This document shows, piece after piece, positions 1 through 64,000 of a stretch of DNA of 64,000 nt (position 1 is its first letter; the number at the start of each line of letters is the position of its first letter). The notes beneath the pieces were generated by a model. The model searched no databases and was not told where the DNA came from. It worked only from the letters and a program-made list of their open reading frames with translations. The position numbers and the translations under genes are program-made. The stretch is from contig CBDCVR010000014.1 in the NCBI GenBank assembly GCA_965223155.1, positions 960,001 to 1,024,000 on the forward strand, in the 5' to 3' direction. Source of the DNA: Candidatus Multivoradales bacterium. Lineage in GTDB: Bacteria; Acidobacteriota; Thermoanaerobaculia; Multivoradales; JAHEKO01.

Positions 1-822
1 GCTACAGAGAACCACCAGGAGGTTCGAAACCATCGACGCCTTGCGCTCCTCGTCGAGCTCGAGAATTTCCTGCTCGGACAGCATCTCGAGCGCGCTCTCG
101 ACCATGCCGACCGCACCCTCGACGATCTTCTGGCGGGCCGCAACCACCGCCGATGCCTGCTGCCGCTGCAGCATGGCGGCGGCGATCTCGGGAGCGTAGG
201 CGAGGTGGCTGATACGCGCCTCGAGGACGCGGATGCCGGCCTTTTCCAAACGCTGCTGGACCTCGCCGCGCAGTTGCTTCGAGATCTCGGAGGTGTTGCC
301 GGTCAGTGAGGTTTCCTCGCCCTCGTGGGCATCGTACGGGTAGCCGGTGGCGAGATTCCGCAACGCCGCCTCGCTCTGAACGTGGACGAAGTCGCGATAG
401 TCATCGACGTTGAAGATCGCCTCGGCGGTATCGACCACCCGCCAGACCACGACCGCGGCGGTCTCGATGGGATTACCGCGCAGATCGTTGACCTTGAGCT
501 TGCCGGTCTCGAAGTTCCGCGTGCGCACCGAGACCTTGCGCTTTGTCAGGAGAGGATTGGCCCAGCGCAGCCCCGGGTCGTAGGCCGTGCCGCGGTACGA
601 GCCGAAGAGCTGCAGCAATTGGGGCCGGTTGGGGTGAACGGTGAAGAAACCCACCCAGAGGAAGACGAGGAAGCCGCCGGCGAACCCACCGAAGACGAGA
701 CGACCCGCTGTCTGGATCAAAGTCCCGTTGAAAAACAACCACACCAGAGCGACCGTGGCCGCCGTTAGCACTCCGAACATGAGAAACCCGGACACGGCGC
801 GGACCCTATTCTCTTGAATCAT
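1..822 (-). CDS. SPFH/band-7 (stomatin-like) membrane protein, 3' end beyond window
   Basis: Hand translation (not in ORF track): [17 protein letters not shown]..., two N-terminal TM segments, [13 protein letters not shown] and [21 protein letters not shown] motifs typical of bacterial SPFH proteins; GGGAGG RBS upstream of ATG at 822. Confidence 0.9.
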
Positions 823-842
823 AGTGACCTCCCTTCGTTCTA

Positions 843-876
843 GTCGATATCAAAATGATATCATTCTGATATCGAC
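843..876. promoter_or_regulatory. 34-bp near-perfect palindrome, candidate operator
   Basis: GTCGATATCA-A-AATGATATCATT-C-TGATATCGAC; three GATATC units at 11-bp spacing, about 20 bp upstream of the SPFH start. Confidence 0.7.
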
Positions 877-935
877 CTGTCCACCCAGCCCGTTGGAGCA
901 CGCAACCAGCGTCTTCCACAATTCCCGACGAGCGC

Positions 936-1799
936 CTACAAGGGCAGGAGGCTGTATGCCGGCTCTTCCGCCGGTACCGAAACCTTCCGGGCGGCAAACA
1001 GCGTGTTGCCCCACGCGTAGCGCCACAGGGGCACCCGACTCAGCACTCGGCGAACCCACCGCTGCAGTACCGACGGGTTCGGGTTGTGGACCAGGCTTTG
1101 CTGTACGAGGATCTCAAGACCGGCAGCCTCGAGAAACCGCCGGAGGAGGACGGACTGGGTTACAAAGACGGCGTCGGAGTCGGGAACGTACTCTGCGGTC
1201 AAGGCCAAGGGGTTGGCAACCACGTCGAAGCGATGGCGCCCGTCGAGGACGGAGCGCAGCTGGCGGCCCAGGCGCCGGAACGCGATCGGCAGTTTCCGGC
1301 GGGGATCGAGCGACGGCGGCAGCGACAGGGGCAGGTCCCAGGCCGAGCCCACAAGGAGAAACAGGGCACCTGGGCGCAGCACACGAACGGCCTCGAGCAA
1401 GATGCGCCCCGGCTCGTGGAAGTGCTCGATTGCCCAAGTAGAGACGACCGCGTCGAAAGACTCGTCGGCGAACGGCAACCGCTCCGCGTCCCCACGCACC
1501 AGCTCCGCCGGGCGATCCAGCGAACGGGCCTTCACCAGACCCGCCGTTGAGACGTCGACGCCGACGTACCGACAACCGGCGGGCAGCCATTGGGCGTTCT
1601 CACACGAGCCACAGCCCAGACCCAGGACCAACTCGGAACCTGTCAGCCTTGAGAAAAGCTCGTTGCGCTCGGGAGCGGCCTCGGGATTGGCCCCGGCCGA
1701 CAGCTCGTAGTAGACCGAGCTCTCGTTCCAGAAGCGCTTGAGGCTACGCTCTCTGTCCGCCGGGCCGCCGGCGGCAAGGTCCCCAGGAATCTTCGGCAG
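936..1799 (-). CDS. Class I SAM-dependent methyltransferase
   Basis: VLGLGCG motif I, YVGVDVS, GDAERLPFADESFDAV, VRVLRPG; the frame is open upstream of the track start (1631) to a CTG at 1799 preceded by GAGGAGG. Confidence 0.85.
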   Translation of the reverse strand: MPKIPGDLAAGGPADRERSLKRFWNESSVYYELSAGANPEAAPERNELFSRLTGSELVLGLGCGSCENAQWLPAGCRYVGVDVSTAGLVKARSLDRPAELVRGDAERLPFADESFDAVVSTWAIEHFHEPGRILLEAVRVLRPGALFLLVGSAWDLPLSLPPSLDPRRKLPIAFRRLGRQLRSVLDGRHRFDVVANPLALTAEYVPDSDAVFVTQSVLLRRFLEAAGLEILVQQSLVHNPNPSVLQRWVRRVLSRVPLWRYAWGNTLFAARKVSVPAEEPAYSLLPL

Positions 1800-2107
1800 G
1801 TCTGGACCCTCCTCGAACCAAACGCAAAGTCAACTCCCCGGCGCGGCTCCCCATCCCTCGGAGACACCTTGCGCCGCACCATCGGATCTTGAACTCGTGC
1901 CTATTGTACAGAGTGGCGGGCGCATCGGCGCAAAGCCGCGGCCCAGGACGTGCCCGGCCGGCGAAGATCGGTATCGGGACTACCTGACCCTGAACCGCCT
2001 TCTAGCAGCCACGGAAGAAGGCGCCCCCTTCCTCGTGACGGCTAGGGCCGAGCTCCACGGCAAGAGCCACTCGAAGAGACCTGCCGGAGCCGTCTCAAGC
2101 CGCATCA

Positions 2108-2266
2108 GCGCCAGACTCTGAAACGTGGTTGCGCCGTAACGATAACGTGCGAACCCGAACCTTCCACACCGGCGGGATAGACCTGGCTGAAGGGCTGGAG
2201 CCCCCCGGCGAACTGCCAGTAGCCTCCGCTCAGACCAGCGTGACCCGAGCCGTTCTGACCCGGCGC
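2108..2266. ncRNA. Candidate structured RNA (long irregular hairpin, 6S-like size and shape)
   Basis: Intergenic; the ends pair (GCGCCAGACTCTGAAACG / CGTTCTGACCCGGCGC), with an internal CCGG/GGG stem and an apical hairpin. Confidence 0.3.
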
Positions 2267-2306
2267 GTTCCCCTGGGGCCTGGACGGTCGATGATAGCGT
2301 CTGTTC

Positions 2307-3455
2307 GTGTCGGCGTCCCTATCTCGCACCCGCTCCCTACGGCTCCCTTTCATAGCGATTGCCATCGGGTTGGCCACGCCGGCGCTCTACGCTCAGACGA
2401 CCCTCCGGGTCGCGACGCTCAACGCCTGGCACGGCCTGCGCAGCGACGAGCTGTCCGTCCGGGAGACGGAGACCGCCGAGCAGCGCGAGGCACGCTTTCA
2501 GTGCCAGATACAAGAGCTGCGCGCGCTGGCGCCGGACATCGTCTTTCTCCAGGAGGTCAACCCGATCCCCCGGCAGTCCGCTCGGTACGCCGAGGCGCTG
2601 GGCTACGACGAGATTCATCGGATCTCTGCGTGCGGCCTGCGGCTAGGTCCGCTGAAGTTTCCGAGGAGTCTCAGCGAGGGGCTCACGATTCTAGCCAAGC
2701 CTGAGCTCGGCTTACGTGAGCTCGGAACGACCAAGCTGAGTGGCCCTGGAGGTTGCTGGTGCCGGCGCTTTTCTCTCCAACTCGGCGAGTCCCGCTACGC
2801 ACTCTTCGGCGAGATCAGCCTCAATGGCCGCCGCGTGCTCCTCGCGAACACGCATCTTCACGCTCGCGCCTACGTCGGCGAAGACTTCGAGTCCTCGATC
2901 CGGTCGCTGGCCGAGGCGGGCTCGATCTCGGGCAAGCAGCGGGACCAGATCTTCAAAGCCCACTCCAAAGCGCGCGAGCGAAACGCACTGGAGGCGGCTC
3001 GGCTCCTCGAGGCAACCGATCGCATCGAGCGACGGTGGGCCGCGAGCGGGGCGTCTCCCTTCGAGGCCGTCCTTCTGGGTGGCGACTTCAACGCCACGCC
3101 CGACTCCGACGTGGTGCGCTCGATCCGGTCCGGGGGCTTCGACAACCTGACCAAGGCGAGTCCGGGCGCCTACGCGACTCTCGACTGGCAGGGTAACGAC
3201 AATCGCCACGCCGCCAAGAGCGCTCGCTACTCACTGCCCGATTTCGGGGTGTCCGACCTCCAAGAGCTGTACCGGAAATGGCAAGACGAGCCCCACCAGG
3301 TGGATTACCTCTTCTTGCGTTCGGACGGCATCCGGTCCGCGGACAACGCGCGAATCGCCTTTGACAGCCGCTGCGACGACGGCCGCTTTCCCTCGGATCA
3401 CTACGGCCTGGCGGTCGACATCGAGCTGCCCGCGGCCGAGGCGTCGGAGCCCTGA
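2307..3455 (+). CDS. Secreted endonuclease/exonuclease/phosphatase (EEP) family protein
   Basis: Signal peptide; TLN, DIVFLQE, NTHL, GDFN, VDYLF and SDHYG motifs. Confidence 0.9.
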   Translation: MSASLSRTRSLRLPFIAIAIGLATPALYAQTTLRVATLNAWHGLRSDELSVRETETAEQREARFQCQIQELRALAPDIVFLQEVNPIPRQSARYAEALGYDEIHRISACGLRLGPLKFPRSLSEGLTILAKPELGLRELGTTKLSGPGGCWCRRFSLQLGESRYALFGEISLNGRRVLLANTHLHARAYVGEDFESSIRSLAEAGSISGKQRDQIFKAHSKARERNALEAARLLEATDRIERRWAASGASPFEAVLLGGDFNATPDSDVVRSIRSGGFDNLTKASPGAYATLDWQGNDNRHAAKSARYSLPDFGVSDLQELYRKWQDEPHQVDYLFLRSDGIRSADNARIAFDSRCDDGRFPSDHYGLAVDIELPAAEASEP

Positions 3456-3474
3456 GCTCAGAGCCCGGCTGGCC

Positions 3475-5622
3475 TTAGGTCCGTCCGCATCCCAACTTCT
3501 TGCACAGCATCTTGGCGAACCGGCGCGTGGGCACGTAGAACGACAGGCCGAAGTCGATCGCGTTGTCCCGTTCCAGCCTGCGCGCCGCGGTGGGCCGATG
3601 GTCGCTCGAGAGTCCCAGGCTCAGAGTAAAGATGTTGAACCCCCACTCCACTTGAACCCCGGTCATGGGCCGCGTGCTGGAGCCGCCCGCTAGATCAAAG
3701 GACCGCGCGCCCGCCTCGACGCTCACCTGGCCGTTCAGCCGCCGCCAGTAGGCGCCACCCCGAAGCAAGGCGCCATAAGCTTCATAGCCGTCTCCGCTCA
3801 GGTACGAGATCCCGCCAACCACGAACGGCCCGCCCACGTGCTGGAGCCCTTGCCGCGGAGCCACTTCCGTTTCGATGTCCTCTCGCCTGATGACCACCGC
3901 GGTTCGGGGCCGGAAGTAGCGCACCGGAAACTCCACGCGGTACTGGGGTCTCAGATCCTTCTCGCCGCCTCCCATCAGCGTTTGGCCGCGGATCGAGACA
4001 ATGACCATCTCTCCCGGGCGCAAGCTCGGATCGTCGTGGCGAACGGGCGAGGTGTCCGAGGTATCCGAAGTATCAGAGGCCGGGGGGTCCGGGGAGCCAC
4101 CAGAGCCGGCGGCGAAGCGGAACGCGCCGTAGTTCAAGTAGGCCTCCATCGGCCCGAGCTCGGGCGCGCCGGGACGATCCCGCCAAAGCGGAAGCCACTC
4201 GAACGTTCGGATTCGGTTGACGGCCACGCCATCCCGAAACGACAGCAGGACGTCGAGAACCGCCCGCGCGCTCAGAAGCGTCAGATAGGCGAGCTGCCCC
4301 CGCCCCCGGCCCAGATCGCCGTCGCCGAAAAACACCAGACACGCGGCTTCCGATCTGTCCTCGAAAAGGGCTTCGAGCTCGCCGAGCTGATCGGGCAGCT
4401 TGGCAAGGGCGCAGGCATCGTCCGCGACCGCGCCGGCGCGCTGCGCGACCAGCTTCTTGGTCTTGCCTCCCACTGCCGCCGCCCAGGCAAGGCGATTGTC
4501 GAGGTGACGCACTCCGGACAGACACACCTTGGCGGCCTCCCGGTCGGCATCGGCGGTTCCGGACCCCGGCCCGGAAGCTGCCGCGCTCGACCCGCCCGGC
4601 ATCGGCGGGCAGGCGACGTCTCCCTCGAGCTTGTCTCGGTCGCAGTTCACGGTTCCGTACGGTTCCGTCCAGTTCGGAAGCTCCCGAGCCAACTGCCGTC
4701 TGAGAGCTCCCAGGTCCTGGTCGAAACGGTCGGCAAACGAGTCCTCGCCGCCGGCGGGAGCTTCGAGACAGAAGGGAATCCCCGCGGCATTGACCCGGTC
4801 GTGCAGCGCGTTGGCGGCGATTCCCTGCATGTCGGACCGCGCGGTGACCACATGGCCGGGCGCGTGCAAATCCTGCAGATAGTGGAGCGCCGCCGCCGTC
4901 CGCACGACCGCCTCGACCAGGCTGATGCTTCCGGCCGCGGCGAGCGCGGTCGTATCCGCGTGCTTGCGCCGGAAGGCGGTGATGGCATCCCCCTGGAAGT
5001 GGTTGACGTTCGAATGCATGGCGTCGACCTTCTTGCTGAGCAAAGCGCTCGTGCTCAACACATCGACACTCGGCCAGTGAACTTCGCGGACCGGGTCTCC
5101 GAGGTTCCTCGTCCCGCCGGGAGCGCCGTCAGCTCCCTGCTCGGCATTTGCCGTCCCCGCGCCCGCCCGAGGAAACTCCCCGATCTGAGCGAGAAACGGG
5201 TGATGGGCCGTCCCCGCCCGATCGATCAGCGCCACCAGGTCGCCGAAGCTCCGGGCCTTGAAGCGCGGGCGAGGCCGGTCGGGCTCGCGCCTGTCGAGAA
5301 GCGAGCACGGCACCTTGCGACCGGCCGATGTGGGGCTGTCGAAGCCCGGCTCACACACGAGAAACGACCCCAGAAGGCCCAGTTCCTCCTCGTCGAGACC
5401 GCCAATCGAGCCCCCCGGCTCGGAGGCTCCTCTCGCGGACCCAGGAGCGCACTCCGGATCCGCTACACACGAGACGGCCAGGGCGAACGCCCAGTTCGAT
5501 ACGCGCCGGTGTTCGTCGTACGAGAAGCCCGACGCGGCCCGAGCCGGCGCCAGCATCGCCACCAGGAGCAACAGGATCGGCCCGAAGCCGCGCCGGCTGG
5601 CGCTCGCTCTCGCGTTCGCCAT
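3475..5622 (-). CDS. Secreted Zn-dependent phospholipase C/P1-nuclease-like protein with beta-rich C-terminal domain
   Basis: Probable start MANARASAS (ATG 5622 overlaps the upstream TGA); signal peptide, then FSYDEH, NHF, HYLQDLHAPGH and LHDRVN metal-ligand motifs. Confidence 0.6.
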   Translation of the reverse strand: MANARASASRRGFGPILLLLVAMLAPARAASGFSYDEHRRVSNWAFALAVSCVADPECAPGSARGASEPGGSIGGLDEEELGLLGSFLVCEPGFDSPTSAGRKVPCSLLDRREPDRPRPRFKARSFGDLVALIDRAGTAHHPFLAQIGEFPRAGAGTANAEQGADGAPGGTRNLGDPVREVHWPSVDVLSTSALLSKKVDAMHSNVNHFQGDAITAFRRKHADTTALAAAGSISLVEAVVRTAAALHYLQDLHAPGHVVTARSDMQGIAANALHDRVNAAGIPFCLEAPAGGEDSFADRFDQDLGALRRQLARELPNWTEPYGTVNCDRDKLEGDVACPPMPGGSSAAASGPGSGTADADREAAKVCLSGVRHLDNRLAWAAAVGGKTKKLVAQRAGAVADDACALAKLPDQLGELEALFEDRSEAACLVFFGDGDLGRGRGQLAYLTLLSARAVLDVLLSFRDGVAVNRIRTFEWLPLWRDRPGAPELGPMEAYLNYGAFRFAAGSGGSPDPPASDTSDTSDTSPVRHDDPSLRPGEMVIVSIRGQTLMGGGEKDLRPQYRVEFPVRYFRPRTAVVIRREDIETEVAPRQGLQHVGGPFVVGGISYLSGDGYEAYGALLRGGAYWRRLNGQVSVEAGARSFDLAGGSSTRPMTGVQVEWGFNIFTLSLGLSSDHRPTAARRLERDNAIDFGLSFYVPTRRFAKMLCKKLGCGRT

Positions 5623-7229
5623 CACGGCCCCTCCGGGTCCTCGGCCTCGGCGCCCACCTGCCCGCCTTCCGACGGTACGTACGCTCCCCACCCCTCCGGG
5701 ACGAAGCAGCTTCGGCCGTCCGCCGCTGGCAGGTCGCGAGTCGCCGGCTCCCAGCACTCCGGCTTCCAGAACCGAAACGAGCTCGAGAAGGCTCCGTGTC
5801 TTCGAGGGTGGGTTCCCTTGACGCACTTGCCATGACCGTAAGCCTTGAAATGGATGCGGCTACGGACGTCGTCCGGCAGCTCCGGCGCGGGCGCGATCCG
5901 GAGCAGGTTGTTGATACGGCCCGCCGTCCGTCCTTCCGTGATCTGCGGATCGTCCAGATAGTCATCGAGCCACACCAGCAGGGACCCCCGCGGGGGCAGG
6001 TCGAAGGCATTGACCTCGCGAACCTCGGCCTTGCGGCCGAGCGCCAGGTGGTAGACCGCGGCCTCGGCATTCCTCTCGAGATGGGGAATCGCGACGTCCT
6101 CGAAACTCTGCAGGGTGTCGGCGGACGCCATATACACCAGGTTCTGAATGGGCAGCCGCTCTCCGAAGTACTCGACCACGCCGTTAATCACGATGGCTCC
6201 CATGCTGTGGCCGGCCAGGGTGATCTCCCAGTCGTCACCTTCCAGCTCTTCGCTCAACCGGTGGAGAAAGCGAGCCAGCGACCCGGTCGCCGAGCTGGGC
6301 GTCGGCGCGCAAAAGAACTTCCCGCTCGGCAGCTCCCGGCACTCCGGGAGGTCCTCCTCGTCCCGCGGCGCGTATCCCCCGCGCCGGTGCTCGTCGTCTC
6401 GAAAGAGGGTCAGCGTGCGCCGCTTCATGACGTCCCACGCGCTCTTGCCCATCGCGTCGATGAACGGAGCCAGCACAGCCTTGGTCGGCAGCGTAACGAC
6501 AAAGGCGCCGATTCGAGCGGCCTGGCCGCTCCGGCCGCCTTCGCAAACCTCGTCCTCGAGATTGCCCCACTCCCAGAAGTTGTCGGGGTTCTCCTCGGTC
6601 AGCGCCTCCGCCGTCTGCCGGGTCGAGGAATTCGCCTTCGAGCCTGTGCGTGCCCGGTAGAGATTCTTCAATTGCGAGGCCCAGACGATCGGGGCGCGGC
6701 CGATGCCGCGCAGGAGGTCGGTCGCCAGGTAGAACGGTGACAGCACGACGTAGGCGTGCCCCCTTGGGTAGTACTTCCCCTGCCGGACATGAAAAAGATG
6801 GTCGAAGTAGCTCGACCGCAGGGACGAGCGCCAGACCACGAACAGGGGATAGAAATCGCTCTCTTCCTCGATAAGCCTTTCGAGCTGGGCCGCTCGCTTG
6901 AGAGCGTTCTTGCGCTGGTTGAGACCGCCGTGGACGAAGACCAGAACCTTGCGCCGGTCTTGAGCCTTCAGGGCGGTGACGATGCGCTCGATGTGCTTGT
7001 CATAGCAGGCCTCAGTCAGAGGCCTCGTCGCGCGGCTGGTGTCGGTCGGCGCTCCTCTCCTGTTGAAGGCCAACGCGTGCTCGGGCGACGGCACGCCCTC
7101 ATCGGCGGGCACCTCGGGACACACGACGTCCGTGCTCGAGGCATCGACCCGAGCCCGCGGATTCGTACTACACGCCGCCGACACCAGAATCGGCAGGCCA
7201 ACGGCTACCAGAACGAAGCGCTTCCCCAT
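5622..7229 (-). CDS. Alpha/beta hydrolase lipoprotein
   Basis: GAGGAGG RBS, lipobox VSAAC, VFVHGG oxyanion motif, GHSMG nucleophile elbow, C-terminal His. Confidence 0.8.
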   Translation of the reverse strand: MGKRFVLVAVGLPILVSAACSTNPRARVDASSTDVVCPEVPADEGVPSPEHALAFNRRGAPTDTSRATRPLTEACYDKHIERIVTALKAQDRRKVLVFVHGGLNQRKNALKRAAQLERLIEEESDFYPLFVVWRSSLRSSYFDHLFHVRQGKYYPRGHAYVVLSPFYLATDLLRGIGRAPIVWASQLKNLYRARTGSKANSSTRQTAEALTEENPDNFWEWGNLEDEVCEGGRSGQAARIGAFVVTLPTKAVLAPFIDAMGKSAWDVMKRRTLTLFRDDEHRRGGYAPRDEEDLPECRELPSGKFFCAPTPSSATGSLARFLHRLSEELEGDDWEITLAGHSMGAIVINGVVEYFGERLPIQNLVYMASADTLQSFEDVAIPHLERNAEAAVYHLALGRKAEVREVNAFDLPPRGSLLVWLDDYLDDPQITEGRTAGRINNLLRIAPAPELPDDVRSRIHFKAYGHGKCVKGTHPRRHGAFSSSFRFWKPECWEPATRDLPAADGRSCFVPEGWGAYVPSEGGQVGAEAEDPEGP

Positions 7230-7724
7230 CTGCTTCAACCTCCTCGGGACCAAGATCCCAGGAATGCAGCCGGCAAGAAACCGACACCCGGCTCCGGGCG
7301 CCGGTCCCGCCACTGTCCAACGAACGTGCTCTGAACCTAGCATGGGTGGGCCCTGAGCAGGGGTCCCGCTGCCCTCGCGGCAGCGATCGGGCTCTCCTCT
7401 CAGAGGGCCGGTCCTTCGCGCCGTCATTTCTTGCCGGAGTCCCTAGACCGAGCTCGAGGTCGGCGCCGACGGCTCCGTTACCGAGATCCAGGCTGGGCTC
7501 CGAACCGCTCGTGAACGGGCCGCACCGGGGTGAAGCGAACGCTCCACAGACTGCTCCGAGAAAGATGCTACGGCAGCTTCGACAGGCGGCCGAACCATCG
7601 GCTGGCCCGGATTCAGCTCGAGGCCGAGTCGGGTATAGTCCGGCCGACAAGCGAGTCTATGCAGGGCAGGCCGGCGTTCTCCTAGGGGAACCGCGGGTTT
7701 TCTTGCTGTCTCCGAGCCGATTCC

Positions 7725-8477
7725 ATGTCGTCGTCGTCCTTGATCGCTGCCGCCGACGCCGGTTGGAAGCTCGTCTTCGACCGGGCCGTCATCATCCGCC
7801 ACCGGGATCCGAAGTGGTACTTCTGCACCGAGAGCGCGACCAGGCTCTGGCGTGAGATGGCCGGCTCGGGACTCGAAGCCGCCAAGTGTTTGGCCCGCCA
7901 CCGTCCTTTCGTGTCCCGCTTGGTCCACTGGGGTCTCCTCGCGGAGGGCCTGCGGCCCGACTTCCCCCCCGGAGGATCCCATCAGGCGGGAGATCCGATG
8001 ATCTTCCGGTTCTCGCACCTGTCTGCCATCCTGCGCCAGTTCCTACCGAATCCCGAATCTGTGACGACCTCTCGGCTTCGGGGTGAAGCGGTGCTGCAAC
8101 TCGCGGACGGCCGACGGTATCGGCACTTTCGACTCGATCCAAACGGTTCCTATCTCTGGGCTCTCCTACGGGAGCAGCCGCGAAGCTTGGCGCAACTGAC
8201 CGAGCTCTTGGCCAGCAGGGGTTCGGCCGCTCCCGAAAGGGTCCAGGCGAAGACTGCATCGTTCCTGCGCACGCTGAAAGAAAACCGCCTGGTCCGGCCC
8301 GTCGAGACAACCGCCCCGGTCGGGACCCATCAGCCGCGCCGGGACCGTCGGCGCCGGGTTCCCCCAACGCGAGTACGCCCGCAACGCAGTGACGGAGACG
8401 TCCTCGATATGCGAGGACTCATGATCTGCGAATCCGTTCCCTTGGACCGGCTCGAGCCGACTCACTCCGTGCGATGA
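7725..8477 (+). CDS. PqqD/RRE-family protein, apparently two tandem RRE-like domains plus a C-terminal tail
   Basis: EAVLQL...HFRLDPNGSYLWALLREQPRSLAQLTELL...FLRTLKENRLV is a PqqD pattern; the N-terminal half has a weaker copy (YFCTESATRLW...FVSRLVHWGLL). Confidence 0.7.
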   Translation: MSSSSLIAAADAGWKLVFDRAVIIRHRDPKWYFCTESATRLWREMAGSGLEAAKCLARHRPFVSRLVHWGLLAEGLRPDFPPGGSHQAGDPMIFRFSHLSAILRQFLPNPESVTTSRLRGEAVLQLADGRRYRHFRLDPNGSYLWALLREQPRSLAQLTELLASRGSAAPERVQAKTASFLRTLKENRLVRPVETTAPVGTHQPRRDRRRRVPPTRVRPQRSDGDVLDMRGLMICESVPLDRLEPTHSVR

Positions 8478-8478
8478 G

Positions 8479-9012
8479 ATGACCCCGGCCAAAGCAGAAC
8501 AGATTCAGCGCATCGCCATCGCATGCCAGTACGGCATCAAGGGCTTCGCCACCGGAATCGATGAATACGTCCTCGAGGCGGTGGTACAAATCGATCGCTG
8601 GCGGCCCGATCTTCTGATCCTCTCGGGCGGTGGCAGGAACGGGCGCACCACCCTACGCGAATCCGACTCAGTCGCGCATCTCTATCGCCGGCATCTTCCC
8701 GACATACCCGTCCTTTTGGAGCGGCACTCCCGAACGACCTGGAAGAACCTGGTGTTCAGCTTCGAGATGCTCTGCGCACTCGGGTGCGCGCCTCGGACGG
8801 TCGCTGTTTTCTGTGACGGCTGCCGCCGAGACAAGGTCCGCGTAGCCTCGAGACTTGCCCGCCGGCGGTTTCCTGAAATGAAGAAGACCCGCCTCGAGAT
8901 CCTGCCGATCGAACGGCAGGCTGCGACGTGGAGGGACTCTCGACTGGCTCAATTCGCGTTCGGCGGCTTTCAATTGGCACACGAGATCGTTCTGGCGGAC
9001 CGGACGGCGTGA
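8479..9012 (+). CDS. YdcF/ElyC/SanA (DUF218) family protein
   Basis: LILSGG...ES and LLERHSRTTWKNL motifs. Confidence 0.7.
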   Translation: MTPAKAEQIQRIAIACQYGIKGFATGIDEYVLEAVVQIDRWRPDLLILSGGGRNGRTTLRESDSVAHLYRRHLPDIPVLLERHSRTTWKNLVFSFEMLCALGCAPRTVAVFCDGCRRDKVRVASRLARRRFPEMKKTRLEILPIERQAATWRDSRLAQFAFGGFQLAHEIVLADRTA

Positions 9013-11204
9013 AGCACGACATCTTCGACTTCATCGACCTCTTCCTCGCCCTGGAGAATGGTGAGACAGGCTGGGCCGTCGAGAGGGTGAGATCATGGCA
9101 TCCCGATAGGTTCACCGAAACCTGCCGCCGGCACCAGGTGGCCGGCTATGCCTACCTTCTGCTGGAAAACCTGCAAATCGATCACCCCGAACTACTGCCG
9201 GCGGTGGCACGGCTTCGCGGAGACTACGTCGAGCAGTGGGCGGCCAACACCCGGCTGGCGTGGCGGTTTCTCGAGCTCGTAGCCGCCTTGGACGAGGCCT
9301 CCGTCCCCTTTGCCCTTCTCAAGGGGCTCTACTTGGCCGATCGATACTATGGAGCTCCGGACCGCCGGCCGATCGGCGACATCGACATCCTCGTAGCCCG
9401 CGAGAACCTCAGCGCCACCGCGGAGGCTCTTGAGTCTCTCGATCTCAAGCCCGTCGCAATCGGCGTCGAGGAAGCCGTACGGTCTTCGGCCCATCTCTAC
9501 CACGTCGAGTACTCGGCGCCCGGTCTTCGAGTTGAAGTCCACTGGGCCCTCAGAACGAACCCGACCTTCCGTATCGCGACGGACGAGATCCTGGCGCGCG
9601 CCGAGCCCTGGGTATTCCAAGGCAGGACGATCCGAGTCCCGCCGCCCGACGTCGACTTGCTCCTCCAACTCCTGGGACTCCATACCGATGTCAGCCTGGG
9701 AGAGGTGCTGTTTCGCAACTTCCTCGACATCCACAAGGTGTGCGCCAGACTTCAGGAGGTCGTGGACTGGTCTCGGTATCTGGACGAGCGAGAGCTGGAC
9801 GGGACACTGAAACTTTGTGTGAACACGCTCGCGATGTTTCTCGTTACGACCCGGCAGGAACCCACGTTCGAAGAGTTGGCGCGTGTCGTCAACGAGCGGC
9901 GCGAGCTTCTGGTGGGCCAACCCGACCGAGCCTATTACCGGGAGGTCCTTAGCTCCACGTCTCTGATCAAGCGCAAAGACTGGCCCTTCCGACAGTTCGA
10001 CACAGCGCTCGCGAAGACCGCGACCTGGTGGCTCAGAGGACTTCCGGCCCGAGCAAGAGCCCACGGAGCCTCTCTGCGGAAGCGCGCGCGTACCGGGCCG
10101 CGCGTGGAGCCCCTTTGGCCCAGCGGAAACTTCCGCTCAAAGGACATCCCGGGAAGTCCGGCTCTGGAGAGAGACTACGACGTCTCCCCGGCCTTGCTTC
10201 GCGAGGGTAGGCTGCGCTTCGGAAGCCTGGCGACCCGGCTTTTCTATAGCCGCGCAGCTTTCCGGTCGATGATCGAGGAGCTTTTTCGGCTGCGAGTCTC
10301 CGACCCGGAGGCCGCACCGTCCCGCTCCCGCGACGAGCTCGAGCTCTTCGTCTTCGATGTCGAGCCGGAGAGGTTCGAACGCTACGGCCGCTTCCGCACC
10401 GGCCGAGTCGACCTGACGCTCCAGAGCGTCGTCGAGCTCCGACACGGCATCGCGGCCGCCGAAATCCACCCGGCTGCCGTGCCCAACCGAATCTATCTTT
10501 CGGTTCTGACCCAGGGCCAATCGGAAGAGCACATCCTGCATTCGCTCATGATCGTGCTCTACAAGAGCCTCTTCGTCCTGGGTCGCTTGCAGCTCCACGC
10601 CGCGGCTATCGACTACCATGGTGCCGTGAATCTCTTTGTCGGCGAGAAGGGCGCGGGCAAGTCGACGATCAGCCTCTTCCTGGGACGAGCCGGGGGCACG
10701 ATTCTGGCGGAAGATCACGTCTTCCTGCACCGGACCGGCCAGTCGTTCTTGGTCAGCGGTTGCGACTTCACGATGCGCTTGACCGAAACGACGGAACGCC
10801 ATTTCTTTGATGCTCCTCTCGAGATCGAGCCGCGGCTGCACGCGGGAGTGCCAAAAAAGGAAGTGGACCTGAGGAACCTCGACATCTCGACTCGTCCGTT
10901 TCAGGACGAGCCCGTGCGGCGAGTGTTCTTCCCCCGGCTCGGCCACAGGCTCGCCCGCAGAAGGCTCTCCCCAGCGGAGGGGATCACCCGCCTTCTGGAC
11001 TTCGTTCATGAACGACATCGGCTGGCGGACGAAGACAGCATCGACTTTCTGGCGTTTTTTCGGGACCTGGCCGCTCAAGCAGAAATGTACGATCTCGAGC
11101 TCAGCTCGGACCTGGCCGACCTTAAGCTCCTGGCGCCGTGGCTCACGGGCCAGGCCGAGGGCGAGATCGAGGAGTCCGCGGGAGCGCTGGATTCCCGCCG
11201 CTAG
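9009..11204 (+). CDS. Fusion of a nucleotidyltransferase (NTP_transf_5-like) and an HPr-kinase-related P-loop kinase
   Basis: N-terminal LLKG...RPIGDIDILV...VEVHW; C-terminal LHAAAI...GEKGAGKST...LAED; GTG start overlaps the upstream stop (GTGA). Confidence 0.8.
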   Translation: MKHDIFDFIDLFLALENGETGWAVERVRSWHPDRFTETCRRHQVAGYAYLLLENLQIDHPELLPAVARLRGDYVEQWAANTRLAWRFLELVAALDEASVPFALLKGLYLADRYYGAPDRRPIGDIDILVARENLSATAEALESLDLKPVAIGVEEAVRSSAHLYHVEYSAPGLRVEVHWALRTNPTFRIATDEILARAEPWVFQGRTIRVPPPDVDLLLQLLGLHTDVSLGEVLFRNFLDIHKVCARLQEVVDWSRYLDERELDGTLKLCVNTLAMFLVTTRQEPTFEELARVVNERRELLVGQPDRAYYREVLSSTSLIKRKDWPFRQFDTALAKTATWWLRGLPARARAHGASLRKRARTGPRVEPLWPSGNFRSKDIPGSPALERDYDVSPALLREGRLRFGSLATRLFYSRAAFRSMIEELFRLRVSDPEAAPSRSRDELELFVFDVEPERFERYGRFRTGRVDLTLQSVVELRHGIAAAEIHPAAVPNRIYLSVLTQGQSEEHILHSLMIVLYKSLFVLGRLQLHAAAIDYHGAVNLFVGEKGAGKSTISLFLGRAGGTILAEDHVFLHRTGQSFLVSGCDFTMRLTETTERHFFDAPLEIEPRLHAGVPKKEVDLRNLDISTRPFQDEPVRRVFFPRLGHRLARRRLSPAEGITRLLDFVHERHRLADEDSIDFLAFFRDLAAQAEMYDLELSSDLADLKLLAPWLTGQAEGEIEESAGALDSRR

Positions 11205-12172
11205 AGCGGGTATTCGTTCTGTTCCAGCCGGAGTCCGAAGTTCTCGATCAGCCACCGGTTCCCATCGCGAGTCATCTCAGCGACCCTCTGCCTGGCTTCG
11301 CGCGACAGCCTGGGTAGCTCCCTCCTCTCTCGGCCCTCCCGCGCCTTGAGCCGAGGCTTCAAGTAGGCCCGTCGGTGCTTCGGGTTCAGGGCCCGCAGCA
11401 GCGATCGCCTCCAGCCTGGAGCCGCTACCTTCCGTAACCGGCCAAACGCCTTCTTCGAGCGCGCGTTTTCGCGGTGCCGTCCCACCAGTCGCTGTCCCAA
11501 CTCGGAGTCGATCTCTAGAAAACGGCAAACTCGGTCCACAAAAGCCCTCGGATTCCGCTTCAGGTCCTCGAACAGCAAAATCTCTACGGAATCACGACCG
11601 AAGGACGTTGCGAAAATCTCCGCCGTCGTAGCGTAGTCCAGGTGCGGGCCTATCTCTCCTTGCAGATCGTTCCAGAACCATTCATCGATCGGTACGAGCC
11701 GGTTCACCGTCGAGCCACGTTTCACCTGCTCCCGAACCGAGATCAGAAAATAGGCCGACTCGAGAAGATCCACCGGATGCCGCAACGTCATGAGGACCTT
11801 CGCTTCGCCAAAGACCTCGCGAAAGTTGGCCGCCCGACTGCGACGGGCCTCGGCGACATCCATCGACATCCCCTCCCAGGACCAGATCGGGATGCGATCT
11901 TGGCTGTCTTCGACGATCTCGAGAAAGAGAGTCTGGGCGCGCTCGAGGTCCGGATTCCGCCACTGGCGCCAGGCGATCTCCTCCATCAGCGAAGCGATCG
12001 CACGGTTCCTGCAACTGTGTCGCTGGCCGGCCCGTCTCAGTCCCGGCTGGCCACTGTAGATTCCGAGATAGTGAAGCTCCGGGTGCTCCATGAAGAGTCG
12101 CCATTGGAGAGTCTTGGTTCCCGTCCGCGGGAGACCGACATGAAGAATCGGACTGCGAGCTGCCGGACTCAC
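11201..12172 (-). CDS. Sulfotransferase (PAPS-dependent)
   Basis: HVGLPRTGTKTLQ 5'-PSB loop, LRHPVDLLESAY 3'-PB motif, LFEDL. Confidence 0.85.
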   Translation of the reverse strand: MSPAARSPILHVGLPRTGTKTLQWRLFMEHPELHYLGIYSGQPGLRRAGQRHSCRNRAIASLMEEIAWRQWRNPDLERAQTLFLEIVEDSQDRIPIWSWEGMSMDVAEARRSRAANFREVFGEAKVLMTLRHPVDLLESAYFLISVREQVKRGSTVNRLVPIDEWFWNDLQGEIGPHLDYATTAEIFATSFGRDSVEILLFEDLKRNPRAFVDRVCRFLEIDSELGQRLVGRHRENARSKKAFGRLRKVAAPGWRRSLLRALNPKHRRAYLKPRLKAREGRERRELPRLSREARQRVAEMTRDGNRWLIENFGLRLEQNEYPL

Positions 12173-13152
12173 AACGGATAGCCGTACTTCGCAAGCCCGA
12201 GGCCCAATTCGCCCGCCAGATCACGATGTCCCTTCGCCGTCGCGGCTTCCACCAGACGCACCGTTTCGCCGGACAACTCTAGCGTCAGGGGACGGGCGCC
12301 AAAGGCCGGGTGCTTCGACGTCAGCCCTAGCTGCTTCCTCCGCCGAAACGGTGAGAGCGAAGCGAACACCCAGCACCTCAGCCTCGAGGCTTGAATGCGT
12401 CGCACCCGTTCCCAATGGGCTTCCGTGAACCGCTCGTTGCTACGCCGGTCCTGCGCCAGCTCCCAGCCGAGCGCGGCATCGACGCCGAAGAAATCGCAGA
12501 CACCCTCGACAAACGACCGGGGATTCGAGCACAGATCCTCAAAGAGCTGGACCCGGACATGCTTCTTGCCGAAGTGCTGCTGATAGAGCTCGACCGTGTT
12601 GGCGAAGTCCAGTGAACCGGGCAGATCGTGCTCCTCGATGCGGAGTCGGACCCAGGTATCGAGATCGGGGAAACGAGGGCACGCGTAGCCCGTCGGCGCC
12701 GGCCGCTTGCCGAGCAGGGTCCCACGCAAATCTTGCAGGTACTTTGACGGCAGGTGATCGATGGGATTCCGCAGTACGAGGAGGATGCGACTCTCCGGCG
12801 CGACGGCCCGCAGCGCCTCTGCCACCTTGATCCGATGGGGCCTCGCCCCCTGGGCCACTCCCTCCCACGAGCCTACGACCGCGCGATGCGACGGTTCGAC
12901 CCGATCCATGACTCGATCCAGAAGCCGTTTGGCCCTCGCGTTGTCGGTGCCAGCCGAGCGGGGTTCCAGGACCAGGCGATGGAACTGGTCGACGTTCGGG
13001 TCCCGCCCGGCCGGGTAGGCCCGGCCTGGGCCCGCAGACTTGCCCAGAAAGTACACCTCGGGATGCCGGGCAAAGAGGTGGCGCTGGAGCGTCGTCGTGC
13101 CGGTCTTGTCCAGCCCCAAGTGCCAGCAGATCCGCGGCCCTGTCGTTTTCAC
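12169..13152 (-). CDS. Sulfotransferase (PAPS-dependent)
   Basis: HLGLDKTGTTTLQ, LRNPIDHLPSKY, LFEDL; paralogue of the neighbouring gene, both ending in YPL. Confidence 0.85.
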   Translation of the reverse strand: MKTTGPRICWHLGLDKTGTTTLQRHLFARHPEVYFLGKSAGPGRAYPAGRDPNVDQFHRLVLEPRSAGTDNARAKRLLDRVMDRVEPSHRAVVGSWEGVAQGARPHRIKVAEALRAVAPESRILLVLRNPIDHLPSKYLQDLRGTLLGKRPAPTGYACPRFPDLDTWVRLRIEEHDLPGSLDFANTVELYQQHFGKKHVRVQLFEDLCSNPRSFVEGVCDFFGVDAALGWELAQDRRSNERFTEAHWERVRRIQASRLRCWVFASLSPFRRRKQLGLTSKHPAFGARPLTLELSGETVRLVEAATAKGHRDLAGELGLGLAKYGYPL

Positions 13153-14963
13153 ACCCGCACCTCGGAGGGTTCTTCGACCGCGCCGAGCGCCGCTAGGTGC
13201 ATCCGGTACAACGTCGCGTACAGGCCTGCCTGCCCCATGAGCTCACCGTGGCTACCTTGCTCGGCGAGCCTCCCACCCTCGAGAACGAAGATCCGGTCCG
13301 CCATCCGTACGGTCGAGAACCGATGCGAGATCAAGAGGGTCGTGACCCCCGCCGCGAGGTCCCGAATCGCCGAGAAGATCCTCGCCTCCGCCGATACATC
13401 CAGGTTCGAGGTCGGCTCATCCAAGATCAGGATCGCGGGGCGCCGTCCCAGGGCACGAGCGATCGCCAGCCGCTGCCAGAGTCCGGCCGACAAGGTCACG
13501 GAACCGAATCGACGCCCGAGATGGGTATCGAGGCCCTCCGGAAGCCTCGCGACGATGTCATCGATCGAGGTCCGCTCGACGAGGCGCTCGATGGCCTCCC
13601 GGTCTCGGCCCAACGCCTCCCAGTCTCCGAACGCCAGGTTCTCGGCGGCGGTCGCCTCGTACGCTACCGGCCCCTGCGAAAGCAACGCCAATTGATCATG
13701 GTAGGCGCGCAGGTCCCAGTCGGTCACATGCTGCCCATCGACCAGGATCTCGCCTGCGGTCGGACGGTACAGCCGAGCCAGAAGCCTGGCCAGTGTCGTC
13801 TTCCCCGAGCCGTTGTGCCCCACGAGGGCGACCGTTTGGCCGGCCGCGATCCTCAGCGAGACTTTGTCCAGAGCGGGTCGCTTGGTCCGCGGATAGGTAA
13901 ACGACACCTCTCGAAGCTCGATCGCTCCGGCGATCCGCTCCCCGTGGCCCGACCCCGATTCCGAAATAGAGGGTGAGCTGGCCATGAAGTCCAGCAGGTA
14001 GGTGGAATAAAGAGAGCTCTCGAAAGCGCCCGCAATCGCGGACGCCAGACCCTGGTAGGCGCCGCGCAATCGCACTGCGGCCAGACCAAAGGCCGCAAAC
14101 TCGCCGACCATCAACGTCGACCCAAGGTCTCGCAGCAACATGCTCGACACCGCCGCCGTCAAGGCCGTGAGAAAGACGATCTGGGCTACGAGGACGCCAA
14201 CCGCCTGGCGCCTGTGCACCACCGCAAGCGACGCCACGATCTCTCCCAAGGTCTCTCGGAACCGGCCGATGAACAAAGAACCCAGATCCTGGATCTTGGT
14301 CGCGGACACCAGACCCGGCGAGGTCATGTGCGAGCGATAGTAGTTGCTCCACCGTCTCTTGGTAGTCCGTAGCCGCTCGAGCTCGAAGCGATCTCTCGCC
14401 GCGCTCAGGCGGTACTTGACGAACGGTAGAGCCGCCACCACCAGCACCGCCGCCCAGAAGGCCTGGATCCAAAACAAGACACCCAGCAGAGTCACGCTGC
14501 GTACGATCGTCTGGAGCGCGTCGACACTCGCACCCAGCAACCTGGTAAACGGTCTCCCCGGAACCTTGCTCGCGCGAGACAACATGTCCTGGGAATCAGA
14601 GTCTTCGAAGAAAGCTAGATCCAGCTCCCCGGCCTTGCGGAGAAGGTCCACGTTGAGCTCGACGTTGAGCTCGTCCGCAATCCGGTTGTCGGCAAAGGCC
14701 CTCAGGGCGGAGGCAACCGACTCGGCCAAAGCGAGAAGCACGAAGACGCCAAACAGCAGGAGGGTTCGCGATACGCCGGCGGAATCGAGCCCGCCAGATC
14801 GCAGACTCTGCACGGTGGCACCGAGCACCAGCGCCGAGGCCGCGGGGACGACCGCGGCTACGAGTGCGCTTCCCAGGAGAACGCCGCACAAGAAACGGGC
14901 ATCCTTCCAGGTTCTCGACAGAGCCCAGCGCGCTGCCGCGACGGCCTCGACTAGACGGGACAT
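13149..14963 (-). CDS. ABC exporter, fused permease and ATPase
   Basis: TM domain, GHNGSGKT Walker A, LSAGLWQR signature, ILDEPT, ISHR; start placed at MSRLVEAV. Confidence 0.9.
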   Translation of the reverse strand: MSRLVEAVAAARWALSRTWKDARFLCGVLLGSALVAAVVPAASALVLGATVQSLRSGGLDSAGVSRTLLLFGVFVLLALAESVASALRAFADNRIADELNVELNVDLLRKAGELDLAFFEDSDSQDMLSRASKVPGRPFTRLLGASVDALQTIVRSVTLLGVLFWIQAFWAAVLVVAALPFVKYRLSAARDRFELERLRTTKRRWSNYYRSHMTSPGLVSATKIQDLGSLFIGRFRETLGEIVASLAVVHRRQAVGVLVAQIVFLTALTAAVSSMLLRDLGSTLMVGEFAAFGLAAVRLRGAYQGLASAIAGAFESSLYSTYLLDFMASSPSISESGSGHGERIAGAIELREVSFTYPRTKRPALDKVSLRIAAGQTVALVGHNGSGKTTLARLLARLYRPTAGEILVDGQHVTDWDLRAYHDQLALLSQGPVAYEATAAENLAFGDWEALGRDREAIERLVERTSIDDIVARLPEGLDTHLGRRFGSVTLSAGLWQRLAIARALGRRPAILILDEPTSNLDVSAEARIFSAIRDLAAGVTTLLISHRFSTVRMADRIFVLEGGRLAEQGSHGELMGQAGLYATLYRMHLAALGAVEEPSEVRV

Positions 14964-15261
14964 GGCAAGCCCGGATTGTACAGCGAGGGGAAACGCAAAA
15001 AGGGCGATGCGCCCGGTCCCTTGAGGGAGTGGAGCAGTATCCCCGTCGGGCGACCTGAAGCCGCAAAGCAACGTGCAGCCAGGTTCGGGTGCCGGTTGTG
15101 AACCGGGCTCCTAAGGAGATACGTATCCTGTCACCGCATTTCCGATGCCCACCTTGGTCGGAGGGCCACCGGAGATTCCGGTGGTTCTCGAAGCCTGTGA
15201 AGCAACGTACCCTTTCGAGGACGACGGCGTGTTCTTGACCCGGCCGGTCGCAAGCTCGAGG

Positions 15262-16959
15262 CTAGCGAGAGATCACGAACTCGTCGAGGACGATCGAGCC
15301 CGAGCTTCCCGCGGGCGAGCCTCCGGGCAAGCCCGCATCCAGGCTGGTCACCACGAAACCGCTGTTGGAGAGGTTCTGCGCTGCTCCCCGGCCTCGGTTC
15401 TTCTTGACCAATCGAGCTCGACCTCCCCGGGACCACTCGATGGCGAGGGGCACGGCCCGCGAAGCCGGAACCGGCGTCCGAGCCACCAGCCGCTCGCCGC
15501 CGTCTTCCGTGGCAAAGAGCGAAGCCCGGTAGCGCCGGTTTCCAACTTGCTCGAGCTCCAATCGCGCAACCGTCCGCGCGCCGTTTCGAAGCCTCAGAAC
15601 GTCCGCCGCGCCGCGTCCCAGATCGACACCGTTGGCATCCAGGAAGAAGCTCACTGTGAGGTTGTCCTCCCGACGCGGGGCCGTCGTCCGGACGAACGAC
15701 CTCCCGGAACCGGCGCCCACCGCCAGGGCGAAGTCCGAGCGGCCGAAGCCCGGCTGCACGACCTCGACAGCGCCACCTGCGCGCCATGCGGAAAGGTCGC
15801 CCGACTCGAAGCCGTCCGCGAAGATCTGATTCCCGACGATGCGGTACACCGCGCCCGAAAGATCGACGACGTAGACCTCGCCATCGGCGTCCTCTCCGAA
15901 GCTCGAGATCGAAAGCGAGGTCTGGAGCAGGACACGAGAGACCCAACGCCCGTTCGCGCCAGGTTCGGCACCCCATATCGTGCCCGCGCAGAAGTCGCCG
16001 TAGATGTAGAGGCCATTGAGATCGGTCGATCGGGTCCCCCGATGGCGAAAGCCGCCGGTAACCGAACACCCCAGCGCATGGCTGTACTCGAGAATGGGCA
16101 GCTCCAGCCGGCTCGTATTGCAGCCCGTCGGAGGCTGGAAGCACCGCGACCCCTCCATGCGACGCCAGCCATAGTTCTCACCGCCGCGACTTCGCGCCAG
16201 CTGCCGGTTGACCTCCTCGACGGTGCGCTGACCGACGTCCGCTACGAACAGGTCGCCAGTTTCGCGGTCGAAGCTAAAGCGCCAGGGGTTGCGCAGCCCG
16301 TACGCCCAGATCTCCGGACGGGCACCGGACTCGGCAAGGAACGGATTGTCGGGAGGAATCGCAGCCGGCAGGCGGTCTACGTCCACCCGGAGCAGCTTGC
16401 CCAGGAGATTGCTCAGGTTCTGAGCGTTGTTCTGCGGGTCGCCACCCGAGCCCCCGTCTCCGGTGGCGATATAGAGGTAGCCGTCCGGCCCGAAGGCCAG
16501 ATGTCCGCCATTGTGATTGGCAAATGGTTGGTCGAAACCCAAGACGCGGCGTTCCGATCCTGGATCGGCGCGATTCGGGTCAGCCGAGACCCGAAACCGA
16601 GCGACGACCGAATCCCCCGAGAGATCGGTGTAGTTGACGAAGAAGAAGCCGTTGTCCGCGTACCCGGGATGAAACGCAAGACCCAGGAGACCCCGCTCTC
16701 GACAACAAGAGACCTTTCCGGTCAGATCCAGAAACGGCTCCGATCGGACGTTGCCCCGATTCAGGACCTTGATCCTGCCGCCCTGCTCCACCAGGAAAAG
16801 ACGACCGGAACCATCTTCCGCCGAAACGACGCCTACAGGCCGATCGAGGCCTGAGGCCACGGGCTCCAACGTCACGGAACCTTGAGCGGTCGCAGCCCCC
16901 GGCAGCCAGAGAGCGGCGGCGCTCAGCATCAGGCACGCTCGACGAAACATGCTCGCCAT
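15262..16959 (-). CDS. PQQ-dependent glucose/sorbosone dehydrogenase family protein with C-terminal extension
   Basis: Signal peptide; ERGLLGLAFHP, NHNGGHLAFGPDGYLYIATGDGG, WAYGLRNPWRFSFD; internal IFADGFESGD motif. Confidence 0.92.
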   Translation of the reverse strand: MASMFRRACLMLSAAALWLPGAATAQGSVTLEPVASGLDRPVGVVSAEDGSGRLFLVEQGGRIKVLNRGNVRSEPFLDLTGKVSCCRERGLLGLAFHPGYADNGFFFVNYTDLSGDSVVARFRVSADPNRADPGSERRVLGFDQPFANHNGGHLAFGPDGYLYIATGDGGSGGDPQNNAQNLSNLLGKLLRVDVDRLPAAIPPDNPFLAESGARPEIWAYGLRNPWRFSFDRETGDLFVADVGQRTVEEVNRQLARSRGGENYGWRRMEGSRCFQPPTGCNTSRLELPILEYSHALGCSVTGGFRHRGTRSTDLNGLYIYGDFCAGTIWGAEPGANGRWVSRVLLQTSLSISSFGEDADGEVYVVDLSGAVYRIVGNQIFADGFESGDLSAWRAGGAVEVVQPGFGRSDFALAVGAGSGRSFVRTTAPRREDNLTVSFFLDANGVDLGRGAADVLRLRNGARTVARLELEQVGNRRYRASLFATEDGGERLVARTPVPASRAVPLAIEWSRGGRARLVKKNRGRGAAQNLSNSGFVVTSLDAGLPGGSPAGSSGSIVLDEFVISR

Positions 16960-17087
16960 TCTGACACCCTCGAATCGCAAGTCTCGTGCCGCGGGTGGCG
17001 CAGGCCGGACCGGGGGTGGCTGGGGCGGACAAGAGCCACCAAGAACCTACTTCAGGTAGACGGAGGCCTCATAAACTACTGGTTCTC

Positions 17088-17136
17088 TTGGTGGAGCCGA
17101 TCGGGATCGAACCGACGACCTCTTGAATGCCATTCA
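17088..17136. repeat. Left att site: 49-bp duplicate of the tRNA-Ala 3' part
   Basis: Identical to 44857-44905; similarity extends to 17066/44835 with 3 mismatches. Confidence 0.95.
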
Positions 17137-17243
17137 GATAGTCAAACTCTGCGGGGCTTGGATCCCCTTTGATTTCGGCCTTATATATCTGGCTCTTCGA
17201 GCGTCGAACCTGCTAGAATCTGCTGCGGTTTGAGCCACTCTGC

Positions 17244-17258
17244 TTGCTATTTGATTGC
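17244..17258. repeat. Candidate integrase arm-type site TTGCTATTTGATTGC
   Basis: An identical 15-mer occurs inside the other end at 44793-44807; built from tandem TG(A/C)TTGC units. Confidence 0.7.
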
Positions 17259-17299
17259 TGATAGCCAGGCAGATCGAGTAGGCTGAGCCGTCCAATCGG

Positions 17300-18538
17300 A
17301 TGCGGAAGCGGATCACGAAGCGCTCTGTCGACGCCCTGAAGCCCGGCGCTCGGGACGCCTTTCTCTGGGACACCGACCTCACCGGCTTCGGCTGCAAGGT
17401 CACACCCAAGGGCCGCAAGGTCTACGTACTCCAGTACCGACCACGCGGCCAAGGCTGGAAGACTGCGCCGAAGCGAGTCACCATCGGCAAGCACGGCGAC
17501 CTGACTCCGGAGAAGGCCCGCAAGATCGCCTCCGAGCTCCTCTTCGAGGTGAAGTCGGGCGCCGACCCGGCAGCGGCCTGGAAGCCGGGCGAGGCGCCCA
17601 CCGTGGCGGATCTCGCCGAGCGCTTTATCCACGAGTACCTCCCCAACAAGAAGAGGCCGCCGCGGGACTCGACAGTCTGCTACTACGAGTTGCTCTTTCG
17701 CTGCCACGTCGTGCCCAGCCTCGGAGGCAAACGCGTCGAGGCCGTCGGCCCGGCCGACCTCGAACGGCTACACGCGCAGATGCGCAACACGCCGTACGTC
17801 GCCAACCGGACGCTGTCTCTCCTGCAGAACGCCTTCGACCAGGCGGAGCGTTGGGGGTGGCGTCCGCAAGCATCGAATCCGGCAGTGCACGTCGACAAGT
17901 ACCCCGAGGAGCGCCGTGGTGCCAAGAAGGAAGTCATGCTGACCCCCGAGCAAATGGCCACGCTCCTCGAGGCCATCGATGCTGAAGAGGAAGCGGGTGT
18001 GAACCCGATTGCCTGCGCAGCGATCCGCGTCGCCTTCTGGAGCGGCTGGAGAATCGGCGAAGTCCTGAGCCTGCAATGGGCTCACCTCGACCTCGAGAGT
18101 GGCGCCGCGAAGCTCCTGAACACGAAGACGGCAACCGAAGAACATCGCCACCTTCCCACCGAAGCGGTAGGTCTGCTAAAGGACCTTGCACGATTGGCTG
18201 GTTCGCCCTGGGCCTTCCCCGGTCGCTCGCCAAACAGACACCTGACCACCGTACGGAGGACGTGGATCCGCATTCGTGAGCGAGCCGGCCTAGATGACCT
18301 TGAAGGCCTTGGTGCGCTCCGAATCCACGACTTGCGGCACAACGTCGTTAGCTGGGACGTTTCCCGGGGTGTCCCCCTCGAGATTGCCGGCAAGACTGTC
18401 GGCCACCGCTCGCGGCGTGCTACTGAGGTCTATGCCCACTTTGCGCCAGACGCTCTCAAGCGTGCCGCGGATGCGCGCGCGAAGGCAATGCGCACCGCTC
18501 TCGAGAAGGGCGTGCGAAGCATGGGCGATTCGAACTGA
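17300..18538 (+). CDS. Tyrosine recombinase/integrase with N-terminal arm-DNA-binding domain
   Basis: LWDTDLTGFGCKVTPKGRK N-domain; catalytic GWRIGE, HDLRH, GHRS and VYAH intact. Confidence 0.95.
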   Translation: MRKRITKRSVDALKPGARDAFLWDTDLTGFGCKVTPKGRKVYVLQYRPRGQGWKTAPKRVTIGKHGDLTPEKARKIASELLFEVKSGADPAAAWKPGEAPTVADLAERFIHEYLPNKKRPPRDSTVCYYELLFRCHVVPSLGGKRVEAVGPADLERLHAQMRNTPYVANRTLSLLQNAFDQAERWGWRPQASNPAVHVDKYPEERRGAKKEVMLTPEQMATLLEAIDAEEEAGVNPIACAAIRVAFWSGWRIGEVLSLQWAHLDLESGAAKLLNTKTATEEHRHLPTEAVGLLKDLARLAGSPWAFPGRSPNRHLTTVRRTWIRIRERAGLDDLEGLGALRIHDLRHNVVSWDVSRGVPLEIAGKTVGHRSRRATEVYAHFAPDALKRAADARAKAMRTALEKGVRSMGDSN

Positions 18539-18752
18539 CTCGGTCCCAGCATGCCCGAAAAGTGCGCTGGTCGCATCAGGAGAAGTCGCAGACAGCCTGC
18601 CCAAGGGACCTCAACTCGCCCCGCGGTGCCCCCCTGTTGCTCGGGTTTGGAGTCCGAGGGTCTTCGACCTGAGCCGACCTTCGGTGATTCCTCTTGACCC
18701 TTCTTCCCTTCCGAAGCCAGGGCATCACTTTCAGGAGACGCTTGATCTTGAC

Positions 18753-20183
18753 CTACCTTACTCTGAACCCTCTTGCAGACTCCTCGCCCATAATGGTGTC
18801 CCTCCAGAACCGGTTCTTCCTGATCGGGACGGCTCTTTCATTCCTGAAAGCCGGATCCTCAAGATTGCGCCTGATGTGTTCGCTCACAGCTGAGAGCCGC
18901 TCACTATTCGAACGCACAATGAAGTCGCGACACCTACTTCGGACGCGATAGTGCGCAACCAGTCCCGGTTGCTCCCACACAAACTCGACCACGTGCAAAA
19001 TAAAATCTTCCGTGTTTCGAACAGTCAAGTCACTGTCGGCAGCCCAGCCCAAGAAGTCGTCCACCGGCAAGAAGGTGAACTCAGGTTCTACCCTTGCAGA
19101 AGGCCTCGGTGCTGCTCTTTCGTCTACTTCAGCGCGAGTCGTCGCTGCGCGATCTACCTGCTCTCGCGCTTCAGGCTTCGAGACCCTGAACATCACGATT
19201 GCAGTCGTCGCGAGAACCACGACCACCAGAACCGCTGCTAGTCCAAGCGCCCACCGCGCAGGCTTCCGTAGACGCCTCCAAGGCTTCCCGAGCCCCCCCT
19301 CACCGTGTCTATCTCCAGCGACCGCTCCTCCCCAATAGTCCTCAGTCTCCACTGGCTCCCTGATCACGATCGGCTCAGGCCTTCCTTCGTCCTGACTACC
19401 CGGATAAGTCTCTGCCGGCCTGCTGAGCCTAGTCGCAGCTCGCCGGAGAAAGGCACCACAAGCCTCCATCTCCTCAGCCAGTCCTTCGATTCTCTCAACT
19501 ACCGCCGCAAGTTCAGCCTCCACCTGCGATCCACCCACTTCTCCTCTCGCCGCCGCTACGCCACGCTCCCTTCTCTCCTCCTCGACTACCCTGAGCTCTG
19601 GGGCATTTGAGGCTATCCGAACGACTCCGAACCTTTCGAAGACACCTCGTAGAACATCCTCTTTCGTTGCTTCTCCAACAGCCCCACGCTCGACACGCCC
19701 ATCCGGAGTGTTCTCCCCGAGTGCTGGCGCGACCCTGAACCAGTTTGCTGCAACTTCCTCGATCTGCCGGATTGCGCCCGTAATCCTCTCCCCAACCTCC
19801 TCGAACGACCGCGGCAGAAAGTACAGCGCCCCTTCCCGACCTCTGCCCAGTAGGAATCCGCTTTCTACGAATGCATCAATGGCTCTCTCGAAGACCCTCG
19901 CGCGCACGTCGCCTAATCTGATCGGCGAGCGCCCTTCTACCTTGAGCGCAATGCCAAAACATGCGCCCTCTCTGCCAGTCTTCGACTCCCTTACCGTATA
20001 GCGAACAAAGACGACCTCAAGAACTCCCCCTCTTTTCCGAGCCTCAAGTATCCACTCGGGTCGATCATCCGCTCGACCAAGATAGTACTTCTGGTAGTTA
20101 CCCCCCGGATAACTACTGAAACCGTCGACCGGCTTGCCGAAGATCTCTACCCGCGTCCTTGGCCTAACCTCTCCTCGTCCCAT
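18753..20183 (-). CDS. Single-pass membrane protein with GAP1-N2-like N-terminal domain and coiled coil
   Basis: N-terminal alpha/beta domain with GREGACFGIAL, coiled coil, one TM (WALGLAAVLVVVVLATTAIVMF); 7 bp downstream of the GTPase. Confidence 0.5.
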   Translation of the reverse strand: MGRGEVRPRTRVEIFGKPVDGFSSYPGGNYQKYYLGRADDRPEWILEARKRGGVLEVVFVRYTVRESKTGREGACFGIALKVEGRSPIRLGDVRARVFERAIDAFVESGFLLGRGREGALYFLPRSFEEVGERITGAIRQIEEVAANWFRVAPALGENTPDGRVERGAVGEATKEDVLRGVFERFGVVRIASNAPELRVVEEERRERGVAAARGEVGGSQVEAELAAVVERIEGLAEEMEACGAFLRRAATRLSRPAETYPGSQDEGRPEPIVIREPVETEDYWGGAVAGDRHGEGGLGKPWRRLRKPARWALGLAAVLVVVVLATTAIVMFRVSKPEAREQVDRAATTRAEVDERAAPRPSARVEPEFTFLPVDDFLGWAADSDLTVRNTEDFILHVVEFVWEQPGLVAHYRVRSRCRDFIVRSNSERLSAVSEHIRRNLEDPAFRNERAVPIRKNRFWRDTIMGEESARGFRVR

Positions 20184-20190
20184 TCTAGAC

Positions 20191-21027
20191 CTAGGAGAAC
20201 CACCCGCCCTTCACACAATCATGAACGGCTTTCCACAGCGTCTTCGGGTAGTGGCCCGCCGACATCGAGTATGTCGCCCTCTCGCCGGTTGCGTCACTAG
20301 CGAACTGCCCGGCCGAGAACGGCACGAAATGCACCTTCCTAAGATTGCTGCTCTCGAGAAAAGTGCGGAGTGGCCCGAACGCCTTATTCCTATACAGAGA
20401 GTCCCTTACTTCCTTATAGATTGGCTTGCCACCTCGCAACCATGAGCCAGTATCGACCTTATTCAGTACGAGAATTACACGATCGCGCTTGGTGTCGGCA
20501 TGAGACCGTAGCGTCGCAACAAGACTGTTTGAGTATCGCGTCAGCAGTTCCTGATCACCGATCATTGCCGGCTCGAAGAACAGCATATAGACCTTCCGGT
20601 AGTCACCTTGGAAGATCTCCCGCAGGTAGTGGGGATGGGCCGCTTTCTCCCCACGACCCCTAGGAAGGAAGTGCTCGCCCGGCGCTTCTAGGAACTGGCA
20701 GTAGCGACTACCCCGGTAGCCGATGTTCACCAGGAGAAAGTCCAGGGCAGCCGTACTATCTGGAGCGAGGATATCTTCGGCTCGCTGCTCGTCGAAGAGC
20801 TCAACTGTACTGGCGTAGTCTGGATCATCACGGAAATGCGGCTCAGCCTCTACACTGAACTCTGATGAGATGTAATGGCACAGACGAAGAAGGGTCACCG
20901 TCTTGCCGATTCTCGTTGGACCATACAGAATCACAACTGGCCCTGTAACGCTCGCGATTCGAACGAGCTCTACATCACGCTCTTCGCGGGGCTCGCTCCG
21001 AAAATCCATGCTTTGCTCGTCCGTCAT
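20191..21027 (-). CDS. TRAFAC-class (DO-GTPase-like) GTPase
   Basis: G1 GPTRIGKT, G2 Thr, G3 EAPGE, G4 NKVD, G5 FSAG. Confidence 0.75.
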   Translation of the reverse strand: MTDEQSMDFRSEPREERDVELVRIASVTGPVVILYGPTRIGKTVTLLRLCHYISSEFSVEAEPHFRDDPDYASTVELFDEQRAEDILAPDSTAALDFLLVNIGYRGSRYCQFLEAPGEHFLPRGRGEKAAHPHYLREIFQGDYRKVYMLFFEPAMIGDQELLTRYSNSLVATLRSHADTKRDRVILVLNKVDTGSWLRGGKPIYKEVRDSLYRNKAFGPLRTFLESSNLRKVHFVPFSAGQFASDATGERATYSMSAGHYPKTLWKAVHDCVKGGWFS

Positions 21028-21079
21028 GCTCTCGCACCTCTCCTATCAATCATTGTGTCTTGAAACCAAGCAGCTCCGG

Positions 21080-22144
21080 CTACGCGTAACTGTCCTCGCG
21101 CCTCAAGACGCCGAAGTAGAACAAGATAAACGCCGCTACGTCCAGAGTAATGGCCCAAAGCAATGAAAGCCAGAACTTCCAAGTTTCGAACTTTCCTGAT
21201 AGGAAGTCTTTCCAGGAACTAGCAATGTTCTCGAGTCGGATGCTCCCGGGCACGGATGGCAGCTCTTGCAGCGAAAGAGTGGATCGTCTAGCAAGCTCTG
21301 GAAGCTCAAAGCCCTGCTTAACCAAATCTACAGCCTCGTTGTAGGTCGAGAATGCGGTACGCAAGAGCTCCTTCAGATCTAGGATCTCCATGTTGTGAAT
21401 GCCCTGGTCAAGGGCATCACTCACTTGTGTGAGAACGGCTCCATATTTGGGCCGCTCAAGATACGCACTGATTGAGGCTAGGCTGCTGTCGATCTCGCGC
21501 ATTCTTGTATCTGATAGAGAGCGAACTTGGTCGGCCATCGAGTTCGCGTAAACCTCCCAGCCACTCATTCCAGTCCCCGGTCTATCGAGGCGCTGAACCT
21601 CCCGCTGAAGAAGCGCCTCTATTTGAGCGATGACTTTCTCGGTTTCGACGGAGTGGCCGGGGTCACCCGGGTTGGTAATCTCCGCTTTCATCTTCAAGAT
21701 GAGGGCCTCAAGTTCCTCACGGAAGGATTCCCTAGCCGCGTCCCCGGCCACAAGCGCCTTATCGCGAAGGAGATTCAGCGCACTTTGCACAGTAGCAGCC
21801 TCCTCACGGCGCAAGTCGTCAGCAGCCATGACGAAGTAGAAGTTATGCGTGTTGCTCGTGAGGCTCACGAACCACAAGAAGAGAAAGCCGATAAAGCCAA
21901 CGATGGCGAGGAGTGCTCGCCTGGGTTCATAGCCCGGTGAAAAGGCCTGCTTGATGAGCATCAGACATGTTGCCGCTCCAAGTAGGGCGGCCAGACCGAT
22001 GATGTAGCAGAAGGTGCGGGGCAGGAGCGTTGTCCGCCATATCGATTCACCCGTAGCCCAAACGCTGGCCGCGGTGAAGATCGCGTAAAGAACAAACGAA
22101 ATCGCCTGACCACGCGTCCAACCTGCCTCAAGTGGATTGCGCAT
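21080..22144 (-). CDS. Membrane protein with three N-terminal TMs, a long helical region and a C-terminal TM
   Basis: Hydrophobic segments at both ends; GGAGGAG RBS; first gene of a three-gene operon. Confidence 0.75.
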   Translation of the reverse strand: MRNPLEAGWTRGQAISFVLYAIFTAASVWATGESIWRTTLLPRTFCYIIGLAALLGAATCLMLIKQAFSPGYEPRRALLAIVGFIGFLFLWFVSLTSNTHNFYFVMAADDLRREEAATVQSALNLLRDKALVAGDAARESFREELEALILKMKAEITNPGDPGHSVETEKVIAQIEALLQREVQRLDRPGTGMSGWEVYANSMADQVRSLSDTRMREIDSSLASISAYLERPKYGAVLTQVSDALDQGIHNMEILDLKELLRTAFSTYNEAVDLVKQGFELPELARRSTLSLQELPSVPGSIRLENIASSWKDFLSGKFETWKFWLSLLWAITLDVAAFILFYFGVLRREDSYA

Positions 22145-22315
22145 AACTCCTCCCCCAAGCGCCTCGTAGATCGAAGCGATGAATAGCTCTAAGAGTCGGT
22201 TACCACAAGACTAGCACGCGCTTGAAGAACGGCACAAGCCTCCGAGGCACAGGCCAACTCTCGGTCCGGCGGTGAACGGCTTGTGGCCACGGAGAGGGCA
22301 AGGCTCTGCCTGTAC

Positions 22316-22590
22316 GGCTACATACTAGGTACGTAGCCTACACTGGCCCACTGGTCTCGGCTGACGGCTCGGCCTAGTCTCGTTCGGCACGGGTTCCCCA
22401 CGTCGTCGGGCACACGCCCGACCCCGGACTTTTTCCGCCCTAGCCGGCCGGACTATCGGGCCTGCGGTCTCGCGACTGCGAGAACCGCGGCCAAAAGCCC
22501 GGGGTCGGCCGCTCGCCTCCGTTCGCCACGGCGAATTCGCCACCCGGAGGGTGGCCGGAGCCGTCCGACGACGTGGGGGACTAGCCTGTT
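22316..22590. other. Non-coding region of nested inverted repeats (candidate oriT, single-strand origin or structured RNA)
   Basis: 22396-22411 pairs with 22563-22578 (15/16); 22418-22433 pairs with 22493-22508 (15/16); several small hairpins. Confidence 0.6.
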
Positions 22591-22621
22591 CTGGGCTGAC
22601 GCCCCACGAAGGGCAGACTGG

Positions 22622-22831
22622 CTAGGCCTCGATGACCTCGCAACTCTCTTCCCTGCCGCCCACCTCGACCAGCGCTTCGAGGCATTCCCTCGCGAGCGCA
22701 ACCTGCGGTTCACCTATCGGCTCGTACCGGAGCTCCCCATCCTGCTGCACACTTGCCTCGAGCCGCCTCGCTAGCGCGAGGCGCTCGGCGACTGGTAGCT
22801 CCAAGAGCTTCTTGACTTCGTCTTGATCCAT
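22622..22831 (-). CDS. Putative addiction-module antitoxin-like small protein
   Basis: LLELPVAERLALARRLEASV pattern of TIGR02574-type antitoxins; GGAAGG before ATG 22831. Confidence 0.55.
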   Translation of the reverse strand: MDQDEVKKLLELPVAERLALARRLEASVQQDGELRYEPIGEPQVALARECLEALVEVGGREESCEVIEA

Positions 22832-23069
22832 ACCTTCCAGCGTACGCCTGTCCAGCGACTTTGCAAGCAGCCTTGGGTATACTGATTCAAGACCCCCGTA
22901 CACGGTTCGGAAACCGATCCCTACTGCCTTGCCGGCTCGGTCACCCATAACGACCCGGCAAAGCCACCTGTGAATAGGACGTGGGGGCAGGTAGCTTGCG
23001 CGGCAAGCGTGGCGTTGCGTCCTATTCGCCATAGCTGCGGCGCTAGGAGTAGGGGTCGGCTTCGGAACC

Positions 23070-24335
23070 ATGAGCGAAATCACCTACATCGGCGAGCGAA
23101 CTCCCTGGGGCGAGCCCCGGTTGTTCGGCGTGGAACGAGTCGATCGCCGGCAGCACGTCTACGTGGTCGGAAAGACCGGGCTCGGAAAGACAACGCTCCT
23201 TCGGAACCTTCTTCTCCAGGACATTCACCGAGGGGAAGGCGTCGGACTGATCGACCCCCACGGTGATCTCGCCGACGAGCTCCTCGATCACATTCCTTCG
23301 CACCGAGCCAACGACGTCCTCTACTTCAACCCGGCCGATCTCGAGTTCCCTATCGGGATGAACCTCCTTCGAGCTGCGTCACGCGACGAGGCGCATCTGG
23401 TCGTCTCGACCACCGTTTCCGCGTTCAAGCACCTCTGGGCCGACTCCTGGGGGCCTCGCCTCGAATACATTCTCGCGAATGCGCTAGCCGCGCTCGTCGA
23501 AAAGGGGCGAAGCACGCTGCTCGAGGTTCAACGGATGGCGTCCGATGAGCGTTTTCGAGCTCGCGTAGCCCAGCGCATCAAGGATCCAGTGGTTCGGAAG
23601 TTTTGGCTCGAGGAGTTTACCGAGTACGACAAACGCTTCCGCGCTGAGGCCGTCGCGCCAATCCAGAACAAACTGGGCCGATTCCTGGCTTCCGCACCCC
23701 TTCGGAACATCCTGGGCCAGGTTCGGAACTCGCTCGATCTTCCGTTCTTGATGGACAATCAAAGAATCCTGATCGCAAACCTCTCCAAGGGAACGCTGGG
23801 AGAAGACAAGGCGTCTCTTCTCGGTTCCCTCCTCGTAGCAAGCTTTCACCTGGCAGCAGTGGGCCGCGCGAAAACTCCGGAGGCCGAGCGACAGGACTTC
23901 TACCTCTACATCGACGAGTTTCAGAATTTCACAACGGACGCCTTCGCCACGATCCTCTCCGAAGCTCGGAAGTACCGGCTCAACCTCACGCTGGCGCACC
24001 AGTACCTCGACCAGCTGCCGCTCGAGACACGACAAGCCGTCTTCGGTAACGCCGGGACGTTGGTCAGTTTTGGTGTTGGTTCGGCCGATGCCGAGATCCT
24101 CGCGCCGAACTTTTCACCGATTGGGCCAGGGGCCCTTACCGACCTCGGGAAGTACCAGGCCTACGTGCGTCTCCTTTCTGAGGGCGAAGTGAGTTCGCCG
24201 TTTCGGGCGGAGATGTTCCCTCCTCTTGATACTTACTCAGGTGTGCGGGCCCAAGTCAAACGGCTCTCCCGAGAGCGGTTCGGGCGTCCCAGAGTCGATG
24301 TTGAGTCGCTGGTCTCGGACAGGCTCATTCGTTAG
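23070..24335 (+). CDS. VirD4/TraD/HerA-like P-loop ATPase (coupling-protein-like, no TM)
   Basis: DRRQHVYVVGKTGLGKT, IDPHGDL, LYIDEFQN, EARKYRLNLTLAHQ. Confidence 0.9.
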   Translation: MSEITYIGERTPWGEPRLFGVERVDRRQHVYVVGKTGLGKTTLLRNLLLQDIHRGEGVGLIDPHGDLADELLDHIPSHRANDVLYFNPADLEFPIGMNLLRAASRDEAHLVVSTTVSAFKHLWADSWGPRLEYILANALAALVEKGRSTLLEVQRMASDERFRARVAQRIKDPVVRKFWLEEFTEYDKRFRAEAVAPIQNKLGRFLASAPLRNILGQVRNSLDLPFLMDNQRILIANLSKGTLGEDKASLLGSLLVASFHLAAVGRAKTPEAERQDFYLYIDEFQNFTTDAFATILSEARKYRLNLTLAHQYLDQLPLETRQAVFGNAGTLVSFGVGSADAEILAPNFSPIGPGALTDLGKYQAYVRLLSEGEVSSPFRAEMFPPLDTYSGVRAQVKRLSRERFGRPRVDVESLVSDRLIR

Positions 24336-24522
24336 CAACCTCTTGCCGCCAGCTCTTGGCCAGCCTCGAACTCAGAGTTGCTCTAGTTGCTCTTGACAGC
24401 AGGGACGGATATGCTGCTGGCAGTTTCCACAAGACAACTCTGGTGCTGCGGCGAGCATGGCCGCGAATCGACCGAGCTTCTTGCGAGCGGCGCCGCCGTC
24501 AACTCGAAGGGAGTACGAGTAC

Positions 24523-26268
24523 ATGCCGAACTACAAGTCGATCTGGAACAAGGTGGTCTCGCAAACCGATCTGCCCGACGTCATAACTAGCGTCTCAGAA
24601 GCCAGTATTAACGACCTGCTCGTCGCTCATCGCAAGTACGACAGCGAGCTCTATCGCAGAGTGGAGGAGTTAAAGGACGAGACTACGGGCAAGGTCTTCT
24701 TTTCTCTTGACTTGATCGTTGGTGGTGACCGCAAGGCACACAACCAAGGTAAGGCCTTGCCGCTGAAGATGCTGCTTCCCATGAACTACACCAAACTGGC
24801 GAAGCAAGCGTCCGCCTACGAAATGGTCTACAGCTACAGGTTCCATCAAGGTAAGCCACCTGAGCCGAATGCCCTGCTCGACGCCCCTAACGTCAACTTC
24901 TATTTCGCCTGGCCGTCATCAACAGGAGGAACTCCATGGATGCACCATGTGCCGGGTGTGAACTTCCGGCTTGAGGCTCACCTGCGGCTGATGGACGAGG
25001 AAGTCGAGGAGGGCAAGCCTAGATCGCTTGAAATCGTTCCAGTACGGCTGAGAATCAGCAAGGCCTCTTCGGTACGCCTGAAGAAGTCAATCAAACACGC
25101 GCTACAGAAGACTACGCCGACTGTCACGAGCGACAAAGTGACTGATCTGTTCCTCGCTCTGATCGGGTACGGCGCTTCGACGATCGGCCCAGGCTTAGCC
25201 GAAGCAATCGAGCTTCCGGCAATCAAGCTCGAACGCTGGGAACTCTACCCAAACTTGTTTGCCATTCAAGACCGTACAGTGACCTTAGGTGCAAGTCTAG
25301 ACGCCACCAAGTCTTCCAAGCAGTTGCGCGACAAGACGGGAAGCTTTCTCGAGAACTATTGGGCAGCGGTTGACGCAGACATCCAAAGTGCTGGAGGCAT
25401 CGAGCCTCTCGTCCTGACTAAGAGCTCGCTCAACAAGGTGCGCGCTTCTGCCAAGACGACAGGAGCGCTGGCAACCAAGCTCGCCTTCCAGTCCGATCAG
25501 GCTATCCTGCGAAACTTCAAGACCGCGAACGCCTATCTCAACGAGGCCAAGGCGCAGAACGCTCGCCTACTATCTTCCCGCTTGGGGCCAGCTACCCGCG
25601 CTGTGACGAGCAAAGCGAAGGGTACCGTCCCTGATGGGATGGCAGCAGCAGTCAATGAGTACCTCCTCGACAAGATCGTCGCCCAGTATGGAAACATTTT
25701 GAAAGAGGGCTACACGAACGAAATCAAGATTCTGGACCTCATTCGCGGCCGGGTCGGGTACCGGCTGTCGGTTGGCGTTCCGGATATTGATATCACCCCG
25801 GCCAAAGGGCTGACGGGCAGCGTTCCGGTTGACGCTTGGGCAGGACTACTCTACCGAGTTCGACAGATAAACCGATGCAAGATCGTCTGGAGCGGAGAGA
25901 AGCGCATAGGGCTTGGAATCAGGGGGACGCCGAAGGTCAGCATCAAGACAAAGGTCAGTAGAGGGCTATCTCTACATGCGGATTTTGACCTTTCGAAGCT
26001 GAAACTCTATACGGGGGCTGGCTTCCCGATCGACGACATCGTTGGCGCCCTCTCGCCCATATTTGTCGGTGGAATCGAGGGAGTGCTTGACCTTCTGGCA
26101 TTGTTCCTATCCTTCGTTGTCGTGCCTGCTGATCTAGCGGCCGGAGAAAAGACCAAGCTCTCTTTGAGCGCCTTCAAGACTTCCCAGTACAGGAGAACTG
26201 GCGGTCCCTCTGACTCAAGAAACAACTATCTGATGCTCACGGCTGCAACTGAAGGGAAGAAAGCCTAG
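24523..26268 (+). CDS. Hypothetical protein, possibly tandem TULIP/BPI-like domains
   Basis: Long ORF with atypical codon use; AAGGGAG upstream of MPNYKSIW; two similar strand-helix starts (TSVSEASINDLL, AAVNEYLLDKIV). Confidence 0.6.
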   Translation: MPNYKSIWNKVVSQTDLPDVITSVSEASINDLLVAHRKYDSELYRRVEELKDETTGKVFFSLDLIVGGDRKAHNQGKALPLKMLLPMNYTKLAKQASAYEMVYSYRFHQGKPPEPNALLDAPNVNFYFAWPSSTGGTPWMHHVPGVNFRLEAHLRLMDEEVEEGKPRSLEIVPVRLRISKASSVRLKKSIKHALQKTTPTVTSDKVTDLFLALIGYGASTIGPGLAEAIELPAIKLERWELYPNLFAIQDRTVTLGASLDATKSSKQLRDKTGSFLENYWAAVDADIQSAGGIEPLVLTKSSLNKVRASAKTTGALATKLAFQSDQAILRNFKTANAYLNEAKAQNARLLSSRLGPATRAVTSKAKGTVPDGMAAAVNEYLLDKIVAQYGNILKEGYTNEIKILDLIRGRVGYRLSVGVPDIDITPAKGLTGSVPVDAWAGLLYRVRQINRCKIVWSGEKRIGLGIRGTPKVSIKTKVSRGLSLHADFDLSKLKLYTGAGFPIDDIVGALSPIFVGGIEGVLDLLALFLSFVVVPADLAAGEKTKLSLSAFKTSQYRRTGGPSDSRNNYLMLTAATEGKKA

Positions 26269-26378
26269 CAACACAGGTTGCGTAGTAGGGGCGTACGTGA
26301 GATTGGCTCGGATCACCCGAGTCAGATTGGGTGGTTGTCCACAGGAGGCGATGCGGCACAGGGAGTAGGCTGAAGTGT

Positions 26379-27320
26379 ATGCGTCCGTCCCGCCGCAGGC
26401 CGCGCTTCGAGAGAGTCCCGATCCGCAACTTCCGGCTCACTGACCGCGACCTCGCGATAATCGAAAACGTCGAGCGGTACCGACTGCTCGATTCGGAACA
26501 GATCGTCGCCCTCTTGGGCGAGGGCAGTCCGCAGCATGTGCGCCGCCGGCTGCAGCTTCTCTTCCATAACCGATACCTCGATCGCCCTCCGGTCCAGATA
26601 GCCGACTTCTATCGGACCCCGGGCACGTTGCCCATGGTCTATGGGTTGGGCAACCGGGGGGCCGATGCGCTCGCGGAGCATCTGCGGCGGAATCGAAGAA
26701 AGGGCGACTGGGCGACCAAGAATCGGTCGATCCGGTCAACCTTCTTTCATCACACGCTGATGGTCTCGTCGATCATTGTGGCGTTCGCGGTCTCCTGCCG
26801 CAGGCGCGAGAACGTCCGGCTGATTCCCTGGGAAGAGATCCTCGAGACAACCTGCCCCGAAGAGGCGAGACGCCTCAAACACCCGCTCACCTGGCGCGTC
26901 AGGGTCCCGGAGGTCGGTTCGCTAGGGGTAACACCTGACCGCGTCTTCGGCCTCGAGTTCGCCGATCGGCCGCAGAGCAGGCGCCGCTCCTACTTCTTCT
27001 TGGAGGCAGACCGCGCCAGCATGCCGGTGATTCGGAAAGACCTTCGCGGCACCTCCATCTTCCGAAAGCTCCTCGCCTATCAGGCAACCGCTTCCCAGAA
27101 GCTCCATTCGGAACGATTCGGAATCAACAACTTCCGCGTTCTGACGGTAACGAAAAGTCCAAAGCAGGAGCGCGTCTCTTCGATGGTCGAGGCGGCGCAG
27201 CAGCTCTCCGGGCCTCAGGGCATCTTCCTTTTCACCGACATCGAGTCGCTCACATCAGGTGACGCACTGACGCACGAGTGGAAGAACGGCCGCGGTGAGT
27301 CGGTTCGACTTCTGGACTGA
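26379..27320 (+). CDS. Replication-relaxation (Replic_Relax) family relaxase
   Basis: LTDRDLAII...RRRLQLL wHTH, MVYGLG Tyr, FFHHTL, PDRVF, FLEADR, RKLLAY. Confidence 0.88.
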   Translation: MRPSRRRPRFERVPIRNFRLTDRDLAIIENVERYRLLDSEQIVALLGEGSPQHVRRRLQLLFHNRYLDRPPVQIADFYRTPGTLPMVYGLGNRGADALAEHLRRNRRKGDWATKNRSIRSTFFHHTLMVSSIIVAFAVSCRRRENVRLIPWEEILETTCPEEARRLKHPLTWRVRVPEVGSLGVTPDRVFGLEFADRPQSRRRSYFFLEADRASMPVIRKDLRGTSIFRKLLAYQATASQKLHSERFGINNFRVLTVTKSPKQERVSSMVEAAQQLSGPQGIFLFTDIESLTSGDALTHEWKNGRGESVRLLD

Positions 27321-27353
27321 TCGCCGCATCCGTCGTCCAGTACGCAGAGTCGC

Positions 27354-27381
27354 TTGACGATGCCCGTGGCGCGGGTACTCT
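27354..27381 (+). promoter_or_regulatory. Sigma70-like promoter TTGACG-N16-TACTCT
   Basis: Near-duplicate of the promoter at 27719-27746. Confidence 0.55.
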
Positions 27382-27436
27382 GAAGAGAGTACGACAACAA
27401 CGCCGTACCCGTTTACTCACCTAGCCTCGATCACCC

Positions 27437-27709
27437 ATGTCGAACAAAGACGACCTCCTGGAGACCATCGCCAAAGCTGTTGCTCGAATCGAGACGACCC
27501 TCGCCGAGAACGGCACCAAGCTCGACCGAGTCGAGCGCTCGGTCTCCGAGCTGAAGCTCGCCACGTCGGAGCTCAAGCGCGACACCGGCCGGCTCATCCT
27601 CCGAGTCGGTGACCTCGAAGACGCCGTCCGCTCAGAACAGGAGTTCACCTCCGACCTCTACGACCAGCATGAGAAGCGGATCGGCGCACTCGAAGCCAGC
27701 GCGAACTAG
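27437..27709 (+). CDS. Small coiled-coil protein
   Basis: Heptad pattern over most of 90 aa; typical codon use. Confidence 0.7.
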   Translation: MSNKDDLLETIAKAVARIETTLAENGTKLDRVERSVSELKLATSELKRDTGRLILRVGDLEDAVRSEQEFTSDLYDQHEKRIGALEASAN

Positions 27710-27718
27710 CGCGTCGCC

Positions 27719-27746
27719 TTGACAACGCCCGTTTCATCCTTACTCT
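27719..27746 (+). promoter_or_regulatory. Sigma70-like promoter TTGACA-N16-TACTCT
   Basis: Consensus -35 and near-consensus -10 upstream of the radC operon. Confidence 0.6.
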
Positions 27747-27756
27747 GAACTCCAGA

Positions 27757-27788
27757 CCCCAGCTCCTTCCGAGCTGGGGCTTTTTGTT
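27757..27788 (+). terminator. Intrinsic terminator
   Basis: CCCCAGCTC-cttcc-GAGCTGGGG stem followed by CTTTTTGTT. Confidence 0.75.
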
Positions 27789-27821
27789 CCCACACAACCA
27801 ACGACTGAAAGGAGGTCACTT

Positions 27822-28307
27822 ATGGCGACTTCGCAGGAGACGTGCGTCTCGAGCGAGGATCCGACGATCGCCACGCGCTATCGGCTCGAGCTCGTTCGCG
27901 AGCACGGGCCTCCCTACGAGGAGCTCCAGCCGTGCAACCGGCCCGAGCGAGCCGCGGAGTTTCTCACCGAGCTCGTGCGCCCGTTCGCCTTTGAAGTGAT
28001 GGGCGCCGTGATGCTCGATACGCGGAATCGCGCGATCGGGCACCTCATCGCATACCAAGGCACGCTGAGCCGCACCGCGGTCGAGCCGCGTGGGCTCCTC
28101 GTGCCGGCGCTTCTCGCCAACGCGGCGGGCATCATCCTCTTCCACAACCACCCTAGCGGCGATCCCACCCCGAGCGCGGAAGATCTCGCGTTCACGCGCC
28201 GCGTCGCCGAGGCCGGCGACACCGTCGGCGTCAAGCTCGTCGACCACCTGATCCTCGGCGCCGGTGAAAGGCGCTGGGTATCCCTCAAGCAGCGCGGCTC
28301 CTTCTAG
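27822..28307 (+). CDS. radC: RadC-like JAB domain protein
   Basis: E...LDTRNR, HNHPSGDPTPSAED, LVDHLIL. Confidence 0.92.
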   Translation: MATSQETCVSSEDPTIATRYRLELVREHGPPYEELQPCNRPERAAEFLTELVRPFAFEVMGAVMLDTRNRAIGHLIAYQGTLSRTAVEPRGLLVPALLANAAGIILFHNHPSGDPTPSAEDLAFTRRVAEAGDTVGVKLVDHLILGAGERRWVSLKQRGSF

Positions 28308-28352
28308 CCGCAGCTCCACCCTTCAAAACAGCCCACGAAAGGAGGTTCCCTA

Positions 28353-28658
28353 ATGGGAGAACCACAGAAGACGTGTGTCCGCAGCAAGCCTCGCTTTCCG
28401 CTCGGCCGTGTTGTGGCGACACCGGGAGCGCTCGCGGCCCTCGAGGCCTCAGGCGAGCTTCCGGAACGCCTCCTCGGCCGCCACGTTCGCGGCGATTGGG
28501 GCGAGATTCCGGATGAGGACCGTCAGGAGAACGAGCTTTCGCTTCGCGAGGGCTACCGGGTCCTCTCCTCGTATCGCACTCGCCTCGGCACTCGGCTTTG
28601 GGTGATCACCGAGGCCGACCGTTCATCCACCTGTCTCCTCCTGCCGGAGGAGTACTGA
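28353..28658 (+). CDS. Conserved plasmid/ICE-associated hypothetical protein
   Basis: FPLGRVVATPGA...RHVRGDWG...WVITEADRSSTCLLLPEEY family pattern; AAGGAGG RBS. Confidence 0.85.
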   Translation: MGEPQKTCVRSKPRFPLGRVVATPGALAALEASGELPERLLGRHVRGDWGEIPDEDRQENELSLREGYRVLSSYRTRLGTRLWVITEADRSSTCLLLPEEY

Positions 28659-28684
28659 ACCCATTTCCACGAAAGGAGAACACC

Positions 28685-29698
28685 ATGCCCCAACCGGCAC
28701 GGAAACCGTCGACCTACGTCGACTTCAAGGCCGTCAAGGCCGCCGTCTCGATCCAAGCCGTCCTCGAGCGCTACGAGTTGCTCGACGACCTCAACGAGAA
28801 GGACGACGGCTACACCGGCGACTGCCCCTTCCACGAAGGGGAAACGCCTCGGCCGTTCCACGTTTCGACCTCGAAGAACGCCTGGTACTGCTTCGGCTGC
28901 GAGGAGGGCGGCAACGTCCTCGACTTCGTCGCCCGGATGGAGGATGTCTCTATCAAGAAGGCGGCGCAGCTTCTGGCCGAGTGGTTCGAGGTCAGATCGG
29001 CCCGCAAAGGGCCGAAACGGGCCCGCAGCGGGCCCCAGCGAGCGAGGCTCAAGAAAGCACCCGGTCGGGCGAAGGAGGAGCCTCAGGAAGGCCCTCAGGA
29101 GGCCGGCTCTGACGAGGTTGAAGCCGCACCAGGTGAGGAAACGCCGGAATCCGACGAGGAGCCGTCCAACCGCCCGCTGGGCTTCAGTCTGAAGAACCTG
29201 GATCCGAGCCACGAGCGACTCGGCGGCCTCGGTTTCGAGGTTTCGGTGTTCGAGCACTTCGAAGCCGGGTACTGCAGCAAGGGGATGATGAAGGGTCGCC
29301 TGGCGATCCCGATCCACTCTCCGATCGGCGAGCTCCTCGCTTACGCGGGTTTGGCTCTAGCGGCCGACGGCGGCTACAAGTTCCCACCCAAGTTCGACCG
29401 GAGCCTCGAGCTCTACAACCTGCACCGAGCCATCGAGCCGGCGCAGGAGCAAGGGCTCATTCTGGTCGAGGACGTGCTCGACGTCTGGCGACTCCACGAA
29501 GCCGGCTTCCACAACGCCGTCGCTCTGATGGCCGGAAACATGGGTCCGCGTCAAGAAGCGTCAGTGACCTCGGTCGCGGGCGACACCCAGCGGGTGGTCG
29601 TCCTCGGGCCGGAGTCCGATCGGCGTGACGCGCTCGTCAACCGGCTTTTGGCCCAGGTCTACGTCAAAGCACTCGAGCTTGACGAGTACCTCGCCTGA
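28685..29698 (+). CDS. CHC2 zinc-finger primase-like protein with degenerate Toprim domain
   Basis: CPFH...WYCFGC...GNVLDF; GRLAIPIH, LYNL, LVEDVLD; AAGGAG RBS before ATG 28685. Confidence 0.85.
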   Translation: MPQPARKPSTYVDFKAVKAAVSIQAVLERYELLDDLNEKDDGYTGDCPFHEGETPRPFHVSTSKNAWYCFGCEEGGNVLDFVARMEDVSIKKAAQLLAEWFEVRSARKGPKRARSGPQRARLKKAPGRAKEEPQEGPQEAGSDEVEAAPGEETPESDEEPSNRPLGFSLKNLDPSHERLGGLGFEVSVFEHFEAGYCSKGMMKGRLAIPIHSPIGELLAYAGLALAADGGYKFPPKFDRSLELYNLHRAIEPAQEQGLILVEDVLDVWRLHEAGFHNAVALMAGNMGPRQEASVTSVAGDTQRVVVLGPESDRRDALVNRLLAQVYVKALELDEYLA

Positions 29699-29712
29699 GT
29701 GGACCAGTCGAC

Positions 29713-29922
29713 ATGCGCATTCTCAGAGTCCCTGAGGTCACGAAGAAGCTCGGAATCAGCCGCACTACGCTCTGGCGCTGGAGCCGGCGACCGGGCTTCC
29801 CGGTCAAGCTCGAATTGGGTCCTCAGACTGTCGGCTGGATCGAAGAGGAGGTCGACAACTGGATTCTGCGACAGCGTAACCGCTCGTCGAGAGAGCCTTC
29901 GACCAGCGACGAAGATCTTTAG
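29713..29922 (+). CDS. AlpA-family regulator/excisionase
   Basis: ILRVPEVTKKLGISRTTLWRW...FP...LGPQTVGWIEEEVDNWI. Confidence 0.9.
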   Translation: MRILRVPEVTKKLGISRTTLWRWSRRPGFPVKLELGPQTVGWIEEEVDNWILRQRNRSSREPSTSDEDL

Positions 29923-29938
29923 GTTAGTTCTTTCAATC

Positions 29939-29973
29939 AAAAAGACGTCCCACTTCCGGGGCGTCTTTCTTTT
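29939..29973. terminator. Bidirectional intrinsic terminator
   Basis: AAAAAGACGTCCC-loop-GGGGCGTCTTTCTTTT between convergent genes. Confidence 0.8.
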
Positions 29974-29980
29974 CGCGCGG

Positions 29981-30271
29981 CTACTCCGATCGTCGGTCCA
30001 CCAGCCTGACCAGCCCCCAGAAGGCATCTCCCACCAGATCTTCCTCATAGTCGTCTCAAGTCTTCGGTTGCTGGACTTTCGGAACGTATAGCTCGTCAAG
30101 ATCGTTGACGTATTGGTCGTGGCAAGGGACCAGGGCCGTCTTCCCGCGAAGGCTGATCTTCCAGGCACCACCTCCACCAGCGCCACCAGGTCGCCAATCC
30201 ATAGTGCCGCCGATCTCCTTCAGGAGCTTCTTCACCTTCTGGTAGGGACGCGGTTCTTGCTCTGAGCTCAA
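29981..30271 (-). pseudogene. Small hypothetical gene probably interrupted by an in-frame TGA at 30056-30058
   Basis: The frame continues PKT*DDYEEDLVGDAFWGLVRLVDRRSE* to a TAG just before the terminator. Confidence 0.5.
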
Positions 30272-30885
30272 TTCGTCGCCTCCTTCTTCGCGTTGCTGCC
30301 ACCGGCTTCCAAGAGATGGAGCCTGGCTTCGAGCTTACCGACTTGCCGGCTCGAATCGGCCAGACGATCGACTAGGGCCTGTCGCTCCTTTACGAAGTTC
30401 GTCCGATCCTCTTGCAGCTGCTTGATGAATTGGTCCTTTGCCCGAGTGGCGATCTCCGCGTCCCGAAGCTTGAGCTCTAGCTCTTCGACACGGGCGTGGT
30501 CCTCGGCCTCTGCGGCAGCGGGCTGTGGCACACGCCTAGGTTGTACGGCGCCTTTCGTCACTCCACCTTTGGCCAATTCCTCCTGAATCGCTCGCTCGGC
30601 ACTCTCCGGCGTAATGAAGTACTTTCGCTCGTTCTGGTCGTAGCGACAATGGAGCCTGCTGCTTCCTGCGGCATCCTTCCGGCACCAGTTGGTGACGCTT
30701 CGCTCTGTCCGAGCCACGCCCGCGTCCTCGAACATCCTTGCCACCTCGCGCACCGTCAGCGTGTGGCTCTCACGAACTTCGGCATCGTTCGGAACAGTGC
30801 GGAACGCTTCCGAAGGCTGCGGAACCTTGCGGAAGTCTTCCGCACTGTTCCGAAGGGTGTCGGAGTTTCGCTGGTCTGGAGTCAT
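30268..30885 (-). CDS. HTH plus coiled-coil protein
   Basis: LTVREVARMFEDAGVARTERSVTNWC HTH-like segment, C-terminal coiled coil; start uncertain (30885-30975). Confidence 0.7.
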   Translation of the reverse strand: MTPDQRNSDTLRNSAEDFRKVPQPSEAFRTVPNDAEVRESHTLTVREVARMFEDAGVARTERSVTNWCRKDAAGSSRLHCRYDQNERKYFITPESAERAIQEELAKGGVTKGAVQPRRVPQPAAAEAEDHARVEELELKLRDAEIATRAKDQFIKQLQEDRTNFVKERQALVDRLADSSRQVGKLEARLHLLEAGGSNAKKEATN

Positions 30886-30983
30886 GTTGTCTTCATTGTA
30901 GGGAGGCATCGGCAACGCGCAACGGCGACTTATCCACAGAGCGATTCCGGCCGCGAGCCGCATAATGAGAACCACTACAAACC

Positions 30984-31745
30984 ATGTCAGCGCACTTCAA
31001 TCGACAATTCTGGATGCTCGACTTTCGGCTCCTCGAGAACCCGGATTTTCTGCAGTTCATCGGCTCGAGCGAGTTCGCGACCTTCCTCGTGCTTCTGCGC
31101 TATGTGTGGCGCGGAGAAACTGAGCACTACATGGGCCTTAGAGCGCTCTACAGAGAGGAAAAGAAGCTGGTGTGCTCTTTGACCCGGCGAAAGATCGCTG
31201 AGTACACCGGCATCGCCGAGGACAACATCTCTCGCCATCTGACGTCCCTCCAGAACAAGGGCATCATTCAGATCAGCCGCACCGGCCGGCAGAACATCTA
31301 CGTCCTAGGCGAGTGGATCGACGTCTACCACGACGGTTCCTACCGAGGCGTCGAGTGGTTCTTCATCGACGGCGTGTTTGGGGTCTCAAAAGACGATCTG
31401 ACGAATTCGTCAGATCTGTCCCGACGCTCGCCGTCAGGTCAGACCCGACGGTCGGCGTCAGACACTAATAGAAAAGAGAATAGAGAAGAAACCGTTAGCA
31501 GAAACGGCGACCTGAAAGGTCTTCCAGACTTAGAGCAGCCCGAGGAGAAGGTTGAATACTTGGCTGAGGAGATCCTCCGAGAGCTTGGAGACAAGCATTC
31601 AGCCAACTTCTACAGACTCGTCGCGAGGAAGGTACCTGAGCCTGAAATACGACGAACTCTCTCAGAGATTCGAGCAGATGGCGCGGAGGTTCCCGCAAAG
31701 GTCTTCACCTACCGAATGAAGCTCTACGCATCCAGCTACTCGTAA
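30984..31745 (+). CDS. Winged-HTH replication-initiator-like protein
   Basis: TRRKIAEYTGIAEDNISRHLTSLQNKGII...NIY wHTH, repeat-containing linker, small helical C-domain. Confidence 0.65.
   Translation: MSAHFNRQFWMLDFRLLENPDFLQFIGSSEFATFLVLLRYVWRGETEHYMGLRALYREEKKLVCSLTRRKIAEYTGIAEDNISRHLTSLQNKGIIQISRTGRQNIYVLGEWIDVYHDGSYRGVEWFFIDGVFGVSKDDLTNSSDLSRRSPSGQTRRSASDTNRKENREETVSRNGDLKGLPDLEQPEEKVEYLAEEILRELGDKHSANFYRLVARKVPEPEIRRTLSEIRADGAEVPAKVFTYRMKLYASSYS
31395..31490. repeat. Iteron-like repeats and A-rich tract inside the initiator gene
   Basis: 22-bp perfect palindrome GATCTGACGAATTCGTCAGATC, two CCCGACG-N5-CGTCAG copies 24 bp apart, then ACTAATAGAAAAGAGAATAGAGAAGAA. Confidence 0.6.
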
Positions 31746-31898
31746 AGTCCAGCCGCCTCTCTCCACGATACACTTCGCTCATCTCGTTTACCTTGGGCAC
31801 TTTGACGTTCTTGGCATATTCGCGACCTTCGAGCCTCGGGTTTCCAGGCTCTAACTTGATGAACTTCACAAACGTTTTGGCCCGGTAGGACCAAGAGA

Positions 31899-32771
31899 TT
31901 GCCTCACGCTCCCTCAGACGCCGCCCCTTGCAGACATTCCGCACGTCCACCAGATTGGCTAGTCGAGAAGCTCGTCTCGCTCTTCGAGTCTGAAATACCG
32001 AAGGATGCCGATTTCCTCGCTAGGCACGGCATTTCGGCCACTGAGTACCGAATGGCCTACGATCAGGCCGTCGAGCGAATTCGCGGCCGGATGTCTGCTT
32101 CCGATGCAACAAAACGAGGATTCGTCGAGGCAATCCTGTCCGAAGGTGTTCGCCAGAAAGTCTTCAGATCATGGTCCCTGGAAGATGCCCCACTATCCAA
32201 GGTCTATCGCCTGGAACTAACGTCAGGTGGGACCGTCGGCCTAATCCGAAAAGGTTGCCCAGACGGAAACCACATGAACAGATGGTCTCGGCCTGCCTGG
32301 GCTAGTGAACTTTTCCTTTGGTGGCTCTGCCCAACGTCACAGGTTCGCGACCCGGGCGCAAACATCTGGAAAGGCATTGCTCGCTACAGGTCCCGGCTCC
32401 AACGGTCGCGCAGAGAACAGTTGGACGGCGTCATCTTTCACGATCAGCTTTGTGGCACTCCGCAGAGACCTTGCCCCAAGAAGCGCACCAAGCTGATTCT
32501 GAATGACATCGCTATTCCAGCACCATGCTTGTACGTATTGCCCCAGATTCCCGAGACGGCGGGGCGCCACAACTGGCGAGGAGAAAGGCAACTCGAGTTT
32601 CCCCCTGCGCTTCTTGGGCTCTTCGGCGTCTCCCGAACCGCGTCCGATTACTACACAGGCTTCGTCGGCCTGGAGACAACCAGCACCGGAATCTCCAGAA
32701 CAAGAGTCACAGCTCGGTTCGGCGAGGGACAGATCTCAAGCCACACAACCTCCAGGAGACTTCAGAGATGA
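31899..32771 (+). CDS. Hypothetical protein, possible restriction-endonuclease-like
   Basis: KGCPDGNH, LCGT..RPCPK and PAPCLY Cys motifs; first gene of the operon facing the MTase; the nuclease role is inference. Confidence 0.5.
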   Translation: MPHAPSDAAPCRHSARPPDWLVEKLVSLFESEIPKDADFLARHGISATEYRMAYDQAVERIRGRMSASDATKRGFVEAILSEGVRQKVFRSWSLEDAPLSKVYRLELTSGGTVGLIRKGCPDGNHMNRWSRPAWASELFLWWLCPTSQVRDPGANIWKGIARYRSRLQRSRREQLDGVIFHDQLCGTPQRPCPKKRTKLILNDIAIPAPCLYVLPQIPETAGRHNWRGERQLEFPPALLGLFGVSRTASDYYTGFVGLETTSTGISRTRVTARFGEGQISSHTTSRRLQR

Positions 32772-34081
32772 ATCCACACCTCAACCAGGAGCGAGTCGAG
32801 TATCTTCAGAATCGGCCTCAGGACCAAAGCGAGCGTCTCGCCGCCTGGCCGCGGAACAACAAGAACCTCCCTGTCTGCGAAATTGAGATCGATTGGCTCA
32901 GATTCTCTATCCGAAATCACAGAACGAAGGCCGAGCAGCTAAAGCGAATCAAGGAAACAGGCAATGCAGGGTTGTTCCGGGATAACCCGCTAGGCCCGCT
33001 AGCACAGCGAGAGCAGTATGAGCTATTGAAGAAGCTCCCGCGGTTCCCAAACCTCAAGGAGGACCTGCGAAATCGCGAGCAGCAGGACCGAGCGGTCGTC
33101 ACTGCGGAAGGAGTTGTAATCAACGGCAACCGAAGGCTCGCAGCACTCAGGGCATTGCTCGAAGACGATCACCTTCCAGCCCGCTACATGCACTGCATCA
33201 TTCTTCCGGAAGACGCGACCGAGGACGAGATGCGGCTCCTTGAGACTGAGCTTCAGGTCGCCGAGACTTTCCGCGAAGAGTACTCCTGGATCAATCGTCT
33301 TCTGCTTGTCGACGAACTCTTAGAGGCCAACGATCAGCGGTACAGCCTCGTTGCAACCATCATGCACATGGAAGAACGCGACGTGCGCGAAGATATTCAG
33401 ATACTTCGGCAACTCGACCAGATAGTCGAGATGTCAGATGACACCTACCTCCATGCTGACTTTGAACCACATGAATCCGCGTTCAAGGAGCTGACCAAAC
33501 ACATCAGCAACAAACCTGAGGACGAGGCGAAGGCGGTCAGGACTGCCTATTTCCTCGGAACTCTCTCAAAATGCAACTACCGCGACCTTCGTCACCTCCG
33601 GTCGCCGAGCGCCCTAGAGTACATTGAGGCGGAAATCAAAGCGATGCCTGAGCTAGAGGAAGTCGCTGATACCGTCTCGAGGCGTACACAAGAGTCGGAG
33701 CGAAGCGCTGTCGATGATCTACTCGATGACGCTCTTGGAACAGAGCAATCCTCCACCAAAGCTGAGGCCCTGCTGAGCGAGTTGGCGCGAGCCGACGTCT
33801 CGTCGTCAATTGAGCTCCCAGACGGCGAGGACATCGCGGTAACCGCCGTGCTCAGTCATCTCAACATCGCCGTCACGCAAGCAGCTCAGGAAGCCAAGAG
33901 CGACAGCGAGGAGCAGGAGAAGGCCGCGGCGCCAGCCAAGCGAATCGCCGAGGCGAGTGCGAAGATCCGGCGAGCTCTCTTGATTCTCCCCGAGGCAAGG
34001 GCCCTGCCCGATTGGAACGAGGATGAGTTTCGCAAATGCGTGAAGGACCTTCAGAACGCTACGAAGAAGCTAGTTGAGTGA
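32768..34081 (+). CDS. ParB/Srx N-terminal domain protein
   Basis: RNHRT and VVTAEGVVINGNRRLAALR motifs; ATGA overlap with the upstream gene. Confidence 0.8.
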   Translation: MNPHLNQERVEYLQNRPQDQSERLAAWPRNNKNLPVCEIEIDWLRFSIRNHRTKAEQLKRIKETGNAGLFRDNPLGPLAQREQYELLKKLPRFPNLKEDLRNREQQDRAVVTAEGVVINGNRRLAALRALLEDDHLPARYMHCIILPEDATEDEMRLLETELQVAETFREEYSWINRLLLVDELLEANDQRYSLVATIMHMEERDVREDIQILRQLDQIVEMSDDTYLHADFEPHESAFKELTKHISNKPEDEAKAVRTAYFLGTLSKCNYRDLRHLRSPSALEYIEAEIKAMPELEEVADTVSRRTQESERSAVDDLLDDALGTEQSSTKAEALLSELARADVSSSIELPDGEDIAVTAVLSHLNIAVTQAAQEAKSDSEEQEKAAAPAKRIAEASAKIRRALLILPEARALPDWNEDEFRKCVKDLQNATKKLVE

Positions 34082-35985
34082 TACGTCTTGAAATAGAGCC
34101 ACTCCACCCATCCATTGTTCGATTGGACGTCGGGAACTCGGCCGGTGAACGCGGCGCATGGGCAAGACTTCAAGAGGTCTATCAAAGAGGGGTAGCAGGC
34201 GGGTCGCGTTCGCATCTCCTTGTTCGTCTGGATGTTGTCTTGAGCGAACTTGCGGCGCTTCGGGAAGTTCGCCGTGGGTTCGGCGCTCCGATAGAAATCG
34301 GGGGCCGATTGCGCGAGCGGATCGCTCGACTAGCCACAGACAGGAAGGGACGGGAAGCTGCAATAAGGGCTTCTAGCTTCGATGAAGAAGGCATCGAATC
34401 GGAGCTTGACGCAGCAGGATTCAAAAGAAGGCTTAGACCCTTCCAGGTCAAGAATCTCGCGAAGCTCCTAGCGCTTCCTCACGGGGCTGATTTCTCGGTC
34501 CCTGGAGCCGGGAAGACAACGGTCGCGCTTGCTCAGTTCGCTCTTCGCTGCGAGCAAGGGGTTGCGGAGAAGGCGCTAGTGATAGCGCCGATCTCAGCTT
34601 TCTCAAGCTGGCAGGAAGAAACGGAGGCTTGCTTCAGGCACCCTCCTGAAGTAGCCATCCATCAGATTGGGGAACCGATACCCGGAACAGCGACGATCAC
34701 ACTGTCCAACTATCACCGCCTTGCCGCGGACTTCGAATCCCTTCATGCCTGGACAAACGAGGATCGCACGCTGGTGTTCCTGGATGAGGCCCACAGAATG
34801 AAGCGAGGCCGCGCGGGCGTTCACGGTTCCGCAGCGCTGGATCTCGCCTTCTCCGCCGTCAGGCGGGACATCCTCACCGGAACCCCGTCCCCTCAGGGAG
34901 CATTAGACCTCGTTGCGCTGATGGATTTTCTCTATCCCGGGCAAGCGCGCCTGATCCTGCCCCAAGAGGCCTTTGTCCCTGCAATGTCGCTCGAGCCCGC
35001 TGTGCTTCAGGAATCGAGCCGCCGCCTTCAAACTCACTTCGTCCGAACCACCAAAAAGGACCTCGACCTCCCGCCAACAGAGTTTGCCGTTGTCGCTCAG
35101 CCGATGGGTCCAATCCAGCAGAAGATCTATCGAGCAATCTGCGGCACCTACCGAGGCCGACTGTCGCTCGAAAAGCCTGATCGCCGCTTTCTGCGCCGGC
35201 TTGGCAGAATCGTTATGTATCTGCTCGAAGCGGCGACCAATCCGCTTCTCTTGCCAGCCGGTTCTGACCCGGAGGACCTCTCGCCGTTCGCGCACCCTCC
35301 CCTCCAACTTGAAGACGACAGCTCCTTACTGCAACTCCTCGCAGAGTATGGTCGCTATGAGACGCCGTGGAAATACAGGTACGTATACGACAGGGTGGCG
35401 GAGGCTTCGCAAGCTGGCGAGAAGGCTGTGGTCTGGACGAACTTCGTACGGAACATAAGGCTGCTAGCGCAAGAACTCGCCGAGTTCCAACCTGCGGTCA
35501 TACATGGAGGCGTTCCCACCCGACACAATGCCGCTTCAGGCCTAGAGTTGACTCGTGAGGATGAGCTTGATCGGTTTCGCCATGATCCGGATTGTAAGGT
35601 GCTCCTCGCGAACCCTGCCGCCGCCGGAGAAGGAATCAGTCTCCACCATTGGTGTCACCATGCGATCTACCTGGATCGAACATTCAACGCCGCGCACTAT
35701 CTACAAAGCCAAGATCGCATCCACCGGCTTGGTCTTGAGGCAGGAGTAATAACCCGATTCACTCTCTTGGTATCACAGGAGTCGATTGACGAAACAGTCG
35801 ATCAGCGACTTCGCATAAAGGTGGAAGCGCTCTCGGTCCTCATGAGCGACCCCGATCTTGTTCAGGTTTCCCTGCCAGATGAAGAGGATCCCGATCTTGG
35901 GGGCAACCCTGCCTTTGACGAGGACGAAGCTGCTCTCCATAAACACCTCGAAGCTGTTGGCAATGGGTCAGCTCCTGCCAAGTGA
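34078..35985 (+). CDS. SNF2-family (SF2) helicase/ATPase
   Basis: LRPFQ, SVPGAGKT, LDEAH, LTGTP, GEGISL, QSQDRIHRLG; GTGA overlap. Confidence 0.92.
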   Translation: MIRLEIEPLHPSIVRLDVGNSAGERGAWARLQEVYQRGVAGGSRSHLLVRLDVVLSELAALREVRRGFGAPIEIGGRLRERIARLATDRKGREAAIRASSFDEEGIESELDAAGFKRRLRPFQVKNLAKLLALPHGADFSVPGAGKTTVALAQFALRCEQGVAEKALVIAPISAFSSWQEETEACFRHPPEVAIHQIGEPIPGTATITLSNYHRLAADFESLHAWTNEDRTLVFLDEAHRMKRGRAGVHGSAALDLAFSAVRRDILTGTPSPQGALDLVALMDFLYPGQARLILPQEAFVPAMSLEPAVLQESSRRLQTHFVRTTKKDLDLPPTEFAVVAQPMGPIQQKIYRAICGTYRGRLSLEKPDRRFLRRLGRIVMYLLEAATNPLLLPAGSDPEDLSPFAHPPLQLEDDSSLLQLLAEYGRYETPWKYRYVYDRVAEASQAGEKAVVWTNFVRNIRLLAQELAEFQPAVIHGGVPTRHNAASGLELTREDELDRFRHDPDCKVLLANPAAAGEGISLHHWCHHAIYLDRTFNAAHYLQSQDRIHRLGLEAGVITRFTLLVSQESIDETVDQRLRIKVEALSVLMSDPDLVQVSLPDEEDPDLGGNPAFDEDEAALHKHLEAVGNGSAPAK

Positions 35986-36889
35986 AGGCATTTGCCACGG
36001 CTGCTATGTCCTCGGATACGCAGCGACGCTGAATCCCAGGCCTGACTTTGATGAGTGGGTCAGTCGGGCCCGAAGGCAGCTTGCCGGGGAAAGCGGAACT
36101 CGGGATATCGAACGACTAGCCCGTACACTTCTCAATATCGGACTCGTGTCTGCAAAGCCTGACGGGACGGTCTATTTCCGGGCTCGGTTCCCTTCCTGCC
36201 GGGATGGGTCGGACCGCTTGACTCGGCTTCGAATCGCCATGGCGGTCCTGCAAGCCTCAAGGCCGAGATGGCTCCCAAAGTCGGGCGTCATTGAAGACAT
36301 CGTTCCTGCCCTAGTTCCCGAACGCGATCTCCTCGAGCTGGAGTGGATGGGCAGTGATCTCGAACCAATTCTGGCATCACTCGTTTCACCCCCTTCAGAC
36401 GATGCGATCCTCAAAACCTTGGGAGACTTCGGAGAAGCGGCCGTCATGGCGGCAGAGACTCGCAGGGGCAGAGATGTACTTCAGGTCAGCGAGATCAGCG
36501 ACCACTATGGGTACGATTTGGAATCAGCCGACAACAAGCTCGGGGACATTCTGCGGCTCGAGGTTAAGGCTGCGGTGTCAACCAGACCGGATGTCTTCTA
36601 TCTTTCACGCAACCAGTTCAGAGTCGCACGAGTCTTCGACAGTTCGTGGCGTTTGGTTCAGGTTGTGTTTGACGCATCTGACTTCTGGACTAAGCAAGTA
36701 ATTGACCGCAAGAGCATTTACCTTCTCCGATATATCGATGCCGCCACTCTCCACAGCTTAGCCGTCCAAGACCTACCCCAATGTAAGTGGCAAGGTAAGC
36801 TGCGTTTCAAGCTGGGAGCCAAACACTGGGTGGATTATCCCCACAGGCCTCCAACGAATTGGTCAATTCAGGCCCCGCTGCCTCGCTAA
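35963..36889 (+). CDS. DUF3883 (NO VEIN C-terminal) PD-(D/E)xK nuclease domain protein
   Basis: GDFGEAAV...VSEISDHYGYDLES...LEVK...FYLSRNQ; overlaps the helicase end. Confidence 0.8.
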   Translation: MGQLLPSEGICHGCYVLGYAATLNPRPDFDEWVSRARRQLAGESGTRDIERLARTLLNIGLVSAKPDGTVYFRARFPSCRDGSDRLTRLRIAMAVLQASRPRWLPKSGVIEDIVPALVPERDLLELEWMGSDLEPILASLVSPPSDDAILKTLGDFGEAAVMAAETRRGRDVLQVSEISDHYGYDLESADNKLGDILRLEVKAAVSTRPDVFYLSRNQFRVARVFDSSWRLVQVVFDASDFWTKQVIDRKSIYLLRYIDAATLHSLAVQDLPQCKWQGKLRFKLGAKHWVDYPHRPPTNWSIQAPLPR

Positions 36890-36912
36890 AGGCTCGCCTT
36901 AAAACCGTACCC

Positions 36913-37338
36913 TCAGGCTCCTGCGGGGGACCCCGATCGTCTCCTAGCGAGTTCCGTCGAGAGACGCCGAACGCCACGCTCAAGTTGGCACTCCCAAATT
37001 GTCCAGACGGACCAGCCCATTTGCCGGAGTTCTTTGCGAACTCGTTGGTCCCGCTTCCGGTTGCGCTCTATCTTCGCCTCCCAGTAGTCCCGTCTACTCT
37101 CAGGCATCCGAGAGCGCCTACAGCCGTGCCAGTGCCAGAAGCACCCATGAACAAAGACCGCTAGCTTAAAGCGCGGGAAGATCAGATCGGGCGTTCCTGG
37201 CAAGTGCCTTCCATGCAGCCGATAGCGGAAACCTGCAGCGTGAACCGCTTTCCTTACATAGAGCTCAGGGCCTGTGTCCGTTGATCGGACGCGGGCCATA
37301 ATCCTGCTACGTGCTGCTTCGCTGACGGTGTCCGTCAG
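36913..37338 (-). CDS. vsr: Very-short-patch repair endonuclease
   Basis: TDTVSEAARSRIMARVRSTDTGPEL, LPGTPD, FVHGCFWH, IWEC; CTG start after AGGAGG. Confidence 0.95.
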   Translation of the reverse strand: MTDTVSEAARSRIMARVRSTDTGPELYVRKAVHAAGFRYRLHGRHLPGTPDLIFPRFKLAVFVHGCFWHWHGCRRSRMPESRRDYWEAKIERNRKRDQRVRKELRQMGWSVWTIWECQLERGVRRLSTELARRRSGSPAGA

Positions 37339-37359
37339 TAGGCCTCCTATCCAAAAGCT

Positions 37360-38010
37360 TTAGGTGTTGCTCCCCTGCCCGGTCTCGTCGAACCTTCGCT
37401 TGGCCAGATGTTCCAAACGTCTCGCTTGGGTGAGCAGCGTCATGCGAAGGCCGGGCCCGACGGAGCGTTCGCTTATCACCTGTGCGAGCTTTGCAATAGT
37501 CGCAGCTCGCCTCGCCACTCGTAGGTCTGGATGTCTTCGCCGGTCGTACACGTGCTGCGGAACAATGCGGCGACGAAAAGACGTCGGCAGTTTTGCTAGA
37601 GGAGCCTTTGCCACTTCGACCTCATTTAGCACTGCGCCAAACTCTGAAGCCTCGATAGCCTCCTGAAAGACGGTGTACTCGGCTGAGTCAAGTAGTTGTT
37701 TACGCTCCCCCTTGTCTAGGTCTGTCGCGTGCCACAGTGGCCAGATCTCGACCTCGGCAACTTCGAAAACATCTAGTACGTTCATCGCCACAGCATCTGT
37801 CCGCTGGTTAGTAAGATGCCGAGCGATCCGCGAGCTCACGCGCTCGTAAGTTTGCCCAACGTAGATCGGTTCGCCGTCGTAGTCATAGAAGGCGTAGACA
37901 CCACACTTGCATGTGCCAATCCTCTTGCCATTCTCGTCCGTCGTGTCGAGGAGCTTTTTGAGCTCGCGCCGGATTGCTCGAACTTCCTCCGGCGGCTCTA
38001 GGCGGGGCAT
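37360..38010 (-). CDS. GIY-YIG nuclease
   Basis: GVYAF...IYVGQT...RIARH...E...LN. Confidence 0.85.
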   Translation of the reverse strand: MPRLEPPEEVRAIRRELKKLLDTTDENGKRIGTCKCGVYAFYDYDGEPIYVGQTYERVSSRIARHLTNQRTDAVAMNVLDVFEVAEVEIWPLWHATDLDKGERKQLLDSAEYTVFQEAIEASEFGAVLNEVEVAKAPLAKLPTSFRRRIVPQHVYDRRRHPDLRVARRAATIAKLAQVISERSVGPGLRMTLLTQARRLEHLAKRRFDETGQGSNT

Positions 38011-38033
38011 TGTCTAGGCAATCAAGCTGCGAC

Positions 38034-39323
38034 TCATGTCCTAGGAGCTGAGTTTTCCCACTTCGTCGCCGACGCTTCTGCTGAGCGACGGTAGGCCTGG
38101 AGAGTCCGGCAGGGAGTCTCTTTGTCTCTGGTCTCATTCGCGAGCATCGCAACGCACTCCTCGGCGACCGGTGTGAGCAAGTGGTCCGCTAGCCATGAGA
38201 CCACTGGCACCACAACGGCATCCCCCATTGCATGGTAGGCAGCGTTGTAGGCCTCTGGAAGAACGAGATCTGGAGCCCCCATCAATCTCGCAGCTTCCCG
38301 AGGTGAAAGAAGACGCGCCCTGACTTTTCGCTTGTCGATCACTAAGACCGTCTGCCGGCTTGAGCCACCCCGCGGCGTGCGGAGGCATCCGGCCACGCCA
38401 TCAAACCTGACCTCTGCCTTCTGCGACCCATTCCGCGTTCTCTTATACAAAAGGCCAATCTGTCGCGTACCCGATTTCAAGGCACTTTCCACCTTTGCCA
38501 CATTCAACGGAGTCATCAAGCTCAAGAGACGTTGAACCTGAGAATCATCGAGCCAACTCACTCCGCGGGGAGGGTCCTCCAGCAAGTCTCCAAAGGTCTG
38601 GACCTTTTCCTCGGTGGGCGGCAGCTTCCACCAACGCCAGCGCTGCGCAAGCGCAGCCGGCAAGGACTCGAAGGCAGCAATCACGGGCTTGGTTACCCAG
38701 GGGCCGTCCTTAGCTCCGAACTCCGTGAACGCCGAGCAGTCCAGCTTGGAATCGACCGCGACCACGAAGACTCGTGGTCGGGACTGCGGCACAAAACGCT
38801 TAGCGTCAATAACTAGGGCGCCGAACTGCAGGTCAAGAGCCGCCAGCGCTTCACACAGCCCAACGAAGCCGTCTCCGTACAAGAGACCGGTCACGTTTTC
38901 GAGAACAACCACTGGTGGACGCCGGCCACGGTCGAAAAGGTCTCTCATGATGCGCCAGAATGGCCAAAAAGTTCCACTCCGCTCGGCCGACATTCCTCGT
39001 CTCCAACCCGCCAGCGAAAGATCCTGGCACGGGAATGATGACCAGGCCAAGACGGCGTCTTCGGGAAGCGAGTCTGCCCTCACATTCGCGATGCTGTCCA
39101 GAACGAAGTGGTCCTCCCCAAAATTGGCCGCATAGACGGCTCTCTTCTTGGGGTCATTATCGTTCGCCCACACGCAACGCCAAGACTTACCCAGGCCCTT
39201 TCGCGCGAGCCCTGCGCCCGCAAAGAATTCGTAGAAGGCGAATGGCTGGCTTGCTGTCATTTCGCTTGCAGTGGGAGGTTTCGCGGGCCTTTTGTAGCCT
39301 TGTGTCTTCTTCAATCGTACCAC
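38034..39323 (-). CDS. dcm: DNA (cytosine-5) methyltransferase
   Basis: FFAGAG, FPCQDLS, LENV, PQSRPRVF, RLLSPREAARLMG, GDAV; start may be ATG 39260. Confidence 0.95.
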   Translation of the reverse strand: MVRLKKTQGYKRPAKPPTASEMTASQPFAFYEFFAGAGLARKGLGKSWRCVWANDNDPKKRAVYAANFGEDHFVLDSIANVRADSLPEDAVLAWSSFPCQDLSLAGWRRGMSAERSGTFWPFWRIMRDLFDRGRRPPVVVLENVTGLLYGDGFVGLCEALAALDLQFGALVIDAKRFVPQSRPRVFVVAVDSKLDCSAFTEFGAKDGPWVTKPVIAAFESLPAALAQRWRWWKLPPTEEKVQTFGDLLEDPPRGVSWLDDSQVQRLLSLMTPLNVAKVESALKSGTRQIGLLYKRTRNGSQKAEVRFDGVAGCLRTPRGGSSRQTVLVIDKRKVRARLLSPREAARLMGAPDLVLPEAYNAAYHAMGDAVVVPVVSWLADHLLTPVAEECVAMLANETRDKETPCRTLQAYRRSAEASATKWENSAPRT

Positions 39324-39450
39324 CCTAGAAGACGCGGTTTCACTGCCTCTTCTCGCGTCCGTGACGCTTTCCTGCCAAACCGTCGGAGCTGTCAGCTATC
39401 GCCTTGATACCCTGACGTCAGCAATCCAACTGTTGGGAAGGGAGGATCAG

Positions 39451-40113
39451 ATGGCGCGTGGTGGCTCTGTCATTTCGAATTGGCATGCCTTGGTCGACGA
39501 CTTCAACACGTCGAGCATGGACTTCTACAACGCCGTCGAGGAGGCGGTGCAGGCTCGGGAGGTCCCTGACGCGACCTTCTCGCGGGTGGAGTTCAAAGAA
39601 GGCGGCTTCGCGTCGGCGAAGCGCGAGTACCTGCGAATCGAACGCGGGAACGTCGCTTTTGACATAGGCGCCGCACCCTACGGGAAGGGGTTCTTCTTCT
39701 CATGGTGGCTGTCGAAGCTCGCTCCGAAGCACACGTTTCTGTACCTGCTGGCGTTTATCTTTGCGGTCTTCTTTATTCCGCCGATCCTGGCGTACCCGTT
39801 CCGCGACTCGTGCGGCTACTTCTTGGTTTTTCCGGTGATGCTGGTCGGCACAGTCGTCGGGCTCGCCTTCCTCGCGCGAAAGGAGGTCTTTGGGCCCGAA
39901 GAGAACATCCTTGCCATCCCAGTCCTGGGATGGATCTACGAGAAGATCTTCAGCCCGATAACCTATTACTCGCTCGACACAGCGCTGATGTTCCAGGAGT
40001 CGATCCGCCGCGGCGTCAACGAGGTCATTGACGGGCTGATGACGGATCAAGGGCTCAAGGCACTGACCGACGACCAGAAGAAGCCGACGATTCGAGATCT
40101 GTCGCGACGGTAG
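39451..40113 (+). CDS. Membrane protein with two TMs
   Basis: GGAGG RBS, two hydrophobic helices; 6 bp upstream of the large ATPase. Confidence 0.8.
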   Translation: MARGGSVISNWHALVDDFNTSSMDFYNAVEEAVQAREVPDATFSRVEFKEGGFASAKREYLRIERGNVAFDIGAAPYGKGFFFSWWLSKLAPKHTFLYLLAFIFAVFFIPPILAYPFRDSCGYFLVFPVMLVGTVVGLAFLARKEVFGPEENILAIPVLGWIYEKIFSPITYYSLDTALMFQESIRRGVNEVIDGLMTDQGLKALTDDQKKPTIRDLSRR

Positions 40114-40119
40114 GGCTAA

Positions 40120-43100
40120 GTGCTCGTCGACGCGCGCATCGTCGAGCTGACCCAAAGCTTCTACGCCTGGGAGCTTCGCGGTCGTGGCTGGGCCCGCTAC
40201 CCCCAACCTGTGGTTCTGGAGCCGGCCTTTCGGCCGTTCCTGAGTCACGAGCTGCCGAGACCGCCCGCGTACGACGACGCTCGACGCCCTACCCTGCTGT
40301 CCTCCCTTGCCGGCCTCGTCAAAGGCGAACGGCCCGAGGAGACGCAATCTCTGCGAGAGATCGAGGAGCCGGATCCGATCCTAGATCCGCGTTCGCCCGA
40401 GAAGGTCGAGCTCGCAGAGTTCGTGGTCGCCCTCCCGCAGGACTCCCGAGTCAGCAGCGGCGCTGTCGTTTCCTGGCTGCGGTCGCTATCGACGATCTCG
40501 GGACCGGCTTCGTTTGAGCTCCTCGGTGGAGGCGGCCGGGTGGAAGTGCGGCTGGCCATTGGCAATGCGGACGTCTCTCAGGCTCTCGGGCAGCTACGGG
40601 CCGTCCTTCCGGAGGCGGTCGTATTGGGGGCGCGAGACTCGCTCATCGAGCGATGGGTCCAGAACGACGGTGGCGTGTTCTCGGCGGTCGAGTTCGGTCT
40701 CGCCAACGAGTTCATGGTGCCGCTGGCTCGGTTCGGACCTAGCGAGGAACCACTGTTGCCGCTTGTGGCTGCCCTGGCCGACGTCGGAAACGATGAGCTG
40801 GGGCTCGTGCAAGTTCTCTTCGAGGAAACGCGAGAGCCCTGGGAAGACAGCCTGCTCCGGTCGGTTGTGACGCCGAGCGGCAAGCCGTTCTTCGCCGATG
40901 CGCCCGAGATCACTGCGGCGGCCAAAGAGAAGGTCTCAACTCCGCTGTATGCGGTGTGTTTGCGCGTCGCTGGCGTCGGTCGTGACGGAGACAGCGCCAC
41001 AGCGGTTGTGAGCCGCTTGGCCGCCGGCCTCTCGCACTTCGGCAATCCGCGAGCCAACGAGCTAATGCCGCTGCCGACCGATGCGTTCGAGATCCTCGAG
41101 TCCGATCTCCTACGACGCACGACGCACCGATCGGGGATGCTGCTTTCTACCGAGGAGCTCGCCTCGCTCGTGCACTTCCCCGGCGCCGGGGTCCGCGTGC
41201 CCGAGCTCTGGCGAGCGAGCGAGAAAACCAAGGCGGCACCCCCTGAGGTCCGCGGTTCCGGCTGCTTCATCGGTAGAAACGAGCACCACCGGGAAGAGAA
41301 CGAGGTCCGGCTCTCCGTCGACGCGAAAACCAAGCACGTTCATGTCGTCGGAAGCTCGGGCACCGGCAAGTCGACCCTGCTGGTGCGGATGATCCTGGAG
41401 GACATCGAGCAAGGCCACGGCGTGGGAGTGCTCGACCCCCACGGCGACCTCATCGCCGAAGTGGCCTCGCGGCTGCCCCAGGAACGGTTCACAGATGTCG
41501 TCTTCTTCGACCCGAGCGAAGACCAGACGGCGATCGGCTGGAACATTCTCGGGGCCCAGTCCGAGACCGAGAAGGATCTACTCGCCTCCGATCTCGTAGG
41601 GGTCTTCCGGCGTCTCTCGACCTCCTGGGGCGACCAGATGACGGCCGTCCTGGCGAACGCCATCCTGGTGTTCCTGGAGTCGAGCTGTGGCGGAACACTC
41701 CTCGAGCTTCGCAAGTTCCTGGTCGACGAGGCGTTTCGCAGGGAGGTGCTCGCGACCGTCGATGACGAGTATGTGGGCTCGTTCTGGGAGACGGAATTTC
41801 CGCTTCTGATCGGACGGAAACCGCAGGCGCCGATCCTGACCCGGCTAGATATGTTCCTGCGGTCGAAGCTCATCCGCCGGATCGTGACCGTGCGGGAGCC
41901 GAAACTGGACTTCCGCGAGGTCACTGACCGCGGATTGATCTTCCTGGGCAAGCTCGCGACCGGCGCGATCGGCGAAGACAACGCGGCGCTTCTGGGGTCA
42001 CTCCTGGTTTCGAAGTTCCACCAGGTGACGATTGCCCGTGAAGCTCAGGCGGTCGAGGATCGGCGTCCGTTCTTTCTCTACATCGACGAGTTCCATCACG
42101 TGGCCACGCCGTCGATGGCCTCCCTCTTCTCAGGTGCGCGCAAATACCGTCTCGGTTTGACCGTAGCGCACCAGGACCTCTTCCAGCTCCACAAGAACGT
42201 CCCTGAGGTCGAGCGTTCGCTCCTGGCGAACGCCTACACGCGGGTCTGCTTCCGGGCAGGCGAGGCGGACGCGCGGGATCTCGCCAAGGGATTCAGCTTC
42301 TTCGAGCCCGAGGATCTTATGGGTCTCGGGCTGGGAGAAGCTGTTTGTCGAGTCGGTGGCCGGGGTGCCGATTTCAACCTCAGGACTGAGAAGCTGCCGG
42401 GTGTCGAGCGGGATGAGGCACGAGCTCGGCTCACGGCACTGCGCCAGATGACCGCGGAGAGGTGGCGAGGTGGAGCTGATGAAACGGTGTCGCCTCCAAG
42501 TCGTGAGGAAGCGCCCAAACCGCCGCCGAAGCCCGCTACCTCCCAGCCGGCGGCGAAACCGCCCGCCTCGGCTGCCAGCGAGCCGACTTCTGCCGCTGAA
42601 CCGGAGACTTCCGAGGCTCCGCAGCCACAGTTGGACAAAGAGGCGCTTGACTACCTCGAGCTCATCGCGAACGAGCCGTTCCTCTCAGTCCGCGAGCGGA
42701 ACGACCAGCTCGGCCTTTCCGCTTGGAAAGGAAACCAGATCAAGAAGACGATCCTGGATGCGAATCTCGTCCGTGAAGTGCCGGTCAATCCCGGGGGGCG
42801 GGGGCAACGATTCAAGCTCTTCGAGTTCACGGCCGCCGGCCGGGATGTTCTCGCCGAGTATGGGATCGAGTCGCCTACCGGCTATGGCAGGGGGGGCGTC
42901 GCCCATCAGTGGTGGGTGAACACCATCGCCGAGTGGCTTGGGGAGCAGGGCCTCTCCCCCGTCGTCGAGGACGACTCCTCGGGTGCCAGGGTCGATCTCG
43001 CCTTTTCGGTCAGCCGCAAGAAGGTGGCCGTCGAGGTCGAGATGGCCGAAGGCCACGCCTTAGAGAACATCCGGAAGGACCTGGAAGCCGGCTACCACTT

Positions 43101-43545
43101 CGTGGTGAGTCTCCTGGATGACTCCGCATCCTTCAAGCGGATCCAGGAAGGTCTGGAATCTGAGACGGGAGACCTTCCTTCGAACGTTCGGGTGGGGGCA
43201 CTTCAAGACTACGCGGAGCTCCTTACCCCGCCCCTTATCCCCCACCCTCCTCCCTCTTTACGACGACCGAAACAAGACAAAGAACCAAGACGCCGCTCTC
43301 GACGGCGTCGGCGAGCCGCAGCGCCTTCGGCCGGCTCGAGTCCGCTCATGGAGCCCGGCGCTTTGACGACGCCGATGGCGGCCGACTACGTCGGTCTCAG
43401 TCCGGCGACGCTCGAAACGATGCGAGTCAGGGGTGGCGGGCCGGTGTTCGTGAAGCTGGGCGCCAGGGTCGTCTACCAGCGGGAGGATCTGGACAAGTGG
43501 TTGGAAGAGCGGAAACGAAAGTCAACCAGTGATCCGGGCCATTAA
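40120..43545 (+). CDS. Large VirD4/HerA-like ATPase with C-terminal wHTH, PD-(D/E)xK-like and HTH_17 excisionase-like domains
   Basis: KHVHVVGSSGTGKST, LDPHGDL, LYIDEFH, GARKY; Pro/Ala linker; HQWW...RVDLAF...VAVEVE; LTTPMAADYVGLSPATL...GPVFVKLGARVVYQREDLDKWL. Confidence 0.88.
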   Translation: MLVDARIVELTQSFYAWELRGRGWARYPQPVVLEPAFRPFLSHELPRPPAYDDARRPTLLSSLAGLVKGERPEETQSLREIEEPDPILDPRSPEKVELAEFVVALPQDSRVSSGAVVSWLRSLSTISGPASFELLGGGGRVEVRLAIGNADVSQALGQLRAVLPEAVVLGARDSLIERWVQNDGGVFSAVEFGLANEFMVPLARFGPSEEPLLPLVAALADVGNDELGLVQVLFEETREPWEDSLLRSVVTPSGKPFFADAPEITAAAKEKVSTPLYAVCLRVAGVGRDGDSATAVVSRLAAGLSHFGNPRANELMPLPTDAFEILESDLLRRTTHRSGMLLSTEELASLVHFPGAGVRVPELWRASEKTKAAPPEVRGSGCFIGRNEHHREENEVRLSVDAKTKHVHVVGSSGTGKSTLLVRMILEDIEQGHGVGVLDPHGDLIAEVASRLPQERFTDVVFFDPSEDQTAIGWNILGAQSETEKDLLASDLVGVFRRLSTSWGDQMTAVLANAILVFLESSCGGTLLELRKFLVDEAFRREVLATVDDEYVGSFWETEFPLLIGRKPQAPILTRLDMFLRSKLIRRIVTVREPKLDFREVTDRGLIFLGKLATGAIGEDNAALLGSLLVSKFHQVTIAREAQAVEDRRPFFLYIDEFHHVATPSMASLFSGARKYRLGLTVAHQDLFQLHKNVPEVERSLLANAYTRVCFRAGEADARDLAKGFSFFEPEDLMGLGLGEAVCRVGGRGADFNLRTEKLPGVERDEARARLTALRQMTAERWRGGADETVSPPSREEAPKPPPKPATSQPAAKPPASAASEPTSAAEPETSEAPQPQLDKEALDYLELIANEPFLSVRERNDQLGLSAWKGNQIKKTILDANLVREVPVNPGGRGQRFKLFEFTAAGRDVLAEYGIESPTGYGRGGVAHQWWVNTIAEWLGEQGLSPVVEDDSSGARVDLAFSVSRKKVAVEVEMAEGHALENIRKDLEAGYHFVVSLLDDSASFKRIQEGLESETGDLPSNVRVGALQDYAELLTPPLIPHPPPSLRRPKQDKEPRRRSRRRRRAAAPSAGSSPLMEPGALTTPMAADYVGLSPATLETMRVRGGGPVFVKLGARVVYQREDLDKWLEERKRKSTSDPGH

Positions 43546-43583
43546 GTACCTAGGACGGATAGACTGTCTATGGAAACTCCCCG

Positions 43584-44786
43584 ATGTCGCTAAGTGAGCT
43601 TTGGAGCAACTCGCCCGAGCAGTTCGAAGGCAAACGCCTGAGCCAGATCATTGCCTTTGCAGGCACGGGCAAGCTCAGCGACAAGTCGCCCGAAGCCAAC
43701 GAATTTCGAGAGTTCCTCTCCCACATACCCTCCAAGTTGTTGGCCTCATTTGCAGAGGAGTGCCTGCAGGGTGGCTTCAAGATGAGCGGTCTGGCACTTC
43801 AGGACATCGTCAACCAGGTCGGAAGGCGCTTGGGCTTCAACGTCGAGGACGGCCGTTATCGGGGCGTCAAAGGCCAGATCGGTTTCGATGGCATCTGGAG
43901 AACCGAGGACGGTCATGCAGTTGTGATCGAGGTCAAGACCACCGATGCTTACCGTATGGACTTGGGTGTCCCGGCAGGCTACCGGCAAGCCCTGATCGAG
44001 GCCGGCTCCATCAAGGAGGCCAGTTCTTCCATTCTCTTTGTTGTGGGCCGCGAGGACACTGGAGATTTGGAGGCTCAGATCCGAGGATCAAAACACGCCT
44101 GGGATATTCGAGTCATCAGCGTGGACGCCCTGCTAAAACTGATGAAGCTCCGAGAAGAGCTTGAGGACCCCCTTATCGTCCAGAAGATCGGCACGATCCT
44201 GACTCCACAGGAGTACACACGAGTAGACGGCATTATCGACGTGGTCTTTCTTACTGCAGAGGACGTTAAGGAAGAAACCGATCCCGAGGATGCCGAGGAC
44301 TCGGCAGTGACCAAGACAAGGTCTCCAGTCGCATTCAACGCCGAGTGCGTTGAACGCGTACAGAAACATCTCGGTCGAAACCTCATCAAGCAGTCACGGG
44401 TTAGCTGGCGATCTCCAGACGGACGTCTGGCCGTCTTGTGTACTGTCTCTCGGGCATACGAGCAACCGGGAATAGTCGGGTATTGGTACGCTTATCACCC
44501 CCACCAGAGAGAGTTCCTCGGCAACGCAGAGAAGGCATTCGCAGCATTCGGGTGCGGCTCGAAGGACATCGTTCTTCTTATCCCAAAAGACGCTCTCGAC
44601 GGTTGGCTAGACGGTCTCCACACGACTACTCGCGATGATGGTAGGAGCTATTGGCACGTGCGGATTCAGAACGAAGGAGGCAAGTTCCGCCTCCTCCGCA
44701 GGGCAGGCTTTGAGTCGGTTGACCTGACTGCGTACTTACTTCCGCCCACGGTCGAAGCCGAGGCGAATGCCGGCCGAAAAGACTGA
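43584..44786 (+). CDS. Mrr-like PD-(D/E)xK restriction endonuclease domain protein
   Basis: LQDIVNQVGRRLGF...FDGIW...VIEVKT; second C-terminal domain. Confidence 0.7.
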   Translation: MSLSELWSNSPEQFEGKRLSQIIAFAGTGKLSDKSPEANEFREFLSHIPSKLLASFAEECLQGGFKMSGLALQDIVNQVGRRLGFNVEDGRYRGVKGQIGFDGIWRTEDGHAVVIEVKTTDAYRMDLGVPAGYRQALIEAGSIKEASSSILFVVGREDTGDLEAQIRGSKHAWDIRVISVDALLKLMKLREELEDPLIVQKIGTILTPQEYTRVDGIIDVVFLTAEDVKEETDPEDAEDSAVTKTRSPVAFNAECVERVQKHLGRNLIKQSRVSWRSPDGRLAVLCTVSRAYEQPGIVGYWYAYHPHQREFLGNAEKAFAAFGCGSKDIVLLIPKDALDGWLDGLHTTTRDDGRSYWHVRIQNEGGKFRLLRRAGFESVDLTAYLLPPTVEAEANAGRKD

Positions 44787-44792
44787 CCCTGA

Positions 44793-44807
44793 TTGCTATT
44801 TGATTGC
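44793..44807. repeat. Candidate integrase arm-type site
   Basis: Identical to 17244-17258. Confidence 0.7.
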
Positions 44808-44857
44808 CAGAACCAGAACGAGGCACCTCGCGGCGCCTCGTAAACTACTGATTCTAT

Positions 44858-44933
<76 letters not shown>

Positions 44934-45118
44934 AGGTCCCGTTGCGCGGGTAGGCCCTCGTTTGAGGGAGCGTGAGTGTAGCCGCGGCTCGCGCGGGGTG
45001 TCAATGATTCGTGGATGTCCGGTCGCGCCCGCCTACCGCGACACGGCGGCCCCTCGCTCGCCCGCCGCCGATCCCCCACCGGCCTGCTGCCGGCCGCTCG
45101 GTGCTGCCTACCGGTTTC

Positions 45119-45604
45119 CTACCACGTCGCCCCGCCTGCGGGCGGGGGCCAGGCCGCTTGGATTCTGCGCAGAAGCGCAATCTGACCGATGTGGTAGCTG
45201 TTGTGGTTGGCGATGAGTTGCAGAATTTCGACGGCGCTCTTCTCGCCGACCTGTTCGGTGAGGTCACCCCGGTCGACCCGCTCCCGGAAGGCCGCGAGAC
45301 CTTCTCGAAACCGGGCCACGGCCTGCTGCCATTCGGCCTCGTCCGCCGGGACCGCGGTTCCCGGCCAACTGAGCGCCGCGTGCTCCGGTGTCGCGGGCTT
45401 GTCGCCCGCCAGCCAGGCCAGGGCGAAGTCGTGCCAGTAGATCAGGTGGTTGACGGTCTGGAAGATGGTGTGGGGACTGCCGGGCACGAAGGCTCCCGCT
45501 TGCTCGGGGGTCAGGCCGTCCAGGCTTTCGGCGGTCTCGGCGTGGGCGCCGCGCCCGGTCAAGGCATCCGAGAAGGCTTTCTGAAACTTCGCTTCGTCGC
45601 TCAT
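45119..45604 (-). CDS. DinB/YfiT family protein
   Basis: HTIFQTVNHL and HNSYHIGQI His motifs. Confidence 0.88.
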   Translation of the reverse strand: MSDEAKFQKAFSDALTGRGAHAETAESLDGLTPEQAGAFVPGSPHTIFQTVNHLIYWHDFALAWLAGDKPATPEHAALSWPGTAVPADEAEWQQAVARFREGLAAFRERVDRGDLTEQVGEKSAVEILQLIANHNSYHIGQIALLRRIQAAWPPPAGGATW

Positions 45605-45841
45605 GGTTCTCCTCGCAGCTGTCGGGAATTCGCAGGTCCGCGTCGGAGTGATTCTACGCGCACGCGAGTTGGCCTGCCCGGGCTCTGCTCGCGCCGCCCA
45701 GGAAGGCCCTGGCTCTCCTTCAAGAGTCCTACGGAGCGGTCCGGAGTGAAACCCGACCGTCCCGGCCTGTTGACCGGATCTCGGCCTGGCCTCGTCCTGG
45801 CCTCAGCCCGGCCTCGTCCCAAACTCGGCGCGAAGACTCGC

Positions 45842-47074
45842 CTAGACCGGGCGCGCGGCCGATCGGTCCCGGGGCCGCGTGGCCGCCGAGAGGTCTTGCC
45901 CGGCCAGCATCCTCTGGATCTCAGACTTCAAGTCGTCGAGGCCGGCGCCGGTGCGGGCGGAGACGACGACGGCGTCGGCGGTGTCGCTCGCCGTGGCTTC
46001 CCAGAGGTCGCTCTTGTTGAAGACGGTCAGGATGCGGTTGCGGTCGACTTCGAGGTCGTCGAGAAGGGCTTCGCCGACTTCCATCTGTTCGTGCCACTTG
46101 GGGTGGCCGCGGTCGATGACGTGGAGGACGACGTCGGCGTGGGCGATCTCTTCCAAGGTGCTGCGAAAGGACGCCACGAGGTGATGCGGGAGCTTGCGAA
46201 TGAAGCCCACGGTGTCGGCGAAAACGGCGGTCTCCGAGCCGCCGTTGACACCGATCGAGCCGCGCCGAAGGCGTGGGTCGAGGGTGGCGAAGAGCTTGTC
46301 CTCGGCCTTGACGCCGGCGCGGGTCAGACGGTTGAAGAGGGTTGACTTGCCGGCGTTGGTGTAGCCGGCGAGCGCGATGACCGGGGCCTGGCGCCGGCCG
46401 CGGCGCTGGATGTCCCGGGTCTTTTCGATCTTGGCGAGTTCCTTGCCGAGCTGTTTGATGCGGGTCCGGAGCATGCGCCGGTCGGCCTCGAGCTGGGTCT
46501 CGCCCTCACCGCCGCGCACGCCGATGCCGCCAACCTGCCGCGACAGGTGGGTCCAACGCCGGGTCAGCCGCGGCAGAAGGTAGTTGAGACGCGCGAGCTC
46601 GACTTGGGTGCGAGCCTCGCGGGTGCGGGCACGGAGCTGGAAGAGATCCAAGATGAGGGCGCTCCGGTCCAGGACCGGACGGTCCAGGATCTCTTCGAGC
46701 TTCTTGACCTGGCTGGGGCTCAAATCGTCGTCGAAGATGACGACGTCGGCGGCGAAGCCGGCATCCGAGGCGCCCGGACCCGAGCCGTTCGCGCTCTCGG
46801 TCTTGTCCGAGGCGCCATTGGAGTAGGCCGCCGCCAGCTCCGCGGCCTTGCCCGGCCCGATGAAGGTCTTGGGATGGGGCGCGCGCCGGCGTTGCAGGCC
46901 CCGGCCGACGACCTGGTACTCGGCGCTCCGGGCCAGCTCGGCGAGCTCGTCCAGATGCTCTTCGACCTCCAGGACCGCCTGGCCCTCGCGCACCAGTCCC
47001 ATGAGAAAGGCTTTCTGGCGCTCCGCCGGCTTCCCGGGAGCGCGCCGTTGGGATCGGCCCGCGGATTCCGTCAA
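45842..47074 (-). CDS. hflX: GTPase HflX
   Basis: QVELARLNYLLPRL, GETQLEADRR, GYTNAGKST, LFATLD, DTVGFI, NKSD. Confidence 0.97.
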   Translation of the reverse strand: MTESAGRSQRRAPGKPAERQKAFLMGLVREGQAVLEVEEHLDELAELARSAEYQVVGRGLQRRRAPHPKTFIGPGKAAELAAAYSNGASDKTESANGSGPGASDAGFAADVVIFDDDLSPSQVKKLEEILDRPVLDRSALILDLFQLRARTREARTQVELARLNYLLPRLTRRWTHLSRQVGGIGVRGGEGETQLEADRRMLRTRIKQLGKELAKIEKTRDIQRRGRRQAPVIALAGYTNAGKSTLFNRLTRAGVKAEDKLFATLDPRLRRGSIGVNGGSETAVFADTVGFIRKLPHHLVASFRSTLEEIAHADVVLHVIDRGHPKWHEQMEVGEALLDDLEVDRNRILTVFNKSDLWEATASDTADAVVVSARTGAGLDDLKSEIQRMLAGQDLSAATRPRDRSAARPV

Positions 47075-47083
47075 GGGGGACCG

Positions 47084-47785
47084 CTAGAAGTGAATCGAAA
47101 GACCCGCGTGGCCGGCAACCACCGTGTCGATCGAGTCGAGGTTGGCGAAGTGACCGGAGAGCTCGACCAGGAGTCCGACCTTCTCGGTAAAGAGAAACTC
47201 GCCGGTGATCCCCAGGACCAGACCGACGCTGGTCTCTTCTTCGCGCGGCAGCAAGAGCACGGGTTGGCCGTCGAAGCGGTAGAAGCCCAGCCCCAGGTAG
47301 AGACCCGACTCGTAGAAGCTTTCGGTGAAGCGGTACTCGCCGGCCAGGGTCAGGTACTCGACAGTGGCGTCGCGGAGCCCCGCGATGACCTCGTCACCGA
47401 AGTCGATCTCGCCGCCGCGCAGACCGATCAGGAGCTGGTCTTCGGGCTGAACCGAAAATCCGAGTTGGATCGAGGAGTTGGAAAGCCCCGGATCGTCTTC
47501 GTCGAGGGCGCCGCCGATGCCGGCCAGCAGGTTGAGGCCGTAGGTGAGCGAGCCTTGCGCGTGGGCGGCTCCGGGCAGTAGGCAGAAGACGGCAAGCGCC
47601 GCCAGGAAGGCCGCCAGAGACGGTCGAGCCACCCGAGGAGATCTCGACTTCGACTCCCCGCGGCATGTCGAAGCCGCATGACGGCAACGGCTCCCGCCGG
47701 CCCGGTTCGCGGGCGTCGGCGTTTCGATACCCTGGCTGCGCTGAATGCTCTGGCGGCTCTGGAGGGTCGGGTGCAGTCTCGACAA
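47084..47785 (-). CDS. Outer-membrane beta-barrel protein
   Basis: Signal peptide ending AHA, alternating beta strands, terminal Phe; true start may be GTG 47632. Confidence 0.75.
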   Translation of the reverse strand: MSRLHPTLQSRQSIQRSQGIETPTPANRAGGSRCRHAASTCRGESKSRSPRVARPSLAAFLAALAVFCLLPGAAHAQGSLTYGLNLLAGIGGALDEDDPGLSNSSIQLGFSVQPEDQLLIGLRGGEIDFGDEVIAGLRDATVEYLTLAGEYRFTESFYESGLYLGLGFYRFDGQPVLLLPREEETSVGLVLGITGEFLFTEKVGLLVELSGHFANLDSIDTVVAGHAGLSIHF

Positions 47786-47883
47786 CAGGGGTACTCCTTC
47801 GGGTGCCTCAGCTGATACGGCCCACGGGACCGTTTCGTCTACGAGCGTGAGTATAGCCGGGTCTCATCGCGTCTCTAGAGAGT

Positions 47884-48891
47884 GTGAGAGCGGAGTTGGA
47901 ACGCGACGATCCGAGGCCGGATCGTGCCTGGGCCGCGAGGCGCCGCACCCTCGAGCACGGAAGACGCGCCCTGCGCCGGGTGCTCGATTTCGTCTTGCCC
48001 TGTCCGTGTCTGGCCTGCGACGGAGTCGCCGAGACCGCGTACCGCCTCAACCTCTGCCAACGGTGCTTCGGGCGGCTGCGCCCAGCCCAATCGGCCCAAT
48101 CGGCCCAATCGGGCCGGTCGGGCCGGTCGGGCCGATTGGCGGACCCATCGTCGGCAGGTCGATCGGCGGCATCGGCGGCATCGGCGACCAGCCCCCCGAG
48201 CCGGTGCACGACTTGCGGCACGAGCCTGGTCGAGACCGCCATGTCGCCGGAGCTTGTGCCGGCCCCAGGCGAATCTGCACGGGCGATCCGTTGCCTTGCC
48301 TGCCTCGCCCGGCCCGGTCCGATCGATCGCCTGTGGTTCGGCTGGAGCTACCAGGAGCCGATGACTACGGTGATCCACAAGCTCAAGTTCGGACGGCTCT
48401 CCTATCTCGGCCGGCAGCTCGGCCAGCGTCTCGACACGGTCTTTGGCCGAGAGCTCGAGGAGCAGCTCATCGATGCCGTGGTGCCGGTACCGCTGCACTG
48501 GCGGCGACGACTGCGGCGAGGGTTCAACCAGGCCTGGGAGATCGCCCGGCCGATCGCGCGAGCGCACGGCTGGCCTCTCGAGGCCGCTCTCGGCCGGGCC
48601 AGGCCTACTCCGCCCCAGGCGCGGCGGCGGCGCGCCCAACGCTCCCGGCTGCCGCGCTCGACCTTCGCGGTTCGGGCCGGCCGCAAGATCGAGGGCCGGC
48701 GCTTCCTCCTGGTTGACGACGTCGTCACTACCGGCGCGACCCTCGAGGCCGCCGCGGGGGCCCTCGAACGGGCCGGTTCGGCCTGGATCGGAGCCTTGGT
48801 GGCCGCGCGCACGCCACGGCTGGGGGCGCCGCCGGTCGCCTCCGGGACCGAATCGCCACTCGATCTCGCTCGCGAGGCGGGTCTCTTCTGA
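47884..48891 (+). CDS. comF: ComF-family phosphoribosyltransferase with double zinc ribbon
   Basis: Four CxxC, VPVPLH..R..RGFNQ, LLVDDVVTTGAT. Confidence 0.9.
   Translation: MRAELERDDPRPDRAWAARRRTLEHGRRALRRVLDFVLPCPCLACDGVAETAYRLNLCQRCFGRLRPAQSAQSAQSGRSGRSGRLADPSSAGRSAASAASATSPPSRCTTCGTSLVETAMSPELVPAPGESARAIRCLACLARPGPIDRLWFGWSYQEPMTTVIHKLKFGRLSYLGRQLGQRLDTVFGRELEEQLIDAVVPVPLHWRRRLRRGFNQAWEIARPIARAHGWPLEAALGRARPTPPQARRRRAQRSRLPRSTFAVRAGRKIEGRRFLLVDDVVTTGATLEAAAGALERAGSAWIGALVAARTPRLGAPPVASGTESPLDLAREAGLF
48085..48186. repeat. 9-bp tandem repeats within comF
   Basis: (GCCCAATCG)x3, (GGCCGGTCG)x2, (TCGGCGGCA)x2. Confidence 0.8.
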
Positions 48892-49120
48892 GCTTGCCTT
48901 CTAATGGATAGCACCTCCCCACCGACGAAGACAGAGTCAGCCAAACCGGGCCAAAACCGGGCCAAAGCCCGATAGCTGCACAGAAACGGCCGGCGGATCC
49001 GGAACCTGGCGGACCAAGGTCGAGCGATTCTCGCCGCGGAACGCAAGAAACTCGTAATCAATGGTTCTTTGACCTGGGACACCCGTCTCCCTATACTGGC
49101 CGTGCGTAGGTTCTGTAGCT

Positions 49121-51046
49121 ATGCGTGTACGCCCCCACCTGACCGCATGGGTCCTGGCCGCCTTGGCCTTGGTCCCGATGGCGCTCGTCGCGGAAGACGA
49201 GGGCGGCGTTCTGGCGGGTCGCGTCGAAGGCTCGGTCGAGCCGCTGTCGGCGGCCAAGGTGTACGCCTACGCGCTTTCCGACTTGAGCCTGCGCCGCGAG
49301 ATCACCGACCGCGACGGGCTGTTTCTGTTCGCCGAGCTGCCGGCCGGGCTCTATAAGGTGATCGCCTTCAAGCCGGGCTTCCTGCCGGCGGTGGTCATGC
49401 TCAGCCGAGCCTCGACTGGGGCGACCCAGTTTCTTGACGTTCAGCTCGCCCAGCAGTCCAACGATCCCGAGACCGCGGCGGCCTCCTTTTGGAAGCTGCG
49501 CGAGAAGATCCCGTCCGACGTTCTGCGCGACATGGACCTGCCGGCGTATCTGGCCCCCGAGGGCCGGATGCCCCAGGCTGTTCCGGCCGCCGGGCCAGCC
49601 GGACGGACGGCTCCTCAGGGGACCCCGTCGGCGGTGGCTGCCGCCCGGGAAATCCCCGCGGACCGGTTCTCGACCCAGATGCGAGCCAGCACCGGGGTCC
49701 ATGAAGGCCTTGACGTGGGCGACGGCGAGATCAACGGCGCCGAGGTCGATTTCTCGGGCCGGGTCAACGACGTCGAGATCGCCCTCAACGGAGAATTCAC
49801 CGAGCTTTCCACCGGCAGCGAAGCGCTCGAGGACGCGGGCTCCGGTTCGACCCAAGAGCTGGAGCTGCGGCTGGCGGCCGCGCGCCGCGCCACGGTCAAC
49901 TTCTCGACCCGCTCGAACGAGCTCTCGGGAGCCCGGAACGACGACTCGGTCGAGTACGAGCGCCACGCGGTGTCCTGGACCCAAGCCTACGGCGACCGGG
50001 CCCAGTCCAACGTCTCGGCGCAGTACACCGAAGAGAACAACTTCTACCGGCAGGCGCTGGTGGCGCCCAGCACGGTGCCCGGAGCCTCGCGCTCCTGGCG
50101 CATCGAAGGCTCCTACGCCAATCAGGTCACCGACCGCGCCAATGTCGAAGCCGGCGTTCTCTACCGCGAACGCGCCAGCGACCGCGAAGCCAGCGACTCT
50201 TTGCTGGCCTCCGAGACAGTGGAGCTCTTCGGCAAGGGCGGCTGGCAGATCAACCCGGCGCTGCTCGTCCAGTACGGGCTCTACTCGGCGCTGCGGGACG
50301 GCACGCTCTCGGTGTCTCCACAGGGCGGACTGGTCTTCCAGATCGCTCCCAAGTGGCAGGCGGCAACGCTCGCGAGCCGGCGCCTCGACACCTCGAATGA
50401 CGCCGTCCGGCGGATCGACTTTACGCCCGCCTACTACCAGGATGCCCGCTCCTGCCGGCAGGCCGAGGAGTACTGCTACGAGCTGTCTTTCTCGCGCTCC
50501 TGGACCGACGGCGAGGGCCTGAAGCTGGGAGCCGTCCACCGCAAGATCGGCGAGACCCAGCGCCTGTTCTTCGACTCGGACTTCTTCGACCGCTTCGACA
50601 GCCTGTACCTGGTGGATGGCGATCGGCTTCCCGAGCTGCGGCTCGAGGTCACCCGCCGCCTCAAGCCGGGCATCGTGGCCCGGTTCGAGTCGAACCTGGC
50701 GGCCGGCGGCGGCGGCCTGCTCCAGACTGCGGACAACGCCTACGAGAACGACGTGCGCTATCTCGTGACCTCGTTCGACACCCGGTTCGAAGGCTCGGCG
50801 ACCGATCTCCTGGTCGCCTTTCACCGGCTCGAGCAGGAGCTCTCGCCTCTGGGCGAGTACGAAACACCCGAGATGGCCCTCGAGCGACTGCAGGTCGGCG
50901 TCAGCCAGGATCTGGGGTTTCTCGACCGGTTGGCCTCAGAGCTTGCCGTCCACCTCAACATGGAGTTGAGCCGGGGCGGCACGTCCGAAGAGCTCTACGA
51001 AGAGCTTCGGAAACGCATCACCGGCGGCCTCGCCGTCCGTTTCTGA
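49121..51046 (+). CDS. Secreted/outer-membrane protein with carboxypeptidase-regulatory-like N-domain and beta-barrel-like C-terminus
   Basis: Signal peptide, TDRDGLFLFAELPAGLYKVIA, terminal GGLAVRF. Confidence 0.8.
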   Translation: MRVRPHLTAWVLAALALVPMALVAEDEGGVLAGRVEGSVEPLSAAKVYAYALSDLSLRREITDRDGLFLFAELPAGLYKVIAFKPGFLPAVVMLSRASTGATQFLDVQLAQQSNDPETAAASFWKLREKIPSDVLRDMDLPAYLAPEGRMPQAVPAAGPAGRTAPQGTPSAVAAAREIPADRFSTQMRASTGVHEGLDVGDGEINGAEVDFSGRVNDVEIALNGEFTELSTGSEALEDAGSGSTQELELRLAAARRATVNFSTRSNELSGARNDDSVEYERHAVSWTQAYGDRAQSNVSAQYTEENNFYRQALVAPSTVPGASRSWRIEGSYANQVTDRANVEAGVLYRERASDREASDSLLASETVELFGKGGWQINPALLVQYGLYSALRDGTLSVSPQGGLVFQIAPKWQAATLASRRLDTSNDAVRRIDFTPAYYQDARSCRQAEEYCYELSFSRSWTDGEGLKLGAVHRKIGETQRLFFDSDFFDRFDSLYLVDGDRLPELRLEVTRRLKPGIVARFESNLAAGGGGLLQTADNAYENDVRYLVTSFDTRFEGSATDLLVAFHRLEQELSPLGEYETPEMALERLQVGVSQDLGFLDRLASELAVHLNMELSRGGTSEELYEELRKRITGGLAVRF

Positions 51047-51207
51047 TCCCCGGAATCGGCCGCCAGCCGGCCCACAGCCGGCGACGCTCGGCCCTGCCGG
51101 ATCAACTCTCTGGATCCAAGATCGCCCCGGCGATTCAAAAAACCGGATAAACTCTAGGAAAGGCCCTTGATTTCAGGCCTTTAGGGCGATTCAAGGAACC
51201 GATTTCG

Positions 51208-51223
51208 TGGCATGGTTCCTGCT
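51208..51223 (+). promoter_or_regulatory. Sigma54 (-24/-12) promoter
   Basis: TGGCATGGTTCCTGCT: GG-N10-GC, close to TGGCAC-N5-TTGCW, about 25 bp upstream of ATG 51248. Confidence 0.7.
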
Positions 51224-51247
51224 TCGCAGGTTCTTGAGGATCTGCGC

Positions 51248-54036
51248 ATGACCGAGAGCAACAGGACGGGTCGCGGCCGCACGCTTCTACTGCTGGCGAG
51301 CATCCTCCTCGCCGCTCTGGTGGTGCTGGGCGGAGGCCTGAGCTCGGTACGCAAGATCGAGTCGTTCCAGCCGACCGGATTCACGGCCGAGCGCGACGCC
51401 GGCAACTGGGCGGTACAGAGCGCGGACCCGGGCACCGGCTTGGTCGCAGGCGACGCGATTCTCCTGGTCAATGGGGATACCGTGGCTACTGCCGCGGAAC
51501 TGGCGGGCGAGCTCAAGGCCGCGCCCGCAAGCGACCTCGTGGTCTTGCGGGGCGAGGAGCTGGTCGAAGTCGACTACGCCCGGCCCGCGCTCGACATCGA
51601 CTTCGCCTATCTGGTCCTGGCACTCATCGGCTGCGCCTATCTGCTGGTCGGCTTCTACACCTTGCTGCGCGACCAGCGCGGAGCGGCGGTGGTCTTCTTC
51701 CTCTGGACGCTGACCTCGGCGGTGGTCTATCTCTTCTCCCCCGCCGGACCCTTCGATCTCGTCGACAAGACCCTGTACGTCGCCGAGGAGTTCGCCCGGA
51801 TCCTGCTGGCGCCGCTGACGCTTCATCTCTTCTCGATCTTCCCCAAGCCGCTGGGCGGAAAGCGTCGTCGCCTTGGGGCGGGCTGGATGACGCCGTTTTT
51901 CTACCTGCCGGCCGCCTTTCTGGCTCTCCTGCAACTGGATCTTCTGGCAACCGGCGGCCGCATGCTCTTCGGCGCATCCGCGGGCACGGCGCTGGCAACG
52001 CTCGACCGTCTCGAGCTCTTCCACCTGGTCGTCTTCGGCCTGGCCGCCGCGGGGGTTCTGGCCTGGCGACTCTGGACCGGCAAGCAGGGAGAGGCTCAGC
52101 AGCAGACGAGCTGGATCGCCGCCGGCATGGTCGGCGGCTACCTGCCCTTCGGCCTCCTCTACGTCCTGCCGCGGGCCCTCGGGGCAAGCTGGCCCGACAC
52201 GCTGGCGCCGGTGACGGTCCTGTTTCTGGCGATCGTTCCGATCGCCTTCTCGTACGCGATCCTGCGCTACCGCCTGTGGGATCTGGGCGTGGTGGTGCGC
52301 GACTCGGTCACCCTCGGCCTCACCGTCCTCCTGGGAGTCTCGGGGTTCGCACTCGCCAACCAGGTGGTGAACCGGATGATGCCCACCGATCTCGCCATGG
52401 GCCGGAATCTCCTGGTGTTTCTGTCGGGCCTGACCATCGCCGGCCTCATGGTGCCGACCCATCGGGGTCTCGGCCAGTCGCTGGAGCGCCTCCAGTACCG
52501 CGGACGCTTCGGACGGCGGCGGGCTCTCGCCGAGATCGGCCGCGATCTGCTCAACGAGCGCGACCTCAATCTGTTGTGCGAGCGGCTGACCGACGAGATC
52601 CGTTCCAGTCTCGAGATCGACACCAGCAACCTGTTGCTGGTGCGGGACGGCATTGTGGTGCCCTGGCGAGCCGAGCCGGCTCTGGACGAGACGGTCTCGT
52701 TCGGGGATCTCCCGGAATCCCTCTGGAACCCGGGCGTGCACGGCCTGCCCGCCGTCGGTCTTCCCGGTGAGGACACGGCCGGGGTGGCTCTCTTCGGCGC
52801 CGGCTACCGCTACGCTCTGCCGCTCTTCGTCCGCGAGCGCCGGGTCGGCCTCTTCGTCTGCGGCTACAAGGACGGCTCGGTGCCGCTCAGCAGCGACGAT
52901 CTGGACCTGCTGGAAAGCCTGCTCAACCAGACCGCGCTCGCCATCGAAAACGCGCAGCTTCTCGAGACCGTGCAATCGCAGCTCGAGGAAGTCGTCCGCT
53001 TGCAGCAGTTCAACAAAGAAATCGTCGAGTCCTCGCCGGCCGGAATCGTGGTCCTGGGACCTGATGAAGCCGTGGTCTCGGCCAACCGGGCGTTCGCCGG
53101 GCTCTTCGGCCTCGCCGTCGAGGAGATCACCGGCAGGCGGGTCGCGGACTTCCTGCCCGGAACGCCGCTGCCGGCCCCGGGCGACGGCTTGCGCGAGACC
53201 CGGATCGAGCCCGCCCAGGGCACCGAGCGCTATCTCCAGATCAGCGCCGGCGCCCTTCCCGGCGCGGCCGAGTCCTCCTCCCAGAGAGTGCTGGTCGTCC
53301 AGGACGTCACCGACCGCATCGCCATGGAGAACGCCCTCAAGGAAAAGGACCGGCTGGCCGCCCTCGGCGTCCTCGCCGCGGGAGTCGCCCACGAGGTCAA
53401 CACGCCGATCACCGGAATCTCGAGCTACGCCCAGATGCTGCTCCAGGACACTCCCGACGACGATCCCCGGCACCAGCTCTTGAGGAAGGTCGAGACCCAG
53501 ACCTTCCGCGCCGCCCGTATCGTCAACAACCTCCTCAACTTCGCGCGCAAGCGGGGCGGCGAGCAGATCTCGGTGGACCTGGGTCCGCTGGTCGACGAAT
53601 GCCTGGATCTAGTGCGCGAGCGGCTGCACGAGCACGGCGTCGGCCTGGTCTGGCAGCGGCCCGACCAGCCGATCACGGTCCTCGGCAACGAGGGCGAGCT
53701 CCAGCAGGTGGTCACCAATCTGGTCATGAACGCGATCGATGCCATGGGCGGCACCGGCGGTTCGCTCACGGTCGAGATCGAGACCAACGGCTCCTGGGCC
53801 TGGATCGGAGTCGAGGACACCGGTCCGGGCATCGCGCCCGGCCAGCTCGAGAGCATCTTCGAGCCCTTCTATTCGACCAAGCTGGACCAGGGCGGTACCG
53901 GACTCGGCCTGTCGATCTCGCATGACCTTATTCGGCGGCACCGGGGCGACATCCGGGTCGTCAGCCAGCTCGGGGAAGGCTCGCGCTTCATCATCGAGCT
54001 TCCCACCGCGGAGAACCCACCCGAATCCTCGAACGA

Positions 54037-54040
<4 letters not shown>
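51248..54040 (+). CDS. Sensor histidine kinase (PDZ-like, multi-TM, GAF, PAS, HisKA, HATPase)
   Basis: AHEVNTP H-box, NLVMNA, DTGPGI, FEPFYSTK, GTGLGL. Confidence 0.95.
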
Positions 54041-55419
<1,379 letters not shown>

Positions 55420-55452
55420 GCGCTCTTGCGCAAGACCCGAAAGGAGTCGACG

Positions 55453-58128
55453 ATGCAGCGTCGAGTTGGAAGAGGACTGTCTCCGCCCGCCTATCTGCCC
55501 GCCGCGATACTGGCGATGACGCTAGCCGCCGCCGGACCGGCCGCCCCGGCCGCCCTGGCCTCCAGTACCCCCCTGCTCGAGCCCCTAAGCGACGGCAGCG
55601 CGGTCGCCCTGCCGGCCGTGGATGCATCGGTGCCCTCGCCGGCCGAGTTTCTGGGCTACGCACTGGGCGGACGCTTCACCCACCACGAGCGGATCGTCGC
55701 CTACCTCGATCACCTGGCGGCCTCGTCAGAACGGGTCTCGATCTGGCAGTACGGCTCGACCTATGAGGGCCGGCCGCTCAAGCTGGCCGCGATCTCGTCG
55801 CCCCGGAATCTGGCCCGCCTCGAGGCGATTCGCGGCGAGCTCGCCGCCCTCGCCGGCGGCGCGGACACGGAGGCCGAGCTCGACCGGGTCCTGGCCTCGG
55901 CTCCGGTCGTGGTCTGGCTGGCCTACGGCGTCCACGGTAACGAAGCCTCCTCGGCAGAGGCGGCGATGGCGGCGGCCTATGTCTTCGCCGCCGGCCAGGA
56001 TGATTGGTCGGAGCTTCTCGACAACGCGGTAGTCCTGATCGATCCCCTGTGCAATCCCGACGGGCGCGAGCGCTACGTTCATTTCTACGAGACCCGGCGC
56101 GGGCGCGTTCCCGACCCCCTGCCGGAATCGGCCGAGCACCGCGAGCCCTGGCCGGGCGGGCGGCAGAACCACTACCTGGTGGACCTCAACCGGGACTGGA
56201 CGTGGCTCAGCCAGCAGGAGACCCAAGCCCGCGTCGCCGAGTACCGGCGCTGGGAGCCGCACGTCTACGTCGACTTCCACGAGATGTCGCCACGCTCGTC
56301 CTATTTCTTTCCGCCCTCAGCCGAGCCCATCCATCCGGCTATCGCCGCCGGCTCCGTGGGCTGGCTCGAGACCTTCGGCCGCGCCAACGCCGAAGCCTTC
56401 GACGACCGGGGCTGGGTCTACTACGTGGGCGAGAACTTCGATCTCTTCTATCCGGGCTACGGCGATTCGTATCCGAGCCTGCGCGGCGCCATCGGCATGA
56501 CCTACGAGATGGCGGGGCACGGCCGGGCCGGACAAGCCTACCGGCGGCCTGACGGGACGGTATTGACGCTGGCCGACCGCATCGCCCGCCACCTGACGAC
56601 TTCAATCGCCACCGCCCGCACGGCGATCCGGAACCGCTCGGATCTGCTGCGCGACTTCTCCGCTTCGCGCCGCGCGCGCGGTCCCGAGCGCACCTACCTG
56701 TGGCGTCCGGACCAACCCGAGGCCGCCGCCGCGGCCGAGCTTCTGGCGGCGCACGGCGTCCAGGTCGGCGCCCTCGCGGAGCCGGCGCGGCTGCGGACCG
56801 CCCCGCTTGCGGCCACTGCCTCCGACGCCACCGACTCCACAGACGCCACGGAAGCCCGCCGGTTTCCGGCCGGAACCTACGCGGTCTCCACCCAGCAACC
56901 CCTGGGCGCCCTGGTCCGAACCCTGATGGAGCGTGACGCCGCCATGTCACAGCGCTTCCTCGACGAGCAGCGCCGGCGCATCGAGCAGAACCGCTCGACC
57001 GAGTTCTTCGACATCACCGCCTGGTCGCTGCCGCTCGCCTTCAACGTCGAGACCTGGGTCAGCGGCGAAGCCGTCGCCAGCGCTCCGATCTCACCGGCTT
57101 CCGGCACGGTCCGGGGCGAGGGCGAGCTAGGAGTGCTGATCCCGCCCCAGGGCCTTGATTCCTACCGCCTGCTAGCGGCACTCCAGCGAGAGGACATCGT
57201 CTTCCGGCTCGCGGTCGGAGCCTTCGAGCTCGCGGGCGCCGAGTACCCCAACGGAACGGTCTTCGTCCCGTACCGGGGCAACGACGAGGGGCTCGACACC
57301 CAGCTCGCCGGTTTGACCGAAGAGCTCGGAGTCTCGGCCGTCCGCATCGCAACCGGGTACGCCGAGGGCGGCAACTCGCTGGGCTCGGACGACATGGTGC
57401 CGGTGCGGCCGGCTCGCATCGGCCTCCTCGCCGGCGACGGCGTCAGCCCGACCTCGTTCGGTTTTCTCTGGCACCTGATGGACCAGCAGATCGCTCTCGA
57501 TCATCATCGACTGGACACCGGCAGCTTCGATCGCGTCGACTTGAGCGCCTTCGACGCGCTGGTGCTTCCAAGTGGCTCGCTGGACGAAGAAGCCGCCAAG
57601 AAGCTCGAAGACTGGCTCCGCGCCGGCGGCACGCTCATCGCCGTCGGCCGGGCGGTCTCCTGGCTGAGGAATCGGAAAGTGAGCCGTCTCAAAGCCTGGC
57701 AGCCGCCCGAAGACGGCGGCGGCCGCAACGAGGTCACCGAGCTGACCCCCGAGCGGCGGAGTCTCTACACCCCGGGCGCGGTGCTGGGGACCCGAACCCG
57801 AAGCGAGCATCCCCTGGCCGCCGGCATCCAGCGCTCGCCCGCGGCGATCTTCTCCGGCCGAACCGTGCTGCTGCCGACCGGAGATCCCCGGCGCGATCTC
57901 CTGGTGGCCGCCAAGGAGGATCCGGTGGTGGCCGGTTTCGCCTGGCCCGAGGCCGAGGAGCGGCTCCAGGGATCCCTGCTGGTTGGCGTCGAGGGCGTGG
58001 GCGCCGGCACTCTCATCTCCTTTTCCCAGGATCCCGACTTCCGCCTCTTCTGGCGCGGCACTGCCCCATTCTTTCTGAACGCGGTCATGTTCGGACCCAG
58101 CCTGGCCGAGAGCGGCCACCTGCGCTAG
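55453..58128 (+). CDS. M14-family zinc carboxypeptidase with C-terminal GATase-like domain
   Basis: Signal peptide, HGNE, NPDG, DLNRD, DFHEM. Confidence 0.92.
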   Translation: MQRRVGRGLSPPAYLPAAILAMTLAAAGPAAPAALASSTPLLEPLSDGSAVALPAVDASVPSPAEFLGYALGGRFTHHERIVAYLDHLAASSERVSIWQYGSTYEGRPLKLAAISSPRNLARLEAIRGELAALAGGADTEAELDRVLASAPVVVWLAYGVHGNEASSAEAAMAAAYVFAAGQDDWSELLDNAVVLIDPLCNPDGRERYVHFYETRRGRVPDPLPESAEHREPWPGGRQNHYLVDLNRDWTWLSQQETQARVAEYRRWEPHVYVDFHEMSPRSSYFFPPSAEPIHPAIAAGSVGWLETFGRANAEAFDDRGWVYYVGENFDLFYPGYGDSYPSLRGAIGMTYEMAGHGRAGQAYRRPDGTVLTLADRIARHLTTSIATARTAIRNRSDLLRDFSASRRARGPERTYLWRPDQPEAAAAAELLAAHGVQVGALAEPARLRTAPLAATASDATDSTDATEARRFPAGTYAVSTQQPLGALVRTLMERDAAMSQRFLDEQRRRIEQNRSTEFFDITAWSLPLAFNVETWVSGEAVASAPISPASGTVRGEGELGVLIPPQGLDSYRLLAALQREDIVFRLAVGAFELAGAEYPNGTVFVPYRGNDEGLDTQLAGLTEELGVSAVRIATGYAEGGNSLGSDDMVPVRPARIGLLAGDGVSPTSFGFLWHLMDQQIALDHHRLDTGSFDRVDLSAFDALVLPSGSLDEEAAKKLEDWLRAGGTLIAVGRAVSWLRNRKVSRLKAWQPPEDGGGRNEVTELTPERRSLYTPGAVLGTRTRSEHPLAAGIQRSPAAIFSGRTVLLPTGDPRRDLLVAAKEDPVVAGFAWPEAEERLQGSLLVGVEGVGAGTLISFSQDPDFRLFWRGTAPFFLNAVMFGPSLAESGHLR

Positions 58129-58209
58129 TCGAAGGCGAGCCTGTAGCTCGTACCGAGGTTCGGCCAGCAGGCCGGACCCCTTGACGCGAACCCTGGTGCG
58201 AAAGGCGGG

Positions 58210-60501
58210 CTACAGCACCCAGGCGTAGCCCAGCTTCAGGAAGACGCTACGGTCGCTCTGGGTCAAGCTGATCCGCTGGTCGCCTTCCCGGGTGTCGCCG
58301 TAGCCCAGAAAGAGGACGGTCTGAGGGTTCAGCTTGTACGAGAACAGGACCTGGGTGAAAAGCCGGTCGAACTCGGCGTCGACCTCGTCCTGGTAGAGCG
58401 CCTGATTCCGGTCGATCGAGGTCCATTGAAAGATCGTGCGGACGAAGGTGCGAACGTTGAACTGGTAGACCAGGCGAAGCTGGCTTAGGTTGGCTTCGAA
58501 GAGCTCGCCGCCATCGACGTCCAGACGCTGCAGGTTGTGGTCCAGGTTGGCCCTGAGGTGCAAGCCCAGGTTCCATTGGATGCTGGGCTCCAGAAAGAGC
58601 ACCTTGGCGGGTCGGGTGTGGGCGAAGTCGATGGCGTCACCGCGGCCGGCGAACATGCCGAACCAGAAGTCCCCGGTGGGTTGGATCTCGAACCAGCTGT
58701 TCATGAAGTCCTGATCCTCGAAGATGACGCCGTCGAAGAAGCGGTCGCGCTGGCCGATGCCGAAGAACAAATGGGACTGCTTGGGCCCTGAGATGTTGGT
58801 GCGGATCTCGGCCTCGCGCTCGAGCACGTTGCCTTCCTCGTCTTCGGTGAGATCCCAGTCGCCGCCGAAGGACCAGCGCGTGTACCAGTCGTCCTCCTCG
58901 CCCCACCAAGTGCGGTCGGCGCCGGCGAGCAGAAAGCTCGTGCCCACCCGTGGCATGAAGCCCATGTCGGCCCGAAACTGGGAGCCGATGTCCCGGTACT
59001 CGCCGTAGACGAACCAATTCCGGTCGTCGTGGGTGTAGCGCAAGCGATAGCCGTGATCCGAGAAGCTCCCGGACGGCTGGTCGAAGTCGGCCGCGATCAC
59101 GCCCGGGTACTCGGTCTCGGAGCGCAGGTACTGAAACCGGATTGAATCGGTCTCGCGGAACCGGTAGAGCCCGTCGATGCCACCGACCTGGTTCGAATAG
59201 TCGCCGCCCTCCCGGCTGGTAAAGAGCACGCCGATCGCCGAAGACGAACCGAAATCCCGCCGGTACCGGACGACCGCGTCGTCGGTCTCGAAATCGAAGG
59301 AGTCGGCATCCGAGCCCTGACTGCCCGGAAACAAGAGGTTGGTCGTCGTGTCGCGAGCCACGAAGGCCCCGAAGGCGTTCTTGCCCTGCTTGCCTGAGAA
59401 CTTGACGCCCCAATCCGGGTCGGCCACGTTGCGGGTGAAGACCGCCCGCATCGGCGTGGAGAAGAAGTCGGCTCCCTCCAGAAAGAACGGGCGGCGCTCC
59501 GGAAAGAACAGGGCGAACTGGTTGTTGACGTCAAGCTGCGCGACGTCCGCTTCGACCTGGGAGAAGTCCGGATTGATCGCTGCGTTCAAGATCAGGTTCG
59601 GGGTGATCCCCCAGCGCGCCGTCAGTCCGAACTCGTTGTCGACGCTCCCTTCGACCAGGTCACCGGTCGGAAAGTCTTCTCGTACGTCGGTGCGCCCGCC
59701 GGTCACGGTGGGAACGAACTCCAGATTGCGGCCGGGAGTGATGCCTTCGAACCCATTGAGTTTCGAGACCTGGCAGACGTAGCAGCTGATCGAGCGGTCC
59801 AGGGGCTGGAGCGCGATCCGGTGACGCTGGTCCCGCGGATAGAACCGGAGCGCGTCGAAGCCCCAGGTCTGTTGACCGGACGCCGCTTCGAAGCGCAACT
59901 GGTTGAACGGAATCGCCAGCTCGACCACGTACCCGGTCGTGGTGATCTTGCCGGCCGAGTCCCAGATGGCGTCCCAAGCGTCGGATTCGCCGCCGCCCAA
60001 GTCGTCGACGAAGGAGTCCATCTGGACGCCCAACGGGTTGGCGAAGAACTGGAAGGCTCGCCGCTCGTCATTGAAGGGATCCAAGACCACCCCCACGAAG
60101 TCGTCGCTCCAGGCGCTATCCCGGTCGGCAAGGTGAGCGCGGATCGCGCCCGGTTCCGGATCGTGCGCGCGAAAGGCAAAGTACAGGGCGCGGTCGTCAT
60201 AGGTGGCGAAGACCTCGGTGCGCACAGGCGGGTCGATGTTCTCGCCCGGACGGGTCTCGAAGGCCAGCTCGAGGGTGAGTGCGTCGGCCCAGGCCCCCTC
60301 GTCCAGAACGCCATCGACGGCGATCTCGCCGGAGGCCCGGGGAATGGCGAAGGGCCGCTCCTCGGCCTGGCTTTCGGTGCTTGCTGCCTCCTCGGCGACG
60401 GCCGTCTCGGGGCTCTCCTCATCGCCACCCACGGCGGGACCCGATATCGGGCCCAGAGCGCCGAGCACGAACACCGAAACCACCACGATCAAACGTCGCA
60501 T
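58210..60501 (-). CDS. CBM9-like plus DUF5916 outer-membrane protein
   Basis: [45 protein letters not shown]. Confidence 0.88.
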
Positions 60502-60803
60502 CTCCCTACCCTTTCTTTCGATCCACTCTTCGATCTCTCGTTCCGACCGGCTCTGAAGCCCCGCGGTTTCTATCTCGTTGCCCGCTCTTGCCGTACGGCG
60601 TAAGCTCATGCAAGGTTCTCGACCTGAAGATATCTACGTGCGAGCTCGCACGCCCGTCGTCTCCAGAGCCCTTGCCACATGCCCTTGAAATCGCTTACCA
60701 TCCTCTGCCCCGGAGGGTTACACGCGATTTTCGCGGTCCGTACCGGGGGGCCGGCCGGAATATCATCCCGCCCGGCGTTGTTTTTCTCTCCAGGTGCCGA
60801 ATC

Positions 60804-61010
60804 ATGAAAGCTGACATTCATCCCGAACTTCACCACATCACGGTCACCTGCGCCTGCGGCAACTCCTTCGAGACCCATTCGACCCAGTCCGAGCTGCGAC
60901 TCGAGATCTGCAGCGCCTGCCACCCGTTCTTCACCGGCAAGCAGAAGCTGGTCGACTCCGCGGGTCGCGTCGAGCGGTTCCAGCGCCGGTACGGCCTCGG
61001 CTCGTCCTAG
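60804..61010 (+). CDS. rpmE: 50S ribosomal protein L31 (Zn-binding type)
   Basis: MKADIHP...CACG...[24 protein letters not shown]. Confidence 0.98.
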
Positions 61011-61182
61011 CGGCGCTCGCGCCACCAGGCGGCTGAGTTCCCGGAGGGTCTTCCGTCCGGTCCCGAGCCGTGTGTTTCTGAGATACTGAGCCATCTCGTT
61101 CTCTCGCCGAGCGCGAGGCTACTACCGAGGTAGTTAATCGTCAACCGCCCGGCCACGCCGGATCTCGTTTCCCGTCAGTCCG

Positions 61183-62277
61183 ATGATCGAACAGCTTGAA
61201 GCCATCGAAACGCAGCACGAAGAGCTCGCGCAGAAGCTCGCCGACCCGGAACTGGTCAACGACCAGAAAGCCTACGTCGAGACCACCAAGCGCTTGGCCG
61301 AGCTCGGCGTCGTGGTCGAGCTTTTCCGCCGCTACCGAGCTCTGAAGCAGCAGGAGGAAGACACCGGTGAGCTGCTCGGGACGCTGGACAAGAGCGACGA
61401 GCTCTACGCCATGGCCCTCGAGGAACAGCAGGAGCTCACCGGTCAGCTCAAAACCCTGGAGGCCGAGCTCAAGCGCGAGCTCACGCCGAAGGACCCGAAC
61501 GACGAGCGCAACGTCGTGCTCGAGATTCGAGCCGGCACCGGCGGCGACGAAGCGACGCTCTTCGCCGGCGAGCTCTTTCGCATGTACACCCGCTTCGCCG
61601 AGGCCCAGAACTGGACGGTCGAGATCATCGACCTGTCCGAGTCCGGCATCCGGGGAATCAAGGAAGTCTCGGCCATCATCGAAGGCCGCAAGGCCTACAG
61701 CAGGCTGAAGTACGAAGCCGGCGTCCACCGCGTGCAGCGGGTGCCCGAGACCGAGGCTTCCGGGCGCATCCACACGTCGGCGGTCACGGTGGCTGTTCTG
61801 CCGGAAGCCGAGGATGTCGAGATCGAGATCGAAGAAAAGGACCTACGCGTCGACCGCTTCTGCTCCTCGGGCCCGGGCGGCCAGGGCGTCAACACCACCT
61901 ACTCGGCCGTCCGCATCACCCACCTGCCGACCGGGCTGGTGGTGAGCTGCCAAGACGAGCGCAGCCAGATCAAGAACCGGGCCAAGGCCATGCGCGTGCT
62001 CAAGTCCCGGCTCCTCGAGATCGAGCGAGAGAAGGCCGAGTCCGAGCTCAGCGCCGAGCGCCGCAAGATGGTCGGAAGCGGCGACCGCTCGGAGAAGATT
62101 CGGACCTACAATTTTCCGCAGAATCGGGTCACCGACCACCGCATCGGTCTAACGCTGCACCAATTGCCGGCGATCCTGGAAGGCGATCTGGACGGCCTCA
62201 TCGAGCCGCTTGCCACGCACTTCCAAGCCGAACAGATGCGTCAGGCAGCAGAAGACCAAGCGGCGGTACCGGCCTAA
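61183..62277 (+). CDS. prfA: Peptide chain release factor 1
   Basis: [11 protein letters not shown] anticodon-mimic motif, [15 protein letters not shown]. Confidence 0.98.
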
Positions 62278-62995
62278 GCGGCTCCGGCGGCTCCTCGCCG
62301 GGAAAGACCACCAGCGGACGGATCCCGGCGGTGTCCGCTCCGGCAAAGGCGTTGGCAAGCCAGCCGGCGACAAAGCGCTCGATCTGCTCGCGGGCGGTTT
62401 CCCTCACCAGCGACTTGTGTTCCCGGGCTCGCTCGCGGGACAGCCGCGTCAGACCGGCTTGGAGCGCCTCGATGGCCTCGGTCTCGTCGCGAAAAACGCT
62501 AGATTCGCGCACCACGTAGTAGAGGCTCGAAACATCCAGAGCCGGGCGGTTGGCTTCGAGCTCGGGCACCCGGACCATGAGCTCGCCTTCGCGCAACTCG
62601 AAGTCCCAAGCCTTGTCGAGATCGACGAAATAGACGTACTGGACCGGCACCCGGGCCTCCACCACCACGTCCGGAAGCGCGACGCTGCCCCAGAGCACGC
62701 TCGTCGAGTCGGTCCGGGTATAGATCTCGGTTTGTTCGAGCTCGGCGACCTGGAGCTTCCTGCTTCCGGAGACCTCGGCGGCGTACGAGACGAACTGGGT
62801 CTCGGTCGTTCCCTCGCGAAACGCCGCGGCCAGATCGGTCAGGTCGGCCAGCACCTCGCGCCCGGCATCCACGGCCTCGCCCGGAAGCGAGCGCAACGAC
62901 AGAAAAAGAAACAGGCCGACAAAGAGGCCAAGCGCCACCAAGGCGGCCACCACCAGGACCACCGTTTCGATCGTTGAGCCGCGCGAGTCCGCCAT
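62198..62995 (-). CDS. DUF4230-like membrane-anchored protein
   Basis: N-terminal TM, KLQVAE..., YFVDL, A.E....F pattern; convergent overlap with the prfA end. Confidence 0.65.
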
Positions 62996-63131
62996 GCCAA
63001 GTTCCGGCGCCAGTTTAGGCCCCGCTCCCCGGGTGGGCAAGGGCCTCCCTGGGAAGGTGTTGTGGCGTCGGCGGCTTCGCGCCAACCTGGAGGAAACCGG
63101 GACGGTGGTTCCCGCGGACAAGGAGGTGTCG

Positions 63132-63644
63132 ATGCGACAAATACTGATGGTTCTGGCATTGACGATCTTGCTGGCGGCGGCGCTCGCGTTTGCCCTCGGT
63201 CCGGCGCCGGCGCTTGCCCAGGAAAGCACGGGCGTGACCGAGATCAACGCCAACGAGCACCCGGGCTTTCTGGCGGCAAAGGGCCGGGTCACGTTCCGGC
63301 GCTACTGCGCCAGTTGTCACGGTGAGAAGGCCGACGGCAACGGCACGGTCGCGGCGATGTTGACGGTTCAGCCGCCTGATCTGCGCGTCCTGGCGCGGGA
63401 CAACGAGGGCACGTATCCCGCCGATGCCATCGCCGCCACGATCGACGGCCGCGACGAGGTCCAGGCCCACGGCCGGCGCGACATGCCGGTCTGGGGCGAG
63501 GTCTTCCAGACCCCTCTGGTCGAATCGGAGCCCAGGTCGGAAGAAGACCGTGAGGCTCGAGCGCGGCTCAAGATCAAGGAGCTGGTGCTCTTTCTGGAGA
63601 CGATCCAGATCGACGAACCCGCCGACGGCGAGGCCCAGGACTAA
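63132..63644 (+). CDS. Monoheme cytochrome c
   Basis: AAGGAGG RBS, signal peptide, CASCH, HGRRDMPVWG. Confidence 0.92.
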   Translation: MRQILMVLALTILLAAALAFALGPAPALAQESTGVTEINANEHPGFLAAKGRVTFRRYCASCHGEKADGNGTVAAMLTVQPPDLRVLARDNEGTYPADAIAATIDGRDEVQAHGRRDMPVWGEVFQTPLVESEPRSEEDREARARLKIKELVLFLETIQIDEPADGEAQD

Positions 63645-63766
63645 CCCGACCTCGCGACCGACCCGGCTCTGGACTGCGGGTATCGGCTCTTGGCCGACCG
63701 AGCCCGCTCCGTCCTCCGGCTGGCTCCTAGGAGCCGCCAGGGACTGCGATCGCCCCGGGCGGCTTC

Positions 63767-64000
63767 CTAGCGCCGCCGTCTGAGGTGGACTGGGCGCAGC
63801 ACCCGGGCGGCCAGGAACTCGGCCAGGCGCCGATTGCCTTCTTCGGTCAGATGGCCGTCTCCCGGCAGGAAGCACTCGTCGCAGTCCTGCCAGAGCCCGC
63901 GGGTCGAGGCGAAGGGAATGCCATGGGTCCGCGCGATGGTCTTGAGGGAGGTCGCCAGCTTCCGTTGCGCCTTGACCGACTTCGGACCCAGAATTCCGCC
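63767..64000 (-). CDS. C-terminal part of an SGNH/GDSL hydrolase-like protein (start beyond window)
   Basis: Hand translation ...GIPFASTR...FLPGDGHLTEEGNRRLAEFL...* with the D-x-H block V motif. Confidence 0.65.
   Translation of the reverse strand, partial: GGILGPKSVKAQRKLATSLKTIARTHGIPFASTRGLWQDCDECFLPGDGHLTEEGNRRLAEFLAARVLRPVHLRRRR

Follow-up and report, generated by a model that had tools for sequence, protein, structure and literature searches.

AbiR of Lactococcus lactis comprises a sigma70-like protein (AbiRa), a ParB-like protein (AbiRb) and a nuclease-SNF2 protein (AbiRc); it requires the LlaKR2I methylase and is toxic without it (PMC13064643). It has been described as an Abi system that hampers phage DNA replication, and a 2026 review called its mode of action unclear (PMC13064643). 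The window analysed here, a stretch of 64,000 nucleotides from a Candidatus Multivoradales bacterium (Acidobacteriota), holds a seven-gene block (Table 1) that has in common with AbiR a ParB-fold gene, an SNF2 gene directly behind it and linkage to a DNA methylase. Judged from the published description of AbiR and from AbiR-like loci of Firmicutes, the ParB and SNF2 proteins resemble AbiRb and AbiRc, although this link is indirect. This core has a described relative and is therefore not wholly undescribed; the word 'undescribed', which the earlier note applied to the entire block, holds for the variant but not for the core.

Table 1. Features of the island and of the putative defence block, in positions of the window.
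Feature	Coordinates	Strand	Evidence or remark
Attachment repeat at the left end of the island, duplicating the 3' region of tRNA-Ala	17066..17136	.	71 bp, 95.8% identity to 44835-44905
Integrase-like island ORF	17300..18538	+	ORF list; tyrosine-recombinase motifs by eye
Putative defence block, seven genes	31899..39323		All ORFs translate without stops
Homologue of type II REases (290 aa), predicted to be catalytically dead	31899..32771	+	PADLOC REase_II PDLC03501, 1e-28
AbiRb-like ParB-fold protein of 437 aa with GNRR box and helical C-terminal half	32768..34081	+	AlphaFold, Foldseek
SNF2-family ATPase/translocase, 635 aa, AbiRc-like, without fused PLD nuclease	34078..35985	+	Pfam SNF2-rel_dom 1e-14, Helicase_C
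DUF3883/NOV_C PD-(D/E)xK nuclease, predicted intact active site	35963..36889	+	Pfam NOV_C 5e-8
Vsr very-short-patch repair nickase	36913..37338	-	Pfam Vsr 3e-25, TIGR00632
GIY-YIG nuclease, optional accessory	37360..38010	-	Pfam GIY-YIG 2e-5
m5C DNA methyltransferase	38034..39323	-	PF00145 (C5 DNA methylase) 1e-37; start GTG 39323 or ATG 39260
tRNA-Ala(GGC), integration site, right end of the 27.8-kb island	44858..44933	-	ARAGORN and repeat

Direct reading of the junctions confirmed the seven genes, overlaps and convergent gap listed in the earlier note. The four plus-strand genes are joined by an ATGA overlap between the restriction endonuclease (REase) homologue and ParB (32768-32771), a GTGA overlap between ParB and SNF2 (34078-34081) and a 23-bp overlap between the SNF2 end (35985) and the DUF3883 ATG (35963). 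This operon converges on the three minus-strand genes, the stops of DUF3883 (36889) and Vsr (36913) lying 23 bp apart. The Vsr gene probably starts at a CTG (37338), which is preceded by AGGAGG. The GC content of the block was indeed lower than that of the genome (57.5% and 66.5%, respectively), but since the island as a whole has 59.5%, low GC is a property of all 27.8 kb rather than of the block alone. The features flanking the block indicate that its host is an integrative or mobile element.

The first gene, which had been taken for a further active nuclease, encodes a homologue of type II REases that is predicted to be catalytically dead. In the alignment, V102 and I116 stand at the positions of D and E/D in stand-alone relatives, and K118 is retained. 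Both acidic PD-(D/E)xK residues were absent from all 59 cassette-linked copies, which have V/I instead, whereas stand-alone copies had the Asp in 12/12 and the Glu/Asp in 11/12 cases; the catalytic residues of this family were assigned by motif and secondary structure only. The gene is as conserved as ParB (mean identity 54% for each in 32 complete loci) and therefore not decaying, and its identity to stand-alone homologues is 27-34%. D122 and E137, conserved in linked and stand-alone copies alike, might form an altered active site. After the lysine, linked copies read NNTN and stand-alone copies xHSS, and their specificity may therefore have shifted. The AlphaFold model (pLDDT 89.8) gave no Foldseek match at E 0.001, and its fold matches to PD-(D/E)xK proteins were weak, with Z no higher than 5.5 (BsmI: Z 5.5, rmsd 3.7, 133 aligned). 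A predicted complex with the ParB protein scored 0.00, which is uninformative in either direction. We propose that this protein, predicted to be dead after loss of its metal-binding residues, serves as a site-recognition subunit. Profile scans would annotate the products of such disabled genes as working type II REases.

The ParB gene matched its HMM weakly (0.006) and had no match in PADLOC or NCBIfam; a PDB sequence search with its profile likewise found nothing. Its AlphaFold model (pLDDT 89.8) had ParB, Noc and KorB as top Foldseek matches (E ~2e-4 to 1e-3). The N-terminal ParB fold is present, and the GNRR motif (GxRR box) was found in 59/59 loci. The nucleotide preference of ParB-type proteins is not predictable from sequence (10.1101/2025.10.10.680097). 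The SNF2 protein carries Walker A in 58/58 and DE[AS]H in 57/58 loci. In the DUF3883 protein, E156, D183, E198 and K200 (numbered on the 306-aa translation from 35969) were invariant in 56/56 rows, and all its Atlas neighbours were NOV_C proteins; this nuclease is the proposed effector. The family calls made from the letters for ParB, SNF2, DUF3883, Vsr, GIY-YIG and the m5C methylase were thus borne out by Pfam and, for ParB, by AlphaFold and Foldseek.

The Firmicutes AbiR-like loci carried parts of the AbiR layout, either sigma70-like, ParB and SNF2 genes (L087, L107) or ParB and PLD-SNF2 genes beside dcm and a Sau3AI-family REase (L109, L111). The window SNF2 matched these loci with E-values of 1e-42 to 4e-33, compared with 2e-14 for one retained host SNF2, and the ParB profile matched the ParB proteins of L085-L088 (E 2e-16 to 3e-21). 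The SNF2 tree was built in quick mode, its branches are long and only one sequence is a true outgroup; it is for these reasons a weak test of ancestry shared with AbiR-like proteins. All three AbiR genes together were not found among the plasmid loci examined.

The methylase retains intact PC and ENV catalytic motifs and matched DruM2 (PDLC00028, 3e-133) and MTase_II (PDLC03243, 5e-101) in PADLOC. For the restriction-modification (RM) type formed by PDLC03501 and PDLC03243, which is probably XorII-like, the expected target would be CGATCG. Neither in close cassettes nor in stand-alone loci was this sequence one of the ten 6-mers with the strongest depletion. The nine stand-alone loci were depleted in GGGCCC (2 seen, 17.5 expected) and CTCGAG (10 versus 35.4); the window block contains 3 GGGCCC and 5 CTCGAG. 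Vsr, which repairs T:G mismatches arising from m5C methylation, was found in 48/59 close loci. The GIY-YIG gene, counted as part of the set in the earlier note, is present in the window and in 26/59 close loci, in just one of them together with DUF4928, and its protein had no REase match in PADLOC. It appears to be a replaceable accessory that alternates with the DUF4928 REase, and is a candidate for the ordinary restriction partner of the methylase.

The close set comprised 59 loci. The REase-like, ParB, SNF2 and DUF3883 genes occurred in 59, 59, 58 and 56 of these, in an order that was constant across phyla, and their co-occurrence was far above chance. An m5C methylase lay within 10 kb in 54/59 loci, in any orientation and in four position arrangements. 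The prediction that ParB-SNF2-DUF3883 would travel with this methylase clade in a methylation-linked block was thereby supported. The seven genes are contiguous in the window, as had been noted, but they make up two modules rather than one: the four-gene operon is fixed, whereas the unit of methylase and Vsr can be rearranged.

In sister clades, the first position was occupied by disabled BglII-like or BanI-like enzymes, each with its own methylase. The BglII/BstYI-like first genes, judged against the solved BstYI sequence, lacked both D and E in 12/12 cases and, in a second count, in 37/37. The BanI/DpnII-like ones had Ser at the Asp position in 15/15 cases, compared with Asp in 51 of 76 rows of distant relatives. 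In two loci, an NgoFVII B3-like DNA-binding domain alone was the first gene. The methylase type tracked the first gene, N4/N6 methylases accompanying the BglII-like enzymes and m5C methylases the window-type and BanI-like ones.

We hypothesize, giving it an even chance, that the block is an AbiR-related, methylation-gated restriction system carried by an integrative element, with the dead REase as site reader. In keeping with the established functions of their families, the m5C methylase would mark host sites and Vsr would mend the resulting T:G mismatches. The dead REase, kept as a reader of unmethylated sites, would stand in for a parS site or a specificity subunit and license the assembly, on that DNA, of the putatively NTP-binding ParB-fold protein and the dsDNA-translocating SNF2 protein. 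These two could then deliver or activate the DUF3883 nuclease, which would cut away from the site or degrade DNA widely. GIY-YIG, DUF4928 or an active REase copy may act as interchangeable first-line nucleases. This reading is favoured by the loss of catalytic residues from the first gene in three restriction-enzyme families, and by the window methylase, which belongs to the clade of the methylases that accompany active stand-alone REases and shares their target-recognition motif. It also accords with a first gene conserved to the same degree as ParB, the B3-like domain that heads two loci, a methylase type that goes with the first gene, the 16 close loci and the BglII clade in which no further nuclease was seen in the flanks examined, the invariant DUF3883 site and the methylase requirement of AbiR. 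Against it stand the 5/59 close loci in which no complete methylase lies within 10 kb, and the weaker covariation (Spearman) of methylase and core genes (0.43-0.54) than of core genes among themselves (0.61-0.80). A Streptomyces plasmid locus with ParB-SNF2-DUF3883 lacks both the first gene and a window-type methylase, the first gene was different or absent in 26/87 loci of an SNF2-anchored set, and a scan for palindrome avoidance showed no target motif clearly avoided in cassettes. A broader reading, which we hold more tentatively and judge somewhat short of even, is that of a separate class of restriction system, with a portable execution module of a ParB-type NTP-dependent clamp and an SNF2 translocase, re-targeted repeatedly through captured type II RM pairs with a disabled endonuclease, the dead enzyme being a methylation-sensitive, protein-defined parS loader for the DUF3883 nuclease. 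The captures would be the window-type, BglII-like and BanI-like enzymes, with the bare NgoFVII B3 domain as a possible further one. If true, this would explain the working of AbiR as well, for which a mechanism is missing.

Doubtful in our view is that the methylase and GIY-YIG (or DUF4928) form the working RM pair, while the dead REase either lures phage anti-restriction proteins or senses that methylation has been lost, and triggers cell killing by ParB, SNF2 and DUF3883 (abortive infection). The classification of AbiR as Abi (PMC13064643) would fit such a guard, as would the proposal that inactive REases in BREX-related systems are sensors or decoys (PMC12839542) and the invariant aromatic residues that linked copies have gained and stand-alone copies lack. 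Another nuclease was found in 43/59 close loci; in three of these, the flanks hold a version of this REase that is of the active type. However, no GIY-YIG, DUF4928 or second REase to guard was seen in the flanks examined of the BglII clade or of the other 16 close loci (several of these lie on contigs of small size, and the plasmid of one encodes an active REase at another place), and the bare B3-like domain occupies the first position twice. We consider it improbable that the cassette mainly serves maintenance, becoming toxic once methylation fades and thereby stabilising the island or plasmid or excluding rival elements, with little effect on phages. Its carriers (an integrative element, plasmids and prophages), its rarity in the class of the host (absent from all 300 other genomes) and the toxicity of AbiR without its methylase agree with this, but interference with the replication of phage DNA has been described for the relative AbiR (PMC13064643), and addiction and defence are not mutually exclusive. 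Least probable, and very much so, is that the first gene encodes a type II REase that is still active by means of a rearranged catalytic site and forms an ordinary RM pair with the methylase, and that ParB-SNF2-DUF3883 is an independent AbiRbc-like passenger. The PADLOC REase_II match, the conserved K118, D122 and E137, and the Firmicutes ParB+SNF2 pairs that immediately follow type III RM genes or lie close to type I RM genes would suit it. The same acidic residues were nevertheless lost in all three families, one of them judged against a solved sequence, and the first gene is translationally coupled to ParB and not to the methylase, which occurs in four different placements. If the methylation-gated model is true, ParB-type clamps serve in restriction, and simple type II systems have repeatedly become motor-driven ones by loss of endonuclease catalysis. 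The family would then be an AbiR-like version with a role assignable to each part, probably triggered by a defined site on DNA.

The earlier note had found no match to DISARM or BREX, and the model scans agreed. DISARM was rejected, as the block lacks a gene for DUF1998 (DrmB) or PLD (DrmC) and DrmA/DrmD scores were far below cutoff, as were BREX and Zorya, whose core models had no family-level match. DISARM, Zorya ZorD, BREX BrxHII, Dpd DpdE and Gao RL resemble the block in having an SNF2 helicase domain, some with a methylase, but these helicase matches were partial and far below cutoff, and the other core genes are absent from the block. Druantia type II provides the best PADLOC match of the window methylase, DruM2; it was rejected, as DruE, DruF and DruG had no match among the ten proteins scanned. 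In type I and type III RM systems, recognition is separate, translocation is ATP-driven and cleavage is distant from the site. The proposed logic is shared, with recognition, motor and cleavage in separate proteins, the recognition part here coming from type II enzymes. HsdS/HsdM/HsdR and Mod/Res are absent from the block, which instead has a free-standing type II methylase and a ParB-fold protein. With the type II RM pair of PDLC03501 REase and PDLC03243 m5C methylase with Vsr, the block shares a homologous REase, the methylase clade with its recognition-region motif, and Vsr; the REase of that pair keeps its catalytic D and E, whereas that of the block has lost both, and its coupling is to ParB-SNF2-DUF3883 rather than to the methylase. 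A literature search found no description of a disabled REase ahead of ParB-SNF2-DUF3883, although an entry in a supplementary table or in DefenseFinder is possible. Compared with AbiR, the block has no sigma70-like AbiRa and carries the dead type II REase homologue in front instead. AbiRc has a fused N-terminal nuclease, and the SNF2 protein of L088 has 857 aa with PLD; in contrast, the 635-aa SNF2 of the window has no PLD match and is followed by a separate DUF3883 gene. What appears to be new is thus a disabled REase replacing AbiRa and a separate DUF3883 nuclease replacing the fused one.

A scan anchored on ParB, using one genome per species, recovered 68 loci, to which plasmid and viral searches added six (74 in total). 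Fifty-nine of these, whose best ParB segment reached at least 36% identity, made up a close clade spread over Proteobacteria, Actinomycetota, Acidobacteriota and Verrucomicrobiota. Its loci carried a gene 1 homologue (59/59), SNF2 (58/59) and DUF3883 (56/59); the three loci without DUF3883 all lay at contig ends. The earlier note had raised the co-occurrence of ParB, SNF2 and DUF3883 with this methylase clade across genomes, and a full methylase was indeed found within 10 kb in 54 of the 59 close loci. Among the other five, one had a methylase elsewhere on the same plasmid, in three genomes a homologue lay at another site, and the fifth gave no match with the methylase query used. The four core genes kept one fixed order, while the methylase lay upstream or downstream on either strand (four placements; counts of 23, 5, 15 and 11). 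We therefore see the block as two modules: an operon of fixed order, and a loosely linked methylase unit whose nucleases are interchangeable. Vsr was present in 48/59 close loci, DUF4928 in 15/59 and a second active-type REase in 3/59. GIY-YIG and DUF4928 occurred together in only 1/59 (Fisher p 7e-4, overstated since kin among the close loci are not independent). The single defence block proposed earlier thus stands as far as its genes are linked across genomes, but it consists of two modules, and GIY-YIG was found in only 26/59 close loci.

In the window, genes 1–4 overlap one another, and the gene junctions described earlier were confirmed as given by the sequence and translations. Gene 1 matched the PADLOC model REase_II PDLC03501 (E 1e-28), which a stand-alone plasmid homologue matched at full length (9e-160). 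Gene 2 had no curated match above cutoff; its predicted fold resembles ParB/Noc/KorB, and GNRR is present. The motifs of ParB, SNF2, DUF3883 and the methylase were intact, and the catalytic residues of DUF3883/NOV_C were invariant (56/56 rows). At position 216, the window's DUF3883 has Gln where 55/56 rows have Glu. The best PADLOC matches of the methylase were DruM2 and MTase_II PDLC03243, and its recognition-region motif is common to methylases of active REase pairs.

Features of the block, the island and related loci (window positions unless a locus is named)
Feature	Location	Strand	Basis or remark
Gene 1, type II REase homologue	31899-32771	+	PADLOC match
Gene 2, ParB-fold protein	32768-34081	+	fold matches, GNRR
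Gene 3, SNF2 ATPase	34078-35985	+	
Gene 4, DUF3883/NOV_C nuclease	35963-36889	+	
Vsr	36913-37338	-	
GIY-YIG	37360-38010	-	
m5C methylase	38034-39323	-	PADLOC matches
Island ends	17066-17136, 44835-44905		71-bp repeat of tRNA-Ala 3' region
Two TrwB/TraD-like ATPases and Replic_Relax protein	23070-24335, 26331-27320, 40120-43545		one ATPase 1141 aa, C-terminal excisionase-like HTH_17
Island gene cluster, no known family	18753-26268		
Small GTPase-like ORF	20191-21027		within cluster
Membrane/coiled-coil ORF	21080-22144		within cluster
603-aa ORF	24457-26268		within cluster
400-aa ORF	43584-44786	+	beside tRNA
AbiRbc-like ParB+SNF2 pairs	L087 4513-10764; L086 1-7503; L108 4002-12016		no fused PLD
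Bare NgoFVII B3-like first genes of ParB-SNF2 cassettes	L127 133-564; L171 390-830		both close to contig starts
Unclassified first-gene family	L117 2060-3376; L137 3915-5039		375-439 aa
Two-ParB layout, Mesorhizobium plasmids	L084 4546-12802		

Twelve stand-alone homologues of gene 1 paired with the methylase showed D-Y ... (E/D)-x-K, with Asp in 12/12 and Glu/Asp in 11/12. The ParB-linked rows, including the window, had V/I at both acidic positions and kept the lysine (59/59). A thirteenth row (L060), binned as stand-alone by distance, is in fact a linked-type copy that is broken and carries V and I. From these residues, the window's first gene is predicted to encode a catalytically dead REase. 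In the structural model, a helix (69-85) precedes two neighbouring strands (101-107 and 112-118) that hold the two positions, which is the usual PD-(D/E)xK layout. Structural matches of this model (BsmI, NucC, BspD6I, PaqCI) were weak, with Z 5.5 or less, and tied with unrelated folds. Across 32 complete loci the mean identity of the gene 1 protein equalled that of ParB (54% each), which argues that it is under selection. The window-type REase/methylase pair may be XorII-like. XorII is named in PMC4853030.

Catalytic residues were lost in three REase families, and the methylase type matched the clade of the first gene. A second clade combined an N4/N6 methylase and a 153-aa BglII-family protein with ParB, SNF2 and DUF3883; aligned to BstYI, this protein had neither Asp nor Glu (12/12) at what we take to be the catalytic Asp/Glu positions. 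The third clade, from Firmicutes prophages and elements, had a BanI/DpnII-like first gene, an m5C methylase and often Vsr. Its first genes had Ser for Asp in 15/15 (close kin); in a search of representatives that used no profile, 51/76 rows had Asp there, mostly the distant ones. A separate scan anchored on SNF2 covered 112/159 loci (L223 and L226-L271 were omitted as weak matches), some on contigs that duplicate those of the earlier scan. Where there was room, ParB lay directly upstream in 89/93 loci and DUF3883 downstream in 92/99. Of 87 loci with room ahead of ParB, 37 had a BglII-like gene there, 17 a BanI-like one, 4 a window-type one and 3 a methylase; 18 had some other gene and 8 none. 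Asp or Glu occurred at either position in 0/37 BglII-like proteins, and all four window-type genes had V/I. Two of the 18 other genes amount to a bare NgoFVII B3-like DNA-binding domain (E 1e-32 and 8e-31). The L117/L137 first-gene family had no Pfam match; by eye, its C-terminus seems REase-like and poor in acidic catalytic residues.

In our preferred reading, the dead enzyme would bind unmethylated sites, ParB and SNF2 would assemble there and DUF3883 would then cut the DNA, a scheme to which, as a whole, we give about an even chance. Against it, motif avoidance in the cassettes revealed no target motif, the methylase co-varies less strongly with the core, 26/87 loci of the SNF2 scan have another or no first gene, and one Streptomyces locus lacks both first gene and methylase. 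Inactive REases elsewhere have been proposed as sensors or decoys (PMC12839542 and PMC10853773), and a decoy-triggered abortive backup is conceivable here, if rather unlikely. AbiR requires the LlaKR2I methylase and is toxic without it, by a mechanism called unclear in a 2026 review (PMC13064643); an addiction module appears improbable for the present block. An active REase with a passenger seems very improbable. On plasmids with a stand-alone active REase pair (L075-L083), GGGCCC and CTCGAG were depleted, a lead to the target of this methylase clade.

The block lies on a 27.8-kb island bounded by the tRNA-Ala repeats. Its lower GC is real (57.5%, genome 66.5%), but the whole island is low too (59.5%). 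The island carries an integrase-like ORF, RadC, a primase-like gene and, as its transfer and replication kit, the TrwB/TraD-like (coupling-protein-like) ATPases and the Replic_Relax protein. The window's ParB protein was absent from a sample of 300 further genomes of the host's class; the block is therefore a rare, mobile acquisition. The 400-aa ORF has a visible D...EVK nuclease-like motif and no Pfam, PADLOC or NCBIfam match; it is possibly a further defence nuclease. The 603-aa ORF had no matches in profile scans.

No description of disabled type II enzymes being captured repeatedly was found in the literature searched. DUF3883 is termed a REase domain (PMC3710099), and ParB-fold proteins bind CTP, ATP or GTP unpredictably (10.1101/2025.10.10.680097). 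On the Mesorhizobium plasmids (L084), a SNF2-like helicase lies between two ParB-like genes, and DGQHR, radical SAM and ATPase genes come next. The nearest described system is lactococcal AbiR, with a sigma70-like AbiRa, a ParB-like AbiRb and a nuclease plus SNF2 in AbiRc (PMC13064643); it is noted as RM-associated (PMC3632139) and included in DefenseFinder (10.1101/2024.02.29.582594). A SAR11 study left AbiRb/AbiRc-like operons without AbiRa and the terminal AbiRc domain unassigned (PMC13712998). The ParB and SNF2 of the window have homologues in Firmicutes plasmid loci that show parts of the AbiR layout; some of these loci follow type III RM genes or have type I RM genes nearby. The AbiRbc-like pairs either follow type III RM genes directly or have type I HsdR on one side and McrBC on the other; type I/III systems may be further docking points for the ParB+SNF2 module. 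The description of the system as undescribed is therefore too broad for its ParB and SNF2, which are homologous to AbiR-like loci, but holds for the gene set: the block falls outside AbiR, lacking both the sigma70-like AbiRa and a nuclease domain fused to SNF2. The block nevertheless probably works like AbiR.
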